Part shown: in pieces, positions 1 to 60,137 of the stretch
Layout of the letters: every line of letters starts with the position of its first letter
Numbering within the stretch: the stretch's first letter is position 1
DNA from: a virus
Taxonomy: Duplodnaviria; Caudoviricetes
DNA: 60,137 nucleotides
Strand: one strand, 5' to 3'
Virus record (IMG/VR): IMGVR_UViG_3300010291_000001
Location: 1 to 60,137 of that record
The notes under the pieces: model-generated
What the model saw: only the letters and a program-made list of their open reading frames with translations
Told to the model about the DNA's origin: nothing
The model's database searches: none
Translations under genes and position numbers: made by a program

Positions 1-225
1 ATCGGCGCCGAACAGATTGGCGCCGGATAGTCCGGCGCCCTTCAGGTCGGCACTGTACAAACTGGCGCCGACCAGATCGGCGCCGGTGAGGTCGGCGCCG
101 ACCAGATCGGCGCCGGCCAGATTTGCTTCGGGGAGGTGCGCTCCCCGCAACCCCCCCTCCCCACAAAAAAGGACCTCTCCACTCAAGTTTTCAATCTTTA
201 CCTCTTCCACTGAAACATCCTCCAT
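1..225 (-). CDS. Pentapeptide-repeat protein (runs off the window edge)
   Basis: Reverse strand reads [20 protein letters not shown]...[42 protein letters not shown], i.e. A(D/N)LxG repeats; AAAGGA RBS upstream. Not in the ORF track because it is truncated. Confidence 0.85.
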
Positions 226-322
226 GGTCCACATCCTTTCGTTTGGGGGCTATGCCCCCATCCTGCCCCGGTGCCCCGCCGCAGCCACCACGGCCGCGGT
301 TTTTACAGGGCTACTCTATATA

Positions 323-350
323 TTTATAACACGTTTCAGCGCAGTTTTTT
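323..350 (-). promoter_or_regulatory. Class A promoter-like motif AAAAAAC-N11-GTGTTATAAA
   Basis: Same bipartite motif at 8530-8557, 17172-17198 and 44427-44453, always intergenic and upstream of minus-strand units. Confidence 0.65.
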
Positions 351-352
351 AT

Positions 353-1615
353 TTATTGAAATACTTCCTTTACCGCCTGCGCCTCCGGCCCCAGGTCCTT
401 AAACGTACCGGTCGTTTCATCGAACACGGCCTCTATTTTATCTCCAGCCGGGCCGTGTCTGTTTTTCAGTATGTGAAACAAAGACTGGCTCCTCGTGTAA
501 GCCGTAGGATCATGCCTGTAGGGCCTCGTGACAATCATAACCACGTCGCCCTGCTCTTCGATTGTGCCGCTCTCTTTCAGCGACGACAGTGTCGGGTTCG
601 CCCAGAACTCATCGGCAGCCCTGTTCAGCTGGCTTGCCACAAACACGCACGCGTCTACGCTCTTTTTCAGGTGTAGAAGGCCCTCGGTGATCCTCATCAT
701 GCTGTGTCTTGGGTCATAGGCATCGGTTGTCACTATCTGAATATAATCCACCATAATAGCCCCTATCTCCTTGTGCTCCAGGCACATACGCTCAGCCGCA
801 GACATGAGCTCGTTTATGCTTATGCCGGTCTTGTCAACCATCCATAACGGCATTTCGCGCAACTCTTCAACCGCCGCCTGCATATCAGCCTTCTCTTCGT
901 CTGTCATGTTGTCGCGCTGTATCCCGGTCGAGTTGATCTGCTTGTATATACACGCGAGCTTTGTTACCGCCTCCGGCCCGGTTATCTCGGGGGAAAACAG
1001 GAGCACTCCGACCCCGTTGAGCAGGCAATTCAAGGCTGTATTATAGACAAACGCGCTTTTGCCCATCGACGGTCTGCCGCCAAGAAACACCAGCTCGTTT
1101 TTGTGCAGCCCGCCCAACACCTCATTAAACGACTCAAGCGGATACCCGCAGGCTATCTTGCTTTTTGTCAGCGGGTGCGGCAGGGAGTCTCCGTGTAACA
1201 CTTCCATACCCAGTTCCCCCGATGACGCGGCGACAATCCGTGCCCTTATCTCGTCTACGGGCATGGCGTTGTTCCGGAGTCCGTCGGCGCATAACTCGAG
1301 CTCCCTGGCCACCTGGTTCTTTTTGTCAAGGTCCTTTATTGACCTTATTGCCCTTTCAAGGTCTGCCGTTGTCTTGAGCGGCATCCAGGATTTAGGCTTT
1401 TTGGCCAGCATGTTCTTTATCCATTGAATGCCGTCCATTGGAATGTCCAGCCTTTTGCTGATGACCCTGGATAGCGTTTTGCTTAGAACCGGATCAAGCG
1501 TTTCACGGCCCGTGAGCTCGAGCATTGCGACAACGTTTCCCCGTGTTTCGTATTCACGGGTGAAGAAGTCAAGAATCGACATTGTTAATTGGTTTATCAA
1601 TATATTGCGGTCCAT
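353..1615 (-). CDS. dnaB: Replicative DNA helicase, DnaB family
   Basis: Walker A GGRPSMGKS, VDYIQ, SQLNR, LKESGTIEEQGDVV, KNRHG. Confidence 0.92.
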   Translation of the reverse strand: MDRNILINQLTMSILDFFTREYETRGNVVAMLELTGRETLDPVLSKTLSRVISKRLDIPMDGIQWIKNMLAKKPKSWMPLKTTADLERAIRSIKDLDKKNQVARELELCADGLRNNAMPVDEIRARIVAASSGELGMEVLHGDSLPHPLTKSKIACGYPLESFNEVLGGLHKNELVFLGGRPSMGKSAFVYNTALNCLLNGVGVLLFSPEITGPEAVTKLACIYKQINSTGIQRDNMTDEEKADMQAAVEELREMPLWMVDKTGISINELMSAAERMCLEHKEIGAIMVDYIQIVTTDAYDPRHSMMRITEGLLHLKKSVDACVFVASQLNRAADEFWANPTLSSLKESGTIEEQGDVVMIVTRPYRHDPTAYTRSQSLFHILKNRHGPAGDKIEAVFDETTGTFKDLGPEAQAVKEVFQ

Positions 1616-1623
1616 GTGTCCTC

Positions 1624-1816
1624 CTATTTACTTGACTTTTTCCGGTTATCTTCCTTGCAGAGCATCTGGCAATTCTCGGGGACTGTTTTGCCGCCTTGGC
1701 TCCAGGGCGTTATGTGGTCGGCTTCCATTTCCTCGAATGGGAATGGCTTTCCGCTAGTCGGGTGTAAAGCTCGTCTTTTTGACGCTCTTTGCTTTATTTA
1801 GGTTCTTGTTTGTCAT
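1624..1816 (-). pseudogene. Relic joining the N-terminus of an EcoRI-family adenine methyltransferase to a C-terminal HNH domain
   Basis: [13 protein letters not shown], then KDELYTRLA in a shifted frame, then [42 protein letters not shown] in a third frame. Confidence 0.7.
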
Positions 1817-2244
1817 AGCTCTATAACCTCCGTCTCTGGTTTATGTACCCGCGTCAACTTAATCGCAAGTAGCTCCATGACCCTGTTCTTAATCTGCGCG
1901 TGCCTAATCGTAGTAGGCGGCTTAAGCGAACATATTATAATACACCCCTTCCTGTCCCGCACATTGTTGAACATCCGTACCCACTCGGGCACGTCCGCAA
2001 CGCCGCCACCGTCAAAGTTGTCAATGAACTTTATTCTCGCCAGCATAGCCAGCTGCTTCCCGTCCGTTCCTTCAACCTCATGGACGGATCGCCGCTTGTT
2101 TGCGTCGATATAATCATCAGCAAGTGCCTCTATGATCCGCTTGGCCAGCGTTGTCTTGCCGGTGTACGAGTCGCCGTATATGAACGCCCCGCCCCTGGCC
2201 TTTATCTTTTCAACGAGATTCTCTATCGTCGGAGTATCTTCCAT
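1813..2244 (-). CDS. Small DnaC/IstB-like P-loop ATPase (helicase loader)
   Basis: FIYGDSYTGKTTLA Walker A, FIDNF Walker B-like; lies between the initiator-like gene and dnaB. Confidence 0.65.
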   Translation of the reverse strand: MEDTPTIENLVEKIKARGGAFIYGDSYTGKTTLAKRIIEALADDYIDANKRRSVHEVEGTDGKQLAMLARIKFIDNFDGGGVADVPEWVRMFNNVRDRKGCIIICSLKPPTTIRHAQIKNRVMELLAIKLTRVHKPETEVIEL

Positions 2245-3547
2245 CCAACACCTTCTTCCAATTGTAATTCCTGATAAGCCAATACAAATCCACAACAAAC
2301 TCACTCACCTGCCCGCGCAGAAACATCGAGTTGCGTATATGTTGCGCGACCCTACCCCAATCATTGAGAGACATACCCGAGCGCATGACAGCCTTGGCGG
2401 AGCTGGTGGACTCATTGTGCCGCCTTAGCCCCAGGTCGTTTGCCAGCGCATTGTACGATTTGACTATTTCCCGGGCCTCTTCGATTTTGTTGTTCGCTTT
2501 CTTGTTCTTCGTGGTGCTGCTCCCTGACTCGATCAGGCTTTTCAGGTCAATCTGCGGCAGCGCATCGAACATGGATAGCGTTGTTTTGTTCATTACTATC
2601 CCGGCCGCCCTCAGGTCATCAGTGGTCAACGCCCTGCCCTCGGCGTCTTCAATGACCGCCTTCAACAGGAGCAGTGTTTTCATCTGCCTTCTTGCCGACT
2701 TTAGCGCGCCGCTCCTTAAAAGCCCGTAAGCCCTGTTCGACACGTTGATATACTTCGGTATGTTACACTCCATCGCCAATTCGGGGTTGGGCTTGTCTAT
2801 GATGAAATCTTCGCTCCCGACGGCATCGAAATTCTTGTCCTGACACACCCTTACGTAGGGGCATACCCCCCACACGTTTTCACAGAAATTGAAGTTACAC
2901 GGGAAACTCCCACTTTTTATATAATGGGCGAGAAGCCCTATACTGTCCCTGAGGTACTCCTCGACGGCGTCAAGCCTCACTTTTGTTACATGGGTGGTTT
3001 CCATGCGTACCTTCGGGGCGGCCCACTGACACACCCTTGCCCTGTACTGCTCGAGCGTTTCACTGTTTTTCTGTTTCAGCAGTGGTTGCGGCGCAACAAT
3101 ATATCTGGTCGTCGCATAGTCAAGGTTCAGCAACCACGCGTATAACGGTATCTGTATAGACCGCAGAAACCGTCCCACGTCTATCCTGGACGTCAGCTTG
3201 AAGTCTGTTATTGTTTTTACGCCGTCAAACATGTCTATTTTGCCGGCTATTGTAATTCCGTTGAGCTCCCGCGACGCCTCTATCTCCGAGAAGCAGCCGC
3301 GCAGCTGCATAATGTCGGTTCTCTGCATGACGGCGTCAACGACCCCGAGTATGGCGGCTTTGACGCTATCATTGGGGTACACTATGTCCATCTGTTGCCC
3401 GGTTATCAGCGCCTGCATCTCGGAGTGAAACAGTATGCCCCTTGACATCGGCGCCGTTCTCGGCGGCTTTATTCCTTTTATTATGTTTAGTTCGAACCTT
3501 CTCGGGCATGACCTGAGCATTGATGTGGATGAGTATGTGAGTATCAT
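2210..3547 (-). CDS. PD-(D/E)xK (AddB/Cas4-like) nuclease fused to a phage replisome-organiser-like C-terminal domain
   Basis: SxSxxxxxxxCPRRF, GILFH, GKIDM...ITDFK, C..C.....CPY...C; C-terminus SMFLRG...VDLYWLIRNYNWKKVLDGRY. Confidence 0.75.
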   Translation of the reverse strand: MILTYSSTSMLRSCPRRFELNIIKGIKPPRTAPMSRGILFHSEMQALITGQQMDIVYPNDSVKAAILGVVDAVMQRTDIMQLRGCFSEIEASRELNGITIAGKIDMFDGVKTITDFKLTSRIDVGRFLRSIQIPLYAWLLNLDYATTRYIVAPQPLLKQKNSETLEQYRARVCQWAAPKVRMETTHVTKVRLDAVEEYLRDSIGLLAHYIKSGSFPCNFNFCENVWGVCPYVRVCQDKNFDAVGSEDFIIDKPNPELAMECNIPKYINVSNRAYGLLRSGALKSARRQMKTLLLLKAVIEDAEGRALTTDDLRAAGIVMNKTTLSMFDALPQIDLKSLIESGSSTTKNKKANNKIEEAREIVKSYNALANDLGLRRHNESTSSAKAVMRSGMSLNDWGRVAQHIRNSMFLRGQVSEFVVDLYWLIRNYNWKKVLDGRYSDDRESR

Positions 3548-3662
3548 GTTTTGCCCTGTGTCCTTTCTTTCGCCTTGTGCCGGTAAAATTGTACATCGTG
3601 GGGGACGAATCCGGCGCCCGGATGTTCGAGCGCCGGAACCGCTTGTTTATAGTCTAGCGCGG

Positions 3663-4871
3663 TTAGTCCTCATAATTCAGCTTTATCACGCTGCCCCACT
3701 GTACGGGCGGGTCGCCCGACTGTTTTGTAATAATCCACAGCCACGGCAGTTTGGGCTCCTGTTCGTCGGCGCTTCCCCAGCCGTCCGTGAACACTATCAC
3801 GCCGGCGTACTTTTTGGCGTTTTCGTTCACGTGTTTCTGGACGTCTTCGAACGCGGTGCCGCCGCGTCCGTACAGTTTGACCTCGTTATATGAAATCTTT
3901 TTTTGCGTCAACACGGCCCTTATTTTCGTGTCGAACTGTAATATGTCATATGTTATTGCCGGATGCTTCAGGCAGCCGAATACGTTCTCCAGCTCCTTGC
4001 TCATCATGGAGCCGGAGACGTCTACCGCCACCAGTATGTGCTTACGCGGACGAAAGTATCTGTTCGCTCCATATTGGGGCTTTTTGACGCTGCCGTATCT
4101 CTTTGATACCTTGCGCCTGGAATGAATGGCTCCAACCGATACGCTCCTGGCCACCCAGGCCCTTATTTGTTTTGCGGCGGGAAACTCGCGCGGCTTCGGC
4201 TCGATGGTTTCCATCTCGTTGCCGCCGACCGACCCGTATTGTTTTTCTATGTATGACGCCACCGGTCCGGCCATTTTTTTATAGAACGTTTCAGCCGTGC
4301 CCGGCGAGACCTCCTCCTCGTCAACCGTGTCGTCGAAAGCTTCGTTCGGGACATAGTTATCCGGGACCTTGTCTTTTATTTTTTTGTACACATCCAGCAG
4401 CGTATCATCATTGCTGATGTCTGTGTCTCTGTATATCCTGTTCAGCCTCTCGAAACTCCTGTGCATTGTCACGTGGGCCCTGGACGCCATCGTTTTGATA
4501 ACGTGATGGACCAACAGGTCCGCCGCAAGATGCAGGGCGGTTTCGTTCATGCCCTCTCCGGCGTGTATTTTCACCCTCACCGGGTGAGACATCGCTATGT
4601 GAAGTGCGTAATGCGCGAACAGAGACACGAGCTCCTTCTCGTCGGTTATGCCCTCGATGTCCTTTGCGGGCACCCCTATAACAAGCGATAGGGCCCCACC
4701 TTTTCTTGTAAGATAAATCTCGCCCGTGTCTCCGGACTCAATAACCGTCTTGTCCGCTATTATAAGCGGATATAATAGCCCGGCCGGGCTCGGCTGGACG
4801 TACATGAATATCTGCGCCAACTTGCCCGCCACGTCTGTGCTGTGTTGTGTATCTGACTTTTTTCTGGACAT
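3663..4871 (-). CDS. DUF2201-like metallopeptidase/VWA domain protein
   Basis: MIDAS VDVSGSM, GRGGTAF, VFTDG; N-terminal HYALH...H...AAD; adjacent to a MoxR-like ATPase. Confidence 0.85.
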   Translation of the reverse strand: MSRKKSDTQHSTDVAGKLAQIFMYVQPSPAGLLYPLIIADKTVIESGDTGEIYLTRKGGALSLVIGVPAKDIEGITDEKELVSLFAHYALHIAMSHPVRVKIHAGEGMNETALHLAADLLVHHVIKTMASRAHVTMHRSFERLNRIYRDTDISNDDTLLDVYKKIKDKVPDNYVPNEAFDDTVDEEEVSPGTAETFYKKMAGPVASYIEKQYGSVGGNEMETIEPKPREFPAAKQIRAWVARSVSVGAIHSRRKVSKRYGSVKKPQYGANRYFRPRKHILVAVDVSGSMMSKELENVFGCLKHPAITYDILQFDTKIRAVLTQKKISYNEVKLYGRGGTAFEDVQKHVNENAKKYAGVIVFTDGWGSADEQEPKLPWLWIITKQSGDPPVQWGSVIKLNYED

Positions 4872-5990
4872 TTATTTCTCGATCCCGAGCCCCAGCTGTT
4901 TGGTGAAGCTGGATACGATCTTCGGATCCATTCTGCCGATAAGCGACGCCCACCGGCTGTCCAGCAGCGCTATCACCCCGGCTATGATGTCTTTCGGGAT
5001 GTTCGGGGTGTTGAGGACAACCCCGACCTTATTGGCGAGCTCAACATCGCCCTTGGGTCGCCTGGTTATCGTCGAATGCACGGCGTTGGCTACGTCGTAT
5101 ATGATGATGTACTGCGACGTTTTGTCAAGCCGCGCCATCATATTCTGCAACTCCTGCTCTTCCATCTTGAGTATCTCCGCGACGGACGGGAGCTTGGACC
5201 GGAACTCTATGTAATTGGACATCTGGACCGCAAACTGCGGGTTTACGATCCGCGCCAGGTCCACCGCCGCCATGTCGTCAACGCCGAGAATCAAGTTTGA
5301 CAGGCGTTCGGTTTCGCGCGGCGTGCCCCACGGGAGGCCGGAAAGGTCGGCGTGGTCAAGAAACACCTTCGTCGTCATGCCGACTATTCTGCCGTCTATC
5401 TTCGTTCCCATGGTTCCGTCCGCGAGCTCCGCGGGCGTCGTTGCCCAGTTCAGCCAGCTCTTTAGGTCGAATCTCATGTTGACGGTATACATCCTGTCGC
5501 ATTGGGCGGCGTCAGTTGACGTTATGTTATATGACGTGTCATCGTCGTTGCCGGTCAGCACCAATACGCAGTGCTTCGGCAGCTTCCAGCCGCGAAATTC
5601 CCCGAACTGGGACAGGCGCATGATGGCCTGCAGGATATGATCCATCGCCCGGTTGTAGTCGTCTATCAGGTATATGCCGGGCTTTTCATCGTTCGGGTCG
5701 GGCACAAAATCCGGTCGTGCGGTTGCGGTTACGCGCTCCCCGTTTATTTCCGAAATAACCGGAAGGCCCGACATGTCACCGGCTTCCTGTATTTCCGAGA
5801 GAGATGTGAACCAGAACGACCAGTTGTTTTCAAGGCACGTCTGGCGGGGGACGGTTGTCTTCCCTATCCCGTGCGATCCGAGTATCGTCAGGGTGAATGT
5901 TTTTTCCGGGTATTTTGTTTTTTGACTCACAAGGTGCTTGAGCAACGATGCTACCTCGCGGGTATTGACAAAAACCTTGCTTTCCGACAT
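4872..5990 (-). CDS. MoxR-like AAA+ ATPase
   Basis: GSHGIGKT, LIDDYNRA, LTGN, DAAQCDR, TPR. Confidence 0.85.
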   Translation of the reverse strand: MSESKVFVNTREVASLLKHLVSQKTKYPEKTFTLTILGSHGIGKTTVPRQTCLENNWSFWFTSLSEIQEAGDMSGLPVISEINGERVTATARPDFVPDPNDEKPGIYLIDDYNRAMDHILQAIMRLSQFGEFRGWKLPKHCVLVLTGNDDDTSYNITSTDAAQCDRMYTVNMRFDLKSWLNWATTPAELADGTMGTKIDGRIVGMTTKVFLDHADLSGLPWGTPRETERLSNLILGVDDMAAVDLARIVNPQFAVQMSNYIEFRSKLPSVAEILKMEEQELQNMMARLDKTSQYIIIYDVANAVHSTITRRPKGDVELANKVGVVLNTPNIPKDIIAGVIALLDSRWASLIGRMDPKIVSSFTKQLGLGIEK

Positions 5991-6744
5991 ACCGCCTCCT
6001 AAGCTTGCCGTTTGGGAAAAAGTACTCCATCGTTTCTTTTACAAGGCTGTGCGGCTCCACCTCCAAAGGCAGAGCGAACAGCGCGTTTTCAATTGCGCGC
6101 AGACTGTCCATTATTTTTGGCATTGTAGTTATGTCAGTTATCATTATGTTGGGGCCCGGCAGCGACGGGATTATGTACTCGGCGCCGCCAAAAATCAGCC
6201 TTCGGGCCGTATGGGTCTGCCGTACGTCCGCCCTCGCGGGGGAGGTGGCCGGGAATGTCAGCGTGTGCTCGGTCATTTTTCCTTCCTTGTATCGCGTGCT
6301 GAGCAGGGCTCTTACGAAACCTTCGTACAGCTTATATATCTTAAGCGTATGCTTCGGGGTCCACGGCATTACGGTTACCAGTGCTACTGGGTATGCTCCA
6401 AGCTCCTCCACCGGGTACGGGCTGAAAGCCTTGTACGCCCTGTTCCGCCGCGATTGTGCCCTTATGCTCGTCTCTATCTTCATTATTCCATCGTAATATG
6501 CGCTTATTTTGACTCTATGGTCGTAGTCGAAGCAGGTCTGTTCTGTCCTGCGGACATCCACCCCGCAGACGTATGGGCCGGTGTTGTACACAAGCACGCC
6601 GCCGGATACCAGGCTGTACTGTGTGCGGTATTTCGCGCATTGGCGAACTATTATGTCGAGGTTGTCGCCGGAGTGGAAGTCGCCATGACTTGTTTTGTAT
6701 ACTTTTATGTTGCCCAGTGCAATAAAGCGCTCAAGTTCGATCAT
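5830..6744 (-). CDS. Hypothetical protein
   Basis: Long ORF with GGAG RBS inside the operon; 3' end overlaps the ATPase gene. Confidence 0.55.
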   Translation of the reverse strand: MIELERFIALGNIKVYKTSHGDFHSGDNLDIIVRQCAKYRTQYSLVSGGVLVYNTGPYVCGVDVRRTEQTCFDYDHRVKISAYYDGIMKIETSIRAQSRRNRAYKAFSPYPVEELGAYPVALVTVMPWTPKHTLKIYKLYEGFVRALLSTRYKEGKMTEHTLTFPATSPARADVRQTHTARRLIFGGAEYIIPSLPGPNIMITDITTMPKIMDSLRAIENALFALPLEVEPHSLVKETMEYFFPNGKLRRRYVGKQGFCQYPRGSIVAQAPCESKNKIPGKNIHPDDTRIARDREDNRPPPDVP

Positions 6745-7504
6745 GTAGTAGACTCCATAGTTTCTGTCCGGGCGCCTTCGGTTTATACCCATCTATGATG
6801 AGCAGCGGCGGGGGCGGGTCGCCCTCCCTAAGCGCGGCGGCGTCGGCTTGTTCTGTAAACCGGCTCTTGACCTTCTCCGCCTGGTCATACAACATTGTTG
6901 GATGAACAGACGTACAACGGTACAGTCTTTTTATGTATTCCAACCCCTTGCGCATATCGCCGATATCTCTTATCGAATTGTAGAAAAACATTTGCACGTC
7001 CCCGTCCATCGGGTCATGTCCGCCGACGGTGCGCGTCTTCGGGTTGTAGTATGGGTGTACCAGGGCGTCGGGTCCGACGTAAAACGTTTTTGCGTCTATT
7101 ATCATGCCCCAGCTTTTCTCCGTAAACGGCACGTGGATCGCCAGGTGGGTCGGGCGTCCGCCGCGCCTGTCAAAGCACGTAATGATGGCGCCGATACTTT
7201 CGGCGTCCGGTCCCGCCCGCAGCCCCCGGGCCAGCCTGCTTCCCGGCGGAATTTCCCGGAACGCCAGGGACAGATAAACCTTGTCGTTGGACCAGCCTTT
7301 CTGCCCCACGATCAGCATTTTTCTTATATACTTGATGCGATCGCGGTCCTCAATAAACAGGACCGCGTTTGGTATTGCTTGGCCGTCTGCGGTCTCGGCC
7401 CCGAGCGGTGCGTATTCCAGCCGGCCAAGGCTCTTTATGTTGACCGTCGTTTTAACTATATCCCACGCACTTGATACTGGGGCTTCGTGTTGCTGGACGG
7501 TCAT
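6731..7504 (-). CDS. Hypothetical protein
   Basis: 257-aa ORF with ATGA overlap to the upstream gene. Confidence 0.65.
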   Translation of the reverse strand: MTVQQHEAPVSSAWDIVKTTVNIKSLGRLEYAPLGAETADGQAIPNAVLFIEDRDRIKYIRKMLIVGQKGWSNDKVYLSLAFREIPPGSRLARGLRAGPDAESIGAIITCFDRRGGRPTHLAIHVPFTEKSWGMIIDAKTFYVGPDALVHPYYNPKTRTVGGHDPMDGDVQMFFYNSIRDIGDMRKGLEYIKRLYRCTSVHPTMLYDQAEKVKSRFTEQADAAALREGDPPPPLLIIDGYKPKAPGQKLWSLLHDRT

Positions 7505-8223
7505 TTCCCGCCCCCGCCCTCTATTTTGGTCAAGATTGCCTGCAGGTCAGTCTCATATTCGGCAAGCGTTCCGGACGTGTCGCGCACGGACGATATGCCG
7601 ACCGTCGGCCTTGTTCTTATAATGCACTCGTCCTTGCCGTTAACCCGGCTCCTGGCCACCCGGAACACCTCCGGGAAGTCAAGCGCAAACTTCTCCCTTA
7701 GGGAGCCTATCAGGTACGGGGATACGCCTATCACGTCCCCGCTGGTGTTTTTCAGCATTGTCTCTCTGGCCGTGACAATATAGACGTCCGCGCACTTCTC
7801 CAAAACGTTCATTCTGTCTTTTGTCATTACCTCGATCGCCGTCCAGTCCGTCTTGTCCATTCTGCTCTGCATTGAGCTTCGCGCCGCGCTGGCGTTTTCT
7901 TCGTTTCTTTTTGTTATGTAGTTATAGATGATATCGTTCAGCTCCGACAGATCATGCAGGACAACCATGTCAAAGCGCTGCTCCGTAACCGCGCTTATCG
8001 CGTCGTCAATATCCGGCATGTCGCTGTATGTCCACACTTCGAGGTTCTTCAGTCCCACGAGCTCGTTGAGCATTTTTTCGGGTGTTATAAGGAGGTTCTT
8101 CTTGGTTATTGTCTTTTTGAAGATTACTTCCTTGATGATGTTTATTCCGGCCGCCCCATACAGAAAGATCTTCCGGTACATGGCCGGGTCATATTCTACC
8201 TCTTTAAGTTTGCGTAGCGCCAT
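7501..8223 (-). CDS. Sak4/AAA_24-like recombination protein with degenerate Walker A
   Basis: KIFLYGAAG, FDMVVLHDLSEL, DW, VTARE, P.L.GSL...FPEVFR; GK(T/S) is missing. Confidence 0.6.
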   Translation of the reverse strand: MALRKLKEVEYDPAMYRKIFLYGAAGINIIKEVIFKKTITKKNLLITPEKMLNELVGLKNLEVWTYSDMPDIDDAISAVTEQRFDMVVLHDLSELNDIIYNYITKRNEENASAARSSMQSRMDKTDWTAIEVMTKDRMNVLEKCADVYIVTARETMLKNTSGDVIGVSPYLIGSLREKFALDFPEVFRVARSRVNGKDECIIRTRPTVGISSVRDTSGTLAEYETDLQAILTKIEGGGGK

Positions 8224-8244
8224 AGTTGTTTCCTTTCGTTTAGT

Positions 8245-8270
8245 AAAAAATGCCCCCGCAATCGGGGGCG
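8245..8270 (-). terminator. Intrinsic terminator or attenuator
   Basis: CGCCCCCG-ATTG-CGGGGGCA followed by TTTTTT on the minus strand. Confidence 0.6.
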
Positions 8271-8275
8271 CGATA

Positions 8276-8434
8276 CTAGAGCATTTTCGTTTTTTGTTTG
8301 CAGAAATACAGGGATACAGCATACCGCCCCCAAGACAGCAGAGGCACACGACCGGGTACCCCATACGTTCCACAGGCACTGCAAATGAATCTCGAAAATG
8401 CTCTAACGTACCCACAGCCGCCACAGTACCTCAA
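8276..8434 (-). CDS. Small zinc-ribbon protein (52 aa, TTG start)
   Basis: MRYCGGCGYVRAFSRFICSACG..., GGAG RBS; below the ORF-track cutoff. Confidence 0.4.
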   Translation of the reverse strand: MRYCGGCGYVRAFSRFICSACGTYGVPGRVPLLSWGRYAVSLYFCKQKTKML

Positions 8435-8529
8435 TGACTCTCCACATTGTGCCTCCTTTCCTTTAAAATGTTGCGTACCAAGAAAATAGGGCCAACATCA
8501 TAATATTTATGATATCAGCCCCATACTAT

Positions 8530-8557
8530 TTTATGACACAAACTTGGGGTGTTTTTT
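8530..8557 (-). promoter_or_regulatory. Class A promoter-like motif followed by a 15-bp 5' hairpin
   Basis: AAAAAAC-N11-GTGTCATAAA, then GGGCTGATATCATAA/TTATGATGTTGGCCC. Confidence 0.65.
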
Positions 8558-8560
8558 GGG

Positions 8561-8920
8561 TTACGTAACCCTCATGAGTTCCTGACATTTATGACATAGG
8601 AACACGATTTTTTTCTTGTCCCTTGAGATCTTCGTGGCGATGTTCTTGCGGCCGTGGCAGATATCGCAGACCGTCCCCTTCGGTGGTGTGCGCAGTATCC
8701 AGCCCATCACTCGCGCCGCATGTGCTTTTCGGATTCCGTCGTCATGCCGTGGCAGGATATCGCCGCGGATGTCTGTCATGATTTCGCCGTTACGGTCAAG
8801 CATAATTGGTACGGCGGCTACGCGCTGCTTGGGCGGCTTTCCTTCGGGCCTGTCGACGACACAGCGGACGAGCCTGCCGTTGACGCCGAGAGTAACTTCC
8901 TTTGCGAACTCTACGATCAT
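8561..8920 (-). CDS. Hypothetical protein with two CxxC motifs
   Basis: CDICH and CHKC; ATGA overlap with the upstream gene. Confidence 0.6.
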   Translation of the reverse strand: MIVEFAKEVTLGVNGRLVRCVVDRPEGKPPKQRVAAVPIMLDRNGEIMTDIRGDILPRHDDGIRKAHAARVMGWILRTPPKGTVCDICHGRKNIATKISRDKKKIVFLCHKCQELMRVT

Positions 8921-9636
8921 CTTACGGATAACGTCCCTTTTACGGCCAGTCCGGTCTGCGAGACGGTGCCGATGTCGATGCCGTTCACCTGCAGTTTTAT
9001 CGGCGCCTGCCCCCTTACGTTTATGGAAAACCCGCTCGCCCCGTCATACTCAAGGTAAAGGCCGTCGCCGCGCCTGTTGCCTATTATGTCCGACGCCTCT
9101 TCTGCGGCAGTACGCTTCTTGGCATATACGACCTTTTTCCATTTTATCTTATTGCCGGAGATCTCCCCGGACTCGTGCCCCCCGGCCCACGACCTAAAAA
9201 AATCCACCACCCGCTCGAACAGCCTGCCCAGAAACGATATCTTGCTGTACCCGTGCGCCCCGACGCCCACCTGTACCGCGTCGCCGTCAAGCATCATTAC
9301 GTGCATACCGGACTTTGTCATGATCATCCTGCTGTTGGGGGGCGGGCTTTCGGGCAGGCCCGACTCTTTTACGCCGAAAGTTGCCCTGTCCTGTACGTCG
9401 GGTATGAAGTTGATGATGTACGTGCCGATCAGGCGGTGGTGATAATAAAGGCACGCGGCGCCGATCTCGGGCACAAACAGGTCGCCGGCCCCGTCGCTTG
9501 CCATTGAGTTGGAGGATATTATGGCGTTATGGAACTCTTCCCCGGTGGATAGATCTATCAGGGTGGCGACGCGCCTACTGTTATCGAAGGCGGCTACCTT
9601 TGCAACGCCTATGACCGGTTCGCGAGCGCCGAACAT
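8917..9636 (-). CDS. Putative baseplate assembly/spike protein (gpV-like OB fold)
   Basis: G.G.LFVPEIGA.C motif followed by a beta-rich C-terminus. Confidence 0.55.
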   Translation of the reverse strand: MFGAREPVIGVAKVAAFDNSRRVATLIDLSTGEEFHNAIISSNSMASDGAGDLFVPEIGAACLYYHHRLIGTYIINFIPDVQDRATFGVKESGLPESPPPNSRMIMTKSGMHVMMLDGDAVQVGVGAHGYSKISFLGRLFERVVDFFRSWAGGHESGEISGNKIKWKKVVYAKKRTAAEEASDIIGNRRGDGLYLEYDGASGFSINVRGQAPIKLQVNGIDIGTVSQTGLAVKGTLSVR

Positions 9637-9639
9637 GGC

Positions 9640-10491
9640 CTACTTCCGTATCAGCTTTTTGATTTTCGGGAGCACCCCGCCGATCGTCTTACTGGCTTTC
9701 GGAAGTATTGCGCCGAGCTTTTCTCCCGGCCCGCCGACGTACGGCGCCAGGGCCGGAACAAGCCCGGCCCCGGCAGCAAGAGCGCCCATTTTTATCCCGG
9801 CGTCCCTGTACGTCGCCATCGCCCTGTCGAGAGCTTCCTTGTCCTCTTTGGACGAGAGGTGCTTCTTGGCTTTCGCCGTCGCCAGCCCTTCAGAGATAAG
9901 CGGCGCAAGCGCCAGCGGCGCGGTAAGTATTGCGGCTATCCCCAGCGGCACCGCAATAGGCGACCGGGCCAGCAGTGCTCCGATGCCGGAAAGCGCAAGA
10001 CCCAACGGTATCGGGGATGCCACCTGCGGCAGAAGGGTCGCCAGTATATTTGTGTTGAGGTGCCCTATTTCGTGGGCGGCGATCGCGCCCGCGGCCGGCA
10101 CCGTATTAGACACAAAAGCCATGTTCAGTCCAGGGAAGGCGATTCCACCCCCACCGCCTATCGCCTGCCCCATAAACTCATACAGCGACGCACCATACAG
10201 CTCGCGCTCGTATTTTGCAATATCCTTGTCTTTGTGAATGCCGGCCAGCCGCTCCGCTTCTTTTCTGATGGTGGGACCGTGCATTTTACCGAGATGCCTG
10301 CTTAGTGCGTCCCTGGCCTTCGCAATGCTGCTGTCCTGGTCAAACACAATCAGCAGGGGTTTGTGTGTATCCCGGAGCGGAGCGGTCATGTTGTTGTATA
10401 TTTCGGCAATCTGCTTTTTCGCAGAATCGTGTATGCTGTCCGGTAGAACAAGTTTCATTTGTTTTCCCCTTCCAGCCTGACCAGCCGCCAT
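9640..10491 (-). CDS. Putative membrane zinc metallopeptidase
   Basis: AAHEIGH (HExxH), two hydrophobic helices, then EGLAT as third-ligand region; basic amphipathic tail. Confidence 0.7.
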   Translation of the reverse strand: MAAGQAGRGKQMKLVLPDSIHDSAKKQIAEIYNNMTAPLRDTHKPLLIVFDQDSSIAKARDALSRHLGKMHGPTIRKEAERLAGIHKDKDIAKYERELYGASLYEFMGQAIGGGGGIAFPGLNMAFVSNTVPAAGAIAAHEIGHLNTNILATLLPQVASPIPLGLALSGIGALLARSPIAVPLGIAAILTAPLALAPLISEGLATAKAKKHLSSKEDKEALDRAMATYRDAGIKMGALAAGAGLVPALAPYVGGPGEKLGAILPKASKTIGGVLPKIKKLIRK

Positions 10492-12596
10492 TTATCGTCC
10501 GGCTGCTTCAGGAGAATAAACTCGTTTCCTATATCGCCCAGCGATTTCGCCTTTTTGCCGGTTATCGAAAACCTTATCCTGTCGGGCGTGCTGTATTTTA
10601 TATTGGCGACGCCCTGAAACACGGTTGATACCGTCCCCTTGCCGTAGCCGCCCGGTATGGTTCCCCTGAAACGGAAGTAACTGAGCGGGTGAGACGCCTG
10701 TCTTGCGACAAGCGTCGTTTTGTGTTGCTCGTCCGGCAGCCTGATGGTGGCCCATGAGTGTCCTGCCCGCGCCTTCTTGTCCCACATCCTTATGTCATAA
10801 TGTTTATGCCTGGCCCTGTGCCGCTGTATGACAAACGGCCACTTTTCGTTTTCGGTGCTCGTGATCTCGTGTATGCCTCTTGCCCTGTAGTCATGGCCGG
10901 ACCCGAGCTTTCTTATCGACGCCATCTGTTTTGCGAGCCGGCCGACGCCCCGTATAAACCCCAGCCCCCCGACCGCCCGGGCGGCTGCCCACGATGCCCC
11001 GCGCCCCAGGCCTCTTATACCGGACAGTATCCTACCCCTTCTCCTGATAATGGAGGGAAGCGTAAGTGCGCCCATTGTAACAGCCCCGCCCATGAGCGCA
11101 GCGCGCTGTCTCGGCGACATCGTCCATCGCGGGGTTTGTATGGCGTTCCAGAAATCTTTTACGGCTTTTTCCTTGCTTTCGGCCACGCGGTACACGTGTT
11201 GGTCTATGGCTCCGTCCCCGGTCTTGGGATCCGCTATATATTTATTGACCACCACCCTTCTCTGACCGGCAGGAAACGCCCGCAGGCCCCCGCGCCGCAC
11301 CCCGCGCCCGATTATCTGTTTTATTTTCATTGGATTATAATGGCCGTCCAGCAGGGATATCATGGTAGTGTCCGGCAGGTTAAGCCCCTCAGCCCCGGCC
11401 CCCGTTATCAACAGGATACGCTTGTTTCCCTTCCTGAAGTTGTCTACCGCCTGCTCTTTGAGATTTTGAGGCATCCCACCGGTAAACTTGGCAAATGGAA
11501 TGTTAAGCTTCGAAAGGGCTGTGCCCAGCGTCCTGGTCCCGTGATTCTTGAAGCTGGAATACATAAGAACACGGTTACGCGGGTCTGTGGCTATATGGTC
11601 GAGTGCGTCTTTTACGGCCCTTACGGCCTTTGAGCTGGCAAACGGCATACTGCGCTTTGAGGCGGTCAGGTATCCCGGATCATTGCTCACCTGTCTTGCC
11701 GCCATGGCCCTGTTGACGATGCGCTCAGCCAGGTTTATATCGAGTTTCTTGTCTTTGAGCAGGGATATCTCTCTTTTCGACAAGTCCTTCCTAAGCGCCC
11801 TCCTGTAGGCTGTACGCTGTACCTGGTTCATCGGCACTATAACGAATTGCTCTTTTACGGAGGGCATGTCGGGGGCTTTGGCTGTTGGCATCATAAACAC
11901 GTCGCCGAACATCCTCGCCATGGTTCTTTGATTATAATAGCCTTTCAGCTCGCCGGACCCCGGCTTGCCGGTTACTATCGCCCTGATATGCTCCATTACC
12001 CCGCGCAGGCGCCGGTTTTCGAACTTGCGGCTGAATTCCCCGATTTTCATTGGCCTTGGAGAAATTACGTTGTGGATGTTTAGTGCTTCATAAACATTGT
12101 TTTGCGCCGGTGTTGCGGTAAGGCCTATCATGTGCTTTGACCGGCCCCGCAGCCTGCGGAGTACGGCGTGATTTACAGTCGTTTTGTCCTTGGCCCGATG
12201 AATTTCATCTGCTATGACAGTGTCGTAGCCGGTAAGCCGGGGCGCGTTTTTGCGGGCCAGGTCATAGGATATTACCGAAAAGTCTCTGTTCCTGAATCTG
12301 TCTATATCTCTCGATGAGTTGATGACGCCCACCGACGCATTTGTGTACTTTCTGACATTATCGGCGAAATTGCGTTTCAGGGCGGCCGGAACGACAACCA
12401 GCGCGTTGCGCGACCTGCCGGTCTCTCTGAGCCTCAGTGCCGCAGCTATGCTGGCAAGGGTCTTGCCCGTGCCGGTGTCGGCCGCGTTTACGCCGCTTCC
12501 TTGGCGCTCAATGAATTTGACGAAATTCGCCTGGTCGCCGGTGAGGCGGACGCCTTTTTTGAGGCCTGGAATATCGGCAAAGTCGTTAGTCTTCAT
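10455..12596 (-). CDS. SNF2-family helicase fused to a LigD-type 3'-phosphoesterase domain
   Basis: DTGTGKT, DEIH, TATP, AGAEGLNL, QIIGRGVR; C-terminal FVIQRH...HYDIR...SWA...HPLSY..F.GTIP.GYGKG.V. Confidence 0.85.
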   Translation of the reverse strand: MKTNDFADIPGLKKGVRLTGDQANFVKFIERQGSGVNAADTGTGKTLASIAAALRLRETGRSRNALVVVPAALKRNFADNVRKYTNASVGVINSSRDIDRFRNRDFSVISYDLARKNAPRLTGYDTVIADEIHRAKDKTTVNHAVLRRLRGRSKHMIGLTATPAQNNVYEALNIHNVISPRPMKIGEFSRKFENRRLRGVMEHIRAIVTGKPGSGELKGYYNQRTMARMFGDVFMMPTAKAPDMPSVKEQFVIVPMNQVQRTAYRRALRKDLSKREISLLKDKKLDINLAERIVNRAMAARQVSNDPGYLTASKRSMPFASSKAVRAVKDALDHIATDPRNRVLMYSSFKNHGTRTLGTALSKLNIPFAKFTGGMPQNLKEQAVDNFRKGNKRILLITGAGAEGLNLPDTTMISLLDGHYNPMKIKQIIGRGVRRGGLRAFPAGQRRVVVNKYIADPKTGDGAIDQHVYRVAESKEKAVKDFWNAIQTPRWTMSPRQRAALMGGAVTMGALTLPSIIRRRGRILSGIRGLGRGASWAAARAVGGLGFIRGVGRLAKQMASIRKLGSGHDYRARGIHEITSTENEKWPFVIQRHRARHKHYDIRMWDKKARAGHSWATIRLPDEQHKTTLVARQASHPLSYFRFRGTIPGGYGKGTVSTVFQGVANIKYSTPDRIRFSITGKKAKSLGDIGNEFILLKQPDDKWRLVRLEGENK

Positions 12597-12598
12597 AA

Positions 12599-12608
12599 AA
12601 AATTATAA
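12599..12608 (-). promoter_or_regulatory. Class B (late) promoter motif TTATAATTTT; probably gives a leaderless mRNA
   Basis: Motif ends 2 nt before the SNF2 ATG and there is no RBS. Confidence 0.65.
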
Positions 12609-12648
12609 CAAAAGATCGAAATCTTTGCAAGCCGAAGTGTAACTTTGG

Positions 12649-12658
12649 TTATAATTTT
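12649..12658 (+). promoter_or_regulatory. Class B (late) promoter motif TTATAATTTT
   Basis: Divergent copy heading the terminase operon. Confidence 0.7.
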
Positions 12659-12668
12659 ATAGAGAGGT

Positions 12669-12860
12669 ATGTTTATGGCGAAGACATGCAGGGGAACCAA
12701 AACGATATCCGACTGCGCCAGGATATCCGTCAAGCTGCCGGCAACCGGGTTTTATAAGCACCCAACAACCAGCTCGGCTCTAAGCCGTTTGATGTCAAGT
12801 GGTTATACGCTTCCTGTCATCGGAGGCTACATAAAGACCCTCAGTTTAGGTCACAGATAA
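12669..12860 (+). CDS. Small hypothetical protein
   Basis: GAGG RBS directly after the promoter motif. Confidence 0.55.
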   Translation: MFMAKTCRGTKTISDCARISVKLPATGFYKHPTTSSALSRLMSSGYTLPVIGGYIKTLSLGHR

Positions 12861-12873
12861 TAGGAGATCCAAT

Positions 12874-14385
12874 ATGTCAATGATTGTTAAGCCTTACCGC
12901 GCGCAGGAAAGCCAAATCGAGCTACCCAAAGACACCAACATGTGGGCGCCGGTCATAACGAACATTTTAATGAACCAGTTCCAGGGAATGATGCCCCAGG
13001 GCGTGAGCCTAACCTTTAAAAAGCTCGACCAGGAACGCCTAACGGCCATTGGCACGGCCAGCATATCTATCAACGGCGTTGACGTTCATTTTCCTATAAT
13101 TGTTGTCGGCGGAAAAATGTTTCCCCTCGATATCGCAATAGACGCCCAGGGGAACAGATTTCCCTGGCATCCTTTATTTATCTCCCTGATCCCAACCGAC
13201 CAGCTATCTACCATCTCCAAGCGCGGCAACGACCTGTTCGCCTCCAAGAGGCTGCGGCGCAAGTTTGTGCATGACATTGTTTATCTGAAAAAGCCGGCCG
13301 GGTTCAAGGACGTGCTGAAAGAGGCGTGCGAGGACCCACGTATAATGGCTGGACTTGTCCGAAACAGGGGCAAGGACGCCATGAATAAAATGCTGACCAG
13401 GCCGGAGGTAAGGACCGTTACCCGCAAGTACCTGATCAAGAACGCCACCATTATACCGGAGCTTTCAAAGCTTGCCGGAGGCTTGAGCGGGCAGACGTAC
13501 GTACTGACAACCGACGGCGTGAAGCGGGCTGTTGGATTTAATGACATAAGCGGTAGGGGGCGTTTTGCTGTAACCACTGACGGGTACATCATTTATGAGG
13601 ACAGGGCGATCAGGTCGAAGGCGGAGGGGGTGAAGCTGGCCTCGGATAATCCGGCGGGGTACGGGGTCTTTTATTCGGGAACCGGGACTAACGCGAAGGC
13701 GGTTTCGCCGCTTAACGTCATAGCCACCATGCCGAACGGCTACAGCTGCATGGACAATATAGGCAACATGGTGCTGGTCAAACGCTCATCCGGGAACGAG
13801 GCATCCGTGTCGGGCGACACGATAACAATTGGCAAGGACTGGAAGTTTGTCGCCATCAAGGACGTCGCGCAGCCGGCTGACAGGCCGGAGTATCCGTCCG
13901 GTTTCTGCAGAATAGAGAAGCTCGGAATGGCGTACCTGCATGACGGGGTCAAGTTTGCGATGGGCAGACAGGAGGCCGAGCAGTACCTGTCCCGCTTTTA
14001 CAAGAACGCCGACGGGATAATCGAGAAGATCGCCGTGGCCGGAGCCGTGTACGTCGACGGGATGAGGCGGGGCGAGGATATCCCTGTGTCATGCGAGCCC
14101 CTTAACAGGGACTTTGCGAAGATCGCGTCGATTGTTCCAAGCCAGTACAGCGCTGCCGCGCTGTTGGACGTGGCCCTTCCAATACGCGAGTCGGTCGAGC
14201 AGATGAAACAACATCTCAGCATTTATCAGACCGCCGCGTCGGCCCTTGCGAACGACGTTCTGTTTTCAAGGCTCTCCGGCAATCCGGCGGAGTCTGATCT
14301 TTCGGTGGCGATGTATACGCTTTGCGACGCCGCCCTGCAGATTGTCGGAATGCTGAGAAAGGCATATACAGAGCAGGGAAAATGA
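12874..14385 (+). CDS. Putative virion/head morphogenesis protein
   Basis: 503 aa, AGGAG RBS, late operon, several K-x-A motifs (KLAG, KLAS, KIAV, KIAS). Confidence 0.55.
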   Translation: MSMIVKPYRAQESQIELPKDTNMWAPVITNILMNQFQGMMPQGVSLTFKKLDQERLTAIGTASISINGVDVHFPIIVVGGKMFPLDIAIDAQGNRFPWHPLFISLIPTDQLSTISKRGNDLFASKRLRRKFVHDIVYLKKPAGFKDVLKEACEDPRIMAGLVRNRGKDAMNKMLTRPEVRTVTRKYLIKNATIIPELSKLAGGLSGQTYVLTTDGVKRAVGFNDISGRGRFAVTTDGYIIYEDRAIRSKAEGVKLASDNPAGYGVFYSGTGTNAKAVSPLNVIATMPNGYSCMDNIGNMVLVKRSSGNEASVSGDTITIGKDWKFVAIKDVAQPADRPEYPSGFCRIEKLGMAYLHDGVKFAMGRQEAEQYLSRFYKNADGIIEKIAVAGAVYVDGMRRGEDIPVSCEPLNRDFAKIASIVPSQYSAAALLDVALPIRESVEQMKQHLSIYQTAASALANDVLFSRLSGNPAESDLSVAMYTLCDAALQIVGMLRKAYTEQGK

Positions 14386-15410
14386 GCGAGAACCCGCAAA
14401 ACCTGATAGGCATAAAAGACGCCGCGAGAATCTTGAGCATAAGCCCGGAGGAGCTCCTGTTTCTCGTTGACCGCGACGAGATAAGCGCATATGGGAGCCC
14501 GCCGCACCTGTTTGACGCTGCAGACATAGACCGGCTCAGGTACGGCCGCGAGTCGTCCGTTTTCGACTGTAATATACCGGAACTACAGATACCCCACCGG
14601 AAATACGCGGTTTACCTGCTGTCGTTTTTCGGCGGCAAGTTTGACGAGGTTAATTCGTATATCGGTTTTATGGGGTCCAGCGCTATTCCTGATGGAGCGC
14701 TTAAGTCCATTGCGGACGCCATGCTGTCGTTTGCCCCCCACGACGAAAGCTTTATAAGCGCTTTTCTTGCCGGCGAACACAGGCAACATGCGCTGTTTTC
14801 CGATTGGGTCAAGCGCGTCGGGGTGTCCGACGTATATGTCGATCGGATGCTCATGCCGCTCGACATACTGAACAACAGAAACATAAGATCGCTGGTGGAG
14901 GTGTCGTCATCGGCGGGCCTGCCCCCGGACGCCATCTCGATTATGGTCAAGAAGGCGTTTGACGTATCCGTGCCGCCCAGGCAGATTGGTCTTTGGGCGG
15001 ACTGTTTCTATAGGGTCGCCGACATACCGGCGATAAAGTTCGCCGACATTATAAGAAAAGACTACGTGCCGCTGGAGTCGGAGGAGATCGGAAACCTGCG
15101 AATTCATACGCAGTCGCCGTCTCCGGAGGCTATTTCGCGGCTCCAGTGTTACTACGTTATAAACATCGATCGCCAGTGGGATGACATGTGGGGGATCATG
15201 GCCGGGATGGTGGCTGCGAGGGTGCTGGAGGCCATCAGGGGCGGGAAGTCGTCCGACGCGAAGCTATGGGCCGACCTCATGGAGCAGGCGCTCAGGCACG
15301 GCAAAAAGACGGTTGATTACTCGATTATAGACGTTGCCGAGGAGGCTGACGGCGACGTGACGGTCGAAGAGCTCAAAGACGCGAATATACGAAGACTCAG
15401 CCTGTCCTAG
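14382..15410 (+). CDS. HTH protein, candidate terminase small subunit
   Basis: N-terminal MerR/excisionase-like HTH (IKDAARILSISPEEL); immediately upstream of the large terminase. Confidence 0.5.
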   Translation: MSENPQNLIGIKDAARILSISPEELLFLVDRDEISAYGSPPHLFDAADIDRLRYGRESSVFDCNIPELQIPHRKYAVYLLSFFGGKFDEVNSYIGFMGSSAIPDGALKSIADAMLSFAPHDESFISAFLAGEHRQHALFSDWVKRVGVSDVYVDRMLMPLDILNNRNIRSLVEVSSSAGLPPDAISIMVKKAFDVSVPPRQIGLWADCFYRVADIPAIKFADIIRKDYVPLESEEIGNLRIHTQSPSPEAISRLQCYYVINIDRQWDDMWGIMAGMVAARVLEAIRGGKSSDAKLWADLMEQALRHGKKTVDYSIIDVAEEADGDVTVEELKDANIRRLSLS

Positions 15411-15418
15411 GAGGGGAC

Positions 15419-16957
15419 GTGGGCAGACGGCTAAAGCGGTCCGAATGGATCTGTGAGTCGGTCTGTGCGCCGGAAGGCCACAAGCTTTCCATAGACCTTA
15501 TGCCGTGGTGGCGTCAGATTTACGACAGGTCGTTCAAGAACTGGCACCACTCGGTTCTTCTTTCCGGCAGGCAATGCGGCAAATCAACGACGGCGATAGC
15601 CATGATGATAACAGACATCATGCGGCCCAACACCACCGTCATATACGCGATGCCTACGGATCCCCACGTCGCGGAACTGTCGAAAACACGCTTTTCCCCG
15701 ATGTGGGCCTCGATTGTTCGCGGCAAGCCGGACATAATAGTGGACAATGTTCACGAAAAGTCCTTCTCCAACGGCTCCAACATTTTATTCAAATACCTGT
15801 ACGGCGGCAGGAGCGGCCTGCGAGCCAGGGGCACCACGGCCAACGCGCTGTACCTGGACGAGATACAGAACATAGTCGTCGACCAGATATCCATCATACA
15901 GGAAACGCTGGCGTTTCGGCTGTATGAGGGCCAACAGAAATGGCAGACGTTCGCCGGGACGCACATGTCCCGGCTGTCCGCCCCGAACGTTTACTGGCAG
16001 ATGTCCACGAAGCGGGAGTGGTTTATCCATTGTTGTTGCGGTCACTGGAATTTTCCCGACGAGTCTCTTATCGGAGACAGGTTTCTCGTCTGTTCGTCAT
16101 GCGGCGGCAGGCTGGACCCCCGCGACGGCCAGTGGGTCCGCACCGGGCCGGATGACGCCACATGGGAGGGATTCAGAATACCCCAGATACTGTCCCCGTT
16201 CGTTCCGTTCGATGCGGGTGTGGCGGACTCGATCAATGATAAAAGAAAGAAGTACTCCAGGCAAAGATTTCTGAATGAAGTCATGTGTATGCCGTATGAC
16301 GCCGGCGTACTATGGATAACGCCGAACGAGCTCAGAAGCATCATGACGCCGGAAGTAAAATACTATAACATAATAGACAATATTGAAGCCGGCTCATATT
16401 TCATGGGCATAGACTGGGGGTCCGCCGAGTCGTCCGGAAACTCCAATACCGTCGTGACGATCGTGATGGTGCGCGCCGGCCTGGTAGAGGTCAGGCATAT
16501 AAGGAAGTTTGACGCGGGCGAAGGCGATTTTGATTATCAGCTTGAGCAGATCCGCCAGCTCGCCGATAAGTTCGACATAAACGTTATTTGCGCCGACTGG
16601 GGGTTCGGGGCATTTCAAAACCAGAGGCTCCGCAAGATGTGCAAGGCGCAGCTGATAGAAGTCATGTACACGTCGCAGTCGGCTTTTGCGTCTTACAACC
16701 GCAAGGACGGCAGGTGGCACGTTGACAGGACTCAGGCCCTTGATGATCTGAAAATGGATCTGGTCGATCACAAGAATATCCTGTTCCCTCCGCAGGAGTA
16801 CGTTCAGCACATTGAGAAAGAGTTCTATTCGCTGGAGCGTGTCGAGGATATCGACAAAGGCAAGGTCTCATACGAGCATGACCAGCAAAACCCGGACGAT
16901 GCGGTTCATTCCCTGTTTTACGCCGTCTTCGCAGCCAAGAGATATGTTCACCTGTGA
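15419..16957 (+). CDS. terL: Terminase large subunit
   Basis: GRQCGKST, LYLDEIQ, zinc-binding CCCGH/CSSCG, GIDWG, ADWGFG, PDDAVHS. Confidence 0.92.
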   Translation: MGRRLKRSEWICESVCAPEGHKLSIDLMPWWRQIYDRSFKNWHHSVLLSGRQCGKSTTAIAMMITDIMRPNTTVIYAMPTDPHVAELSKTRFSPMWASIVRGKPDIIVDNVHEKSFSNGSNILFKYLYGGRSGLRARGTTANALYLDEIQNIVVDQISIIQETLAFRLYEGQQKWQTFAGTHMSRLSAPNVYWQMSTKREWFIHCCCGHWNFPDESLIGDRFLVCSSCGGRLDPRDGQWVRTGPDDATWEGFRIPQILSPFVPFDAGVADSINDKRKKYSRQRFLNEVMCMPYDAGVLWITPNELRSIMTPEVKYYNIIDNIEAGSYFMGIDWGSAESSGNSNTVVTIVMVRAGLVEVRHIRKFDAGEGDFDYQLEQIRQLADKFDINVICADWGFGAFQNQRLRKMCKAQLIEVMYTSQSAFASYNRKDGRWHVDRTQALDDLKMDLVDHKNILFPPQEYVQHIEKEFYSLERVEDIDKGKVSYEHDQQNPDDAVHSLFYAVFAAKRYVHL

Positions 16958-16960
16958 GTT

Positions 16961-16985
16961 AAAAAAAAGGGGCGTGTTTCGCCCC
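16961..16985 (-). terminator. Intrinsic terminator
   Basis: GGGGCG-AAACA-CGCCCC followed by T8 on the minus strand. Confidence 0.75.
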
Positions 16986-17021
16986 CTCGCCTATAATGTT
17001 CTGTTGCTGCCCGCGCTCAAT

Positions 17022-17166
17022 AAAAAAGGGGGTGGCCCCTCCCCGACCAATTGCCCGTTATTGGGCGGGCGCCGGCCCGCGCCTTTCGGCGGGGCGCCTG
17101 GCGGCGATTTTAGATCGGGGGGCACTCCCTCCCCTTTTAGAGGGAACAACAACCATCATTCCCTCT
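17022..17166 (-). ncRNA. Candidate structured ncRNA (about 145 nt)
   Basis: Class A promoter upstream, 12-bp 5' hairpin, GC-rich multibranch fold, ends in a T6 tract, no credible ORF. Confidence 0.5.
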
Positions 17167-17171
17167 ATATA

Positions 17172-17198
17172 TTTATAACACAAAAACATCTGTTTTTT
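17172..17198 (-). promoter_or_regulatory. Class A promoter-like motif
   Basis: AAAAAAC-N10-GTGTTATAAATATATAGAG; the last 19 nt are identical to the copy at about 314-332. Confidence 0.7.
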
Positions 17199-17204
17199 CT
17201 GGGG

Positions 17205-17567
17205 TGGTGGAGGTGGCGGGGATCGAACCCGCGTCCGGAACTATTTCGCGCTTGACCTTCTTCATGCTTAGTCGGTTTGTTTTGGCCGGTAACCAACAAA
17301 CCGGCGAGCCGTCTTTCCGGTACCTGTCATTCAGTCTTTCCTGAAAGCCATTTGGTCTTTCCCAAAGGCCGGCAGTTCTTTCCTGCTGTCACCCGCTGTT
17401 GTGTCCCGGCTTCCGCTACTGCGGGCCCTACGGAGTCGGGGGCTGCAATTAAGCAGCCTTGCGTATTGCCGTGGCAGGTTATGCGCAGTCGACTTTTTAC
17501 GAGGCCTGTCGACCAACCTCGACATGCTTCTTCAAACGCTCGATACCCGTCGATTCCATTCACCCCC
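17205..17567 (-). ncRNA. ssrA: tmRNA
   Basis: 5' GGGGGTG pairs with 3' CACCTCC-ACCA giving G3:U70; TCGAC D-loop region; T-arm GCGGGTTCGATCCCCGC; pk1; tag frame ending GCT GCT TAA inside a hairpin; 363 nt. Confidence 0.95.
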
Positions 17568-17571
17568 ATGC

Positions 17572-17581
17572 AAAATTATAA
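17572..17581 (-). promoter_or_regulatory. Class B promoter motif immediately upstream of tmRNA
   Basis: GTGTTATAATTTT ends 4 nt before the mature 5' end. Confidence 0.65.
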
Positions 17582-17585
17582 CACG

Positions 17586-18167
17586 TTACTGGTTTATGAA
17601 AATGTTAACGACCATTTCCTGGTCGTCGCTTCCTTCCTTGCCGGTTTCTTTCGGCCACGACGCCACCGGCTCTGCCTTGGCGTGTCCTATCAGCTTATGC
17701 TGACGCTTGGCGGTTTTTTTCATATCTTTTCTTCGGCAATCCAGGCATTTCCCGGTAATAAAGCCCCGCACTTCAGGGTTCCACTGCATCCGCAGCACTC
17801 CTTTTGTCTCTTTGCACCTGGGGCACGTGACTTTTTCCGGTATGCTCTTTATCATTTCGATATGCTTGGCTTGTATTTTATCCGTCTTTTTATGCTTTAT
17901 GTAATCCCGCACAATATCCATGTCTTCTTTTAGGCCAGCATAACGAGCCCTGCGTTTGATGCGCCCTGCGGGGTTTCTGCGTCGGTCGGGCTTTGCCGCC
18001 AAGCTCTTCGGCCAGATATTCGCATTGACTCTGGGTCTGGCCAGCACCTCAACGTCAGCGTTGAGCTTCTTCTTGCCATCCCCCCACCAGAAGGCCAACT
18101 GCTTTTTATTGACCTTGGCGTTGCTTATTTTCATGGTGGCAGTTGCCACCCTTTCGAACTTTGGCAC
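17586..18167 (-). CDS. Highly basic protein with a CxxC...CxxC zinc site
   Basis: DRRRNPAGRIKRRAR, CPRC, CLDC; AAGGAG RBS. Confidence 0.65.
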   Translation of the reverse strand: MPKFERVATATMKISNAKVNKKQLAFWWGDGKKKLNADVEVLARPRVNANIWPKSLAAKPDRRRNPAGRIKRRARYAGLKEDMDIVRDYIKHKKTDKIQAKHIEMIKSIPEKVTCPRCKETKGVLRMQWNPEVRGFITGKCLDCRRKDMKKTAKRQHKLIGHAKAEPVASWPKETGKEGSDDQEMVVNIFINQ

Positions 18168-18196
18168 TATTCTCTCCTTTCACAGGGTAGTTTTAT

Positions 18197-18880
18197 TTAT
18201 AAGGAGTATGTCATATGCGAAGAAGCGTAGTCGGCCAGATGCAGCATAATGCCGAGGTCCGATATTTTATGTTGACGAGTCGGGTTCGCCCTGATCTCGT
18301 CGCTATAGCCACCGTGGTGATACGTGATGGCGTTCAGTATTGTGTTGTCGAGGAGCAGGCCGTACTGTGCGCATATCTGCACGACCTCACCGACAGAGCT
18401 CAGTCCCTCGCGGTCAACATATGTGAACTCATCGGAAACGTCATTGGGGTCTCCGCCGTTCTTCTTTGTGTCTATTTTCTTTGACACCGTCGTCTTGCTG
18501 TCGCTCGGGAGGATGACTATCCCGAGGCTTTTTGCGTAACTCGTCTGCTTGTTGGTGGGGGGTTCGGTGTCGATGCAGTATCTGTTAAGCTTGTCGATGT
18601 CGTGTATGATTGCGGCCGTCAGGCCCTGTTCCGTTGTGAACGAATTGCATTTGAATATGCCCAGCAGGCGCTGAATGTTGGTGACTACTTCGCCGACGTG
18701 CGCCAGGTAGCCGCCGGGAAAAGCGTGGTGATATTTCACTGACGACGGCATACTGAGCATCTTCGCGCGCAGCTCGTTGTGCATGTTCAAGAGCGGCGCC
18801 TGGCGCTCAGGCGGCAACGTTTTTATCGTTTTAATTATCAATTCATACCAATCCTCTGGGGGAAGTCCCGGTTCTTGCAC
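18197..18880 (-). CDS. HD-domain phosphohydrolase (YhaM/Cbf1-like)
   Basis: YHHAFPGGYLAH, HDIDK, HHG, LHLAD. Confidence 0.85.
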   Translation of the reverse strand: MQEPGLPPEDWYELIIKTIKTLPPERQAPLLNMHNELRAKMLSMPSSVKYHHAFPGGYLAHVGEVVTNIQRLLGIFKCNSFTTEQGLTAAIIHDIDKLNRYCIDTEPPTNKQTSYAKSLGIVILPSDSKTTVSKKIDTKKNGGDPNDVSDEFTYVDREGLSSVGEVVQICAQYGLLLDNTILNAITYHHGGYSDEIRANPTRQHKISDLGIMLHLADYASSHMTYSL

Positions 18881-18907
18881 GTTCTGTCCTTTCTTGCTGG
18901 AGCATGA

Positions 18908-19282
18908 CTAATCTGTTTCCGGGGGCATGTAGTTGCCTTTTTGGCGGTCCTCAAGCTCACCGATCTTTGATTTGTTCCAGTTCGATGCATTGGAATAGTA
19001 TCCGACGACCCGCGTAAATGTATACAGCACCGGGTGTTCCACGCGATCATTCAAGATCGCCATGAGGGTGCTTGAGCCGCTTTCGTCCAGATTCCGCAGG
19101 ATGTCCAGTGGCACCCGGTAACACGTTCGTTCGGTTTGTATATCGAGATATTCGTCTCCCGGCCCGAATTTCACCATGCCCTTTCCGGCCCTCTCCAGAA
19201 TAAGCTCACGGAGCTTGTTCCAATTGGGTGACGTTGGTTTTGGGTGGGTTATCGGAACGGTCTCTACCTGTATATTCGACAT
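18908..19282 (-). CDS. Stand-alone NrdD-type glycyl-radical C-terminal domain protein
   Basis: TRVVGYYSNASNWNKSKIGELEDR; only about 124 aa; AGGAGG RBS. Confidence 0.75.
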   Translation of the reverse strand: MSNIQVETVPITHPKPTSPNWNKLRELILERAGKGMVKFGPGDEYLDIQTERTCYRVPLDILRNLDESGSSTLMAILNDRVEHPVLYTFTRVVGYYSNASNWNKSKIGELEDRQKGNYMPPETD

Positions 19283-19331
19283 GGAATCCTCCTGGGCTAC
19301 CAAAAGTATACGACGAGCCGAAACGTTACGG

Positions 19332-20108
19332 CTAAACCTGAACGTTCAGGAGCTGCTGATATATTCCCTTGGCTTTCCTGGTAGTCTTTGCCACTGCGAG
19401 GTTTAGCTCGCCTTTTTTGATGTCGACAACGTCGACCAGGTCGTGTTCGGGAATTGAACGAAGCCGGGCCGCCACCACAATTTTTTCAAAATCGGTCAAC
19501 CGCTTCATGATATCGTCGCGGCTGATCCCGGGCCCGCCGAACGGATCATACGCTATATTGTGCGTGTTCTCGGTGGCGGGGATCTGGTGCAGCGGCACCA
19601 GCTGCATACCCATGCTCGCGATGAGCGTTTCGGCCAGGGCGGTGGAGCATTTCAGTGTCTCGGCGAGCTCTTCCGCGGTCGGCTGCCTGTGCAGTTTGTC
19701 CGTAAGAATTTTGAACTGCCTTGCCGCCGAACCCTGTATCCTTTTATTTACGGGTCGCGGCTCGTTGTTCTGCAGAAAGGACAATATGGCCTGTCTGATC
19801 CACCAGGTGGCGAAGGAGTTGAACCGGACCCCCATGTCCGGGTCGTACTGTTCGGCGGCTTTCATCAGGCCGACGTTGCCCTCTGCCACAATATCGTCGA
19901 AGTCGGGGTGGTTGTCGGCTATTCTTCTGGCTATCGTTATGACTAGCCTGAGGTTGCCTTCGACGATTTTATGGAGTATCGCAACCTCCCCGGTCACACG
20001 GAACTCGCGCGACAGCTCCCTGGTCTGCTTGTCTTTCAGGGACTTTATGTGCCTGAGAGACCTGTAATATTCCCTGCCTATCAGCTCCCTACCGCGGAAA
20101 TGTTTCAT
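19332..20108 (-). CDS. RNA polymerase sigma factor (RpoD/RpoS-like region 2, degenerate region 4)
   Basis: NLRLVITIARR, EGNVGLMKAAEQYDP..G.RF..FATWWIRQAI, R.PTAEELA. Confidence 0.9.
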   Translation of the reverse strand: MKHFRGRELIGREYYRSLRHIKSLKDKQTRELSREFRVTGEVAILHKIVEGNLRLVITIARRIADNHPDFDDIVAEGNVGLMKAAEQYDPDMGVRFNSFATWWIRQAILSFLQNNEPRPVNKRIQGSAARQFKILTDKLHRQPTAEELAETLKCSTALAETLIASMGMQLVPLHQIPATENTHNIAYDPFGGPGISRDDIMKRLTDFEKIVVAARLRSIPEHDLVDVVDIKKGELNLAVAKTTRKAKGIYQQLLNVQV

Positions 20109-20451
20109 TAAATTGCTCTTCTATTTGTATTTCGGTGGGCTCTTCGTTGTGGGCCTTGGAGGTGGCCTTATGCTCCTCGGGGCCGGGAGACGTCTCGCGG
20201 CACGCCACCATCTTCGTCACCTGTGGCTCCGCCGGCGCCTCTTCCAGCATGTACCCCGCACCGCGGACGGTCTTCAGCTTGTAGCCGGCGTTCCGCAGTA
20301 TGGCTATGTACACGTGCAGGGAGCCGATCGTAAGCGTCTTGCTCGTGGTCTGTGCCACGTAATCCTGTATCTCCTCAACACTTACGACAAGCCCTATGTT
20401 GCTTCTCAGAAACTCGATCATCGCCGCTTTTCTCGACTTTGCCTTCTTCAT
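20089..20451 (-). CDS. Winged-helix DNA-binding protein (OmpR C-terminal-like)
   Basis: SLHVYIAILR....LKTVRGAGYML. Confidence 0.7.
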   Translation of the reverse strand: MKKAKSRKAAMIEFLRSNIGLVVSVEEIQDYVAQTTSKTLTIGSLHVYIAILRNAGYKLKTVRGAGYMLEEAPAEPQVTKMVACRETSPGPEEHKATSKAHNEEPTEIQIEEQFNETFPR

Positions 20452-20452
20452 T

Positions 20453-20728
20453 TTACCTCTCCTTGGGTTTGTAGGTTAATATCGGTTCGGATATGGTCCT
20501 TGCATATATTCTAACAGCTTTTGTGTCTTTGTCAAGTTTAATTGTCCCCGTTATTTCCAAGTCTTTGTTATAGTAGAACTTCAGTCCCTCTGCTATTGCC
20601 GCTATCTCGTCCTTGTCGTCGGCCCAGTAAACCACGTTAAACGTGCCTTCCGGGGCCGAGATGACGAGCTCCACGGTTTTTGTTCTTGGGGTTGCTCTTA
20701 TTAGCCTCCCCAGCAGTCTGTACTTCAT
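20453..20728 (-). CDS. Small OB-fold-like protein
   Basis: Beta-rich pattern (VVYW...LEITGTI); AAGGA RBS. Confidence 0.5.
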   Translation of the reverse strand: MKYRLLGRLIRATPRTKTVELVISAPEGTFNVVYWADDKDEIAAIAEGLKFYYNKDLEITGTIKLDKDTKAVRIYARTISEPILTYKPKER

Positions 20729-20769
20729 GGCGGTTTCCTTTCGTAGTGAACGTAATTCTTGGTTAGGTA

Positions 20770-20779
20770 TTATAATTTT
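20770..20779 (+). promoter_or_regulatory. Class B (late) promoter motif
   Basis: TTATAATTTT upstream of the head operon. Confidence 0.7.
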
Positions 20780-20802
20780 ACAAGAAGACATAGGAGCTCA
20801 AG

Positions 20803-21564
20803 ATGCTTGACTTAGACGAAATAGTAAGCAAGATTATGTCGAGGGCCGCCGATGGCGTACCGCTTGAGCGCGCCATAGTCGACGAGGCCGTCGATAACAA
20901 GCTTGGTGCCGGGGGCGTACAGGCGCTTACGCACAGCGTAAACAAGCTCAGGGTCTGGCAGGCACTAAGCAAAGAAGCTTCTCCTATGGTCAAGCCGGTC
21001 AAGATGATGCAGGTGATCAATGAAATAAAAAAGACCATGAACCACAATACCAAGGTCGCAGCCGCACTTGATAAAGAGGTGGATCGGCACTCTTTTATAA
21101 CGCAAAATGTCCAAAATTTTCTGGCGTCTGACGCGGACATTCAAAAGACAGTCGACAGGAAAGCCGAAGAGCACCGGGCGCTTGTGGGCAGGACGATAAA
21201 TGCCGAGGCGCTGAAAACCGCCTCGGAAATCAAGAACGCCCTGAAGGAAGAGGTCTTCGGGTTCAATGAAGCAATAAAGGAGTTTGGGCATCTCGTTCGT
21301 GCGAGGGTGTACACGAACAAGACAGCCGGAGCGCTTATTTCGGCAATCAACGAGAAGGGCGGCGACATAGGCCCTGTTCTTGTAAAGGTGGCCGAGGGCA
21401 ACCTGCCCATTCACGTCAAGGCCGGTTCGCCGGGACTCGAAGACGGGGAAATGATCAACTGGAAAGACCCCCTGCCCGCGCAGCTGCTTGAAATTACGGA
21501 GCGTTACGACAGGATAAAGGCTCTTCGGGGCAAGCTACAGCTAATTAAGGACAAAGTAAAATGA
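20803..21564 (+). CDS. Putative head morphogenesis/internal protein
   Basis: AGGAG RBS; KEAS, KVAA, KTAS, KTAG and KVAE motifs. Confidence 0.55.
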   Translation: MLDLDEIVSKIMSRAADGVPLERAIVDEAVDNKLGAGGVQALTHSVNKLRVWQALSKEASPMVKPVKMMQVINEIKKTMNHNTKVAAALDKEVDRHSFITQNVQNFLASDADIQKTVDRKAEEHRALVGRTINAEALKTASEIKNALKEEVFGFNEAIKEFGHLVRARVYTNKTAGALISAINEKGGDIGPVLVKVAEGNLPIHVKAGSPGLEDGEMINWKDPLPAQLLEITERYDRIKALRGKLQLIKDKVK

Positions 21565-21932
21565 AAATAGACAAGGCCCTGTTGTTTAAGGTCGCGAGGG
21601 CGAGAGAAGACATATATAAGCGGGCCTTCTCCCTGGGGGCCGCCAAGGCGGTTGGCAGGGCCGGGCTTTGGGGCGCGAGAAAGTGGCTTGGCGGAATCGT
21701 AAAGCCTGTCCTGAAACCGATTACCGGCTGGGGGTGGAGCTCCGCGAAAGCGGTTGTCAGTCCCAAGTCGACTATTGGGGGCAGGATTTGGGGCGGGCTC
21801 GGCGCCCTTGCGGCCGGCGGCGCGCTTAAAGAGCTGGCGCCTCCGCTTGTCACGGCTCCGGCCTGGGTTCCATACAACATACTAAAAGCAAAATACGGGC
21901 GTATGCCCATTCCAACGGTAAGGGCTTTCTGA
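21561..21932 (+). CDS. Basic Gly/Trp-rich small protein
   Basis: ATGA coupling; amphipathic segments after KRAF. Confidence 0.55.
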   Translation: MKIDKALLFKVARAREDIYKRAFSLGAAKAVGRAGLWGARKWLGGIVKPVLKPITGWGWSSAKAVVSPKSTIGGRIWGGLGALAAGGALKELAPPLVTAPAWVPYNILKAKYGRMPIPTVRAF

Positions 21933-22648
21933 TGGAAAAGGATACTTGTCAGGGGATAATCGAGAAGCTGGCCGGCGATAAAGGCGTTACGGTCGATCAG
22001 GCCGGGCCGTTTCTCAAAAAGCTCGTTGATAAAATAAAGGCCGCTGAAAGCCGGCCAGTTAACCATGAGGCTGAGATGTATAAAGCCGCAGACGCGGACG
22101 AGCTGGCCGCTCACTGCATAGCGGCGGTCCGTGAGGAGCTCATGAAGTACGGGGACGTTTATAAAGACGCCGGCCCCGGCTCCAAGATTGGAGCATGGCT
22201 GAAACCCACCGCCCCGATGCTTGCGGCAATAGGCGTAACATTGGGGGTCGGTGAGCTCAGGAACCTGTTGCGCAGCGTACACAGCAGCAAGAAAGTGGAA
22301 AGAAGCCGCGAGTGGCTTAAGCGGAACGACCCGGAGCTGGCAAAAGACCCCAAGTTTAACTTTTATTTCAATACGCTGAAAGACTTCGCTCCGCACGTGG
22401 CAGCCAACCCACTGTCCGCGATACCCATTCTTCAGGAAATGAAGGAGTGGGGCTATGTCGGCCAGAACACGATAAACGCCATTACCAAAATAGAGCAGAC
22501 GCTCGGCGGCATAGAAAAACAGGAACACGAGGCCGGCAGGGCCTTTGAAGAGGCGGCAGCGAAGAGAATGCAGTTAATGGGAAGCATCGGCGAGCTGTTC
22601 GGCGAGCCCGGCGCCGGACCCAGCGCGGGAGGTGGGGGGACTTCGTGA
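21932..22648 (+). CDS. Putative virion protein with a hydrophobic helix
   Basis: Coupled ORF; KLAG; ...F.TLKDFAPHVAANPL.A. Confidence 0.55.
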   Translation: MEKDTCQGIIEKLAGDKGVTVDQAGPFLKKLVDKIKAAESRPVNHEAEMYKAADADELAAHCIAAVREELMKYGDVYKDAGPGSKIGAWLKPTAPMLAAIGVTLGVGELRNLLRSVHSSKKVERSREWLKRNDPELAKDPKFNFYFNTLKDFAPHVAANPLSAIPILQEMKEWGYVGQNTINAITKIEQTLGGIEKQEHEAGRAFEEAAAKRMQLMGSIGELFGEPGAGPSAGGGGTS

Positions 22649-24894
22649 GCGACATTATAAAAGAAATATCGCTTGACGTTATCAGCAAGCTCGCCGATGA
22701 TACAGCCGCCAAAGAGGTCGTCAGTCCGTATATCCCCGACGACGTCAAGAAGTATATAGAAGAAAACCGCCAGGCGTGGAAGGCCGACGACAAGCATATA
22801 TATCTTCTTGTCGTGGCGCTCAGCGCGTCCGACTTCTTTGGACCCAACACGAGGGGTGACTATTTCCCCGAAAGCGCCCTTCTCGGCATACAGCACGACT
22901 GGGAGGCAAAAAGGTACAATCCGAAGGGCAAGAAGGACACGCGGGTCCCCAGGTACAAGACGTTCGAGTGGGCGAAGGTTTACCGAGACCACAACCAGAA
23001 CCAGCCCATAGGCGACGTTCTCAAGGCGTTCTGGGATGATGACTGCAAAAGAGTGCTCTGCGTGGTCAGGGTAAGTAAGGATCTCGCCCCCGATGTTGAG
23101 CAGATGATAGCCTCCGGTATGAGGCCGGCCTTCAGTATGGGACTGAAAGAACCGTTCGACTTCTGCCTTCACCCCGATATGCCGGTTTTTACGCAGGCGG
23201 GCTGGAGGAAGATAAAAGAAGTCAAGGTAGACGACTACGTATTTACCAGCTCCCGCGCCTTCAAGCGCGTAAAAGGCGTGTCGTCGAGCTTTCCCGAAGA
23301 GAGGGTTTCCATTTCCACCTCGCTTATGCCGGATCTTGTCGTGTCGCCTAACCATTTTATATTCATTGAGGGTGAATCCGGCCTCGTAAAGCGCCCGGCG
23401 TGTCAGCTTAATATAGGCGATAAGATGGTTATACCGCTTTACGCCGGATGCGAAGATGACGACGTAAACAGCAATAATGTTATACTATCGTCCATGTTCA
23501 GGCGGGACAGTGGGGCATCAAAGGAAAAATACCTGGGAGAGGCGATAGGCCTTTTATTTAACGGCAAGTGGGCCGTGCGCGGCAAGTGGTACAGCATCAG
23601 CGCGCTGGGCCTGGCCGACGCCGAGGGCCTGTTGAACGCTTTCTGGTCTCTTGGAATACCTGCAAGGCTTGATAGTCACAAGCTGTTTGTGTATACGCCG
23701 GGGCTCGTCTATAGCCTTCTGGGCTGTGACGACTACATTGTCGAGCCAAAGGATATAGATGGCCTTGGCGTGTACTTTAATGGAACGCACATTGTTGTCC
23801 CCATAACCGAGATCAGGCGCAGCGCGAACGACGAGGAGTTTTTCGATCTTACTGTCGAGGAAGACGAAAACTATCTTTCGTATTTTCTTGTAAGTAATTG
23901 CTCTATATGTGGTTACAAGAGAACCCCCGGCGATGTCGGTTGCCTGCATACGCGCCTGTCCCTGAACGAGTTTGACGAACATACCCGCAAGAAGATATAT
24001 CGCATTAACAAGGTCTTCTTCTTTCATGACCTTTCAGTTGTTGGGCAGAACCCGGCGGATAAAACCGCATGGGGTCTTTTGAAGGTTGCCTCAGAGAAAG
24101 CCATACGGTCGGGATCTACCTCGCAAAACATAGAGAAAACAGTCTTCAAAAGGCACCCGGCCACCGTAATAGAACCGGACAGCCCGTCCGGTAAGGTATT
24201 CATGCGGGTGCAGATGTTGTCGGGGTCCGAGCGCCCGTTTAACGACAGCGTTCTTTCCGCGCTTGCCAAACGGGGCCCGGACGCGGTGTTTTCAGCCCTT
24301 ATGAAGCTGGGCATGGTTCTGTCGCCTTCTGAATATTACAAATATAGGCTTGCCGGCGGCGATAAGCTGGAGTCCCCGCCCGCCCCTCCGTCCGATGTCG
24401 CCATGGACAGTGTTATGCCGGTCCTGGAGCCGATGATGTCCGAGAGGTCCTGTCTGTATGAGCCAATGAGGGCCAGGATAATCCGAATGATAATTATCGG
24501 GAAAAGACCTGACCCTCTGCCGGACGCAAGCAAGGTCGGATCCGAATATCTGTCATACCGCGACAGCGTGAACGCCATAGTGCTGAACAAAGAGGCCTCG
24601 GCTGCAAGCGTCATATTGCCCGCGGCGGGCTTTTTTGCTCCGTATTACCTGTCGGCCCATTACCGCAGGAGGGCGTTCGAGGGATATCCGCAGGGGATGA
24701 TAGCGCGGGCGGTATCAAGATACGCCCTTCCTCTTGCTGTTGCCGGAGCGATAGGCGCTCCCCTGGCCGCACAAAAGGGCAAGGCCTGGGTAAAGGCCCT
24801 GTACCGCGGGCTCTCGAAAGCCAAGGTTGCCGGCGGCGACGAAAACATGATTATAGCTGATTTGCTTGCTGATTATGAGGTTGCGTTGAATTAA
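22645..24894 (+). CDS. Prohead-protease-like protein containing an intein
   Basis: GPN.RGDYF, YRDH.N, FSMG...FDF|CSICG...C.H, F.DLSVV..PADKTA; lies upstream of scaffold and capsid genes. Confidence 0.7.
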   Translation: MSDIIKEISLDVISKLADDTAAKEVVSPYIPDDVKKYIEENRQAWKADDKHIYLLVVALSASDFFGPNTRGDYFPESALLGIQHDWEAKRYNPKGKKDTRVPRYKTFEWAKVYRDHNQNQPIGDVLKAFWDDDCKRVLCVVRVSKDLAPDVEQMIASGMRPAFSMGLKEPFDFCLHPDMPVFTQAGWRKIKEVKVDDYVFTSSRAFKRVKGVSSSFPEERVSISTSLMPDLVVSPNHFIFIEGESGLVKRPACQLNIGDKMVIPLYAGCEDDDVNSNNVILSSMFRRDSGASKEKYLGEAIGLLFNGKWAVRGKWYSISALGLADAEGLLNAFWSLGIPARLDSHKLFVYTPGLVYSLLGCDDYIVEPKDIDGLGVYFNGTHIVVPITEIRRSANDEEFFDLTVEEDENYLSYFLVSNCSICGYKRTPGDVGCLHTRLSLNEFDEHTRKKIYRINKVFFFHDLSVVGQNPADKTAWGLLKVASEKAIRSGSTSQNIEKTVFKRHPATVIEPDSPSGKVFMRVQMLSGSERPFNDSVLSALAKRGPDAVFSALMKLGMVLSPSEYYKYRLAGGDKLESPPAPPSDVAMDSVMPVLEPMMSERSCLYEPMRARIIRMIIIGKRPDPLPDASKVGSEYLSYRDSVNAIVLNKEASAASVILPAAGFFAPYYLSAHYRRRAFEGYPQGMIARAVSRYALPLAVAGAIGAPLAAQKGKAWVKALYRGLSKAKVAGGDENMIIADLLADYEVALN
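23164..23898 (+). mobile_element. Intein (245 aa) with a degenerate LAGLIDADG remnant
   Basis: Starts CLHPDMPVFT..G..KIKEVKVDD.V, block B SPNH, block F FDLTVEEDENY, ends VSN before Cys+1. Confidence 0.88.
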
Positions 24895-24920
24895 CATTCA
24901 CAGAAAATTCGGGATTAAAC

Positions 24921-24930
24921 TTATAATTTT
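24921..24930 (+). promoter_or_regulatory. Class B (late) promoter motif
   Basis: TTATAATTTT upstream of the scaffold/capsid genes. Confidence 0.7.
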
Positions 24931-24966
24931 TTAGAGACCAGGGGCTTTTTTAGAAGGAGATAAGCA

Positions 24967-25668
24967 ATGAGTAACAATCTCAACGAGCTACTCAAGCAGG
25001 CGTTCGGTGAGGGCGATGGAGCTCAAGACGAACTGTCCAAGCTGCTCGCGGAGCTGAGCTCCGAGACCAGCGATGGGGATGACGAGGGAAAGGACGAAGA
25101 GGAAAAGAAGGCCGACGAGAAGAAGGAAGGCGAAGAGGGCGCCGACAAGAAGAAAGATGACGAGAAGAAAGCCGACGATGACGACGAGACCAGCATTGAG
25201 GAAATAGTCGGCGTTGAAAAAGAAGAGAAGAAGGAAGATGAGAAGAAAGCCGATGACGGCGAAAAGAAAAGCGAGGAAGAGTTTGACGTGAAGAAGTGGG
25301 CGAGCGAGCTTTCCGATGAGGACAAGCAGCTGCTCGCAAGCGCGCTTGAGACGTTGAAGGACGTTGTCGGCGAAGAGCAGTACAAGGCTCTTCCCGATGA
25401 AGAGAAGGTGGCTGGTGCGCAGGACCTGATTTACAAGGCGGCTTTTGTGGCCGAAAACATCGAGTCCGTCCGCGAGGAAATCAAGGACAGGCTTGCTGCC
25501 GAAGGCAAAAAAGAGGCGTCCGGCGAGAAGGTTGATGAAGTTGCAGTCGAATACCTTCTGAAGATAGCCATGGACGAGGACGCCGAGGCTGAACAGGCCA
25601 CGACTACCGGCTACTGGATGGGCCTTGGCTTCCGTGCCGCCCTGGAAGAAGCTGAAAGCAAGAAATAA
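24967..25668 (+). CDS. Acidic scaffold-like protein
   Basis: D/E/K-rich with repeated EKKADD; between protease and capsid genes. Confidence 0.6.
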   Translation: MSNNLNELLKQAFGEGDGAQDELSKLLAELSSETSDGDDEGKDEEEKKADEKKEGEEGADKKKDDEKKADDDDETSIEEIVGVEKEEKKEDEKKADDGEKKSEEEFDVKKWASELSDEDKQLLASALETLKDVVGEEQYKALPDEEKVAGAQDLIYKAAFVAENIESVREEIKDRLAAEGKKEASGEKVDEVAVEYLLKIAMDEDAEAEQATTTGYWMGLGFRAALEEAESKK

Positions 25669-25669
25669 C

Positions 25670-25834
25670 ATGAGCGACGCTGTCAACACACGCGTGTGTC
25701 AGCGCATTGAGCGGCTCTTTGAAAAAGCGAAGCAGATAAGCAAGGTGAAGTTCGGCTCTGAGGAACCATTCGCTTCCGCCCTGAAGAAGCAGCACGACAA
25801 GGTCATGGCGGAACGGCCGAAGAAGCGGGGGTAA
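25670..25834 (+). CDS. Small basic protein
   Basis: MSDAVNTRVCQRIERLFEKAKQ..., packed within the operon. Confidence 0.5.
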   Translation: MSDAVNTRVCQRIERLFEKAKQISKVKFGSEEPFASALKKQHDKVMAERPKKRG

Positions 25835-25836
25835 CC

Positions 25837-26103
25837 ATGTCCCTTGAGGCTCTTCCGTGGGCAGGGGCCAAGGCTCTGCGCGGCGGGATGATGGGGCTTG
25901 CTTATCACACTGCCATGAGGCCGTCCGGAACGCCGCTGGACTGGAGACATGCGCTTACTCGAGGGTTGGGTGCCGGTGTGTTGTTAAGCGCTGCCGGTGG
26001 CGCATGGGATGTCTTGGCGTCCAGGGCGATCTCGAGCGTGATGAAGAGCCCGGCGTTTATAAGGGCGGCAAAAGGACTCCGCAGAGTAGTGAGAATGAGG
26101 TAG
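25837..26103 (+). CDS. Small Gly/Ala-rich basic membrane-type protein
   Basis: GLGAGVLLSAAGGA; C-terminal AKGLRRVVRMR. Confidence 0.55.
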   Translation: MSLEALPWAGAKALRGGMMGLAYHTAMRPSGTPLDWRHALTRGLGAGVLLSAAGGAWDVLASRAISSVMKSPAFIRAAKGLRRVVRMR

Positions 26104-26106
26104 GAT

Positions 26107-26421
26107 ATGGCCATGAATAAAAGGGCTGTGATAGAAAACGCCATTTCCGCAATCGATCAGCTTAAAGCCGTCGCCAAAACGGCGGTCGAAGAAAACGAAA
26201 GGCTGAAAGTCGCAGCCGATGCCGTAAGGGCCGGGGTTGCCCACCATACGGCATTTTGGGACGTAGTTGAAAGCCTGACGGACGAAGCCAAGATGGACGC
26301 CGTAAGACGAGAAGTGGATAAAAGGGCTTCCGATGAGATGAGCCTTATTGAGTTCTCGTCCAGTCCGTGGATGTCGGGCAGCGGGTTTGACCTCAACACG
26401 TTTATTAAGTTCAGGATGTGA
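26107..26421 (+). CDS. Small coiled-coil/scaffold-like protein
   Basis: KRAV, KVAA, KRAS; located in the head module. Confidence 0.55.
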   Translation: MAMNKRAVIENAISAIDQLKAVAKTAVEENERLKVAADAVRAGVAHHTAFWDVVESLTDEAKMDAVRREVDKRASDEMSLIEFSSSPWMSGSGFDLNTFIKFRM

Positions 26422-26870
26422 AAATGGCCCTAATACGGCAAATGTGGAAAGTGTATACGCAGTCACTGCCCTCCAGTGTGCAGAAATTTGACGCCATCCC
26501 GGGCAGCGGCGTGACGGTTGACGAGGGAGCCACCAGGCTTGCGCAAAAAGACGACAGGATAGCCTTTATTATAATCCCGGAGATTGAAGACGGGAAAGTT
26601 GTCAAGGGCTCAGAGTCGTCCGTGTTTGAGGGTATAGCCAGCGAGGTCAGCCTTGAGGTGTATCAGGATGACATGTATAACGAAAGCATGGCCGGCATGA
26701 GCGTCGGCACAAGGCTTACATTTACGGATGGCAAGTGGAGGAAGATCACTAATGACTTGATGCCGTGCTACTGCTTTGGCGAGGTGGTTTCCGCAACGGC
26801 GTCGGACCTTATTGTTTACTTTCGTGGAACATGCAGATCAGAACTAGTAGAACTGGAATCAGGAGTATAA
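26418..26870 (+). CDS. Putative capsid decoration-like protein
   Basis: 150 aa, beta-rich, VGTRLTF.DGKW, precedes the decoration paralogs. Confidence 0.45.
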   Translation: MKMALIRQMWKVYTQSLPSSVQKFDAIPGSGVTVDEGATRLAQKDDRIAFIIIPEIEDGKVVKGSESSVFEGIASEVSLEVYQDDMYNESMAGMSVGTRLTFTDGKWRKITNDLMPCYCFGEVVSATASDLIVYFRGTCRSELVELESGV

Positions 26871-26871
26871 C

Positions 26872-27339
26872 ATGGCGCACATAATTAGCACTGCCGGTGC
26901 TGGTTACATGACGATTAACATAAAACCGGAGTCGGTCAACGTTGATGAGGGACATGCGCTTAACCTGTCGGGCGCACTCGCGAACACTGAGCACGTCACC
27001 GCCGACACAGCCCATGCGGTGCCGGTCGGCATAGTCGTTACGCCGCTTACCGACGGCAAGTCCGCGTACGGGCGGGCCACCGGCCAGGCGGTGGAAGTTG
27101 CGTTGGGGCATGTTCTTGTCAGCATAAGCTCAGCCGACACGGAAGTCCCGGCCGACTTCAACTCCACGAACTACGCCGCAGGAAAACCGGTGGGGTTCGT
27201 TGACGGAAAGTACACGTACAGAACCACGGGCGGCAGTCCGGCCACTACTGTCAGTCGGCGCGGTGTCGTCGTGAAAGGTTACACAATTGGGACCACGTAC
27301 CACGCGTTGGTGCTTGTGGACAAGGTAAATGGATCGTAA
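26872..27339 (+). CDS. Capsid decoration/cement protein, paralog 1
   Basis: Visible paralogy with 27357-27791; upstream of the major capsid gene. Confidence 0.6.
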   Translation: MAHIISTAGAGYMTINIKPESVNVDEGHALNLSGALANTEHVTADTAHAVPVGIVVTPLTDGKSAYGRATGQAVEVALGHVLVSISSADTEVPADFNSTNYAAGKPVGFVDGKYTYRTTGGSPATTVSRRGVVVKGYTIGTTYHALVLVDKVNGS

Positions 27340-27356
27340 AGTAGAAGGAGTCAAAC

Positions 27357-27791
27357 ATGGCAAAGATACTCAATCCTCTTGACGTAGTTACAGTGAACGT
27401 TGAACCAGCCTCGGCGTACAACGCCAGTGAGGGGTGGGCGGTAAACCTGAACACTCGGGCCCTTGCGACTACGGACGGCGCCACGGTTGCGGTCGGCATT
27501 CTCATGCTCAACATCGAGGACGGGAAGCCCGCGTATGGGCAGTCGACCGGCCTCAACGCCGAGTGCGCCATAGGGCGCGCGCTTGTGCGCATTACCAGTG
27601 CTGACGTGCATAGCGCCGAAGATTTCAACACGACCAACTACGCGGTTGGGGCCGCGCTTGGTTTTACCGGTGGAAAGTATGACTATAACGCGACCAGCAA
27701 ACGGGGCGTAGTGGTCAACGTGAAGACCACGCCCGGCTCGCCCGTAACGGTCGAGTACGTCGACGTGATAGTCGACAAGGTGCTTGGATAA
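27357..27791 (+). CDS. Capsid decoration/cement protein, paralog 2
   Basis: Shared DGK.AYG..TG, DFN.TNYA.G and GF..GKY.Y. Confidence 0.6.
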   Translation: MAKILNPLDVVTVNVEPASAYNASEGWAVNLNTRALATTDGATVAVGILMLNIEDGKPAYGQSTGLNAECAIGRALVRITSADVHSAEDFNTTNYAVGAALGFTGGKYDYNATSKRGVVVNVKTTPGSPVTVEYVDVIVDKVLG

Positions 27792-27818
27792 ACCCTTTAA
27801 AGCATAGGAGGAAACACA

Positions 27819-28700
27819 ATGGATAATGTTGGGGAATTGTTTGTAAGTGCAATTGCAAAAGAAGGCTCTGCCGCGATTGAGAAATTCAATCAGGGTATGC
27901 GCACGTGGGTCGAGACTGAGCTTATTGACAAGTCCATCCTGCGCAAGGTCCTGATGGTTTCGCATGAGCGTCCGGTGCCGGTGCCTGGCGGTCTCGGCTA
28001 CCCGTTCGGGAAGCTGGCCCCCAATGTCGACGGCGTTATGGTAACTGGTGAGTTTCCCAGCATAAAGCCGAGTATTGTCCGCCAGAGCGTCGTGCCTGCG
28101 GTTCTGATCAAGGTGCTCAACGGTCATGTCGCGGACATGGACGAGCTGCGCGCGGTTACGGACATGGGTGTCTGGATCCGCGGCAAGGTGACCGACGAGA
28201 TCGGTTTCCGGGAAAACCAGCTTCTAATGACCGCTCTTGTTGCGGCTCACGGCTCTCCGCAGTCCATCACCACGGCCAGCGGCAGCTTTGAGCCCTCTGC
28301 CGTACCGATAATCAAGAATCTGATTTCGACGAATGACCTGAAGGCTGCAACGATAATCATCAAAGAGAGTGATTATAACAACATCTCCAGCTGGGACAAT
28401 GTCAAGGCGTCGGATCAGAAGCTTGACAAGATATGGGACAAGGGCGAGCTGGCGGTAACCGAGTTTGCGGGATTGAACATAATCCCTCTCCAGGACCGCG
28501 TTTTCACGAAGGCCGGCTCTACGGCCGACGGTTACGTGCTGGCCCAGAAGGAATTCCTGGGCTTCCTGCTCGAGGGGACCCCGCTTTCGGTGGTTGCGGA
28601 AAAAGAGAAGAACCTGACCTACCTGTTCCACGCCGGCCAGAGCCTTGGCCTCGCGATCATGAACACCAACGCAGTGCGTGGCTTCACCATGACAAAGTGA
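27819..28700 (+). CDS. Major capsid protein
   Basis: 293 aa, strong AGGAGG RBS, last gene of the head operon before a terminator, HK97-like C-terminal LGLAIMN.NAV. Confidence 0.7.
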   Translation: MDNVGELFVSAIAKEGSAAIEKFNQGMRTWVETELIDKSILRKVLMVSHERPVPVPGGLGYPFGKLAPNVDGVMVTGEFPSIKPSIVRQSVVPAVLIKVLNGHVADMDELRAVTDMGVWIRGKVTDEIGFRENQLLMTALVAAHGSPQSITTASGSFEPSAVPIIKNLISTNDLKAATIIIKESDYNNISSWDNVKASDQKLDKIWDKGELAVTEFAGLNIIPLQDRVFTKAGSTADGYVLAQKEFLGFLLEGTPLSVVAEKEKNLTYLFHAGQSLGLAIMNTNAVRGFTMTK

Positions 28701-28742
28701 TAATACGGGCGCAACGCCCGTCTCTGTCCTCTCCTTTCGTGG

Positions 28743-28772
28743 ACTCCCGGTCGTATGGCCGGGAGTTTTTTT
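28743..28772 (+). terminator. Intrinsic terminator
   Basis: ACTCCCGGTC-GTAT-GGCCGGGAGT followed by a T-tract. Confidence 0.85.
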
Positions 28773-28781
28773 ATCTTCGGG

Positions 28782-28791
28782 TTATAATTTT
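28782..28791 (+). promoter_or_regulatory. Class B (late) promoter motif
   Basis: TTATAATTTT directly after the terminator. Confidence 0.75.
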
Positions 28792-28808
28792 ATGATGGAG
28801 GATCTACA

Positions 28809-29009
28809 ATGAAACGCATTTTATCGAAAGCGGTCAGCCCCTACGCGACCGTTCCCCTGGCGGCAATTCTGGGCACCGTCGCCATGCGCAACTACCTGCA
28901 GGCAAGGCGTATGCACGGGGCGCTCCAAGAACAGTCAAAGGTGCTTACACACCAGATGCTTACCAACCAATATTACAGGAATGTATTGCGGCAAATGATG
29001 GGCAGGTAA
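28809..29009 (+). CDS. Small membrane-anchored basic protein
   Basis: GGAGG RBS, hydrophobic helix followed by a basic tail. Confidence 0.6.
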   Translation: MKRILSKAVSPYATVPLAAILGTVAMRNYLQARRMHGALQEQSKVLTHQMLTNQYYRNVLRQMMGR

Positions 29010-29013
29010 GCCC

Positions 29014-29463
29014 ATGAACCGCGCTTCATATGTCAGTAACATACGCACCCTCCTACAGGACCAGGAGATATATAACGAGCTCCTGGGCGGCAAGGAGGAG
29101 CTTACGGACTCGGAAATAACCCTGGCCCTGATGATGGAGCTGGAATATTACAATAATGTTCCCCCGGCGCTCGACCAATACGAGCTGGAAGACTTCCCGG
29201 CGCCTTACCAGCTTATCAACGGTGCGGCGGGCAGGTCCCTGCTCTCCGTCTGTAACAGGCACGACAGGAATAGGCTGGAGTATAACGACGGCGGGGTAAG
29301 CGTCCGCGTCAACGACAAGGCGGACAGGTACAGGCCGATGGCCGCCGCCATGCTCCAGGAATGGAGAGAGTTCGTGCTGAGACACAAGGTAAGCAGGAAC
29401 ATGGCCGGGTTTACTGATACGTATTCGCCTATGGGTCGCGGTAGAGGGACTTATGACATTTAA
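29014..29463 (+). CDS. Putative head-tail adaptor
   Basis: Post-capsid position; N.LEYNDGGVSV..NDK...Y pattern. Confidence 0.6.
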   Translation: MNRASYVSNIRTLLQDQEIYNELLGGKEELTDSEITLALMMELEYYNNVPPALDQYELEDFPAPYQLINGAAGRSLLSVCNRHDRNRLEYNDGGVSVRVNDKADRYRPMAAAMLQEWREFVLRHKVSRNMAGFTDTYSPMGRGRGTYDI

Positions 29464-30229
29464 GTCCGAAATCAAGATTAACAAAATAACAACGGAGTTT
29501 TTCGGGCCCGACTTTATCGAAGTATCGTGGGACGTACAGCCGATCAACCCGTCCGGTGTTTACTTGTTTAATGTTTACAGGTCCGCCGCCAACTCGATAG
29601 GCTCGGCGCAGCTGGCAAGCCAGCTACAAACGTCAAACCAGTTCCTGGACTACGGGGTCAGGCGAAGGGAAGGGATTTGCGATATTTGGTATTGGGTGTC
29701 GGTTCTGAAACAGGGTGTTTCAGGAGAAGACGTTTACGGCCCGAAACACTTCGGGTTGGCTGTAGACCCCAAAGCTGAAAAGATACGCAGGGACGAAGAC
29801 TTGATGTTGAGAAGGTTTATCAAAAACAAGTCTTACTTCCTTATCAAAAGACGTTTCGGCCAGCAATGCGTCTGTGCGAAAAACACCGTACCCGACCTTA
29901 GCTGTGAGATATGTTACGGAACCGGCTATGTCGGCGGGTATTATGATAAGATTGAGTCTTATGTTGGGTTGTCCATTCCGGCGAGTTACCATGACGACGC
30001 CTCGAGAATCACCGAGAAATTCGACGTCGTGAACGGCTGGACCACCTACGGGCCGTCCCTGCACGGTGGAGATTTGATATTCGTTGCGGCCAGGGATACG
30101 ATGTTTATAGTAAAGAACGTTAAGAAAACGGTACTGAACGGCTGCGTGTTACGCCAGATATTCGATATGGTTGAGATGCCCGCCGGGCATCCGGCGTATA
30201 AACTGTTAACGAATGTTACTATGGCGTGA
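29453..30229 (+). CDS. Putative neck/head-closure protein
   Basis: FN3-like N-terminus; G..C.C...C..CYGTGYVGGY. Confidence 0.6.
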   Translation: MTFKSEIKINKITTEFFGPDFIEVSWDVQPINPSGVYLFNVYRSAANSIGSAQLASQLQTSNQFLDYGVRRREGICDIWYWVSVLKQGVSGEDVYGPKHFGLAVDPKAEKIRRDEDLMLRRFIKNKSYFLIKRRFGQQCVCAKNTVPDLSCEICYGTGYVGGYYDKIESYVGLSIPASYHDDASRITEKFDVVNGWTTYGPSLHGGDLIFVAARDTMFIVKNVKKTVLNGCVLRQIFDMVEMPAGHPAYKLLTNVTMA

Positions 30230-30245
30230 TATTTTGGCTGCGGGG

Positions 30246-30255
30246 TTATAATTTT
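30246..30255 (+). promoter_or_regulatory. Class B (late) promoter motif
   Basis: TTATAATTTT heading the small basic gene cluster. Confidence 0.75.
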
Positions 30256-30277
30256 ATAAGAGATAAAGGAGTTTACG

Positions 30278-30382
30278 ATGTTAAGCACACAGAGCCAATC
30301 TGCCGTATTCGGGTTAAAAGAAATACGGAATGCCATGAGTCCGTTCATGCGACTGATTGAGCGCATTGGGATGGTGATGTAA
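30278..30382 (+). CDS. 34-aa peptide
   Basis: AAGGAG RBS, TAATG coupling to the next gene. Confidence 0.5.
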   Translation: MLSTQSQSAVFGLKEIRNAMSPFMRLIERIGMVM

Positions 30383-30696
30383 TGAGCCCGGCATTCAAAA
30401 AGCTGGTCGCGCTCGTGTCAAAAGCAGACATGTCCAAAAGCGCCTTTGCGGCATCGGCGACTAAGGCTGTTGGCTGGCTGCCGAGGATTATGTCCAGTTT
30501 GCGTGGCGGAACGAAACATTTTGGACTTTATCTAGCCAGGGGATTTCCCAAACACGCCCGTAAGATTGGAAGGATTACCAGAGCGGCCGCGCAATACCCG
30601 TGGGCGGCTCCGGCTGGCCTGGCCGGCCTTGGCTTTTTAGGTGGCAGGTACATATTGCCTCGTCAAAGAGACGTACGTTTTATAAGTCTGAGGTAA
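30382..30696 (+). CDS. Basic Gly/Ala-rich membrane-type protein
   Basis: KSAF motif, AGLAGLGFLGG. Confidence 0.6.
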   Translation: MSPAFKKLVALVSKADMSKSAFAASATKAVGWLPRIMSSLRGGTKHFGLYLARGFPKHARKIGRITRAAAQYPWAAPAGLAGLGFLGGRYILPRQRDVRFISLR

Positions 30697-30700
30697 AATA

Positions 30701-30895
30701 ATGAGCTTGGCGCTCCAGAACATTCTACGGAGGGGCAGGAGGCTCGCGAGCTTTCCGCTTCGTAAGGCGATGCAGGCCACACAGCTTACCGTCGGCCCCT
30801 GGTATAGAGGGCTGAGGCCAGGCATGGCGTGGGGATGGGGAGCAGCGATCAAAAACCTGGTGAAGCCCATCACCAGAAGACCAATAGTACCGTAA
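30701..30895 (+). CDS. Small cationic peptide
   Basis: 64 aa with no acidic residue; GAGG RBS. Confidence 0.55.
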   Translation: MSLALQNILRRGRRLASFPLRKAMQATQLTVGPWYRGLRPGMAWGWGAAIKNLVKPITRRPIVP

Positions 30896-30904
30896 GGATC
30901 TTAT

Positions 30905-31390
30905 ATGAAGAGCGAAAAAATGAAAGCGTTGGTAAGCGGTATAAAAAGAATGGCGCAATGGATTGCCGATCCTAAACGCGCCGCTCCGCTGCTTGCCGCG
31001 ATACCGGCCGTCGGAGCCGGCGTTCGTCTGGTTACCTCCAAAGAGGACGGGCCGATTTCACTTGATGACCTTATGCGCACGGCCCTCGTAACGGGCGCCC
31101 TGGCGTCTCCCGGCCTGATATGGACTGCGAGACAGTATGGTCGTGGGATAAGCAGCGCGGAAGATCTGTCAAAAAAGGTGAAAGGCGTCTTGGGGACCAG
31201 CGAAAAGACCCTTGAGGTCGCAAAGGGACTCGGCCAGCGCCTTCTGAAGCTTGTATCGGATGTCAACCCGCAGAGGGTTGCGGAAAGAACGGCAAGGCTG
31301 AGCGCCATAGGCCTCCCCATGGCTGCGGCCACGTATCTTGGCTTGAAGCACGGAATAAGGGGACGGCGCAGGAGGAAGATCAATGAGTAA
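30905..31390 (+). CDS. Basic glycine-zipper-like protein
   Basis: Three hydrophobic segments; RGRRRRK tail. Confidence 0.6.
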   Translation: MKSEKMKALVSGIKRMAQWIADPKRAAPLLAAIPAVGAGVRLVTSKEDGPISLDDLMRTALVTGALASPGLIWTARQYGRGISSAEDLSKKVKGVLGTSEKTLEVAKGLGQRLLKLVSDVNPQRVAERTARLSAIGLPMAAATYLGLKHGIRGRRRRKINE

Positions 31391-31589
31391 GAGCAAAAAA
31401 AGCAAAGCATTGAAATATGGAGCTGTCGGCGCCGGACTCGGCGCTGCCGGGCTTGGCGGGATGTATGCTGCTACAGGGCAGATTCCAGGCTATCAGTCGA
31501 TGGTCAAGCTCCGCACCATGACAAAGAACCAAATGATCGCGGGTATAAAAAAGCTTACCGAGTTGGTCCGTAGAATAAAGGGGAAGTAA
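31383..31589 (+). CDS. Glycine-zipper cationic peptide
   Basis: GAVGAGLGAAGLGG; C-terminal AGIKKLTELVRRIKGK. Confidence 0.6.
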   Translation: MSKSKKSKALKYGAVGAGLGAAGLGGMYAATGQIPGYQSMVKLRTMTKNQMIAGIKKLTELVRRIKGK

Positions 31590-31590
31590 A

Positions 31591-31995
31591 ATGGCTAAAA
31601 AAGAGAGGCCTGGATTTTTCTCGCCCGGACACGGGCTTGGCTTGCCGGCAAAAGACGAGATTTCATATCTGAAACGCATAATGCCGGCGGCTGGGCTTGC
31701 CGGCCTGCTTGTCGGCACCGGCGCAGCGCCAGCAGCATTATTGCCGGCCGCCTATATTGGCGTGAAGGGCTTTGGGCAGCTTGGTCGTGGATATGAAAGG
31801 CGTAGGGAAGAGAACCGCGGGCCCGCTAGCGCAATGATTGGGTCGTATGGCCGCTTCAGCATCCCGCTTGCGGTTCCGGTGACGCTAGCGGGCCGTCTCG
31901 GCATCAGTGCCGGTCAGCGGCTTATGGAAAGCTCAAAAGCTCAGGCTGGAATAAGGCGCCTTGTGGAGGCCATCCGCAAAATCAAAGGCAAATGA
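31591..31995 (+). CDS. Glycine-zipper cationic protein
   Basis: AAGLAGLLVG; C-terminal AGIRRLVEAIRKIKGK. Confidence 0.6.
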   Translation: MAKKERPGFFSPGHGLGLPAKDEISYLKRIMPAAGLAGLLVGTGAAPAALLPAAYIGVKGFGQLGRGYERRREENRGPASAMIGSYGRFSIPLAVPVTLAGRLGISAGQRLMESSKAQAGIRRLVEAIRKIKGK

Positions 31996-32558
31996 TCCGC
32001 AGGTTAATACTTAACCCGCTTGTAGACGAAATAAAAAAACTGGGAGACGCGAACGTTGACGTTGAGGGGCTCGGCAGCAACCCGCTTGGAGACGCGGTTA
32101 TCACCGTAGCCAATCCGTTCGAAGAGCGCCCCCAGGCGGCTAAAACTGTTATCCTGGACTGTCTCAGGTGGGGCCCGGACCGCGGAACGATCTCGGCGTC
32201 GGATAGCCCGACCTGGATAGGCGGCGGCAGGGACATCAACAGGCTGCTCATGGCCGGCCTGCTTCTATCCGCCAGAGCTCAGCAGAGATGGACTGCGTCA
32301 AGTATGCTGTCCGTCCTGTTTTTGTTTTTCAGCGAGTTTCACGACGTTATAGGCCGTAACACCGGAATAAGCACGAGTGTAAGGGAAATCGTGGAGCCCA
32401 GACTGGCCCAGCAGGCCCAGAATATGTACGAGGGCTCCATGGTGATTGACTCAGCCATACCCATAAACGTTGTCAGAACCCAGACCGTTGATAACGTCAA
32501 CGCCATCAGGGCCGTTCTACGCGGTGCGGATGTCTCCCAAAATGTTAATATTGGGTAA
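31992..32558 (+). CDS. Putative tail terminator/completion protein
   Basis: Position before the sheath gene; 188 aa. Confidence 0.4.
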   Translation: MIRRLILNPLVDEIKKLGDANVDVEGLGSNPLGDAVITVANPFEERPQAAKTVILDCLRWGPDRGTISASDSPTWIGGGRDINRLLMAGLLLSARAQQRWTASSMLSVLFLFFSEFHDVIGRNTGISTSVREIVEPRLAQQAQNMYEGSMVIDSAIPINVVRTQTVDNVNAIRAVLRGADVSQNVNIG

Positions 32559-32584
32559 GGTCGGCTTTATTCCGCACGCCCGGG

Positions 32585-32594
32585 TTATAATTTT
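32585..32594 (+). promoter_or_regulatory. Class B (late) promoter motif
   Basis: TTATAATTTT upstream of the sheath gene. Confidence 0.75.
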
Positions 32595-32618
32595 ATAGGT
32601 AGATTAAGGGAGCAAACG

Positions 32619-35027
32619 ATGCCCACGCAAATATATCCGCCCAGGGCCGTAGTAAGACAGGAAGTGGTCGGCACGTCGATACCGATGGAGCTGCCCTCCC
32701 AGCCGGTCATTCTGGTCGGCCCGAACAACCAGGTTGTCTACAGGAAACTCGGCGACGAGGAATATACCGGCACGAGCATGACTTTATCCTATCCCGGCCT
32801 TGTTGCCGGGTCGTCCGTAAACACCGGCACGGTAGGCGTTTGGGCTTATTTCGCCGACACGAACGGCGTTTACCGTGTTTATGACGTTCTCGGATCGGTC
32901 ACCCCCCTTGCCGGCGGCATAACAGTACCGTCTTCCCTTAACGTCGAATGGGCCGTCGAAGACGGAGTTTCCGGCAGGATATCTTCAATTAATTACGCGC
33001 CGACTGCGGGAAAGTACTACCAGTTGTACGATGGAACGGCCTCGGGTAGTGTAATCGTCGTAACCGGTGACGTTGAGAGCGAGTTCAAGACGGGCTCGAC
33101 GATTTTTAATCCATTTATTTATGTTACGACCGGATCGTACACCGGTTTTCTCAAGATAACGGACGTGTCAGTGTCCGGGGACACCACGCTCACGGTTGAA
33201 TGGGGCTCAGGCTTCGCAGGATTCGCGACGGGCGAGCCCGTGGAGTTTTACCCGGTACAATACAGCACGCTCAGGGAAGCCGACGTTGATTTCGGGAATG
33301 TTACGTACGATGACAGGCTGAACCTTGAGGAAGGCTACTACGCGGGCAACTATACGGTGCTCGGCAAGGGCGTGGATACGTCCGTATTCATTTATTTTGC
33401 GGGCGCCGTGTATCAATCGGCCCAGATGAGCATCAGCGGCCAGACAATTACCGTTACTAACGCGGGCTTTGATAACATTGTCAAGGTTGGAGACAGGCTC
33501 TGGGTAATAGACGCCACGGGCGCAAATACCTCTTCGTTCAGGGTTATTAAGGTAACCCCGGAGACTATTACGGTAGACGGCAGCATATCCTCGGTATCAA
33601 ACGCCCACTTCCTTGTGGGGAGGTATCTACAGACCTCTACAGCCCTCTCCTACGCAGTTTACCATACTGCGGCTATAGGCAGTGCCGAATTGCCGTCTTC
33701 GCGCTTCCTGGTGAGCTACAGAGCGCTCAGGACAGACGGCGCGAACGTTCTTTATGAAGCCAGCTCGATTCAGGACGCATATGACGATCTCGGCCTGGCG
33801 ATACCGGAGAACCCGCTCGGGCTTGCTGTTAACATTGCAATATCTTCGACTGGCGGATACCCGGTTTATTACATGAAAATAGCGTCGGACGATGCAAACG
33901 GATATAATGACGCAATTACGACACTTGAGGGTCTCAGCGGGCCGTATTACCTTGTTCCGCTTACCCACTCCCCGACGGTACACGCTGCGGTCAAGCAGCA
34001 CGTCGACGTTATGTCAAACGACGACAACCAGGTTGAGCGTATAGCGCTCATAAACCGCGTGCTGTACGTATACGACGCCCGCGAAAGCGGAACGACAAAC
34101 GGCACGTTTGACAGCTCCACTGTGTTCCGCGTTGCCGGCACGGATATCACGGGAAGCGTTTCCATGGGTAACATCCTGTATATATCCTACAATGACGCCG
34201 AGGGTTATCAGCAGACGGCAAGCCTGACCATCCAGGGTGCCGTTTTTACCGGTGGAAATACGGATATAACGCTTACCGGACCGTTTGCCGGCTGGGAGGC
34301 GTTCACGGGTTCGTCCAGGGTGTGGGAAGTCCGTACAGCGGCCCTGAGCAAAACGGGGCAGGCGGGCTATATTGCCGATTACGGCAGGTCATTCAAGCAT
34401 AAGCGTGTTACGCTTGTGTGGCCCGATTACGTCAAATACAACTACACGGTCAACGAGGCCGGCGACGACCCGTACCACGACACGTCAACCGTATATGAGG
34501 GTGCCGAGCTCGGCGGGTATTACGCCGCCGCGGAGGTTGCGGCCCTTGCGTCAAGCCGTTCGGATCCGAGCAGGCCGATGAACAAGGTGCAGTTGAGCTC
34601 GTTCAGCGGCGCCCTGCACGCAAACGGCTATTTTACGCCATACCAGCTCAACGTCATGGCTGCCGGCGGCGTGATGATACTCGTGTCCGAAACCGACGAG
34701 GGTCCCCTGCAGATACGGGACCAGCTTACAACCGATACGTCCGTCGAAGAGACGATACAGTTCAGCTCCGTTACCGCGCTTGACTACGGCGCCAAGATGC
34801 TCAGGTCCGTCCTGACGAAGCTTACCGGAGTATACAAGCAGGACGAGGATTTCTTCAGCAAGCTGAACATGTACATCAACGGCGTGGTTGAGCAGCTCGT
34901 GAACAGCAAGATATGGAAAAACGCCAGGATACTCACGATAAAGCCGGTCGGCTCCACGGTGTACGTGACGATCGCGGTGACGCTGTACGACGTGGCCAAG
35001 ACCATCGACATAACGCTGAAAGTATAA
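32619..35027 (+). CDS. Contractile tail sheath protein
   Basis: 802 aa; YY.VPLT, HV..MS....ER, GYYAAA..A, QLN.MA.GG, IRDQLTTD.S, S....DY.AK.LR. Confidence 0.85.
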   Translation: MPTQIYPPRAVVRQEVVGTSIPMELPSQPVILVGPNNQVVYRKLGDEEYTGTSMTLSYPGLVAGSSVNTGTVGVWAYFADTNGVYRVYDVLGSVTPLAGGITVPSSLNVEWAVEDGVSGRISSINYAPTAGKYYQLYDGTASGSVIVVTGDVESEFKTGSTIFNPFIYVTTGSYTGFLKITDVSVSGDTTLTVEWGSGFAGFATGEPVEFYPVQYSTLREADVDFGNVTYDDRLNLEEGYYAGNYTVLGKGVDTSVFIYFAGAVYQSAQMSISGQTITVTNAGFDNIVKVGDRLWVIDATGANTSSFRVIKVTPETITVDGSISSVSNAHFLVGRYLQTSTALSYAVYHTAAIGSAELPSSRFLVSYRALRTDGANVLYEASSIQDAYDDLGLAIPENPLGLAVNIAISSTGGYPVYYMKIASDDANGYNDAITTLEGLSGPYYLVPLTHSPTVHAAVKQHVDVMSNDDNQVERIALINRVLYVYDARESGTTNGTFDSSTVFRVAGTDITGSVSMGNILYISYNDAEGYQQTASLTIQGAVFTGGNTDITLTGPFAGWEAFTGSSRVWEVRTAALSKTGQAGYIADYGRSFKHKRVTLVWPDYVKYNYTVNEAGDDPYHDTSTVYEGAELGGYYAAAEVAALASSRSDPSRPMNKVQLSSFSGALHANGYFTPYQLNVMAAGGVMILVSETDEGPLQIRDQLTTDTSVEETIQFSSVTALDYGAKMLRSVLTKLTGVYKQDEDFFSKLNMYINGVVEQLVNSKIWKNARILTIKPVGSTVYVTIAVTLYDVAKTIDITLKV

Positions 35028-35038
35028 AGGAGCAGAAC

Positions 35039-35716
35039 ATGCCGGACCTTTCGGATAAACTCGGAGATATAGGACTGGAAATAGAAAACCTGCGGGCCGC
35101 AACGGCTACCGGGCAGATATATTCTGCCAAGGAAAGCCAGATATACGCAGCCCCGCCCAGGTTTTCGATGCTGGCCGGCGGTTCAAGACTGTACCCGATA
35201 GTTAGCGTCGACGTCCTTCGCATAGACCAACAGGCTGCAGTCAACAGCTCGGCAGGCATAGGCTCGCCGCTTGTTACCTGGAACGCAAGGTCGTCCGTTG
35301 CTGCGGGGTTCGGCAGGGGGGTGTTCAATGTACCGTCCCTCATGCGCGCCCTGTACGCGTACTACCCCATGTCCAGCATAGGACAGCAGATAGCGGACCT
35401 GTCACAGTACGAGCTGAGATCGTTCAACGTGGAACCAAACAGGGCGGTGACGTTCCCGCAGCTGGAAAACCTCAGCCTTGAGAAATCCCCCGGGTACAAG
35501 AACCTTGCGTTGAACATGGAGGCCAGCCTGGTCGACTATCCGTTCGGGCTGCTGGTTGTGTTCAAAACCCAAAACCTGGACCAGGGCAGCATTGTCGGGT
35601 ACTTCCTCAGCGAAGCAAGAATCAGAGCGCTCAGCCTGCAGATAGCGGGACCGTCCACGCTCGTCTCGGAAGAGGTTTCGGCAGTAGCGACGGCGTTCCA
35701 CCCGGTAGCCATGTAA
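35039..35716 (+). CDS. Putative tail tube protein
   Basis: Directly after the sheath gene, AAGGAG RBS, IGS motif, beta-rich C-terminus. Confidence 0.55.
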   Translation: MPDLSDKLGDIGLEIENLRAATATGQIYSAKESQIYAAPPRFSMLAGGSRLYPIVSVDVLRIDQQAAVNSSAGIGSPLVTWNARSSVAAGFGRGVFNVPSLMRALYAYYPMSSIGQQIADLSQYELRSFNVEPNRAVTFPQLENLSLEKSPGYKNLALNMEASLVDYPFGLLVVFKTQNLDQGSIVGYFLSEARIRALSLQIAGPSTLVSEEVSAVATAFHPVAM

Positions 35717-35733
35717 ACAGACAGACAAAACAT

Positions 35734-35769
35734 AAAAAAATGGGGGCCGTAATGGCCCCCTTTTTATTT
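35734..35769. terminator. Bidirectional intrinsic terminator
   Basis: A7-GGGGGCC-GTAAT-GGCCCCC-T5 between convergent genes. Confidence 0.85.
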
Positions 35770-37246
35770 ACACCTTGAAGCCTATTTTTCTTTTCTCTTG
35801 TTTCACGGCGCCGGACTGGGCGCTGCAGGCCCACAGCCTGGCCCACTCGCGCATATGGCGTATCTGGTCCTCGCGGGCCCGCGATATTCTTATCACGTAC
35901 TTTTCCGCCTCCTGGAGCGTGTCGAACGCCCTGGAAAGCCTCGCCAGATTGCGTATCTCGGCGCCGGTCATGTCGCGGATGACCTTTTTGTCCGGCTTGT
36001 GTGTGACCTTGAAGTAGTCGAACCATAGCTCGGCTATCCTCATCGCCTCCTCGTCCGACGGCATGTCGATGAAGAAGATCGAGTCCCACCTTTCAGCCCG
36101 TATGAATTCCGGCGGGAGGGCGTTGATGTTATTGGAGGTGGCAACCACGTAGCTGCCGTTCTTCCTGTCGCTCAGCCACTTCAAGAATTGGGAGAAGGTT
36201 CTGCTCCCCGTCCCCCCGTCGGTCATATTGCTGCTCGCCATTCCGCCGACGCTCTTCTCGATCTCGTCGATGAACACGACGCAGTCTCCGACCGCATCAA
36301 GGGTTTCTATCGCGGCTTTCATTCTCGCTTCGGATTCGCCCACGAACCGGTTGAACACCCGATCCATGTAAAATGTTATCGTGGGTATCCCGAGCTCTTT
36401 GCCTAACGCCCGACTGAACGCGGACTTGCCGGTTCCGGGTATGCCTACCAGCAGAACTCCGCGGCTTTCGTCCAGCCTCGCTGTTTTTCTGACGAAGGTT
36501 TTCAGGGCCTCGAGCCCTACAATGTAGTCGAACGAGTCGACTTCCGTATATTCGTGCAGCTGCAGGACTTCCGAGTTGTTGAGCTTCGATCTCTTCATCT
36601 CGTGAAGATCTTCCGGGGTCTGGCATACCAATTCTGCTATTAGGAGTTCCTTGCGGTTCAGGCCCACGGAGGCTCCCGGGTGACCGAGGACGATACTATT
36701 TGTTTTGTTCTTGTTGAGCGACGCCAGCACGTCGTCCATCAACAAGGCGGTTTCATACTTGTCCGGAACCGGAATCTTTACCGATAGCGCGGAGCTGATT
36801 ATGTCCTGGGGCACGTTTTCACTGTAGCTGGCTTCCAGTATTATAGTAACCCCGGGCACCCTTTCGCCGTATATGGCCCGGATGTATGACAGGGCCGTCA
36901 GCACCGCCGGGTTAGGCGTTGTTGTTCCTGGTATGGATAGACACGAAAACGTCGGTATCACGAATATGCCCGTTACCGGCTGCTCAAACGCCTGGTCATA
37001 TATCATCCTAAACGCCATGGTCGGCTCGGTAATGCTGGTGCCGTCCGGCGCCTTTAATTCCTCTCCTGCGCTCTTGCCTGTCATGCACTTGATACCGTTC
37101 GTCGGCGACAGGGCGTAAATGTCCCTGTTAAGCACTACGTTATTTCTTTTTGCCTCGAACTCGAGATGTTTTACGGAGGCGTATATCTCAGGAGCGCGCG
37201 CAAGTATCACGTCTGCGCCGCGCATAATCAGGTCCAGTAGTTTCAT
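35768..37246 (-). CDS. AAA ATPase, Ycf46-like
   Basis: GLEALK, GIPGTGKS, FVGESE, FIDEIEK, ATSNNINALPPEFIRAERWD. Confidence 0.88.
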   Translation of the reverse strand: MKLLDLIMRGADVILARAPEIYASVKHLEFEAKRNNVVLNRDIYALSPTNGIKCMTGKSAGEELKAPDGTSITEPTMAFRMIYDQAFEQPVTGIFVIPTFSCLSIPGTTTPNPAVLTALSYIRAIYGERVPGVTIILEASYSENVPQDIISSALSVKIPVPDKYETALLMDDVLASLNKNKTNSIVLGHPGASVGLNRKELLIAELVCQTPEDLHEMKRSKLNNSEVLQLHEYTEVDSFDYIVGLEALKTFVRKTARLDESRGVLLVGIPGTGKSAFSRALGKELGIPTITFYMDRVFNRFVGESEARMKAAIETLDAVGDCVVFIDEIEKSVGGMASSNMTDGGTGSRTFSQFLKWLSDRKNGSYVVATSNNINALPPEFIRAERWDSIFFIDMPSDEEAMRIAELWFDYFKVTHKPDKKVIRDMTGAEIRNLARLSRAFDTLQEAEKYVIRISRAREDQIRHMREWARLWACSAQSGAVKQEKRKIGFKV

Positions 37247-37333
37247 CGCGCTCCTCCTTTACTGTTTTGTTTTGAGACAAGCAACACCGGAAAAACCTCT
37301 GGTATGTCCGCCCCCTGGACTCTTCTGCCTTCT

Positions 37334-37825
37334 TCATTGTCCGGCAGCCAAAGGCGACCATATTGTCGCCATCGACCTGGTCTTTTCGTCCATCAGTATG
37401 CTTTCCCAGACTCCAATCTCAAGCCTTGAGACCTCGTCTGAATGGACAAAAGACGGCACCGCCCCGGACATTTCGTATGCGGGCACCACGCGGTTGATTA
37501 TCGCGGTAGACCCGCAGAAAAGGATGCCAGGCGACTTATTCAATTTGATGTCGGTGTACTCGCCGAGAGATCTGGCCATTGTCAGGTATATCATCCTCTC
37601 GTACGGACCCATCTGGTCGACCAGAAGGTCGAAATCGTACGGGACAAGCTCGAACGACTCTATGGTTACGGCGCACCTGGTGAATATCGCGATGCCCGCC
37701 GTCATCTTTTTCGCGACTATGGCGCAGTCGCTGGCGACGGTAAATGGTTTGTCGGCTTTTATTTCGTCGGCGACTATTGCCTCGTCATTATGAAACTTTA
37801 CAAGTCCCTTACACTCGTCCATCAA
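37334..37825 (-). CDS. Hypothetical protein
   Basis: AAGGAG RBS, within the operon. Confidence 0.55.
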   Translation of the reverse strand: MMDECKGLVKFHNDEAIVADEIKADKPFTVASDCAIVAKKMTAGIAIFTRCAVTIESFELVPYDFDLLVDQMGPYERMIYLTMARSLGEYTDIKLNKSPGILFCGSTAIINRVVPAYEMSGAVPSFVHSDEVSRLEIGVWESILMDEKTRSMATIWSPLAAGQ

Positions 37826-38531
37826 GAAACTCCTTTACTTCAAGGTCAACACCGAATATCTGTGCCACGTATCTATACATATTATAGATCTCGCTGCTTA
37901 TTATCGCTCCTGCCGATCGCAGCTCCGGCTCGAGATACAGCTTTTTTGCCGTCGGCGCGTGCTGGCAGCCGTCCAGCGTTGTCTCCACCGGTGCCTCAAG
38001 GAGAATTCTTGTATGTGTCAGCGAGTACATGCTGTTCAACAAGGCAATCCTGCGTTTTCTTTTTGGTATTGACACGGCCCCGCATATGCCGGCCGGCATT
38101 TTGATGATAATGACAATGTAGCCTTTGTTGTTCATTTGCTTTATAAATTCACCGACCCTGCCGGTCGGCTCTATGTTCGGATATGGAAACACCGCCGCCT
38201 TCGGCGGCAGAAGCTCTCTCATCTGAGACACTATGTGTTCAAGATACAACAAGTACCGTCGCTCGTCCTGGCTGGGCGGGTCTTTCAAAAAAACAATCCT
38301 TGACAGATTTTTACTGAACGGGTGATACATTGATGATAACGGCAGCTCGAGCGCCTTGGCATATAATACGGCGTCGTCGTCTGTTGGTACGTACTTGCCG
38401 TCGGGGCCGATGAGGTCTCTTGTCTTCCATGCTGGAATTCCAACTCCCACCCCGCGAGCCACCACGTTGGCGTGGCCAAGATAGTCGCTGAATTTTTTGA
38501 TGTTTTCTTTAATAACCATGCTAAGACACAT
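37809..38531 (-). CDS. Degenerate XRE-HTH/ImmA-IrrE-like protein
   Basis: YAKALELPLSSM (HTH end); G....RIALLNS..S.THTRILLE where HExxH would be expected. Confidence 0.4.
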   Translation of the reverse strand: MCLSMVIKENIKKFSDYLGHANVVARGVGVGIPAWKTRDLIGPDGKYVPTDDDAVLYAKALELPLSSMYHPFSKNLSRIVFLKDPPSQDERRYLLYLEHIVSQMRELLPPKAAVFPYPNIEPTGRVGEFIKQMNNKGYIVIIIKMPAGICGAVSIPKRKRRIALLNSMYSLTHTRILLEAPVETTLDGCQHAPTAKKLYLEPELRSAGAIISSEIYNMYRYVAQIFGVDLEVKEFLDGRV

Positions 38532-39117
38532 GTTTTGCCTCCAATATCTTGGCCGCCTTTCGGGCGACTATGGTCCAGCTGTCGCCCAACTCCTCGTGCA
38601 GGTAGTAATGTCCCAACACTCGCTGCTCCGTGTCGTCCGCCCCGTACACTTTATTATATCCACATACCATGAGCCTCGGCGGCTCATCATCAAAAATTCG
38701 CACCCAAACCTCGACTTCCGCTGCAGCAAACTCTCTTACCGCGTACATCTTTTTCGGTAATTCCGGTTGAGGATGGGGGTCCGTGGGGGCGTGTAGGTGG
38801 GCGGCAACAACCAGTACGTATTTATTGCGCAGCCTGTCATACCTCATTTCGACCACCATGGTTTTGATCAGGTCTTCGCCGACATTCCGGCCCAGCGTCC
38901 CGATGGCCAGGCTGTTGTCCCGGGTGGTCCCATCATAAAAGGCGCGGGTGTACGTACGATATCCACCGTCTTCCAGGCCGTGGACAGTGTACAGCTTGCC
39001 CTGCTTGCCAATCTTAAGCTTGTTTCCCATCACTATCATTGAGTACGGCGCAGTGCACCTGAAGGTTTCCTTCAGGATTGCTCCAATCGTCGGCTTGTGG
39101 TTTGTTACGAATTTCAT
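38521..39117 (-). CDS. Hypothetical protein
   Basis: GGAGG RBS. Confidence 0.6.
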   Translation of the reverse strand: MKFVTNHKPTIGAILKETFRCTAPYSMIVMGNKLKIGKQGKLYTVHGLEDGGYRTYTRAFYDGTTRDNSLAIGTLGRNVGEDLIKTMVVEMRYDRLRNKYVLVVAAHLHAPTDPHPQPELPKKMYAVREFAAAEVEVWVRIFDDEPPRLMVCGYNKVYGADDTEQRVLGHYYLHEELGDSWTIVARKAAKILEAKHVS

Positions 39118-39133
39118 CCGTTGCCTCCCATGT

Positions 39134-39164
39134 AAAAATAGGGGGGGGCGCCGTCGCCCCCCCC
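39134..39164 (-). terminator. Intrinsic terminator
   Basis: G8CG/CGC8 stem followed by TATTTTT on the minus strand. Confidence 0.7.
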
Positions 39165-39178
39165 CCTCCAGAATCCGC

Positions 39179-39616
39179 CTACTTCACCTGTTGCGGGGCG
39201 GCCAGCACCTTATAGTACTGACCAACCGTCTCCACGATGTCGGCAGGCAGCCCCTCCCGCAGGAAGAACTTGCCGCCGATCACCGTACCCGCGGGCATGG
39301 TTATCATCGAGCCCGCGCAGCGCTCGACGTACCATGCTGCCTGGCCCAGCCGGTGCTTGGGCTGGACCAGGATCATCCGGAAGGTGGGATGCACGCCCAC
39401 CCATTTTTCGCGGGTGGGCTGCTCGGACTGAAGGTGCCTTACCCTCAGTCCTTCTCCGTACCCCGTTAAAACCACGCCCTCTGGGATAAAGAGGGCGATT
39501 CGCGGACCCAGCGGCGGGATCTCTACCGTACTGAGTCCGCCCTCGCCTCCCTGGGGGAGGCGAATATTGGCGACGACGGGCCCGTCGTCGCTGATAACTC
39601 CAAAGCGCAGAAACAT
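39179..39616 (-). CDS. Hypothetical protein
   Basis: AAGGAG RBS, followed by a terminator. Confidence 0.6.
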   Translation of the reverse strand: MFLRFGVISDDGPVVANIRLPQGGEGGLSTVEIPPLGPRIALFIPEGVVLTGYGEGLRVRHLQSEQPTREKWVGVHPTFRMILVQPKHRLGQAAWYVERCAGSMITMPAGTVIGGKFFLREGLPADIVETVGQYYKVLAAPQQVK

Positions 39617-39636
39617 GTTGTTCTCCTTTCGCGTTA

Positions 39637-39996
39637 CTATAGGACTTCGCCGTATGTCTTTGCGACGATGTCCCCCACAATCGCCGACGACTCTGAAGTC
39701 ACCAATCTTTGCAGGTTCTCGGTGCGGTACACGGTATACCGCACCAGGCGGGCTCCCGCCTTTTCCATGTCCTTTTCAGTCCATTCGGCACCCCTTGGGG
39801 GGGTGTCGAATTCGATGGCGTAGATCGTTTTCGCTTCCGCCGCTAGGTGTAGCGGCAGATTGCCGATAACGTGCTTATTTTTCACGCTTTCGGCATCAGC
39901 GTGCGCCAACACCGGCGCCCCCCCAAATTGGGGGTAATGCGCTTTGATCCACTTTACCGCACCTTCGTGACGCGACACAATGACATGACCTTGCAT
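39637..39996 (-). CDS. csx16: Csx16 (Cas_VVA1548) family protein, putative ring nuclease
   Basis: VSRH.GA..W, H.D, VIGNLPLHLAAE, P..RG.E.T..DM...GA.L..Y.V signature. Confidence 0.85.
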   Translation of the reverse strand: MQGHVIVSRHEGAVKWIKAHYPQFGGAPVLAHADAESVKNKHVIGNLPLHLAAEAKTIYAIEFDTPPRGAEWTEKDMEKAGARLVRYTVYRTENLQRLVTSESSAIVGDIVAKTYGEVL

Positions 39997-40059
39997 CTCT
40001 CTCTCCTCTCACGTATCATGGTGCCACCACCACGGAACCGCTCCATGGTAAAGGCACCT

Positions 40060-40422
40060 TCATTTTTTCACAGGAGCGAACAGCACCCCGATCGCGGCCC
40101 GGGATTCCGGCGTCAGTCTTATAGCCCCCTTGTCGTCCTTCTCTATTACCAGTATCGGGGCCTGTACGGCCGGCGCGCGCAAGTCGGTCTTCTTGTCGGC
40201 CTCCGGCTTGACACCGGTCAGCCGATAATAGATCTCGAGCATAAGCGACTTCTTGAAGCTGTTTACTTCTTCGTCGTCGCTCATAACCCCGGACATCAAT
40301 CCGTACAACTGTGTCAGTTGTGCCAGCGAGTGCCTGTTGGCGTTTACCCGGATGATTATTTTTTTATCCAGGCATGTAAGCTCGCCGGGGGTTGCCATCT
40401 TAAGGTCGGCTATCCCCTGCAC
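40060..40422 (-). CDS. Possible tail assembly chaperone, frameshift extension
   Basis: No clear RBS; frame is open back across the upstream gene stop in the -1 phase. Confidence 0.4.
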   Translation of the reverse strand: MQGIADLKMATPGELTCLDKKIIIRVNANRHSLAQLTQLYGLMSGVMSDDEEVNSFKKSLMLEIYYRLTGVKPEADKKTDLRAPAVQAPILVIEKDDKGAIRLTPESRAAIGVLFAPVKK

Positions 40423-40430
40423 ATACGGGT

Positions 40431-40796
40431 TTACGAAAAATCCGGGCTGGCACTGCCTATTTTCTCCATGATGACGTCACTCAGAACAAGATAGACGTTG
40501 ATAATATAAGTGCCGAGCTCAGAAACGCAGCCCGTAAGCATTTTCAGACGCTCTTCCTCGGGCAGCTCTTCGCCGTTCTTTTTTATTATCGGGACAACGT
40601 CGACGGGCCTGACGCCGCGATCCGGCACACCCTTCATCGTTCGTATCGTGAACTCAAGCTTATTCGATCCTACGGTTACGGCGTACACATGCTCGGCGTA
40701 ACCACGCTCAAACACGACCGCAAGATCGATCTTGGCTTCCAGCTCCTTGCGGAGCTTCTCGAGTTTATCCGAGAACGTCGTTCTGTTGTCTGGCAT
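40431..40796 (-). CDS. Possible tail assembly chaperone
   Basis: 121 aa ending ...PDFS* at G GAT TTT TCG TAA. Confidence 0.45.
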   Translation of the reverse strand: MPDNRTTFSDKLEKLRKELEAKIDLAVVFERGYAEHVYAVTVGSNKLEFTIRTMKGVPDRGVRPVDVVPIIKKNGEELPEEERLKMLTGCVSELGTYIINVYLVLSDVIMEKIGSASPDFS

Positions 40797-40811
40797 TTCT
40801 GGCGTCTCCTT

Positions 40812-41054
40812 TTAGTCCGGTTTTATCCCGTTTAGCATACATGAAATTGCGTTGGCGGTGCTTTTTCTGGCTTTCCGCTCCTGAGCCAGACACTCCAAGA
40901 TCATATTGATCTGCCCGCGCATATATTCCGTCATATCCAGTTCGCCGGCGTCTTCGTCGGGGCGCTCGACGTCCCCGTCGTACTGAAGGCCCAGCGCTTG
41001 CGCGGCATCAGCCACGCCGGCAGTGTAGCTTGCAAGGCTTTTCTTGGCCATCAA
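40812..41054 (-). CDS. Hypothetical protein
   Basis: Coupled small ORF. Confidence 0.55.
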   Translation of the reverse strand: MMAKKSLASYTAGVADAAQALGLQYDGDVERPDEDAGELDMTEYMRGQINMILECLAQERKARKSTANAISCMLNGIKPD

Positions 41055-41917
41055 AGGAATCCCTTTTTGATGCCCTCAGGCTGAACCGGACCACCGGCTA
41101 CGTCGGTGAATATATCCGGAACAGTCTTCTCAAGCTCGCCCGTGTTGATATTGAACAGTGTCCAGGCGTTCATGTACGAAACATAGTACGCCCTTATTCC
41201 GTCTCTTTCGATGAACCCGCCGCCCGCAATAACACTTGTCGGCGATATCGCCTTATCCCCATGCCGGTTTTCGTGAAACACCGCATCCCTGAACGACTTG
41301 GGCGCGGCTATGAATCTCGAGTCCTGGATGTCGTCCTGGGTGTACGTAATCGGCGACTGCATCATAACAGCAATCACCTCTTCCTGGGAGTCGCCCTTCT
41401 GCTCGTTGGCGAACGCCACCCTGGTGATCGTGTCCCCAGGTGCATTGTATGTGCCGGCAAACAGGAACCCGAACTTGTCGATTTTCGTCATCATCGCAAA
41501 TTCGAGCATCAACATATTCATGGGGCCGGTTACGCCATAGCTCTTCACCGGGACAATCATGTCCCTGAACACGTCAATACCGAATTTTTGCTTCCATTCG
41601 GCCTTTGTGGCGTCACTGTCGTCCGGGTTTATTAATATTTCGTACCCGTGCAGGGGCTTCTCAAACACGGCAAGCCCGCTCGAGAGTATCTCGATATCAT
41701 CCTGGACCCGGTTGTCTTTATCGACCACGCACGGGGTGCGCTCGACGGTCAGCCACGTGTCTTTTATGGACGGCTGGCTGTACGGTGTCAGCCTCCACAT
41801 CGACCACACTTTGTTCTGCTCGGGGTTTTTCGACTCCAGCGCCAGCATCCCCTGTTTGAATCTTTCCGGCGTGCAGAACTGGGCGATTGAATCATATATT
41901 ACTCTGGTTGTCGGCAT
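41051..41917 (-). CDS. Hypothetical protein
   Basis: About 288 aa, AAGGA RBS. Confidence 0.65.
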   Translation of the reverse strand: MPTTRVIYDSIAQFCTPERFKQGMLALESKNPEQNKVWSMWRLTPYSQPSIKDTWLTVERTPCVVDKDNRVQDDIEILSSGLAVFEKPLHGYEILINPDDSDATKAEWKQKFGIDVFRDMIVPVKSYGVTGPMNMLMLEFAMMTKIDKFGFLFAGTYNAPGDTITRVAFANEQKGDSQEEVIAVMMQSPITYTQDDIQDSRFIAAPKSFRDAVFHENRHGDKAISPTSVIAGGGFIERDGIRAYYVSYMNAWTLFNINTGELEKTVPDIFTDVAGGPVQPEGIKKGFL

Positions 41918-42203
41918 TTGCAGCTTCCTTTGCCTGCTGGCGCTTGCGCCTTTTGCTTCTGTTGATGTAAAATGCCGACGCAAGAAAATGCGCCAGCGAA
42001 TTGAGGGCGCGCGTCCGCTCTCGGGACATCCGCTCCTCTTTATCTTTCCCTGGATAATTCCTGAAACGGAACTCTGTCCTGACGTTTACCTCACGGACGA
42101 TCCTTTGAAACAAATCTTCCGCTGAGCCTATCTCTACGTCCGGAATGTAAAGATTTGGCCTTTCAACACCACTCTTTGTGTCAGCCCTGTCGTCGTCGTT
42201 CAT
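41892..42203 (-). CDS. Basic hypothetical protein
   Basis: AAGGA RBS. Confidence 0.55.
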   Translation of the reverse strand: MNDDDRADTKSGVERPNLYIPDVEIGSAEDLFQRIVREVNVRTEFRFRNYPGKDKEERMSRERTRALNSLAHFLASAFYINRSKRRKRQQAKEAANADNQSNI

Positions 42204-42352
42204 GTTTTCCTTCTTTCGTTCAGTGGCTGGTTGGCGTATCAACAGGACGCGCCGCCGCCACTATTGGCGGCGGGCGCCCAGCCGGCTACGCATCTGCTTC
42301 AATTGTCATATGATGCCGGTATCTTTACGGGCCACGGAGGCCCGTGATGCGA

Positions 42353-42967
42353 CTATGCGATGAACTTGTCAAATTCCATATAGCGTATGATTCTTTTCAG
42401 CGGACCGTCGCGCGGGGACAGCGTAAACACGCTGAATTCGTTTCCGTTGAACAGCTCGGCGTTACCCCCAAACCATTCCAATGCATAATGAAAAAACGGG
42501 CGACAGCCGCGCTTCAGCCCGTCCCCCCAGAAATGACTGTGTTCCGTAGATTCGTAGTGTAGATCTACCCCTATCAATCCAACCACCCCACGGCCGCCAC
42601 ACATCCTATATGCGGCCTCCACGGCGTAAGTCGCCGTATTGCCTGACGCAAAAAAACGTCCATCGAGATGAATCTTGTTTCCGACCTTCCTGTCAATATT
42701 GAAAGCCGAGAACATCTTCATGCCATGGCCGTCTCCTTGCTCTCTTTCGATCTTGTTCCGCAGCGGCTTCCAGAGTATCATCTTCGGGTTATGTTTCAGA
42801 ATAAGCCTGCGCTGCTCCCGGTAAACGTCTTCATCCACTATAAGCAGGTAATCAACAGCAAATCCGAACTCCAGTATCCTGTTCACACCCACCGAGATGG
42901 TCCCGCCGGCTCTTGCGAGATCAACGTCTTGAAGGCTGGGGCTGTTTCCGAGAACCAGTATCTTCAT
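42353..42967 (-). CDS. Maf/DUF115-like (sialyltransferase-fold) glycosyltransferase
   Basis: VLGNSPSL, GVNRI, D, NT...A...A, LIGVDL, HF. Confidence 0.7.
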   Translation of the reverse strand: MKILVLGNSPSLQDVDLARAGGTISVGVNRILEFGFAVDYLLIVDEDVYREQRRLILKHNPKMILWKPLRNKIEREQGDGHGMKMFSAFNIDRKVGNKIHLDGRFFASGNTATYAVEAAYRMCGGRGVVGLIGVDLHYESTEHSHFWGDGLKRGCRPFFHYALEWFGGNAELFNGNEFSVFTLSPRDGPLKRIIRYMEFDKFIA

Positions 42968-43944
42968 AACGGCCCCTTACAAAGGCCGGCGAAGAGCTGT
43001 TTGTGTTTGTATTTCTTTACGTTTTTACCGGTCATCAGTGGTACAAAAAAGCGCTCAAGCAGCGTCTTTGGGTCCCAGTGATTCTGCATCCACGTTCTGG
43101 CCCTTATACCCTCACTCTCAACCCACTCCCCGGTTCTGGCCCCGCTCTTGAGATCACCAAGAACACTTCTAAGGCCCTCCAGGTCGGTAACAAACGAGGG
43201 GAGCGTTCCGCATCCGGTTATTTCACAGATGACCCTGTAAGTCATTTTGTCCACTGCATTTAGGACCATCTGTTCGTGCGACGCGGCCTCGAGCGTTACC
43301 CTGTGGTAAGACCCGGTCACCAGCTCATCGATCACAATATGACATTGCGCTCTTTCCTTGATGACGCTCTCGAAGGGCTGGCGCGTATACAGCGCGTACC
43401 TGACTCCCGACTCCTGGAGTACTTTCAGAGTCTCTTCATGTCCTTTGTTGTTCCATTTGTAGCCTTCCGGCCATTTATTTGTGTTGGACGGCGAAAACCC
43501 GACCGTCAGGTACTCGCCTTTCCTGGCCGGGAGAAACCTTTTATCGTATATGTCGATTATGTTCGGGAAAAGCGCAAACTCGGTATCATCGTACAGCCTG
43601 GGCTGATATTGCGCAACCACGGCTATATCGTCCGCCATGTCGGCCACCTTGCTGCTGACCCGGGATGGCTCCGAGTGACACAACAGCACAACCCTTTTGC
43701 CCTCCAACAGCTGATATACCAGCGGCTTAACCGAGTTGTGTACGAACACCACGTCCGCGTCTTTTATATAATCAATCGCGCCTTGGTCCCCGTACAGCAG
43801 GTCGTGTGGGAACACCCGCCCATCGCCGTACCCGTTGCACTCCTGGATACACCTTGAATTAACTTTGAGATATTTATTCATCGCCTCCGACAGGAAGTAC
43901 GGACTTCCGGCTACCGGCATGTTTGACAGGTGCACTACGTTCAT
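42964..43944 (-). CDS. GT-B fold glycosyltransferase
   Basis: ADVVFVHN, HSEP, SPSN...KG, CHIVIDE..TGSYH...LE. Confidence 0.75.
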   Translation of the reverse strand: MNVVHLSNMPVAGSPYFLSEAMNKYLKVNSRCIQECNGYGDGRVFPHDLLYGDQGAIDYIKDADVVFVHNSVKPLVYQLLEGKRVVLLCHSEPSRVSSKVADMADDIAVVAQYQPRLYDDTEFALFPNIIDIYDKRFLPARKGEYLTVGFSPSNTNKWPEGYKWNNKGHEETLKVLQESGVRYALYTRQPFESVIKERAQCHIVIDELVTGSYHRVTLEAASHEQMVLNAVDKMTYRVICEITGCGTLPSFVTDLEGLRSVLGDLKSGARTGEWVESEGIRARTWMQNHWDPKTLLERFFVPLMTGKNVKKYKHKQLFAGLCKGPL

Positions 43945-43956
43945 ATTGCCTCCGGC

Positions 43957-44283
43957 CTAGTTATGGCGGGCATCGTAAATATCCCGATACTCCGACTCCT
44001 CATAACAGTATTCGTCATAGGGTAAATCATCCATACACGCCATCCTTACTATTACCTCGCAGTACTTCCCGCCGTTCGCCTTCCATATCTGCGCGGAAAG
44101 ATCGCTGGTGTAATCTGCGCCACTCCGGCCGGCGTACAGCCAAACGTTCCCGCACGCGTTTATAGATTCGTCATCAACGGCCAGATCGCCCAGATTGTTC
44201 GCTTTTATTGTTGCCTGGATTTTTTTGCTGTGTTTTTTATTGAACTTCTCTACCGTGACGTCGCAGAGATACAGGGTGCTCAC
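43957..44283 (-). CDS. Hypothetical protein
   Basis: AAGGAG RBS, GTG start. Confidence 0.65.
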   Translation of the reverse strand: MSTLYLCDVTVEKFNKKHSKKIQATIKANNLGDLAVDDESINACGNVWLYAGRSGADYTSDLSAQIWKANGGKYCEVIVRMACMDDLPYDEYCYEESEYRDIYDARHN

Positions 44284-44426
44284 TTGCAGCTCCTTTCATT
44301 GTTTGCCGTCGCCTCCATATCGGCAGCCCGACGGGCCGGCGCGGCCGACCCGCCGGGCGCCCAGAAAGGAGAACTGGCCGGTCATGCCTCCTTAAAGGCC
44401 TAAAGCTCAACAACTATGTTTTATGT

Positions 44427-44453
44427 TTTATGACACGAAATCACGTTATTTTT
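44427..44453 (-). promoter_or_regulatory. Class A promoter-like motif
   Basis: AAAAAT-N11-GTGTCATAAA heading the 44.3-35.8 kb minus-strand block. Confidence 0.6.
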
Positions 44454-44508
44454 CTTTACCCTCTTCGTTTGCTTCTTTCTCAAGCACCGCAGCTCCATCG
44501 ACAAAAGC

Positions 44509-44892
44509 TCATTTTGCCTTGCCTTTCCTTTTTTTGCCGCGGCCTTGGACCGGTGGCTTTTTCTTTTCGCCGGTTAGCCTTTCGACCGCCTTCCTTAGCA
44601 GCGCATTGTTATCCGTCAGGACGGCAATAACTTCGTCCGTACACGCCCGAACAAACCGCATCAAGTCGCCTGCGATTACCGCCTTGTCCGCCCGCTGGTG
44701 CAGAAGCCTCCTGTGGGCGTTACTGATTGCCTGTTCAAGGAAGAGCCCGTAATATCCCGGGTTTTTGGGCGTCACGATTGTCGAGCCGTCCTTGGTCTTG
44801 CTTTCTTTGATTCCATCCGCGACGATCCACCCGCTGCTGTCTCTGCACAGGCAGATCTTCGGGGTTTTGCATATTTCTAAAACAACTTCCAT
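44509..44892 (-). CDS. Hypothetical protein
   Basis: TAATG coupling with the nuclease gene. Confidence 0.6.
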   Translation of the reverse strand: MEVVLEICKTPKICLCRDSSGWIVADGIKESKTKDGSTIVTPKNPGYYGLFLEQAISNAHRRLLHQRADKAVIAGDLMRFVRACTDEVIAVLTDNNALLRKAVERLTGEKKKPPVQGRGKKRKGKAK

Positions 44893-45254
44893 TAACCTCT
44901 CCTTTTCTTTTTGGGGGGCCCGTATATCCGTATTGCGTATTGCGGGTATCTTATTTGAAATAACGCTGCGCGCAACGGTATATCGCGCACCATAAACCCT
45001 TTGTAGTCTTCGACTACCAGCGCCCACCCGTGAACGGTCTTTTCTTCGTAGATGAAATCCGGCGTCCAGTACAGCTTACGCCCGCTGATCGGGTTTACGC
45101 CTATTTCGAACTTGATTTGCCTCTTTAGCCCCCTTATTTCGCCCGCCCTCTCCAATAACTGAAGGTCGTTCCACCGCGCATACTCTCCCGAGCTGTCAAA
45201 CTTCTCGCCGGTAGCGGTAATTACGGGCTTGTTGTGATATTTGAATTTTGGCAT
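44892..45254 (-). CDS. DUF1064-family PD-(D/E)xK nuclease
   Basis: KYHNK, FDS..E..RW..L..LERAGEI..L.RQ..F, PDFIY, VVEDYKG. Confidence 0.85.
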   Translation of the reverse strand: MPKFKYHNKPVITATGEKFDSSGEYARWNDLQLLERAGEIRGLKRQIKFEIGVNPISGRKLYWTPDFIYEEKTVHGWALVVEDYKGFMVRDIPLRAALFQIRYPQYAIRIYGPPKKKRRG

Positions 45255-45298
45255 ATCAGTGACAGATATCCTTCTATCTGCTTCGCTCCTCTCGCTAT

Positions 45299-45308
45299 AA
45301 AATTATAA
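45299..45308 (-). promoter_or_regulatory. Class B (late) promoter motif
   Basis: GGTTATAATTTTATAG upstream of the DUF1064 gene. Confidence 0.7.
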
Positions 45309-45325
45309 CCAATTGACGACGGTCG

Positions 45326-45583
45326 CTATAAACAGCAGTTACTGATAAGTATTTTTATGGCGGCCTTGACACGAGCACTGGGGAGATACCGCCATAGCCA
45401 GATTTCCAGCATCACAGAACCGTCCTTTGAGTATTGCTTGACGCTGGCGATCGCGCTCCTTGCCGTGAAGTCTTGGTCATATATGCAGGGCAGCCCCGCC
45501 ACGAATTGGCCCAGCTCGCGAGTCTGGCGGCTTGGGGATTGCAGGCGATGCCAGCTTGTCTGTTGTGTGCTGTACATATACAT
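45326..45583 (-). CDS. Small orphan, MY-start
   Basis: AGGAG RBS, MYMYS. Confidence 0.45.
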   Translation of the reverse strand: MYMYSTQQTSWHRLQSPSRQTRELGQFVAGLPCIYDQDFTARSAIASVKQYSKDGSVMLEIWLWRYLPSARVKAAIKILISNCCL

Positions 45584-45656
45584 GGCGTTTCGCTCCTAGG
45601 GGGCGCTCCGACCAGAAAGCAATACCCGCTGTCCCGCACCATACACCCTATCGCTC

Positions 45657-45887
45657 CTAGACATAAAAACACGCCCCCCACCTTCCGAAATTCGGGTAAA
45701 GCCATTGCACGGTGAGGCGCAGACCCGGCCTGCTTCCGGTATTTCGGCTGACCATCAGCGCGATACCCATATCAAAAATTTCGCAAAACTCCCGCATCGC
45801 CCGCGCTACAACCTCAGCCTGTGGGCGTCTTTGAGGGAGATTGTCCGCGTTTTCACAACGAACAAGCGCCAAAGAACACACATACAT
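45657..45887 (-). CDS. Small orphan, MY-start
   Basis: AAGGAG RBS, MYVCS...CFYV*. Confidence 0.45.
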   Translation of the reverse strand: MYVCSLALVRCENADNLPQRRPQAEVVARAMREFCEIFDMGIALMVSRNTGSRPGLRLTVQWLYPNFGRWGACFYV

Positions 45888-46012
45888 TGTATCTCCTTTT
45901 TTTTCTAGCAACGCCGACAACCTCAGCCTCAGGGTGTTGCGCCAGGTATGAACGATGGCTGTTACCGTACAATACTCCTCAAATATTGCCGCTATGACAA
46001 GCGCCAAGCGGG

Positions 46013-46258
46013 CTAACCGGACTGCTCATACGACTTCTCCTTTTCCTGTGTTTGAAGTTCTTTGTGTACGCCGTCCCAGTCTATTTCTTCGGTGGTGTCG
46101 GATGTTTTTCGTATGTTCCCGGCTATTATCGATACCAGACGCCCGAATTCCTTGTTTGGCGTTCGGTCGATTTCTTTTGGGTCCCAGGCGAGCTCCCTAT
46201 GAGTCCCGTCCGAGCGCAACCGGAAACACCTTTTAAGCCTGTCAATATCAATGACCAT
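46013..46258 (-). CDS. Hypothetical protein
   Basis: Small ORF within the operon. Confidence 0.45.
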   Translation of the reverse strand: MVIDIDRLKRCFRLRSDGTHRELAWDPKEIDRTPNKEFGRLVSIIAGNIRKTSDTTEEIDWDGVHKELQTQEKEKSYEQSG

Positions 46259-46266
46259 GGCCGCAC

Positions 46267-46851
46267 TTACCACCTTAACGGCATCAGGACACCCCATGCC
46301 TCGTCGCCCTCCATTTTCCCGGTGAAGAACAAAACCGCGCTTTCGTCGAAAGTCCTTACGTTGCACTTTACATCAGAAAGCGCCTCGTTGATGATCTGGA
46401 TATAGCGCCCGTCAAACTTTTGCCCGTCTATAAATACGCTTTCCGGGTATTCCGTCATTCCGCCCCCCCCACATTTCGGGCAGACATGGTCCGGCAGGTA
46501 ACCCTCGCCATCACACGTATCACACTTCACGTCTTGTCCGCATTCGCTGCAAGTCGTACTGCCCGCTCCGTCGCAGTCATCGCACATCTTTCTTCTGCAG
46601 TCCCTGCATTCTGTCTGTATTGTTTTCTGCGGCGTTGCCGGGAACGCGCCGGTTGGCGGGTTTTTCAACGCCTCCTCGCGCAAGGACAGAAAATACGTTT
46701 TGATCTTGCCGGGCAGCGGACACGCGTCGGCGTCTCCGGGAGCATTTGTTAAGACGATTATGTGGCCGTCGGTTGCTACATATTGACCGTCAATTGTGTA
46801 TACTTCCGGATAAGATGTATTTGTGAATTTCTTTAGACTCTCTGTTTTCAT
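46267..46851 (-). CDS. Protein with a DnaJ-type CxxCxGxG zinc finger inside a clamp-like domain
   Basis: ATDGH; CDDCDGAG, CDTCDGEG, CPKCGGGG; C-terminal GVLMPLR. Confidence 0.7.
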   Translation of the reverse strand: MKTESLKKFTNTSYPEVYTIDGQYVATDGHIIVLTNAPGDADACPLPGKIKTYFLSLREEALKNPPTGAFPATPQKTIQTECRDCRRKMCDDCDGAGSTTCSECGQDVKCDTCDGEGYLPDHVCPKCGGGGMTEYPESVFIDGQKFDGRYIQIINEALSDVKCNVRTFDESAVLFFTGKMEGDEAWGVLMPLRW

Positions 46852-46949
46852 AACTCTCCCTCATCCTCTCTTTGCTTCCAGGCGTGCGGGTATATTTTTG
46901 GGCTGAGCTTGCAGCCCGACAGCGGACATTGCAGCATTTCCTGCTCCTT

Positions 46950-47147
46950 TCAAGAGCTACCCATAGGACGTTTCATCCTATTATAACGCGTTTCGTGCGA
47001 TATTTTATCTTGTTCAATGCGCACGAAGCAATCTTCGCCCTCCTTGAACACCGCGTATGATTGGTATTCTTCCGGCTTGGCCGCGTACCTGAGGCACAAA
47101 CCCTTTTTACTGCACTTCTCGTTTGCGCATTTCGTAATGTCCACCAA
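46950..47147 (-). CDS. Small Cys-rich phage protein
   Basis: DITKC....C.....C.RY......QSY..F. Confidence 0.6.
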   Translation of the reverse strand: MVDITKCANEKCSKKGLCLRYAAKPEEYQSYAVFKEGEDCFVRIEQDKISHETRYNRMKRPMGSS

Positions 47148-47847
47148 GGCTCTCCTTCACTTACAGTTTACACGCGAATCAGCTTTCTAAAACGCAACCA
47201 GTGTATGTTTTGCAAACTCGATGTTTCATGCCTGTCAAGGTTATTAATGAACGGGGTTATTACCCTTATCCCCCCGCACATGGTCAGCGAAAGACATCTG
47301 CGGCTTTGAATTGCGCACTTTCTGCTTTCGCATACGGGGCAACTACACAGCTCTTTGCTTTCTATATACATAACCACCCCCTCTGTATGCGCGCGACCGG
47401 CCGGCCATACATGGAACGCATGAAGTCGCGTAGCCTGACGCCGGCCACCATCTTATGGTATGTGCCACACTGACAGAGCCCTTTCCCTGCTACATACACA
47501 ACCATTCTCCCTGGTAAAAGAAGACGTCGGACAGGTAAAATATCACCAGATGGGCAATGTGGCCGCCCTGCATTCTGGCGTAAGCGCCCTTTTCCTGCGG
47601 GCGGCACACGGCACAGACGCAAAGGTTTTTATAGCTCACATACATAACCGCCTCCCCTCATGTGCCGCAAGCCATGTGGCGTTTTTGACATTTGAGGTAA
47701 AGCACGACAAGGTTCTAAAGTAGGGCACACTCATGTCCAGGTATGGAAAGCAAGCGTCGACATACTCGAACCGAAGATAGAATATTGTATCTTGTGGTAA
47801 CCGGTCCGAAGGTAAAGTGTTCGGTCGGTCACAGAGACGCCTATGGC

Positions 47848-48066
47848 TTATGTACACTTTTCATTCCCTCCCCACACAAAAAACCCGTATACGGAAAGAC
47901 CCAGAAACGCCCCGAACTGAACCGCGGCAGCGTATTCCCCATTTGATATGTTATGTGTCAGCCACATTGTGTTGCTTATCATCCACAACACAAAGCCGAA
48001 CCTGTATTTACGGACATTGAAGGCTGCTCCTATCAACGAGATAACACACGTTGTCCAGGCAAACAT
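47848..48066 (-). CDS. Small PnuC-like three-helix membrane protein
   Basis: SLIGA..NV.K...GF.LW..SN..W......G........F.....YGF..W. Confidence 0.65.
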   Translation of the reverse strand: MFAWTTCVISLIGAAFNVRKYRFGFVLWMISNTMWLTHNISNGEYAAAVQFGAFLGLSVYGFFVWGGNEKCT

Positions 48067-50310
48067 TTGGGCTCCGTTTCCCACACGCCTAGTGCCACTA
48101 ACGCCCATAAGCTTGGGCGGCGCACGACCGTCTCCTTCATGCGCCGTCCGCGTATGGTCATTGTGGAGCGCCGTACCCCAGAGCGCACCCGGTCGCCGGG
48201 GCCTGTTGCGTACTTGACGTACTCTGACCCGCGACTATCAACAGAAATATAAACCCAAACCGCCCGGCTCCCTGCGCAGGCCGTTGACAGAAGGCTCGGG
48301 CAATTTGCTATTGCAACGCATAACTTCACGTTACCGGTTCTCGGTTTCCCTCTCATTTCAGTCGCCGGTTTTGTTGTCGAGCTGCAATCCAGAAACCACA
48401 CCACGCTGTCGGGTGTTGTGTACATTGTCCAATCTCCCGCCTTGGGGACTATACATAGAACCCACACGGATACATTAGGCATGTTTTCGCCTGTTGATGT
48501 TATTGTGTTACTGTCGACGCACGCCTCAAGGCGAAGCGCCGCACAACGCCAATAATCTTTTGGCTTGTGTTGCACGAGGCACATGCGCCCACGTGGCCGC
48601 CAACAATCAGGCGCATTGCTGATGCCATATTGTCGGGTACGCAGGAGCAATCCGCCACGATATGGGCAAAGCCTGTGCTGGCGTTCCGGTGGATTATACA
48701 TAAAGCAGGTGTTCTCCCAACAAGTCAAGACACAGGTGGCAGTCGTAAGTCCCGTGGCGACACGGTATAACCGAGAACACCCATCTCCCCCACGGGTACA
48801 CGGTAAACCTAAACTTACGCCGTCTACGGAAGGTTGTCAGGTACAGCCTTATACAAAGTATTAGCGGGCGCTCGGCGTGAGCGGGACTGTTGGACGGTAT
48901 TGCCAGGACGGGGTGGTCAAGGTCCAGCTTAAACCGCGGGGACCGCGGGGTTCCGTAAACAAAACGATCCGACGCGTACGTTGACGGGGCCACATGACCC
49001 CAAAGCCCCTGTTTGGGCGGATTATACATAACAACCTCCTTCGACAACCGACCATTCGACCTGTCATTCTTTGGACGGCTGGGGGCGCCTGGCGTTTGCC
49101 CGTATGAACAGCTTAATAGCGCCATCAGAGGCCCAAAAGACCGACCGTGCAATCATACGTTGGCATATATCCAGACCATCAAAATTCAACTCCTCGTTGG
49201 GGCTGCGGTATGACGGCTTATACATATACACTATCTCCCAAATAGCGCGTGATGCCCGCGAGGTCGTGCACGGGGGTTTTGGACCAGCCGCGCAGCCAGC
49301 CCACGCCTGATAGCCCGAACACCTGGGTTTCTATGATTATATACACCCTTATCGCGCGGTTGCGTCCGATCCCCCCGGTACGACTCATGATACTATTCAG
49401 CTCATCGGGCCTGCAGTTGACATTGAAGGGCGCGAGCGACGGACTATACATAAAGCCCCCTTAGGTGTTCTTTTGCGCGGGATCCATACAGGCGAAAATT
49501 CTTAGCGTTGCCTTTAAAGTAGTTGCCTCTAAAGTAAAGGAGAACCTCGCATGTGACGACGTGGCAGCGACGGCTCGGCTCCAGCGCATGACATAGCTCC
49601 TGGGCCGGCCCGACCCCCTCTACCCAGTCCATCCGCGACCCCCCAGGGCCTCCAGTATATGCGGTTAACATTGTGCCCCAGTTATATATTTCCCGCTGGA
49701 ACAGCGCAGATAGATTATACATAAAGGTCTCCTTTGTTGAGCCGGGCGACCCCCCAAGCTGGGCTGGACATCCGGGGTTTTCTGGCGTCTGCCCATGCGC
49801 GTATCTTGACGCCCTGGCTAACTCGGGGACCGCTGAAAACCCTCCCCTAAAACAGTCCCGATACAGAGACGACCGGGCCTACAGTGCCGTCCGGCTTTCC
49901 GGCTAGACGGTTAGATGATGAGCCATACACAAGACACCCCCTAAACCACGGACTCCCTAATGATCCTTCTGGCGTAAGGCCGCTCTTCCGCCTGTTCTGC
50001 ATACCTGAACGAAACAAACCCTAAGTATGCGACAGACCCCGGCGACCGGTGTAGCCACGATATTTCGTTATACAGCAATATAAACGGCCCTGCGGCGCTT
50101 ACCCAATAAGTAACGCACCACGCCTTAACCGCCCCGTTGATGACCAGGTTTTGCCAGTTTCCCGCGTCGTTATCGGCAAAAACCGCGGACTGTCGACCAT
50201 ACACAATCCCTCCCGGCTCGAACTGCCTTGTCGTTCTCTGCGGCCACGCCTGATCCGTTGAAGTGAGCATGGCGGGTTGTCTGGCGCTTGGTTTGTACAC
50301 GGCTGTTCCC

Positions 50311-50646
50311 CTAGACCATAACCCAATAATGTATGAACTGTAAACACCCATCAGCCATCTTCGACGGCTCATGCACACCAAGATCCCACACAGCGGTGGC
50401 TATTGCTGCCAGCACTGGTATCCCGGGCGACTTAGGCGTTAAATGGGATATCAGGCAGTCGACAGCCACACAGCGGCCAACCTGCGCACATTCTTCCAAC
50501 ATTGCCAGCGGGAACCACCAGCTCGTTCCGTGGGGCACCTTTTTCTTTTGTTCTGCCTTTTGGGTTGAGCCATTTATGATTTTATAGTTGAGGTACGGGA
50601 TCGAAACTGTGTGTCTGAATCGATCTGTTGTTCGTTTTATAAACAT
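50311..50646 (-). CDS. Orphan, paralog of 50656-51009
   Basis: Shared MFI, YKI.N, AEQ, WW.P, CV..DC.I.HL.P.SPGIPV. Confidence 0.7.
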   Translation of the reverse strand: MFIKRTTDRFRHTVSIPYLNYKIINGSTQKAEQKKKVPHGTSWWFPLAMLEECAQVGRCVAVDCLISHLTPKSPGIPVLAAIATAVWDLGVHEPSKMADGCLQFIHYWVMV

Positions 50647-50655
50647 ATGTCCCTC

Positions 50656-51009
50656 CTAAACAGTAAGCCAACGCTTTATAAACCCCAAACACCTGACCTG
50701 CATCGTGTCCAGCCCCCCGAGCGGCAGCTGCTCGTACGTACCAAAGACCCATTCGATCATAGCCGCCGCCGTCGGAACCGGAATCCCCGGCGATGCGGGA
50801 AATAAATGCTCTATTGTGCAGTCGATGCCCACACAGCCGCCCATGTGCGTATATTTTGCTGGCGTCGTTATGGGGTCCCACCACCTTGCCCCACGAGGCG
50901 CCTCCGTCATTTGTTCCGCCCTTTTAACCCCGTCGTTTGTAATCTTATAAGTAAAAAGTGGGATTATGGCCGTGCATCTGGTTTGGTCTGTTTCCAGGTT
51001 TATAAACAT
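50656..51009 (-). CDS. Orphan, paralog of 50311-50646
   Basis: Same shared motifs; GGAGG RBS. Confidence 0.7.
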   Translation of the reverse strand: MFINLETDQTRCTAIIPLFTYKITNDGVKRAEQMTEAPRGARWWDPITTPAKYTHMGGCVGIDCTIEHLFPASPGIPVPTAAAMIEWVFGTYEQLPLGGLDTMQVRCLGFIKRWLTV

Positions 51010-51256
51010 GCGTCCTCCCTAAACCGTGAGCCGGCGGACCGTAAGATATAAAAACGCCTCGACATCGTCGTACGAATACGTAAACACAAACGTTCTGGTA
51101 CGTAACCAACCACCTAAATCGTTCGGGTGGATGACCACACGCGCCGGCCACACGCTTATCGGCGTGCGCTGGGTCCGCATCGGCCGGCACGGCAACTTGT
51201 AATAATGATGGTGCGTACATGCACTGTCTCCCTAAAACCCATTTTACGCCATTATG

Positions 51257-51286
51257 TTTATAACTTAAAAACGGTAAAATTTTATA
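51257..51286. promoter_or_regulatory. Overlapping divergent promoters: class A variant (minus) and class B variant (plus)
   Basis: GTTATAAA with upstream AAAA on the minus strand; TAAAATTTTA at 51275-51284 on the plus strand. Confidence 0.5.
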
Positions 51287-51298
51287 TGGAGCAACGCT

Positions 51299-53218
51299 AT
51301 GGGCGACTACGAGCATAGAGACGAGTTTTTTGAGAGACAGAGGCGCATTGCCGGCCGACTGTACAGTGAGGCTGCGTACGGCAAACGCGAGCTTCGTGAT
51401 AGGTTTAATAACGTTACAGTCAATACCCAAATCGCAGCCAGGACAATGTTTAATGATTTGGGCCAGTTTACCACCACTGCCGGCATGGCGGCCCAGAGCA
51501 TATTGGGCGATTTCGGACTCGGCAGGTTCATGTATAACCCCGATTTCAGCGGCATGAGCGGCATAGAGGCGTCTCGCCTGCCATACTTCCTCCCTGGACT
51601 TAGGCTGCTCAATGATCCAAGAAGATACGATGCGGAGTTCCTGAGTCGTTATTACGCCCTCGAAACCGGCCGGCGCAGCGAAAACTGGGGCGACTGGGTA
51701 AGGGCGGTGGCATGGGGGGCAGGCGTGCCCGGCAGACTAGGCAGGGCACTTACCGCACCGATCGGCTGGATTGGCGGTCGGGGGCTTAGAGAGGACGTGA
51801 TTCGTCTTGGCGGGGTCCAGTATGCCAGAGCCATGAGTCTTATAGGTCTCGGAGGCCCTGATTCAACCCCCGAGCAAATAATGCTCACACACATGGGCAG
51901 AAGGTTTTGGGGCGATACTGATGATTATGAAGCTGTCGGCGCTGCGGCGGCGCGTATAGCGCGTGACGTGATGCTTGACCCAGATCTGGCCGATATGGAC
52001 CCGGCTGAAAGAAGGTCACATTTCAAAATGGCACTTGAGTCCGGACGGCTTGGTCCGGTTGACATGACGGATCCGAACTTTAGGCAAGACGCCCACAGGC
52101 AGATAAAGGACATGGTGGAGAAGTTCAGCAGCCTACGCCGCGCCCTACAGATGACAACAAAAGAGTTTGAAGCATTTGCCGACCGTGTCGGCCACCACAC
52201 TGTCAGCGGAATGGCCACGGGCAAGATGATGGGCGCCATATCGGATATTTCAAGGATGTACGGCTCCGGCCAGGGCAGGATAGCCGGCGAGATCGCCGCG
52301 CAAGCCCAACAGGCGTTTGCCGGACTTATGACACGCCCTATGGCGGCTGCGGCTGGAGCCGAGGTTTCATACGCTGTTGTCGACACCGGAATGGCCAATC
52401 TTTTCCATCATGGCCGCCTCACATCCGAAGCCATAAGTATGATAGCCGCAAGGCACAACGACCAGGTGACAAGAATGGTGGCGCTTGGGCTTCGCAGCGG
52501 CGAAGAGAGTCTTGGCGGCATGATACGGGCCGGCGCAAGACAGCTGGGCACACCCGAAGGAGCAGTTGCGGCGCTGTTTGCGGCAGACCTGCCAATGGAG
52601 GCGGCCCAGGAAATACGAATCATAGAGATACTAAGAATAAACGGAATAGATATGGACGACCTTCCTTCAGTTGGCCCGGGCTTTACAGAGGACTCGAGGG
52701 TACACAGGGCAATTGCAATTATCTCGCGTCACTTTAATATGCCGGCGACGGCGGCGCACAACATACTTGTAAAACTAAAAAGAGAGGCGGTAACGGGCCG
52801 GAAAGCCATCGCTGAAGGCCTGGATCCGGAAAGATACAAGGCAATAGCAAGGACATTTGCCGGCCACGAGGCCGCGCGGATATTTGAGGCGGTTGCTGAT
52901 CCAGCACGCGCCCCAGCCATAAGAGAGGCTGCGCTTGCGCCGGACTTCACCATGGAAGCGCTTGGGGCGGCGTTTGAAACCGAGACTGCCGTTACCGAGA
53001 CACACAAAGACGAAGTTGAGCTTTTTGAGGCTATAGCGGACAGTACTGCAGAGGCCGCAAGGATAGTAAGAGAGGAGGCGGAGCGGAGGGGAAAAGAAAG
53101 GGGAGCGTTTCATCCGGGGTCGGCGATGACGCGCCGTACACGAATACCCATAAGATCCGTTCCCGCCAAACGCACGACGAGCCCTTCTGGCGCCGCAGTT
53201 AACGTTTGGCCGTGGTAG
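51299..53218 (+). CDS. Tape-measure-like helical protein 1
   Basis: 639 aa, Ala/Gly/Met-rich, upstream of baseplate genes. Confidence 0.5.
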   Translation: MGDYEHRDEFFERQRRIAGRLYSEAAYGKRELRDRFNNVTVNTQIAARTMFNDLGQFTTTAGMAAQSILGDFGLGRFMYNPDFSGMSGIEASRLPYFLPGLRLLNDPRRYDAEFLSRYYALETGRRSENWGDWVRAVAWGAGVPGRLGRALTAPIGWIGGRGLREDVIRLGGVQYARAMSLIGLGGPDSTPEQIMLTHMGRRFWGDTDDYEAVGAAAARIARDVMLDPDLADMDPAERRSHFKMALESGRLGPVDMTDPNFRQDAHRQIKDMVEKFSSLRRALQMTTKEFEAFADRVGHHTVSGMATGKMMGAISDISRMYGSGQGRIAGEIAAQAQQAFAGLMTRPMAAAAGAEVSYAVVDTGMANLFHHGRLTSEAISMIAARHNDQVTRMVALGLRSGEESLGGMIRAGARQLGTPEGAVAALFAADLPMEAAQEIRIIEILRINGIDMDDLPSVGPGFTEDSRVHRAIAIISRHFNMPATAAHNILVKLKREAVTGRKAIAEGLDPERYKAIARTFAGHEAARIFEAVADPARAPAIREAALAPDFTMEALGAAFETETAVTETHKDEVELFEAIADSTAEAARIVREEAERRGKERGAFHPGSAMTRRTRIPIRSVPAKRTTSPSGAAVNVWPW

Positions 53219-53221
53219 CCA

Positions 53222-55147
53222 ATGTATGCTTACAACCAAAACCCCGCGACCTGGCCCGACGGACCGTCGAGAATGCCTCAGTCGTTTCCGTTTTACGGAC
53301 GAGACGAACAGGGACAGCCAACCTTCCTGACGGTTCCCACACAATCGTGGTTTCCTACAATAAATCTTGAGTTCGCCGGACAGGCTCCGCGTGAGTTCAT
53401 GCATGGCGGAATAATACCGCAAAAATGGTATGGAAGACACTACGGCCCGCTCCCAAGCGAAACGGCAGTATGGGATGAAAGATTCAAACTGTCCCGATGG
53501 CAAATGGCTGGCGGTCACATCACCAACGTCCTCCTGCCGGTTGGCGGCGAAATCGCATCGTGGGGCGCTTTTGCTATTTCCGCTCCGCTTGCCATTGGAA
53601 TGATGGTTGGGCAGCAAGTAACATCCAACAGGTTTATTGTTCATAGGGGCATAAACCCGCTGTTGGCGGCGGTCGGCCTGGGACCAATAGAGGCCCTCCC
53701 GCTATCATTCAGAGCCAGGCAGGTGACAGAGGTTTTTGGTCTGGATCCCTTCTATGAGCATACCACGGGTTTTATGGCGCTCGGAGAAGGCGTTTGGGGC
53801 AACATGAGGCCGCAGGTCGTCAATATCATTTCAAGACAACTTGCGAGTCGAACCGCCCTTTTTGCCACAAGAATCAGGGGGCGAGATCAGCTTGTCGGGA
53901 GTGCAATAAGGTCCATGTTGACGCGCGAGGTCGGGCAGCTGAACGCCCAGCTCGATAAGATTGAGGCCGGCATAACTACCGCGATGAGATCTACACTGAA
54001 AAGCGCGGATGAAGTCCTCCAGGAAATACTCGATCTACCCAGACCGATAAGGGTGCATTATCATGGAATGTTGGCCGGCATTGAAACGGCTTATACTTCC
54101 GGGCTGGAGCAGCGAGCAGTAGCAATGGGCATGGCTCTCGCGCCCCAAATGGGTATTACCGACCCGGCCGCCGCACAAATGGCGGCTCTTGCCATGCGCT
54201 TTGCCACAGATATTCCGGGCGCCCGCCCCTTTGCCGGACAGGATCTGACCGCCGCAATGGCGACTCTGTATCAAAGCCCGGTATTCCGCGCCGCAACGGC
54301 AGGGATCATAGAGGGCACAAGTGGCGGAGCTATCAGGGCCGGCTTTAATATGTTGGCTGATCCGGCGTTCCGGGTCAGGCAAGCGTTTTCCCTCGAGATC
54401 GGCCCCACGATACATGCGGCGCTGGAGGGCTACCTGCGCGACAGGTATGCCGAGAATCCTGAATGGAAAGACTCGGTCTTTCTTGATTTTCTTGTTGTTT
54501 ACCAAATAGGCGGCATGTCACCGGAATCCCTGAGGGCCCTGTATGGTCGTATGCGCCAGGTTTGGAATAATCTTCGTGGACGGGCGGCTCCTGAAGTCGC
54601 CGGAGACCACGGCACTGTTTCGGCCCCATCATTAAGGGAAGCCAGGAGAGAGCGTATACAGGAATATCTCGGCATTGATCCGTTGGCGGAAGCCGAGAGA
54701 TTCGCGCTCGTCAAGGGGGCTACGGATGTGGAGCGCGCGAAGGCGATCTCTGCCAGGATTCAGCCCAGAAGATACCACATACAACGTGGCCTGGAGCCGG
54801 GCGGCAAAGTCTCTTTTACGACCTGGGGGCGCCAACGGGTGGCCTCATCTACAAAGGAAACCGCCGCCATTATGCGGGAAGAACTGATGGAGTACGCCGA
54901 AGAGTTGGCGGAACAGGGAGACTACACGCTTCTTCACGCTATCCAGAGAAGGGAAGCGATCCGCGAGGCCAAAGCCGGGATCTCTGCCGTTACCGACGCT
55001 AAAACTGCCCAGTTTCTCAGAGGTTTCACCTTGGCCGGGGAATCGCCGCAGGCGCGCGCCGCGCTTGCCGTTGAAATGCTGAAACTTTCAAGATACTCGA
55101 AAGCGTTGACAGAAATGATGTCGGGCGACATTCCACAAACGAAGTAA
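53222..55147 (+). CDS. Tape-measure-like helical protein 2
   Basis: 641 aa, hydrophobic segment near residues 100-125, similar composition to protein 1. Confidence 0.5.
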   Translation: MYAYNQNPATWPDGPSRMPQSFPFYGRDEQGQPTFLTVPTQSWFPTINLEFAGQAPREFMHGGIIPQKWYGRHYGPLPSETAVWDERFKLSRWQMAGGHITNVLLPVGGEIASWGAFAISAPLAIGMMVGQQVTSNRFIVHRGINPLLAAVGLGPIEALPLSFRARQVTEVFGLDPFYEHTTGFMALGEGVWGNMRPQVVNIISRQLASRTALFATRIRGRDQLVGSAIRSMLTREVGQLNAQLDKIEAGITTAMRSTLKSADEVLQEILDLPRPIRVHYHGMLAGIETAYTSGLEQRAVAMGMALAPQMGITDPAAAQMAALAMRFATDIPGARPFAGQDLTAAMATLYQSPVFRAATAGIIEGTSGGAIRAGFNMLADPAFRVRQAFSLEIGPTIHAALEGYLRDRYAENPEWKDSVFLDFLVVYQIGGMSPESLRALYGRMRQVWNNLRGRAAPEVAGDHGTVSAPSLREARRERIQEYLGIDPLAEAERFALVKGATDVERAKAISARIQPRRYHIQRGLEPGGKVSFTTWGRQRVASSTKETAAIMREELMEYAEELAEQGDYTLLHAIQRREAIREAKAGISAVTDAKTAQFLRGFTLAGESPQARAALAVEMLKLSRYSKALTEMMSGDIPQTK

Positions 55148-55151
55148 ACTG

Positions 55152-55161
55152 TTAAAATTTT
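55152..55161 (+). promoter_or_regulatory. Class B promoter variant TTAAAATTTT
   Basis: One mismatch to the motif, intergenic, before an AGGAG RBS. Confidence 0.6.
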
Positions 55162-55176
55162 ATACAGGAGTAGCCA

Positions 55177-55806
55177 ATGGCCAAGCAAACAGCCCAAGAA
55201 AAACAAGACATGGTAACTCAAAAGCCGCTGTTTGATCAACTCACGTATCTGACCACGTGGCTGTACGGCATTAAAAGAAAAGAGAAGCTTGGCCTTCTCC
55301 TCGCCATGCGCCGTGACGCATCTGCGACCGACATGAAGAAAAGTTATGTCTTCCCCGCCCACGTGATGGTAATGGAGTGGAGGCAGGGCATACGCACGCA
55401 GATGCACATATTCAGGAAGGGCATCGGGGTGGCGTATCACGGAATGGAGCCTATAAGGCTTTCGTTTACCTGCATACTACCGCATTTCGAGAACCTGAAC
55501 GGATTAAACGCATTTTATGAAATGTTAAACAACGTGTTCTCGGAGGAGGGCGGCGGGTACGCCAACTACGTATTCGGGCTTAATGTTGACGACATATCAC
55601 TGGTCGGTTACCTTATCAACTACGGCATATCCGGCAACGAGCCGAATGTGCTGAGAATTAACTTTGATATGGTGGTAAGCGCGTTTCATGTCAGGGGTGG
55701 TGGGCCGGCGAAACAAGTTACAATGCCCGACAAAACGGTGGTTTCTGTTATACATCACCCGGCCATGAATGAAATAACACCGCCAACCAGGGATAGCAGT
55801 TCATAA
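55177..55806 (+). CDS. Putative tube-initiator/baseplate protein
   Basis: Tube-fold-like pattern (G.EP..LSFT..L, V.GYLI......F.M.V). Confidence 0.45.
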   Translation: MAKQTAQEKQDMVTQKPLFDQLTYLTTWLYGIKRKEKLGLLLAMRRDASATDMKKSYVFPAHVMVMEWRQGIRTQMHIFRKGIGVAYHGMEPIRLSFTCILPHFENLNGLNAFYEMLNNVFSEEGGGYANYVFGLNVDDISLVGYLINYGISGNEPNVLRINFDMVVSAFHVRGGGPAKQVTMPDKTVVSVIHHPAMNEITPPTRDSSS

Positions 55807-55808
55807 CA

Positions 55809-57335
55809 ATGGAAACAATGAAAACATGCAGCCAGGACTGGCTGGTAACAATCAACGGCATACAGGTGCCGGCGGTCAGCGCCACCGTCAGGTATGCCAT
55901 AAACAGCTTTTCGCAGTGCTCGTGCATGGTGCCGTACCATGAAGATTTGTTTAAGCTGCCCTATGGGTCGATCGTACGGGTGGAGGCGTGGCACGGCGGG
56001 ATATGTGGCGCTCTTTGGGAGGGTGTTATCAACGACATAAGCGCCTCGTCCGACACCGAGGGGGATATAGCCGCGATTTCAGCAGTAGACTTCTGGGGGT
56101 ATGCCGCTAACCTGGTTATGATACCGACCGAGATATATCTTAACCTCGGCCTAAAAGACATAGAGCGGCTCAGGCCCGCAGACGTGTGGGCCCGCTTTCA
56201 TAAGGCGCTAACCAAAACATATTTTCCGGGTGATAAAGGCGGATATAAACAGACAACGGTAACCGATCCGCCGGAACTCATACAACATCTTGAGCCGTAT
56301 TTCAAAAACAACATCAGGTTTTCCATCGCCGCCACCGCCGTATTCGAGGCTGTTTTTGGGAGCGGCAAGCTTTTAAATTCGCAGGTGCTCGCAGACAGCT
56401 TTATGCGCCAGAAAAACTTCTGGCAGGGCATAATGATGTTATCGGGCGCTTGCGGTTTTTGGGTATTGATCAACGATCTTGCTTTTGCGTGCACGCGTGA
56501 CAGCGATCAACGGGTGTATTCCGCAATCGATATTACAACGCCCGGATATAACTACTATGAGGGCAACGGGTTCGTTATAGACAGGGCTTTACGTCGTAAA
56601 AACATGCTGCCGTATACCAGGTATAGAATACCGCTGTCGTCTAAGTATGTTACGGGAAGCTGGGCCATTGGCCCGCACGTTCTGCCAGAAGAGACGCAAG
56701 ACGGCCTTATGGATATGCCAGATGCCGAGCGGTTTGGTTTCGATGTATGGGCCCCAAGCCCGGGCTCATCGTATCATTCAGCGTCGACAAAAGTAGAAAA
56801 AAGAATAGGAGTCAGGCCGTATCATATAGACGGAGTCCTGCCGCAGGCGGGGTCGCTAATCCAACATGACCAAATTTCTGATACAGGGTACATGCGGGGC
56901 GTCATGAGGGAGATAGCTCCATATGTGCGTTTGCTTGATGTCAATTTTTACCTGCAGAACACCGCAGCCAACACCATGACGTTTGATTACCTTTTTGCGC
57001 CCTATTCAAGGGTCGGCTACAAATGCACGTTGTATAAAACCAGCGAGAGCCAGGAGATAAGCTCTAAAAGCGTGCATGGCTTCGGCATAGTGTCCGGGGT
57101 CCAGCATAACCTGGGAGCGGTTATGTCCTCAACAATTTCCGTATCGAACTACGTACCATACTCTGACCGAAAAACCGCTGACAGCTGCGCGATAAAGGGC
57201 GGGCAGATCGGGGAGAGCGGCATAATTTTCACGCCGCTTTTCGATGATTTTTATCCGTTGCCGGCTTACGCGGAACGGGAGCAGCATTTAGTTGAATCTA
57301 TATTCAATTCCGTACGAAAGAGCATAAACCTATGA
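55809..57335 (+). CDS. Putative baseplate hub protein
   Basis: INGIQVP.VSATV...IN, LWEGVI, C-terminal G.V..VQH.L....STI. Confidence 0.55.
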   Translation: METMKTCSQDWLVTINGIQVPAVSATVRYAINSFSQCSCMVPYHEDLFKLPYGSIVRVEAWHGGICGALWEGVINDISASSDTEGDIAAISAVDFWGYAANLVMIPTEIYLNLGLKDIERLRPADVWARFHKALTKTYFPGDKGGYKQTTVTDPPELIQHLEPYFKNNIRFSIAATAVFEAVFGSGKLLNSQVLADSFMRQKNFWQGIMMLSGACGFWVLINDLAFACTRDSDQRVYSAIDITTPGYNYYEGNGFVIDRALRRKNMLPYTRYRIPLSSKYVTGSWAIGPHVLPEETQDGLMDMPDAERFGFDVWAPSPGSSYHSASTKVEKRIGVRPYHIDGVLPQAGSLIQHDQISDTGYMRGVMREIAPYVRLLDVNFYLQNTAANTMTFDYLFAPYSRVGYKCTLYKTSESQEISSKSVHGFGIVSGVQHNLGAVMSSTISVSNYVPYSDRKTADSCAIKGGQIGESGIIFTPLFDDFYPLPAYAEREQHLVESIFNSVRKSINL

Positions 57336-58045
57336 CCCGCCAACCGATAATACCGGCCACGCCGAGAGACCGCGAGGCGATTATCTCCGTGTTGAGGTAT
57401 CGCAAGAGCAAAGACATAAACGACCTTCAGCCCGCGCTGAGATATCTTGATCCGCTTATAAACCAGCGGGTCGGGCAGTTCAAGGGGGTTGAAATACCGG
57501 AATACGTGATGAAACAGACGGCAAGGGACCTTGTCGTCAAGGGCCTGGCCAAGTATGACCCGAGAAAAGCGTCACTGAACACACATGCGTATAACCAACT
57601 CAAGGGCCTGCGCAGGTTCGTTGTAAAACACCAGAACACGGCACGTGTTCCGGAGCACCGGGCCCTCCAGATAGGCGAATATAAAACCGCGTACGCCAAC
57701 CTGAAAGAGCAGCTCGAGCGCGACCCGTCCCCGGCGGAGGTCGCCGATTACCTGAGCTGGCCGACGACGAGAGTCGAGCAGATAATGACGGCCGACAGAA
57801 AGTCAAACATAATCCAGGACGATACCGGATCTTTCAGGCCGTATTACAACCCGATAGAAGACAAAGCTGATGTAGCCTATTACTCAATGGCGCCGCAGGA
57901 GCAGGTTATTTTTGACATGCTTACCGGCAACCACGGCTATAAAAAGCATTCCCTGAACGAGACCGCCCGTAAGATGGGCATGACGTACCAGCAGGTATAC
58001 AAGGTAAAACAGAAGATAGCCCGGCAACTGAAAGAACTCATGTAG
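57332..58045 (+). CDS. RNA polymerase sigma factor (group 3, FliA/SigF-like)
   Basis: YDP.KASLNTH....L..L.R, RVPE, L.R.PS.AEVADYL, region 4 LNETARKMGMTYQQVYK. Confidence 0.85.
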   Translation: MTRQPIIPATPRDREAIISVLRYRKSKDINDLQPALRYLDPLINQRVGQFKGVEIPEYVMKQTARDLVVKGLAKYDPRKASLNTHAYNQLKGLRRFVVKHQNTARVPEHRALQIGEYKTAYANLKEQLERDPSPAEVADYLSWPTTRVEQIMTADRKSNIIQDDTGSFRPYYNPIEDKADVAYYSMAPQEQVIFDMLTGNHGYKKHSLNETARKMGMTYQQVYKVKQKIARQLKELM

Positions 58046-58054
58046 GAGCACCTT

Positions 58055-59473
58055 ATGCCCGAAGCCATCGACACCGCCGCCCTGCTGAACCGGCTGCAAA
58101 ACTGCGCCGACGTAATCAGACACCACGCGGATGTTGCCGCAGAAACCCTGAACCAGGCAACCGACAGCAAGATCGGCACGACAATACAGGGGCAGACTCG
58201 GGGCGGCGCGCAGGAGGTGGTCGGCAGTGGGGGCGACGCCGCCGTACTGGCTCTCATGCTTACCCTTATGCCGGGCATGATGGAAGACGCGGTGGAGGCC
58301 GCTCTTCTTGGTATTGCGGACGAGATTGCGGAGCTTCAGGAAGAAGTTACAGGCTTGCGCGGAGAATATGCAGAGGCGAAAAAAAACATAGAGCGTATCA
58401 CGCAAACCGACAAAGACGAGCTGAACAGGGCCGGGCTTGGCAAGGCCGGCGAGTACACCAGAAGGGCACTTCTCCTGACGCTGAAAGCCGAGCGCTCCAT
58501 AAGAAAAGACAACAGGTACGACGGGAGCCTGATAGACGGGGCCGTCGGTTGGATGCGTAAAGCGGAAAACGAGCTCCAGCTCAAGGCGCCGTCGCTGTTC
58601 CTGAACACAATAAACAAGCTCTCCGACTTGCGCCAGAAGAATTACATTGTTTTGGGGAAGCTCCATAAGGCCCTTGACGATTTAAGCATGATAGCCCTGC
58701 CCCATCTATATAAGGTCGCGGCCAGCATCATGGACGCCACCCCGATACTGCTTCAAATCCTGCGCTCCGGCTCCAAAGAGCTTGACGCAGTACATAAATA
58801 TATGGTGGAAGAGATAGCCAAGGCAGCAACAAGGGTCCGCCCCGCCAGAAAACTGATCGCTCTGGGCAGAATCAGGAACACGGCGGATACCTTCGTTGAC
58901 GCGATACAGCGCTATTCGGATTATATTAACCCCGAGGCGGGCGGGTTCATGAAGCGTACCAAGGCCGGGTCCATGCTGTCCGTAGCGGTAGTGGAAATCG
59001 CAAAACGCTTTAATATAGACCCAAACATCGGCACAATACACCTAAACAAGGCAACCGCAATGCTCGGCTCAGCTCTCCACAAGACGCAGGTCAAGCTTAA
59101 TATTGTCACCGGCACGGCCATAAGCTTCCTGGACAAGATCGCAACGTCGTGCAATACGACCGTTAATATTATAAACGATTATGCGCCAACAGTTTCCAGG
59201 GGCATGGAGCTTCTTGGCAGGGTATTTAACAAAAACGAAGACGTTCCGGTGTTCGAAATGGCTTCAATGGTGCTTAGATTAAACAAATCCCTGCCAATGC
59301 TCGAGCCGCGGGCCCAGTTTGCCGCAGACATGCTTAAGTCGGCGTTCTCCAGAGACCAGTTACAGCGCATTAGGGGCTTCATGGGGCAGGGTTCTAACGA
59401 CATGAGTGACTACCTAGGAGGGAAGTCGTCATCCGCCATAAAGGGCGCTATTGCGCTGGTGAAGAGCAGGTAA
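58055..59473 (+). CDS. Helical hypothetical protein (putative virion)
   Basis: 472 aa, AGGAG RBS. Confidence 0.6.
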   Translation: MPEAIDTAALLNRLQNCADVIRHHADVAAETLNQATDSKIGTTIQGQTRGGAQEVVGSGGDAAVLALMLTLMPGMMEDAVEAALLGIADEIAELQEEVTGLRGEYAEAKKNIERITQTDKDELNRAGLGKAGEYTRRALLLTLKAERSIRKDNRYDGSLIDGAVGWMRKAENELQLKAPSLFLNTINKLSDLRQKNYIVLGKLHKALDDLSMIALPHLYKVAASIMDATPILLQILRSGSKELDAVHKYMVEEIAKAATRVRPARKLIALGRIRNTADTFVDAIQRYSDYINPEAGGFMKRTKAGSMLSVAVVEIAKRFNIDPNIGTIHLNKATAMLGSALHKTQVKLNIVTGTAISFLDKIATSCNTTVNIINDYAPTVSRGMELLGRVFNKNEDVPVFEMASMVLRLNKSLPMLEPRAQFAADMLKSAFSRDQLQRIRGFMGQGSNDMSDYLGGKSSSAIKGAIALVKSR

Positions 59474-59486
59474 CGGAGCTGAGGAG

Positions 59487-59496
59487 TTATAATTTT
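59487..59496 (+). promoter_or_regulatory. Class B (late) promoter motif
   Basis: TTATAATTTT before AGGAGG. Confidence 0.75.
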
Positions 59497-59513
59497 ATAT
59501 AGGAGGTTGTGCC

Positions 59514-59696
59514 GTGAGTAGAGCCGAACTAATAAATCAATTAAAAGAGATGAGAAACCGCCCCAAAGCCATGAAACTGCTTAAGCAGTGGATAGCCGGG
59601 CGCAGGCGCAGGGCACTGGTGGGTAAAATGATTGCCACAGGGCACCCCTATGCTGCGGGACAACTTGTAAGGCGCTGGACGCCGGGGATGGCATAA
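59514..59696 (+). CDS. Small cationic protein
   Basis: AGGAGG RBS, Arg/Lys-rich. Confidence 0.55.
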   Translation: MSRAELINQLKEMRNRPKAMKLLKQWIAGRRRRALVGKMIATGHPYAAGQLVRRWTPGMA

Positions 59697-60083
59697 ATGG
59701 CTGAAACCATAAAAAAGACGCCCAAAAAAGACAAGCCGGTCGAGATATACGACAAAAAGGGCATAATAAAAGACGTTCTGCCGGTTCTTGGCGGTGCTGT
59801 CGCCGGGGGCGGGATAGGCCGCGCTATAGGCCGGTTGGCCAGTGAGATAAAAACAACCGGCGCCATGCGCCAAAGGGCGCTTGGCCATCTGCTTCGGGAT
59901 TACTTTCGCGGCGCGGTTAGGGGTAAAAATCTCTACGCCATACGCAGCGCCATACGGAGCAGGCTCCAAGCTGTGAAGCCAACAAGCCGTGCTTATCGCG
60001 GCATAAGGGCGACGCTCGCAAAGCTCGGACTTATAGGGCATCCTGGTTCGATAAAGCAGATAACAGCGCGTATCGGGAAATAG
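59697..60083 (+). CDS. Glycine-zipper cationic protein
   Basis: LGGAVAGGGIGRAIG; C-terminal IKQITARIGK. Confidence 0.6.
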   Translation: MAETIKKTPKKDKPVEIYDKKGIIKDVLPVLGGAVAGGGIGRAIGRLASEIKTTGAMRQRALGHLLRDYFRGAVRGKNLYAIRSAIRSRLQAVKPTSRAYRGIRATLAKLGLIGHPGSIKQITARIGK

Positions 60084-60137
60084 CCAGACTATCGAAAAGG
60101 AAATAACGCAATGTCAAAGAAAGACAAAACTCCGGAC

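Follow-up and report, generated by a model that had tools for sequence, protein, structure and literature searches.

A tmRNA gene in a phage record

The window (the whole stretch of phage DNA analysed here, 60,137 bases) carries a tmRNA gene, and the features of this locus are collected in Table 1. The match to RF00023 lies above the family's gathering cut-off of 47 bits over the full model, and the gene order is collinear with it, with model positions 1-374 in sequence. None of the permuted or two-piece models (RF04321, RF01849-51) reached its cut-off within the window, and the acceptor piece does not lie 5' of the coding piece. The acceptor stem, read by eye, joins tmRNA positions 1-7 to 353-359 and contains G3.U357, the T arm reads GCGGG-UUCGAUC-CCCGC, and the 3' CCA is encoded. 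The tag frame is short, lies 3' of pseudoknot 1 (PK1) and has a degron-like ...AA end.

Table 1. Features of the tmRNA locus, with positions in the window
Feature	Position	Strand	Basis or remark
193-aa Arg/Lys-rich zinc-ribbon protein gene	17586-18167	minus	Same strand as tmRNA; ends 19 nt upstream of tmRNA first base
Promoter-like site, TTTTCA, 16 nt, TATAAT, TG preceding	17575-17602	minus	Consensus scan, 10/12 matches; consensus match alone
tmRNA gene, one-piece, 363 nt	17205-17567	minus	RF00023 match, 125.9 bits, E = 7.4e-49, model positions 1-374
Pseudoknot 1, CGAGG/CCUCG + GUCGAC/GUCGAC	17488-17522	minus	By eye; high posterior probability against RF00023 PK1
Tag reading frame GCC...UAA, encodes ATAIRKAA and stop	17449-17475	minus	Translation; resume codon picked by analogy
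Helix 5, GGCUGC-UUAAUU-GCAGCC	17442-17459		Tag stop codon sits in loop
Pseudoknot 2, stem CCCG..CGGG, loop GCCCGC with downstream GCGGGU	17391-17441	minus	By eye; Rfam alignment partial
Hairpin 1, GCAG-GAAAGAA-CUGC, GUGACA preceding	17372-17386	minus	Folds alone at -5.1 kcal/mol
Hairpin 2, UUUGG-GAAAGA-CCAAA	17351-17366	minus	Folds alone at -4.6 kcal/mol
Hairpin 3, UUCAG-GAAAGA-CUGAA	17330-17345	minus	Folds alone at -4.9 kcal/mol
Hairpin 4, CCG-GAAAGA-CGG, UGACAGGUA preceding	17309-17320	minus	Folds alone at -3.9 kcal/mol
PK4-like element	17273-17306	minus	By eye: pseudoknot GCCGG/CCGGC + UUUGUU/AACAAA, or single long hairpin
T arm, 3' strand of acceptor stem and encoded CCA	17205-17232	minus	High-confidence stretch of Rfam alignment
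Two terminator-like hairpins 3' of tmRNA (17033-17049 and 16966-16988)	16966-17049	minus	Consensus scan

The RNA thus shares with the canonical one-piece tmRNA (SsrA, RF00023, E. coli type) the tRNA-like domain with its G3.U pair and T arm, helix 2, PK1, PK2, a PK4-like element, and a short tag frame that ends in ...AA and has its stop in the loop of helix 5. It differs in carrying four simple hairpins with one shared loop in the slot of PK3, in a short tag, ATAIRKAA, that ends R-K-A-A and not ALAA, and in its setting, a phage record in which smpB was not found within the window. This absence had been noted in the original prediction, and a search with the SmpB family (PF01668) indeed gave no match in the window, from a record that CheckV estimates as ~47% complete. 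Nor was PF01668 found in five related viral records, all of them incomplete; host SmpB could serve.

The -10 hexamer of the promoter-like site ends 8 nt 5' of the first G of the tmRNA. Together with the terminator-like hairpins, this site suggests that the tmRNA may be its own transcription unit.

The typical four-pseudoknot ring is not seen in this RNA: PK1 and PK2 are present, the hairpins stand in the PK3 slot, and the fold of PK4 is ambiguous, the MFE fold of the PK4-like element being a 13-bp bulged hairpin at -14.2 kcal/mol. The PK2 region gave no signal with pseudoknot-free folding software (z = +0.43). In the parts of PMC1168896 and PMC3968760 available to us, a four-pseudoknot ring is described as typical of tmRNA and not as obligatory. 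ARAGORN made no call at 17205-17567. This miss, together with the poor Rfam alignment over the array, means that variants of such a tmRNA are easily overlooked in annotation.

Four hairpins in the slot of pseudoknot 3

The hairpin array lies between PK2 and the PK4-like element. All four GAAAGA-loop hairpins that had been predicted from the letters were recovered at their place on the minus strand, by sequence and by folding, and their sequences bear out the claim that the stems differ under a conserved loop: a GAAAGA(A) loop of 6-7 nt recurs in 4/4 hairpins, on unrelated stems. The further claim that this slot normally holds a pseudoknot agrees with the available text of PMC3968760. A 96-nt stretch spanning the array folds into exactly four hairpins at -32.4 kcal/mol (z = -3.0), an energy as good as which was reached in 1 of 200 shuffles, and the four hairpins are kept in both the MFE and the centroid folds of the entire tmRNA. 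The loops follow one another at 21, 21 and 23 nt on the tmRNA strand. An RGAC-type linker precedes hairpins 1 and 4 (Table 1), and hairpins 2 and 3 have CGGCC and UGGC. The stem of hairpin 2 is lengthened by GGCC/GGCU in the MFE fold; by eye, this extension is not kept in L105, a phage-type tmRNA described below.

Across the window, GGAAAGA occurs 16 times, where shuffles lead one to expect 7.48 +/- 2.71. Four of these copies fall within 72 nt at the tmRNA array. A tandem-repeat origin was considered and set aside: TRF finds nothing, because the hairpin units share their loop only. We likewise rejected a pseudoknot between the loop of hairpin 2 and CUUUC in hairpin 3. A CUUUC complement is present in 1 of 7 array-bearing tmRNAs, so the loops do not serve a conserved pseudoknot.

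Arrays in other phage-type and bacterial tmRNAs

Two or three GAAAGA-loop hairpins lie directly 3' of PK2 in the tmRNAs L105, L270, L289, L213, L274, L178 and L461, with RF00023 scores of 91.1 bits for L105, 137.3 for L270, 118.5 for L289 and 110 for L213. Five of them (L105, L270, L274, L289 and L461) are further tmRNAs of phage type. Between tmRNAs, homologous hairpins have stems that differ at every position (for example, GCAG/CUGC versus GUGG/CCAC), and the array keeps one position, directly after PK2, in all tmRNAs examined. The majority of sampled tmRNAs have no array; a strict loop criterion detected it in 1 of 6 viral tmRNAs of the window type, and of the validated viral tmRNAs with the general 5' pattern 0 of 32 had it. 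No array was found outside the tmRNA in the six viral records with array-bearing tmRNAs. The window tmRNA itself had no DNA match in 50,697 phage records, and a search by terminase returned no close phage relatives in IMG/VR and only distant terminases from cultured phages.

Whether the array is specific to phages, a question put in the original prediction, is answered in the negative by cellular tmRNAs of two kinds. The bacterial genome G477 has three perfect hairpins in its tmRNA (tag ANKQFALAA, RF00023 score 120.4 bits), the single full-length tmRNA match of the genome, on a contig of at least 1.88 Mb. Eight metagenome tmRNAs join this family, with ...FALAA tags such as ANKQFALAA, ANEQFALAA and AKSDFALAA; RNAalifold predicted the three hairpins unaided from the family, with compensatory changes in 8 of 16 pairs. 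A degenerate form of the array occurs in six tmRNAs, four from MAGs titled Acidimicrobiia and two from other bacteria, in which the loops have drifted to GAAGAGA, CAAAGA or AAAUAGA and the linkers are UGAC or GGAC. In 4/4 genomes tested, the tmRNA with the degenerate array is the only full-length one. Both kinds use the same slot and module as the window; they differ from it in being chromosomal, in being the sole tmRNA of their genome, in their ...ALAA-type tags and in having three hairpins versus four.

These bacterial arrays readily escape a narrow search. An exact-loop criterion found them in 0 of 31 validated bacterial tmRNAs, and sequence reading and a metagenome scan then revealed them. 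A relaxed criterion flags 8 of the 31 (the six of Acidimicrobiia type, L134 and L176) and misses L105. In the five bacterial genomes tested, three of five matches to the unit pattern lay inside tmRNAs.

By eye, the window shares CAACAG..CGG..GUGAC.GCAGGAAAGAAC with the G477 family across the 3' strand of PK2 and hairpin 1, and its 5' end, GGGGNUGAAUGGAAUCGAC, is common to tmRNAs titled Acidimicrobiia. In a rough FastTree of 80 tmRNAs, without support values, the window tmRNA stands with L105, L274, L270 and L461 apart from the bacterial array-bearing clade. Given this split between phage-type and bacterial tmRNAs, the arrays need not share one descent; they may also have come about by convergence or by transfer of the hairpin module. 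The tmRNA did not lead to a host assignment: its 5' end is matched by tmRNAs of Saprospiraceae as well as by Acidimicrobiia-titled ones, and the rough tree gives no guidance. The two-unit pattern was present in 0 of 401 genomes from the phylum of G006, a genome whose contig is titled Lachnospiraceae. The same hairpins in tmRNAs of the host lineage had been named beforehand as evidence that would count against the prediction; this evidence is now largely at hand, in that cellular tmRNAs do have the array, in bacteria that may or may not belong to the host lineage of this phage.

The fixed position of the array also bears on a selfish or neutral origin, in which a mobile repeat, a small hairpin, would have inserted at a tolerant site of the tmRNA gene. 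The module is found in many unrelated non-coding settings (below), and the PK3 slot tolerates changes, as the available sections of PMC3968760 describe, but the stems of copies in one array have no sequence in common, as recent transposition products would, and it is pairing and loop that are conserved and not stem sequence. With the position held directly after PK2 in every tmRNA examined, we find such an insertion almost wholly implausible.

A portable hairpin module outside tmRNAs

The GAAAGA-loop hairpin is an uncatalogued portable RNA module. It consists of a stem of 3-6 bp of free sequence and the GAAAGA loop, often with an RGAC linker (mostly UGAC) just 5' of the stem, about 20 nt per copy, and tandem copies lie ~19-23 nt apart on the transcribed strand. 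In an alignment of 74 distinct hairpins, 86.5% of cells are paired versus 52.8% after shuffling, and covariation is 0.884 versus 0.212, a value as high being reached in 0 of 500 shuffles; the three inner pairs of this alignment were imposed by selection and the two outer pairs, paired in 57 and 41 of the 74 units, were not. Over these units 4 of 6 loop positions are invariant, conservation in the other loop columns reaches at least 90%, and 66 units have a G-C closing pair; two hairpins per locus had been selected via the GGAAAGA pattern, so the loop conservation is partly imposed. A selection-free test gave the same picture of pairing: in 32 of 73 distinct pattern matches both GGAAAGA copies lay in hairpins of at least 3 bp, where 2.9 would be expected and none of 500 shuffles gave more than 9. 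GAC stands 0-2 nt from the stem in 29 of the 50 units in which the search pattern did not force it, and the linker thus appears to belong to the unit.

Fifteen of 38 distinct arrays lie in 5' leaders; their ends stand 7-36 nt ahead of an ORF of at least 231 aa, often directly preceding a GGAGG-type site. Others among the 38 lie before tRNAs (2) or after tRNA-Ser (5), and 12 are unassigned. The orientation of the array agrees with that of the downstream gene or RNA. Genes behind the leaders belong to an uncharacterised PHROG family or encode transposition proteins and giant proteins, and the phages concerned mostly differ from those with array-bearing tmRNAs. The leader hairpin is the identical unit with the same tandem spacing and with stems covarying under a fixed loop; it differs from that of the window in lying in leaders or tRNA neighbourhoods and not inside a mature stable RNA. 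Since the array belongs to the own tmRNA of some bacteria and the module is reused before phage genes and tRNAs, it is not special to this phage.

Among 16 array-bearing loci, Rfam matched only tmRNA and tRNA families. Arrays with a GAAAGA loop are not described in the literature consulted, including the available portions of PMC3968760, PMC1168896 and PMC11915505; supplements and tmRNA databases may hold such sequences. The K-turn, the ANTAR dual hexaloop, the CsrA site and small ribozymes were also considered, and each seems a misfit in loop size or sequence.

The leader positions raise the question of ribosome docking, in which G-GAAAG would pair with the CUUUCU-3' tail of 16S rRNA after the anti-Shine-Dalgarno core and offer extra landing sites to tmRNA and leader mRNAs. 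Many 16S rRNAs end in CCUCCUUUCU, tmRNA acts on the 30S subunit, and the leader arrays lie at the short distances given above from large ORFs, often before a GGAGG-type site. The A at the end of the loop, however, is conserved although it would not pair with the rRNA; the first G belongs to the closing pair, a pairing of 5-6 nt is hardly possible within a hexaloop, and arrays also stand beside tRNAs, which need no ribosomes. Docking of this kind is very unlikely in our judgement.

A processing signal, the unit marking a site of cleavage or 5'-end protection, would have the tmRNA cut in the PK3 slot and its two pieces joined by helix 2 and the acceptor stem. Natural two-piece tmRNAs have their break in this region, permuted tmRNAs exist in phages (e.g., Pseudomonas phage SM1), and arrays elsewhere stand where RNA units begin, ahead of ORFs or tRNAs and behind a tRNA-Ser. 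That two-piece tmRNAs work with fewer pseudoknots is stated in the available text of PMC3968760. The window gene is not permuted, however, its model positions running in order, and nothing in the bacteria whose only tmRNA bears the array hints at a dedicated nuclease. We hold this reading to be highly improbable.

Proposed structural replacement and recognition of the loop

From these sequence comparisons we consider it reasonably probable that the hairpins are an inherited replacement of PK3, built from the portable module, and that their loop is read by a trans-acting, probably cellular, factor. On this proposal the four hairpins would make up the PK3 segment in a phage-borne one-piece tmRNA of working type, the PK3 slot in this tmRNA lineage being built from tandem RGAC-stem-GAAAGA modules. 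The array would have been inherited and not invented by this phage; other phage tmRNAs have this layout too, as does the only tmRNA of some bacteria that belong to the phylum of the Acidimicrobiia-titled MAGs. It may do the job of PK3, helping the pseudoknot ring to fold and keeping the RNA stable, and its fixed purine loop and RGAC linker may be the contact points for the trans-acting reader.

The structural half of this proposal has natural precedents. According to the available sections of PMC1168896, pk3 is absent from cyanobacterial and organellar tmRNAs, and with the two-piece forms such reduced-ring tmRNAs share with the window a PK3 that is dispensable or replaceable in natural, active tmRNAs (available parts of PMC1168896 and PMC3968760). 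They differ in that the pseudoknot was lost or swapped for other pseudoknots; a fixed-loop hairpin repeat is not described in those parts. In E. coli, PK2-PK4 can be replaced with little loss of tagging, their main role being folding and maturation (PMC3968760, in the text available).

The same E. coli result also speaks for another account, in which the hairpins are filler that occupies the PK3 slot and keeps the ring folded, with loop and linker kept for a favourable, nuclease-resistant or well-stacking fold and nothing bound. The unit is almost confined to tmRNA in array-bearing genomes, each hairpin is modestly stable alone, and a conserved loop could arise from the intrinsic fold instead of a binding partner. 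Filler, however, needs no fixed loop, and the loop is invariant at 4/6 positions over the 74 units (in part imposed by their selection) on stems that are free; the stem of hairpin 4 has only 3 bp, and GAAAGA hexaloops are not known to be specially stable. This loop and its linker moreover recur in unrelated RNA settings, namely mRNA leaders and tRNA spacers. We therefore regard pure filler as rather unlikely.

For the preferred reading, a replacement of PK3 with a loop that is read in trans, a conserved cellular factor would be a likelier reader than a phage protein, and the first candidates would be ribosomal protein S1 or the 30S subunit. S1 binds mRNA leaders. It is named here because of this and because it is reported to contact the tmRNA pseudoknot ring (PMC3968760, in its available part). 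S1 as reader is a guess, and it would leave the arrays beside tRNAs unexplained. The near confinement of the unit to tmRNA in the array-bearing genomes tested means that a general cellular reader with other targets is not visible there.

The neighbouring protein and the comparison with boxB

The original prediction had named the 17586-18167 protein as candidate ligand of a multivalent platform, which as a phage-specific device would be bound in the way that lambda N binds boxB. The gene adjoins the tmRNA (Table 1), its product is basic and has CPRC...CLDC motifs, and the purine-rich loops recall boxB. Against this, the protein has no Pfam family and a marginal PHROG match only (E = 0.0097); tblastn found no match to it in 50,697 phage records, IMG/VR holds no relative, and homologues were present in 0 of 5 other records with array-bearing tmRNAs, which are fragmentary. 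The protein as ligand is thus an orphan without co-occurrence whose only link to the hairpins is adjacency, and the array is present in bacteria and phages that lack the protein. This model appears highly improbable to us.

The likeness to boxB does not go beyond resemblance. Lambda boxB is bound by the arginine-rich N peptide and recognised via its loop more than its stem; it is a single GNRA-like pentaloop, accompanied by boxA in the nascent leader, and exerts its effect on RNA polymerase. The window hairpins share with lambdoid boxB a short stem and a purine-rich loop of G-A-A-A type. They differ in their tandem loops of 6-7 nt, hexaloops versus pentaloops, and in their place inside a mature stable RNA with a promoter-like site and terminator-like hairpins. 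No N-like protein was found, and the window array does not have the features of a lambdoid boxB/N site, the only basic protein nearby being the orphan.

The broader notion of a binding platform fares better. A sequence-specific reader would be expected to leave a conserved loop on stems that vary freely, and the array as a protein-binding platform remains a fair idea. In its presumed way of working it would resemble the sponge RNAs of the CsrB/RsmZ type, in which many short hairpins with variable stems display one motif. Binding to those RNAs is multivalent, with the GGA of an ANGGA-type loop read by CsrA; the window differs in its GAAAGA loop and in that the first G of GGA is base-paired. Proteins common to the six viral records with array-bearing tmRNAs amount to an SNF2-type helicase, present in 4/6 records and adjoining the tmRNA in two (G002 and G003). 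It was considered as a candidate reader and set aside as probably an ordinary phage helicase.

Implications for tmRNA and phage gene expression

Few bacterial RNAs have been studied as closely as tmRNA, whose pseudoknot ring is commonly regarded as a generic scaffold. In the tmRNA described here, a whole pseudoknot is replaced by tiny hairpin repeats with a fixed loop and drifting stems. The occurrence of the same hairpin in cellular tmRNAs, phage tmRNAs and phage mRNA and tRNA leaders points to a shared, as yet unnamed reader. As a tentative extension, the module may be a portable handle for one conserved cellular factor, perhaps S1 or another protein associated with the 30S subunit or with RNA decay, and phages would have copied the module onto tmRNAs, leaders and tRNA transcripts. 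Some bacteria would then build part of their tmRNA ring from the module, and phages would connect their own RNAs with that host machinery.

Without a reader, the arrays would still be a clean natural experiment on the minimal needs of the tmRNA ring. If a reader exists, ribosome rescue would be linked with phage gene expression, and the module would offer a simple portable RNA tag for experiments. Should the handle reading prove true, these hairpins would constitute a new, widespread class of RNA-protein recognition element in bacteria and their phages.

A hairpin array in the pseudoknot 3 slot of the window tmRNA

The window encodes a large terminase and a sigma factor (phrog_351). The one non-coding RNA that Rfam identifies in it is a full-length, one-piece tmRNA at 17205-17567, minus strand (RF00023, 125.9 bits, E = 7.4e-49). 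ARAGORN did not call this gene, and the array region has low posterior probability in the Rfam alignment despite the 126 bits overall; array-bearing tmRNAs may be under-annotated. With a promoter-like site and terminator-like hairpins at its two ends, the tmRNA looks like its own transcription unit. Its elements were taken from the sequence and the Rfam alignment, with positions numbered downward from 17567 (table), and in this layout the four hairpins fill the slot of pseudoknot 3.

As originally predicted, four look-alike hairpins lie inside the tmRNA. The predicted fold of the 96-nt array stretch consists of exactly these four (z = -3.0), each predicted at -3.9 to -5.1 kcal/mol alone, and the predicted fold of the whole tmRNA retains them. 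GGAAAGA occurs at 16 sites in the window, versus 7.5 per whole window in shuffles, and 4 of the 16 fall within 72 nt in the array; no second GAAAGA-loop array was found in the window. Hidden pseudoknots were ruled out: CUUUC, the loop complement, is present in only one of seven array-bearing tmRNAs, so the loops have no conserved partner within the molecule and the units are hairpins.

Coordinates of the tmRNA elements, the hairpins and the helicase genes of viral records with array-bearing tmRNAs
Feature	Location	Strand	Remark
Array hairpin	window 17372-17386	minus	
Array hairpin	window 17351-17366	minus	
Array hairpin	window 17330-17345	minus	
Array hairpin	window 17309-17320	minus	
Promoter-like site	ends 8 nt upstream of first G of tmRNA		extended -10
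Acceptor stem	tmRNA 1-7 / 353-359		G3.U included
PK1	tmRNA 46-80		
Tag frame	tmRNA 93-119		GCC...UAA, ATAIRKAA*
Helix 5	tmRNA 109-126		loop holds stop codon
PK2	tmRNA 127-177		
Four hairpins	tmRNA 182-259		
PK4-like element	tmRNA 262-295		either pseudoknot or long hairpin
T arm + CCA	tmRNA 336 onward		
Terminator-like hairpins	beyond tmRNA 3' end		two
SNF2/DEAD-type helicase	window 10455-12596	minus	
SNF2/DEAD-type helicase	G002 (viral record) 1637-3577		
SNF2/DEAD-type helicase	G003 (viral record) 110656-112722		

Array-bearing tmRNAs in phages and cells

Scanning IMG/VR for three spaced GGAAAGA copies gave at least 116 loci, and among the 116 matches listed one (L105) contains a relative of the window tmRNA (nhmmer, 81.5 bits). 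It carries three hairpins in the same slot, with stems unlike the window's at every position; one homologous pair reads GUGG-GAAAGAA-CCAC versus GCAG-GAAAGAA-CUGC in the window. A looser pattern (TGAC, 4 nt, GGAAAGA, 10-18 nt, GGAAAGA; at least 116 loci) yielded, among the matches listed, four further tmRNAs, L270 (two hairpins, Rfam 137.3 bits), L289 (three, 118.5 bits), L213 (three, 110 bits) and L274 (two, the tmRNA broken by a ~560-nt insert), together with L178 (two), which lies at a contig end and is recognised in its 3' part only. Another tmRNA with three hairpins, L461 from a metagenome scan, adjoins RecT, YqaJ and integrase genes.

The tags of L105 (DTFARPMAA), L270 (ATPVRLAA), L274 (ANEVRMAA) and L461 (AEPLRMAA), like the window's, are short and end in R-x-A-A or R-P-M-A-A, and those of bacterial array-bearing tmRNAs end in ...FALAA or ...LALAA. 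This difference may mean another fate for proteins tagged in infection.

In the viral tmRNA at L274:1490-2435 (minus), the insert lies between PK1 and the tag. CxxC and HNH/endonuclease-VII-like motifs are visible by eye in its ORF, and the insert resembles an intron or homing-endonuclease cassette within the tmRNA gene. In L119:1402-1924, a group I intron (1687-1924; RF00028, 83.2 bits) lies ~285 nt downstream of a tmRNA 5' end at 1402, an arrangement that looks like an intron-containing phage tmRNA. Cultured Pseudomonas phage SM1 (NC_041877.1, ~54019-54410) encodes a permuted, two-piece tmRNA of beta type that is missing from its annotation (RF01850, 111.2 bits; RF04321, 118.6 bits). This tmRNA lies within a 1.4-kb stretch free of annotated features, and no GAAAGA array is visible there.

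That the array is phage-specific is refuted by cellular tmRNAs. Nine of 77 loci from the metagenome scan are array-bearing tmRNAs, and eight of these form one family (tags ANEQFALAA, AKSDFALAA, AEGDFALAA and ANDNLALAA), all with three perfect GAAAGA hairpins straight after PK2. L213, although labelled viral, has the tag ANKQFALAA and clusters with this ...FALAA family; L178 looks by eye like a further member. Of 251 genomes sampled from the phylum of a contig titled 'uncultured Acidimicrobiia bacterium', three matched the two-unit pattern. One of these matches, in genome G477, is a tmRNA with three perfect hairpins, also tagged ANKQFALAA; its contig is at least 1.88 Mb long, and it is the sole full-length tmRNA match in that genome. 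For seven family members, RNAalifold predicted the three hairpins unprompted, with compensatory changes at 8 of 16 pairs.

A drifted (degenerate) array was present in six more tmRNAs found via the window-type 5' end, four of them in Acidimicrobiia-titled MAGs and two in further bacterial genomes. It runs UUGACA-hairpin, GGAC-hairpin (loop GAAGAGA) and CUGAC-hairpin (loop CAAAGA or AAAUAGA), its tmRNA is the only full-length one in 4/4 genomes tested, and nhmmer aligned window tmRNA positions ~165-361 to these RNAs. The exact-loop criterion, under which two GGAAAGA copies occurred in 0/54 genome loci with a window-type 5' end and the array in 0/31 validated bacterial tmRNAs, is too strict for bacteria. 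The array is by no means universal among tmRNAs, with 0/32 under the strict criterion among validated viral tmRNAs with a general 5' pattern, and the two-unit pattern in 0/401 genomes from the phylum of a contig titled Lachnospiraceae.

By eye, CAACAG..CGG..GUGAC.GCAGGAAAGAAC, spanning the PK2 3' strand and hairpin 1, is common to the window and the ...FALAA family. In a rough FastTree built from 80 tmRNAs, which carries no support values, the phage-type tmRNAs (window, L105, L274, L270, L461) separated from the bacterial clade, so the array may have come by descent or by transfer.

The hairpin module outside tmRNAs

Among the matches listed, most loci from the looser pattern are not tmRNAs, yet bear the module in tandem. 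Both GGAAAGA copies sit in hairpins of 3 bp or more in 32 of 73 distinct listed matches (shuffled flanks: mean 2.9, maximum 9, 500 shuffles) and of at least 4 bp in 22 of the 73 (0.49 expected). In an alignment of 74 distinct units anchored on the loop, 86.5% of cells are paired versus 52.8% when shuffled, and the covariation score is 0.884 versus 0.212, a value reached by 0/500 shuffles. Selection imposed the three inner pairs; free of it, the fourth is paired in 57 units and the fifth in 41. GAC lies 0-2 nt from the stem in 29/50 units without pattern forcing.

Among the matches listed there are 38 distinct arrays, of which 4 are inside a tmRNA, 15 end 7-36 nt ahead of an ORF of 231 aa or longer, 2 lie 17-34 nt ahead of a tRNA, 5 lie 42-75 nt past a tRNA-Ser and 12 fall in none of these classes. 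Ten downstream ORFs were compared with PHROGs: six matched phrog_13908 (no known function), two transposase phrog_310, one transposition protein phrog_296 and one nothing. The phrog_13908 ORFs have LQLFA-like N-termini, which we take to resemble scaffold proteins. At L200, L285 and L272 the arrays stand 18-36 nt upstream of the Mu-like transposase and transposition-protein genes, and thus the module is not confined to late or structural genes.

At L186, L211, L217, L221, L239 and near-identical loci, tRNA-Ser is followed by the 42-75 nt spacer, two GAAAGA hairpins and a ~70-nt conserved GC-rich stretch (GGGAGCGUCCGGUGGCAG...), a layout that recurs in many viral contigs. In the 16 loci scanned, the arrays fall under no Rfam family. 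The literature searched gave no description of GAAAGA-loop arrays, though such sequences may already be present in tmRNA databases and paper supplements.

Candidate protein partners

The original prediction proposed as candidate array ligand the Arg-rich zinc protein of ORF 17586-18167, a rival that now looks unlikely. This basic, 193-aa zinc-ribbon protein belongs to no Pfam family, and its PHROG match is marginal; homologues are absent from five other array-tmRNA records (7-79% complete), from 50,697 phage records and from IMG/VR. As also predicted, no SmpB was seen in the window, a linear record ~47% complete by CheckV, nor in the other array-tmRNA viral records (0/6 records, all incomplete). 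The only protein family common to such records is an SNF2/DEAD-type helicase (4/6), which lies 38 nt from the tmRNA in G003 and ~500 nt in G002, and in the window carries a fused LigD 3'-phosphoesterase domain (PF13298).

Two other window ORFs drew attention. A 749-aa ORF (22645-24894, plus) encodes by eye a structural-looking protein whose inserted mid-segment, starting CLHPD..., could be a putative intein. The C-terminal region of anaerobic ribonucleotide reductase NrdD bears the glycyl radical; a 131-aa ORF (18908-19303, minus) matches only its last ~27 residues (PF13597, 19.4 bits, below cut-off) and may encode a spare glycyl-radical 'cap' protein.

Interpretation

We conclude that both cells and phages have functional-looking tmRNAs of which the array forms a conserved, structured part. 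PMC3968760 describes PK2-PK4 as replaceable, with a chief role in folding and maturation, and the pseudoknot ring as wrapping the 30S head and contacted by S1; PMC1168896 describes some lineages without pk3. The array would substitute for PK3. Drifting stems, a fixed loop and linker, and reuse of the unit in unrelated RNAs point to a putative factor that would read the GAAAGA loop. A conserved factor of the cell is a likelier reader than a phage protein, with S1 or the 30S subunit as first guesses. Rival readings, each held to be less likely, are that the array is pure filler, is bound by the neighbouring protein, pairs with the 16S tail, is a processing site or is selfish DNA. The feature originally predicted is real, but it was interpreted too narrowly. 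The window tmRNA is a variant architecture common to some bacteria, made of an uncatalogued hairpin module that phages use elsewhere too.

Follow-up and report, generated by a model that had tools for sequence, protein, structure and literature searches.

An orphan Csx16-family gene on an uncultured phage record, a candidate ring nuclease against type III CRISPR

Background

To our knowledge, AcrIII-1 is the only viral ring nuclease that has been tested in depth. Viral ring nucleases reveal how phages defeat cyclic-oligoadenylate (cOA) signalling, and they can act as anti-CRISPRs according to PMC12830947 and PMC13148439. According to a review (PMC8284326), conserved His, Arg and Asp/Glu residues led to the prediction that Csx16 is a ring nuclease, and Csx16 partly resembles DUF1874, the family of AcrIII-1 and Crn2. 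One purified cellular Csx16 degraded cA4 fully and was specific for it (Hoikkala et al., PMC12409355); the same study counted Csx16 at 68 type III loci in a set of 38,742 genomes and gives, among 28,114 phage genomes, counts of 2 for Csx16, 4 for Csx20 and 36 for AcrIII-1. Csx15, a related predicted ring nuclease, is described as a good cA4 binder and a very slow nuclease, and was not seen in phages (PMC13148439). Crn4b is a family of CRISPR ring nucleases whose orthologues were recorded in 11 phage genomes and 10 plasmids, and it is unlike Csx16 in its unrelated fold and its broad cA3/cA4/cA6 specificity (PMC12830947); its role as an anti-CRISPR was proposed and not shown, which is also the evidence status of the Csx16 described here. 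A full-text literature search found no test of any viral Csx16.

Two cultured phages carry relatives of the gene studied here, Methanobacterium virus Drs3 (ORF3) and Bacillus phage Shbh1 (gp42), which were found in 4 records and are probably the two phage genomes counted in PMC12409355. Both are, like the present gene, orphan Csx16-family genes of tailed phages with small hypothetical neighbours and no cas genes nearby, but their proteins are only about 40% identical to its product over 55-69% of the query.

Phage record and CRISPR gene content

The sequence analysed, referred to here as the window, is a whole linear IMG/VR virus record of 60,137 bases with a CheckV completeness of 47%. It is assigned to a phage on the strength of its gene for a terminase large subunit (phrog_675, E 2.6e-56). 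This terminase was about 25% identical at most to any cultured-phage terminase, and the record therefore belongs to a distant lineage. An AAA ATPase and a DUF1064 protein were also encoded, and most large window proteins had no PHROG family.

Searches of the 60,137-base record gave 0 matches each for RAMPs, Cas10 palm2 and Cas1, and 0 matches for PF08960 (DUF1874, AcrIII-1/Crn2). A repeat scan returned no CRISPR-like array in the window, and the same scan recovered both Allochromatium control arrays. The original prediction had described the window as free of cas genes and arrays, and this was confirmed; since completeness is 47%, the absence of cas genes covers about half a genome.

Three further features of the record were observed. 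A 713-aa protein at 10455-12596 (minus strand) showed an uncommon domain combination, in which an SNF2/DEAD-type helicase is joined to a LigD 3'-phosphoesterase domain (39.2 bits) at its C terminus. A 749-aa ORF at 22645-24894 (plus strand) gave a sub-threshold match to an intein splicing domain at residues 218-412 (30.2 bits, cutoff 35.8) and belonged otherwise to no family, so that it may be an intein-interrupted gene. Positions 1-122 held a 15/30/45-nt tandem repeat with a unit of about ATCGGCGCCGAACAG (65-79% matches), within an ORF that runs off the contig start.

Family membership of the csx16-like gene

The features of the csx16-like gene and its immediate surroundings are shown in Table 1. 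Its product, the window protein, matched Pfam PF09652 (Cas_VVA1548) at 46.6 bits, where the gathering cutoff is 25, with an E-value of 3.9e-12. Nearly the full profile was covered (positions 2-90 of 91), and the same match emerged when all six frames of the whole record were searched. The full Csx16 signature that had been read from the sequence in the original prediction was thereby recovered, as was the HMM match to Cas_VVA1548 by which it was to be checked. The narrower TIGR02620 (NCBIfam Csx16, a hypothetical-equivalog domain model) scored 23.1 bits, below its curated cutoff of 46.35, and because of this score the protein is filed under the Pfam family and not as a TIGR02620 equivalog; among the relatives, 22 of 39 matched TIGR02620 at E ≤ 0.01. 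The Pfam-level signature is judged to be real and far above chance, in a protein that is no close equivalent of the seed Csx16 proteins. No PHROG family matched the window protein. An AGGAG Shine-Dalgarno sequence was read 6 nt upstream of its ATG.

Table 1. Coordinates and evidence for the csx16-like gene, its protein and the adjoining features of the window
Feature	Position	Strand	Details and evidence
csx16-like gene	39637-39996	-	119 aa, ATG start; Pfam, alignment, AF2 model, dimer prediction
Ribosome-binding region of csx16-like gene	39997-40012	-	minus strand ahead of ATG: GTGAGAGGAGAGAGAG
Cas_VVA1548 domain of csx16-like protein	residues 6-89		Pfam match
Motifs of csx16-like protein	IVSRH, residues 6-10; GNLPLHLA, residues 45-52; PPRGAE, residues 66-71		alignment
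C-terminal helix, then disordered tail	helix, residues 92-110		AF2 model
145-aa ORFan (ORF145)	39179-39616	-	ATG 20 nt past csx16 stop; own AAGGAG site
Intrinsic-terminator-like hairpin	39130-39165	-	11-bp stem with 10 G-C pairs, then T-run; 14 nt past ORF145 stop
198-aa ORFan	38521-39117	-	beyond the terminator-like site, downstream of the csx16 and ORF145 unit

A search of 5.8 billion protein clusters with the window protein gave 120 homologues out of 138 candidates, and all 120 carried PF09652. The closest non-self matches were 56-59% identical, and an identical protein was present on another contig, 128,584 bases long. Annotated cellular and plasmid Csx16 proteins were more distant, at 32-38% identity over 72-81% of the window protein's length. 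When 1.84 billion representatives were searched exhaustively with the profile, 2,722 hits were obtained at E ≤ 0.001, a list whose weak end may contain ankyrin-like false positives, with 1,535 hits at E ≤ 1e-10 and 273 at E ≤ 1e-30.

Motifs, predicted fold and predicted dimer

Alignment of 39 homologues showed that I6, V7, R9, H10, G45, P48, A52 and R68 were invariant and that S8, N46, L49, H50, L51, E62, P67, G69, E71, A80, G81, Y87 and V89 were conserved in at least 90%. The conserved polar residues expected of Csx16 were thus present (R9, H10 and R68 invariant, E71 at least 90%). The SRH and RGxE residues of the window protein were also found in the type III-B-embedded Csx16 of Allochromatium (VSRH, RGRE), which has Asn in place of H50 (GSLPVNLA); SRH and RGxE are therefore taken as family-wide, and H50 as a mark of the window's subfamily.

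The AF2 model of the window protein (pLDDT 87.6) showed predicted strands at residues 4-7, 29-30, 42-44, 57-62 and 83-87 with helices on the flanks, and the C-terminal helix and tail extend beyond the Pfam domain. Prediction of a two-copy complex gave a score of 0.74 against 0.26 for the best control, a score that expresses model confidence and is not a measurement; among proteins of solved structure, 20 of 30 homo-pairs attained the dimer mark, as did 1 of 23 single chains. Three runs shared at least 95% of contacts, with a partner pLDDT of at least 82, and the predicted interface comprised residues 49-62, strand 85-93 and the C-terminal helix, with L49 and H50 included. The small stand-alone homodimer with a CARF-like/Rossmann-derived sheet flanked by helices, which is a feature of Csx16, was thus reproduced by prediction. 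The structural neighbours of the model were cOA-binding proteins; Foldseek against the PDB gave no match at E ≤ 0.001. There may be a weak link to the Crn2/AcrIII-1 fold, as published for Csx16; structural scores were low, and the window protein had no PF08960 match at E ≤ 1.

When the PDB was searched with the family profile, DARPins and ankyrin designs were the sole matches (E down to 3e-9), and this identity was rejected since the matches spanned 20-30 residues around GNLPLHLAA and represent motif mimicry. The segment (residues 45-53) imitates the ankyrin-repeat consensus and is a trap for automated annotation.

Proposed function

The best explanation of the window protein, held with moderate confidence, is a stand-alone homodimeric Csx16-family cA4 ring nuclease that serves the phage against type III CRISPR. 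It is preferred because Csx16 is a proven cA4-specific ring nuclease that already occurs in 2 of 28,114 phage genomes. In this scheme the phage would express the protein during infection, and the homodimer would cleave cA4 made by the Cas10 of a host type III system. With the loss of cA4, the cA4-dependent effectors (Csx1, Can1/2, Cam1) would stay inactive, and the protein would be functionally an anti-CRISPR like AcrIII-1. The observations behind it are the family assignment, the retained polar residues, the predicted fold and dimer, the location on a phage, and the absence of type III genes from the window and from complete related phages. Cleavage of cA4 by the family comes from the literature; for the window copy we infer activity, cA4 as the substrate and protection of the phage. 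Such a reading is plausible and in line with the current literature, and it is not new in kind.

In its full-length Pfam match, its SRH and RGxE residues, its small size, its stand-alone form and its predicted dimer, the window protein resembles described Csx16 (PF09652/TIGR02620). It differs from Allochromatium Csx16 in having His and not Asn at position 50, a change that could alter specificity or chemistry. The protein might act mainly as a sponge or cleave another signal (cA3, cA6 or a CBASS-type molecule), which would still be an anti-defence role. Csx15, a good cA4 binder with very slow nuclease activity (PMC13148439), speaks for this, and the clade of the window protein is separated from CRISPR-embedded copies (see below). 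The same paper considers sponging ill-suited to type III systems, which make large amounts of cOA, and its Csx15 was unseen in phages; moreover, the Csx16 assayed in PMC12409355 was a cA4-specific nuclease, and the window protein keeps the SRH and RGxE residues. A sponge or a nuclease for another signal is therefore considered unlikely, and cA4 cleavage against type III CRISPR remains the preferred function.

Relatives and their genomic context

Relatives were gathered by a scan seeded with the motif GN[LI]PLHLA, so that canonical Csx16 is under-sampled. The scan found relatives on 21 IMG/VR contigs (out of 39 pattern matches), 5 species-genome contigs (out of 21) and 72 metagenome contigs (out of 304). 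Deduplication left 92 loci, 49 of them at least 5 kb long, and their 3,441 ORFs were clustered all-vs-all. No widely recurrent neighbour was found among these ORFs, only Csx16 and its antisense shadows, which formed the second and third largest clusters. Further clusters represented one near-identical contig group or phage genes in 3-4 loci (DNA methylase, SNF2 helicase, terminase, ERF, DUF1064).

RAMP genes were found in 0 of 22 viral records, the window included. Among these 22 records, three had terminal repeats and seven were at least 90% complete, and RAMP genes were likewise found in 0 of the 7. These counts bear on a different possibility, in which the csx16-like gene is the off-switch of a cOA module of the phage's own, encoded in the missing half of the genome, and serves self-regulation and not counter-defence. 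The record is 47% complete and the identical protein occurs on the 128,584-base contig, which leaves room for such a module; however, besides the 0 of 7 near-complete relatives, Csx16 genes of CRISPR loci lie within a few kb of effector or cas genes, and here there are none in 60 kb. Self-regulation is highly improbable on this evidence, and a role against the type III systems of hosts is again preferred.

Among the five bacterial genomes with relatives, two contained RAMP genes, but on contigs other than that of the Csx16-like gene, and 0 of 5 genome copies adjoined type III genes within the flanks examined. The Moorellaceae (L024) and Alcaligenaceae (L023) copies, considered as CRISPR-adjacent candidates, were ruled out on this ground. 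The Moorellaceae copy was surrounded by HerA, methylase, transposase and MoxR/VWA genes, and the Alcaligenaceae copy by genes without a family. The Moorellaceae copy (9647-10276 of L024) is a cellular copy with degenerate motifs (SNNP for SRH, PQGGE for PRGxE) and is probably inactive or repurposed. Cellular family members were rare, with 1 in 401 genomes in a sample of one phylum.

Copies embedded in CRISPR loci differ from the window gene, which lies in or near no type III locus within its 60,137 bases. The csx16 gene of Allochromatium vinosum pALVIN01 is flanked by csm6 on one side and cas2/cas1 on the other; cmr6 stands upstream, and two arrays occur close by. The Csx16 of L091, which shares 37% identity with the window protein, belongs to a true type III locus with Cmr2/Cas10, RAMP, Cas6, Cas_NE0113 and arrays. 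The repeat scan of the loci found array-like repeats in the Allochromatium control, in L091 and ambiguously in L040, where 3.5 copies of 74 nt stand at the contig end, and in no others. In a tblastn search of low sensitivity, seven type III proteins from L091 and L029 were compared with 104 sequences, and only those two loci matched. Plasmid matches came from 6 records, in which the Allochromatium copies were CRISPR-embedded and the archaeal plasmid copy was an orphan.

Two relatives showed unusual architectures. The complete IMG/VR phage L014 (64,275 bases, terminal repeats) carried two tandem Csx16-like genes at 9361-9771 and 9995-10516; the upstream copy was degenerate (VTEH for SRH, PKGRR for PRGxE), and the downstream copy kept SRH and had PSRPG. 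On Allomeiothermus silvanus pMESIL02 (L030), a 671-aa protein annotated as Csx16 (8998-11013) had an N-terminal Csx16 domain and a long uncharacterised C-terminal part; its gene comes directly after one with ankyrin repeats, and the 9 kb inspected contained no cas gene.

Phylogenetic analysis

A maximum-likelihood tree was built from 87 domain sequences over 115 columns and was left unrooted; 6 of 93 rows with fewer than 70 profile positions were omitted (L027, L033, L079, L093, L102, L104). A branch with UFBoot 98 and SH-aLRT 94 split 63 rows from the remainder. The 63-row clade contained 20 of the 22 viral rows, the window included, with 3 genome rows and 40 metagenome rows, the latter of unknown context, metagenome rows being mostly from short contigs. 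The window protein was placed near the base of this side. The remaining 24 rows included both CRISPR-embedded copies, which were sisters (100/95), both plasmid copies, phage Drs3 and the viral row L013; the Shbh1 copy was left out of the tree for its partial coverage. The window protein thus falls, unlike CRISPR-embedded Csx16 and the Drs3 copy, in a clade rich in viral contigs, and the tree suggests a mostly mobile-element clade separate from CRISPR-embedded Csx16. Being unrooted and motif-biased, the tree does not demonstrate capture of the phage gene from a host.

This mostly mobile-element clade might instead have diverged to a non-cOA function, for instance another nucleotide- or RNA-directed activity in phage metabolism, with only the fold and a few polar residues kept. 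Exclusion of both CRISPR-embedded copies from the clade at UFBoot 98 and SH-aLRT 94 favours divergence, as do the TIGR02620 score below cutoff, the 0 of 5 genome copies beside type III genes in the flanks examined, and the naming of one relative as a YaiI/UPF0178 protein by one source, whose NCBIfam model weakly matched one family member (E 0.0019). The invariant residues, however, occupy the same motifs as in CRISPR-embedded Csx16, the predicted dimer and the structural neighbours match cOA-binding proteins, and solitary mobile carriage across unrelated phages fits an anti-defence gene, so that a change to a non-cOA function is decidedly unlikely. A viral ring nuclease directed at type III CRISPR is still favoured.

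A broader proposal, put forward tentatively and at somewhat less than an even chance, is that the window's clade is a dedicated, horizontally mobile anti-type III family of uncultured phages. It would be carried mostly by phages and mobile elements, have its own GNLPLHLA histidine, and be far commoner than 2 in 28,114 suggests; because of a shared structural neighbour, it might even form an evolutionary bridge from AcrIII-1/Crn2 to CARF-like ring nucleases.

If the clade is active, viral enzymes against type III CRISPR would include Csx16 beside AcrIII-1 and the proposed Crn4b, and the 21 IMG/VR contigs and 273 cluster representatives (E ≤ 1e-30) would mean that uncultured phages carry such genes much more often than is apparent from cultured ones. 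An anti-type III role of phage Csx16 is already in print, raised for two other phages, and the gain here is breadth and a concrete candidate, with no new principle. What is new is that orphan Csx16 appears, from the contigs surveyed, to be much commoner on uncultured phages than the published cultured count of 2 in 28,114, and that these orphan phage genes may form a clade of their own.

Neighbouring genes and transcription unit

The csx16-like gene sits in a long minus-strand block of small genes, mostly ORFans. ORF145 is probably co-transcribed with csx16 because of its spacing from the csx16 stop and its own AAGGAG site (Table 1). The two-gene unit likely ends at the hairpin downstream of ORF145, which was the top-ranked terminator-like site of the region by consensus match only, its stem and T-run occupying 39165-39140 on the minus strand.

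The original prediction had also offered the ORFs between csx16 and position 38521 (38521-39616) as possible anti-defence genes, and this part was unsupported, being neither backed nor refuted. Neither the 145-aa nor the 198-aa ORF matched a Pfam, NCBIfam or PHROG family or had an Atlas neighbour that was usable; each matched nothing but itself among 5.8 billion clusters, and their Atlas models had pLDDT values of 0.33 and 0.43. The interpretation given in the original prediction is, overall, partly supported. When 15 window proteins were compared by tblastn with 26 related loci, Csx16 alone matched.

At its downstream end the minus-strand block is bounded by a bidirectional terminator-like hairpin at 35742-35760, with 7-8 G-C-rich pairs and T-runs on both strands, which separates the convergent genes at 34913-35716 (plus strand) and 35768-37246 (minus strand, AAA ATPase). 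The DUF1064 protein is encoded at 44892-45254 (minus strand, 38.2 bits), and in the related metagenome contigs L096, L097 and L100 its relatives precede the Csx16-like gene by about 1 kb. Its gene was the sole window gene within 10 kb of csx16 to recur near any Csx16 relative.

Follow-up and report, generated by a model that had tools for sequence, protein, structure and literature searches.

A chain of small genes with a common start joint at the head of an early-type operon in an uncultured tailed phage

The window analyzed here is the whole 60,137-nt stretch of IMG/VR record IMGVR_UViG_3300010291_000001, an orphan record, about 47% complete, from a tailed phage that has not been cultured; the genome has a GC content of 53%. 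Proteins of this record are also present on a contig of 128.6 kb. On the minus strand, a block of very short genes forms the promoter-proximal end of an early-type operon that runs leftward. A sigma-70-like promoter candidate (TTTACC-16-CATAAT; 51251..51278, minus strand) lies about 30 nt upstream of the first gene, within the 78-nt divergent gap that precedes a plus-strand gene at 51299; it is a consensus match only, and such sites are no more numerous in the region than expected by chance. The block has no excess of promoters (6 sites compared to 5.4 ± 2.2 in shuffles, with the g10 joint the only one flagged) or of terminators (10 sites compared to 7.6 ± 2.5 in shuffles, with none at the joints).

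A sequence-only reading had described about 15 chained units of 130-370 nt, each starting at an RBS-ATGTAT junction. Each of the 15 starts listed there was located on the minus strand, from 51220 to 47371 (51220, 51009, 50646, 50300, 49930, 49722, 49451, 49225, 49029, 48701, 48456, 47857, 47645, 47499, and 47371). Start-to-start spacing is 128-370 nt in 13 of 14 intervals, but the unit count needs amendment, because the remaining 599-nt unit hides a sixteenth gene (g11) with a Shine-Dalgarno (SD)-backed ATG-TTT start at 48066. All 16 consecutive ORFs (16/16) open with Met-Tyr or Met-Phe, and Tyr follows the start in 13 of them. The described junction is enriched but not uniform: four of the 15 listed starts are GTG (50300, 49930, 47857, and 47499), two are ATG-TTT (Met-Phe), and the start at 48456 has no SD. 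Every one of the remaining 15 starts is preceded, at a distance of 4-12 nt, by an SD core of 4 nt or more.

All of the genes described below are on the minus strand. The first, g1 (50945..51220; ATG-TAC, MYAPS, 91 codons), is ambiguous as a coding sequence (codon score -0.135, GC3 0.46), and an alternative frame (51195-51019) runs to ...RRLTV* at the class-A joint that precedes g2. Judged from its sequence, g2 (50656..51009; MFIN..., 117 aa; codon score +0.108) is a real protein-coding gene, and g3 (50311..50646; MFIK..., 111 aa) is its paralogue; the two are 43% identical with a dN/dS of 0.33, and third positions are the most diverged. The next gene, g4 (49941..50300; GTG-TAC, VYKPS, 119 codons; score +0.101), has a public gene call that starts at an ATG 10 codons further in. 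Gene g5 (49715..49930; GTG-TAT) runs for 27 codons to an in-frame TAG at 49847-49849, past which the frame is open for 43 more codons and ends ...DLYV* at the g6 joint. The TAG lies inside an SD-like TTTTAGGGGAGGG with no start codon behind it, and g5 looks like a single cassette interrupted by a stop.

Gene g6 (49444..49722; MYNLS, 92 aa; score +0.127) ends ...GLYV* inside the g7 start, and g7 (49218..49451; MYSPS, 77 aa; score +0.09), which matches phrog_37458 weakly (E 0.0031), ends ...SVYV* inside the g8 start. About 10 N-terminal codons are common to g7 and g8 (49064..49225; MYKPS, 53 aa), and a 35-nt gap follows g8. Gene g9 (48694..49029; MYNPP, 111 aa) has the best SD of the block (AAGGAGGT) and an ESM Atlas model with a pLDDT of 0.32; it ends ...LLYV* inside the start of g10. 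The 222-codon open frame of g10 (48033..48701; MYNPP) has a weak coding signal (score -0.02, with GC1, GC2, and GC3 about equal), contains a second SD with an ATG-TAC start at 48425, and probably represents decayed cassettes. A mini-ORF of 8 codons (48449..48475; MY....YV*), flanked by two joints 19 nt apart, looks like a cassette remnant that has no body. Gene g10b (48358..48456; MYSPQ, 32 codons) keeps a class-B joint and has no SD.

The gene hidden in the long unit, g11 (47848..48108), encodes a three-helix membrane protein, and its stop lies inside the g12 start. It matches PF04973 (E 5.5e-9, profile positions 112-173 of 175) and also phrog_1880, and the match covers only the last third of PnuC/NMN transporters. 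Gene g12 (47636..47857; GTG-TAC, VYISH, 73 codons) has a weak coding signal (score -0.069) and ends ...RRLCM* inside the start of g13 (47490..47645; MYVSY, 51 aa), which has a Cys-rich N-terminus and ends ...EWLCM* inside the start of g14. Gene g14 (47362..47499; GTG-TAT, VYVAG, 45 aa; score +0.155) ends ...GWLCI* inside the start of g15 (47168..47371; MYIES, 67 aa). Gene g15 shares about 20 N-terminal codons with a CxC..C motif with g13 and has a weak match to phrog_21140 (E 0.0099). Two further MY starts that had been noticed at 45887 and 45583 are also present as outlying genes, g19 (45657..45887; MYVCS, 76 aa, ending ...CFYV*) further down the operon and g20 (45326..45583; MYMYS, 85 aa).

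Upstream ORFs had been described as ending inside the next start, and this is the case at nine of the 14 joints downstream of g1, where the upstream stop lies 8-10 nt past the next start; the nine include a start-less upstream frame (into g6) and the 8-codon mini-ORF (into g10b). The ends are ...YV* at the joints into g6, g7, g8, g10, and g10b, ...CT* at the joint into g12, and ...LC(M/I)* at the joints into g13, g14, and g15. At four of the 14 joints a TAG lies within the next SD (TTTAGGGAGG type), 7-8 nt before the start, and the 35-nt gap accounts for one joint. The C-terminal ...YV and ...LCM/I are simply the ATGTAT hexamer in the other two reading frames; at the joints, ATGTAT is read in all three frames. 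Each gene's SD inside or just after the upstream ORF, with a stop overlapping or abutting the next start, is the layout of translational coupling.

The SD plus RTGTAY combination occurs 15 times in the 4.1-kb block, compared to 0.81 ± 0.89 times in 500 shuffles (maximum 4). Twelve of these sites are listed starts, and the other three are at 48425, 49231, and 50204. Of the 19 minus-strand copies of ATGTAT in the 60-kb window, 12 lie within 45583-49722, and TATGTATA is found eight times on the minus strand (seven in the array) and not at all on the plus strand. With up to two mismatches, the 13-mer joint occurs eight times in the window, six of them within 48446-49724. ATGTAT is reused at 10 starts, and the close variants ATGTAC, GTGTAT, GTGTAC, and ATGTTT serve the other six. 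Tyr and Phe together make up 7.3% of codons in the 33 long genes of the window, and its other SD-backed genes mostly have Lys, Ser, Ala, or Pro after the start. The second codon is TAT in 10 of 13 Tyr starts compared to a TAT share of 42% in the long genes (P = 0.012), which points to nucleotide-level constraint or shared descent. The joint (SD, U-rich spacer, and RTG-TAY) is the only thing that the units have in common.

Similarity between units spans 4-20 codons from the start and then falls abruptly to background; in g7 and g10, about 20 nt upstream of the start are shared as well, with a 6-nt indel. This abrupt loss is better matched by a reused or recombined module than by even divergence. 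There are three position-clustered joint subtypes, with greater likeness between neighbors than between joints that lie far apart (169 of 5000 order permutations). The class-C pattern, taken alone, does not exceed chance (three matches compared to 1.22 expected; reached in 13 of 100 shuffles). Of 171 unit pairs, 170 have unrelated bodies. The contrast drawn earlier between a conserved junction and divergent orphan bodies stands; g2/g3 are the sole paralogous bodies, and g11 belongs to a known family. Homologues of the orphan bodies were found nowhere among the collections searched.

Composition and coding signal differ among the bodies. Richness in Cys, Trp, and Arg, also proposed earlier, is borne out (4.0, 2.5, and 9.8% in the block compared to 0.8, 1.2, and 6.3% in the 33 long genes of the window). 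In amino-acid make-up, 12 orphan units lie nearer to random sequence (KL 0.022) than to the proteome of the phage (KL 0.085), and the weak subset of them cannot be told from random (G = 20, 19 df). By contrast, eight further small genes in the operon have a proteome-like composition. ORFs cover 96% of the minus strand compared to 61 ± 9% in 300 shuffles, none of which reached this value; cover of the plus strand is likewise raised (80%). In the frame proposed, 10 of 15 units have a positive codon score, and seven orphans combine positive scores with coding-like GC3 (0.59-0.69, compared to GC2 of 0.35-0.49). Structure models are poor (pLDDT 0.32, 0.32, and 40.9). Among the bodies, g2/g3, g4, g6-g9, g11, g13, and g14 look like selected proteins, and g1, g5, g10, the mini-ORF, and g12 look to be decaying. 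We infer translation of the mini-genes from their SDs, open frames, and codon scores. An anti-defence or host-takeover role may be supposed for them from their promoter-proximal position only.

The reading that we favor, with confidence evenly balanced, is that these are early mini-genes, coupled in their translation, that share a reused initiation joint and are subject to birth-and-death turnover. About 16 back-to-back small genes of 27-119 codons would form the head of the operon, each with a strong SD, a U-rich spacer, and AUG or GUG followed by UAU or UAC (or UUU). Ribosomes that end one mini-gene would restart on the next because the upstream stop lies 8-10 nt inside the next gene or in its SD, as the coupled layout suggests. 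The joint would be an unstructured initiation module spread locally by duplication or short-homology recombination, and this local spread would give rise to the three neighboring subtypes and to the 4-20 N-terminal codons shared by unrelated bodies. The joint RNAs are unstructured (fold z -0.99 to +1.29, with eight of 11 above 0, no more folded than shuffles), and no inverted repeats were found at the joints. Bodies would be replaced fast by birth and death, with the apparently decayed units pointing to turnover, and the products would be small early accessory proteins. Duplication, recombination, and turnover are all read here from a single genome, the one related stretch obtained for comparison ending short of the array.

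Recombination at the joint is plausible, and the strongest alternative carries it further. Mini-genes would be gained, lost, and swapped between phages at the joint by short-homology recombination, and inserts would receive a start and a stop automatically, making the array a translational counterpart of T4 PeSL cassettes. A shared 5' module on unrelated bodies with abrupt loss of similarity, the g7/g10 upstream tract with its indel, and the body-less mini-ORF between two joints are all consistent with this. Because a stop and a start are both built into every joint, joint-to-joint exchange would keep the genes translated. However, the perfect core of the joint spans only about 11-13 nt, a short length for homologous recombination. 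In each of the 80 listed of 94 viral-contig stretches, the exact 15-nt class-B joint is present a single time, and among the stretches listed, those richest in ATGTAT are AT-rich (21-37% GC), so the joint does not appear to be a shared currency among the sampled phages. The window, which covers about 47% of the genome, yielded no integrase or reverse transcriptase, as had been noted, and no resolvase either; there was no match in it to the tyrosine recombinase profile PF00589 or the reverse transcriptase profile PF00078, nor was a long direct repeat pair of the DGR template/variable type found. We regard exchange between phages as a real but minor possibility. The earlier proposal that the junction is the unit of duplication or recombination is supported in part, by the shared joint, abrupt similarity loss, clustered subtypes, and decayed units; the short core speaks against it.

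An ordinary operon of unrelated small early genes could also have arrived at similar start contexts by convergence on a strong SD and an AU-rich, unfolded start in a 53% GC genome, with no duplication or recombination of the joint. The strong SDs, joint RNAs that fold no more than shuffles, AU-rich TAT and TTT codons, and the use of TAT over TAC at codon 2 would all be expected. Many AU-rich codons should then serve, yet Tyr is found at 13 of 16 starts, and the other SD-backed genes of the window have mostly Lys, Ser, Ala, or Pro. The homology also exceeds the needs of initiation (13-nt identity, codons 3-10, and the upstream GAACACCT), and the joint subtypes are clustered by position. Convergence alone is unlikely in our view.

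Random-like composition and poor structure models mean that many of the ORFs may not make functional proteins. They might be open only to let ribosomes pass over a long leader, which would shield the leader from Rho or RNases or set the timing of the downstream genes, or they might be remnants of dead genes, with inert peptides. The near-random make-up of the 12 orphans, the weak subset that looks no different from random, the proteome-like composition of the eight other small operon genes, the low model confidence, and the lack of any homologue found agree with this. Against it, purifying selection acts on g2/g3, coding-like GC3 goes with positive codon scores in seven orphans, g11 belongs to a known family, and the class-C proteins keep their Cys motif. 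We consider it doubtful that the block is mostly non-functional. Least probable is a set of operators in which ...UUAUGUA... is bound by a RegA-like phage translational repressor, or cut by a nuclease, for joint early shut-off. In its favor, the joints are unstructured, UUAUGUA is found in six of them and UUGUUAUGUA in the g9 joint, and T4 RegA sites are AUG-overlapping, A+U rich, and unstructured in the portions consulted of PMC3014915. Against it, the joints lack a RegA-type 5' poly(A), and class-A joints lack UUAUGUA. PF01818 has no match in the window (about 47% of the genome), a result that weighs little either way, as the profile was silent in control genomes too.

The reused initiation joint with birth-and-death turnover can be extended, tentatively and on balance improbably, to a "proto-gene nursery." The joint (SD, AUG-UAU, and built-in stop) would be copied along the head of the early operon, and near-random inserts would be kept translated and exposed to selection. 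Because the joint would keep any sequence between two joints open and translated, such inserts would be continuously under selection; a few would mature (g2/g3, g11, and the Cys-motif family) and others would decay. Gene birth and cassette shuffling would then proceed without a dedicated recombinase, and the Met-Tyr/Phe N-terminus may be a common handle on the entire set, serving either as an operator for a repressor or as a signal for stability. Orphan mini-genes, among them anti-defence and host-takeover factors, have their main reservoir in the early regions of phages. The array is an unusually clean case, with one promoter, about 16 chained genes, one joint, and bodies that range from selected to random-like or decaying. 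The joint can be used to search uncultured phages for hypervariable regions of accessory genes, and if it is a unit of reuse or exchange, the array would be a testable model of de novo gene birth in viruses.

Coupled operons place the SD within the upstream ORF and the stop within a few nt of the next start, an arrangement that permits termination-reinitiation, and the usual overlap is 1 or 4 nt. The array differs in its overlaps of 8-10 nt and in the reuse of one hexamer across unrelated orphans. Integrons consist of IntI, attI, attC, and Pc, and they hold a one-promoter array of promoter-less cassettes in the same orientation. The array is similar in its one promoter, same-orientation units, repeated boundary element, and unrelated contents. 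Unlike integrons, it has no tyrosine recombinase in the window (about 47% of the genome), its boundaries lack an attC-like imperfect inverted repeat or fold, and they sit inside coding sequence.

T4 RegA sites, in the parts of the review consulted, are unstructured, A+U-rich stretches that overlap the AUG of many early genes, with a SELEX consensus of aaAAUUGUUAUGUAA and an rIIB site of AAAAUUAUGUAC (Uzan and Miller, 2010; PMC3014915). The joint core UUAUGUA, present in the g6, g7, g9, g10, g13, and g15 joints, resembles both. Unlike those sites as described there, the array joints have no 5' poly(A), and a GC-rich SD is part of the joint. The RegA family profile PF01818, unmatched in the window (about 47% of the genome), matched no control genome either.

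The closest likeness is to the hyperplastic regions of T4-type phages. In the portions of the reports available, PeSL (promoter-early stem-loop) elements are a sigma-70 promoter plus a terminator hairpin between genes, and exchange at the motif has been demonstrated in T4-type phages (Arbiol et al., 2010, PMC2839356; Comeau et al., 2014, PMC4122927). As described there, PeSL regions hold small non-essential ORFans in rows split by one short repeated motif, which is proposed to permit shuffling of unrelated genes with expression kept. By comparison with that description, the repeat of the array is a translational joint (SD, start, and overlapping stop) that includes the first codons; its joints have no hairpin and no promoter or terminator excess, and exchange is something that we only infer here. 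If the joint is a unit of reuse or exchange, the array would correspond, at the level of translation, to what PeSL cassettes are for transcription.

The minus-strand block running from 51220 down to 47168 is most likely a run of early mini-genes that are translationally coupled and share one reused initiation joint, which consists of a Shine-Dalgarno sequence (SD), a U-rich spacer, and an RTG-TAY start. The array is a genuine and statistically strong feature. All 15 starts listed in the sequence-only reading are present in the sequence (four are GTG and two are ATG-TTT), and a sixteenth gene, g11, lies within the array's one long unit with an SD-backed ATG-TTT start at 48066. The 16 consecutive genes start with Met-Tyr (13) or Met-Phe (3); for reference, Tyr and Phe together make up 7.3% of codons in 33 long window genes. 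An SD core followed 3-13 nt later by RTGTAY occurs at 15 sites in the 4.1-kb block, compared to 0.81 ± 0.89 (maximum 4) in 500 dinucleotide shuffles, and over the full window the minus strand has 21 such sites and the plus strand five. The minus strand of the window has 19 copies of ATGTAT, 12 of them within 45583-49722, and TATGTATA is found eight times on the minus strand (seven inside the array) and not on the plus strand.

Joints fall into three subtypes in adjoining positions. In subtype A (g1-g5), the joint is TTTAGGGAGG-N4-6-start, and the TAG of the upstream gene forms part of the SD. Subtype B (g6-g10b) has the joint CTTTATGTATARNCC, with the ...YV* end of the upstream gene 8 nt inside the next gene, and subtype C (g12-g15) has the joint GGTTRTGTATRTRR, with ...LC(M/I)* ends 10 nt inside the next gene. 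With the hexamer masked, adjacent joints are more alike than distant joints, by a difference that 169 of 5000 permutations equalled. In an information profile of 17 aligned starts, only a purine-rich SD at -12 to -7, T at -1, and RTG-TAY-R are conserved (positions 0-5 were ascertained through site selection), and identity is at background (0.23-0.29) beyond about 12 nt on either side. A C-terminal tag (...YV, ...LCM) was rejected: the recurring C-termini are ATGTAT read in two other frames, and therefore the common element is the start hexamer. Programmed +1 frameshifting of the prfB type uses a CUU-U motif after an SD-like run; it was rejected for the array since every downstream frame carries an SD and a start of its own.

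Apart from their joints, the units have little in common. The bodies had been described as highly divergent, and protein, DNA, and all 3x3 frame comparisons of joint-stripped units agree, with similarity detected in g2/g3 alone; the 3x3-frame and DNA results also led us to reject frame-shifted duplicates. The bodies are unrelated but share short heads, measured by anchored alignments, and these shared modules end abruptly. They span about 35 nt in g9/g10 (MYNPP...), 30 nt in g7/g8, 60 nt in g13/g15 (with a CxC..C motif), and 35 nt in g14/g15, and in g7/g10 the shared stretch, about 20 nt with a 6-nt indel, precedes the start. Similarity between g2 and g3 is distributed over their full length, a local example of ordinary divergence. 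Outside this pair, the abrupt ends would fit a 5' module that was reused or recombined, or else strong selection confined to the first codons. A rival reading is a true recombination-joint cassette system, in which the joint itself is the site of exchange. Abrupt module ends bear on this reading, as does the absence of integron features: the window was said to lack an integrase and a reverse transcriptase, and neither IntI nor a reverse transcriptase was found in it, nor was a resolvase, and no attC-like folds are present at the joints. A hairpin or attC-like joint was rejected from the inverted-repeat and fold results at the joints. The first gene past the array, g16 (46950-47147, minus strand), has an N-terminal Cys cluster weakly like those of g13 (z 5.8) and g15 (z 4.2). 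Together with g16, class C may form a diverging family.

Pure convergence on an AU-rich start is a second rival, and codon usage at the starts bears on it. In IMG/VR, 94 stretches carry the exact class-B joint, with a single match each among the matches listed (80 of 94), and the ATGTAT-richest of these stretches are AT-rich (21-37% GC). In the window, the class-B 13-mer with at most two mismatches occurs eight times, six of them within 48446-49724. The second-codon Tyr is TAT in 10 of 13 starts, compared to 42% TAT use in long genes (P = 0.012), which hints at nucleotide-level constraint or shared descent. For the chain of coupled mini-genes, we propose that the joint spread through local duplication or short-homology recombination.

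The joints could also be a common operator for a repressor. For T4 RegA, the SELEX consensus is aaAAUUGUUAUGUAA and the rIIB site is AAAAUUAUGUAC, and the sites are described in PMC3014915 as unstructured. Joint RNAs of the array are likewise unstructured (z -0.99 to +1.29 for 11 folded RNAs, eight above 0), and UUGUUAUGUA is present in g9. A RegA homologue was not found in the window, which represents about 47% of the genome. Promoter-like sites (6 vs 5.4 expected) and terminator-like sites (10 vs 7.6 expected) are not in excess in the block. A promoter array, suggested by TATAAT within the class-B joint, was rejected, with only three perfect hexamers, none in classes A and C, and site counts at chance. 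No tRNA or known RNA family was found in the block, which resembles one transcription unit whose initiation regions are open. Given the layout of the joints, successive mini-genes would be translationally coupled.

Coding status differs among the ORFs. Counting ORFs of 45 codons or more, the minus strand of the block is 96% covered, compared to 61 ± 9% in 300 shuffles (maximum 87%), and the plus strand 80%. A codon model trained on 33 long genes favoured the proposed frame for g2-g9, g11, g13, and g14, and was neutral or negative for g1, g10, g12, and g15. The paralogues g2 and g3 (43% identity) are under selection, with a dN/dS of 0.33 and most divergence at third codon positions, and are real coding genes. 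Gene g11 (47848-48108, minus strand) resembles PnuC/NMN transporters (PF04973) only over their final third, at profile positions 112-173 of 175, and the N-terminal part of PnuC was absent from all frames; g11 is either a gene fragment retained in the array or a three-helix "part-transporter" that stands alone. Signs of decay include one in-frame TAG in g5, followed by 43 further open codons to ...DLYV* at the g6 joint, an 8-codon mini-ORF (MY...YV*) between two joints spaced 19 nt, flat GC1, GC2, and GC3 across the 222-codon open frame of g10, and conflicting reading frames in g1. Richness in Cys, Trp, and Arg, noted earlier for the bodies, holds for the 12 orphan units, which are poor in Lys, Asp, and Glu. 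Measured by KL, their composition lies nearer to random sequence of equal base composition (0.022) than to the phage proteome (0.085). The trend is reversed in eight further small genes of this operon (KL 0.072 to random, 0.032 to the proteome). AlphaFold2 gave a poor model for g2/g3 (pLDDT 40.9), and ESM Atlas gave a pLDDT of 0.32 for both g4 and g9, whose best feature scores (0.79 and 0.76) are within the noise range. The coding evidence, decay signs, composition, and models thus indicate that the block combines genes under selection with ORFs that are young or weakly selected and others in decay. A rival reading of the ORFs as largely functionless relays meets near-random composition and poor models on one side and the selection on g2/g3 on the other. 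Under the preferred reading of coupled mini-genes, units would turn over by birth-and-death, and their products may have early accessory functions.

The source of the window is a tailed phage, represented by a linear IMG/VR virus record (60,137 bp) with a completeness rating of about 47%; a 128,584-bp contig also encodes the proteins of the window. Genes of the window include the large terminase (TerL, 15419-16957), a DnaB-type helicase, a PD-(D/E)XK nuclease, an AAA ATPase, and a DUF1064 protein, and nearly all remaining genes are orphans. A full-length tmRNA (17205-17567, minus strand; Rfam RF00023, 125.9 bits, E 7e-49) lies directly after the large terminase gene; ARAGORN gave no call for it. 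A 713-aa ORF (10455-12596, minus strand) joins an SNF2/DEAD helicase to a C-terminal LigD_N 3'-phosphoesterase domain, an unusual fusion, and a 749-aa ORF (22645-24894, plus strand) weakly matches an intein-splicing domain (PF14890, 30.2 bits against a cut-off of 35.8 bits). The array is 78 nt from a divergent plus-strand gene at 51299, and a promoter-like site (51278-51251) is immediately ahead of it; therefore, the array forms the opening 4 kb of an operon that runs leftward and continues into the DUF1064 and AAA ATPase genes. On the opposite strand, a 641-aa ORF at 53222 (plus) likewise starts ATG-TAT, for which a crude gene finder chose a later start; no other long ORF outside the leftward operon has TAT after its first ATG.

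Relatives of the array were sought in several collections. DNA and protein queries had no match in phage records, and no relative was found in IMG/VR viral contigs with the 639-aa protein encoded at 51299, a 194-aa neighbour, TerL, or a TerL alignment, in metagenome contigs with the 639-aa protein, or in genome contigs with the TerL alignment. Twelve TerL homologues were obtained, the best at 60% and 58% identity. One related stretch, L002, whose TerL is 58% identical, is syntenic with 1-28 kb of the window and ends short of the array. Its positions 1-21512 have 45% GC, compared to 53% in the window, which is a large compositional shift between related phages. Searches with g2, the 639-aa protein, and the g2/g3 profile covered 5.8 and 1.84 billion proteins. 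The first two gave only self-matches, an exhaustive HMMER search with the profile returned g2 and g3 only, and the seven proteins present in the protein collection are singleton clusters. In Pfam/PHROG scans of array proteins, g11 alone was clearly below E 0.001 (PF04973, phrog_1880), and g7 and g15 had marginal PHROG matches (E 0.0031 and 0.0099).

No description of a Met-Tyr joint or translational-joint cassette was met in a small literature search, a scope too limited for a claim of novelty. Among described systems, the PeSL cassette of T4-type phages comes closest; in it, small ORFans are separated by a repeated regulatory motif that is described as mediating modular shuffling (PMC2839356, PMC4122927). 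The PeSL motif is a promoter plus a terminator hairpin, whereas the array joints have neither. The array belongs with phage hyperplastic ORFan regions and coupled operons, as a variant of them.
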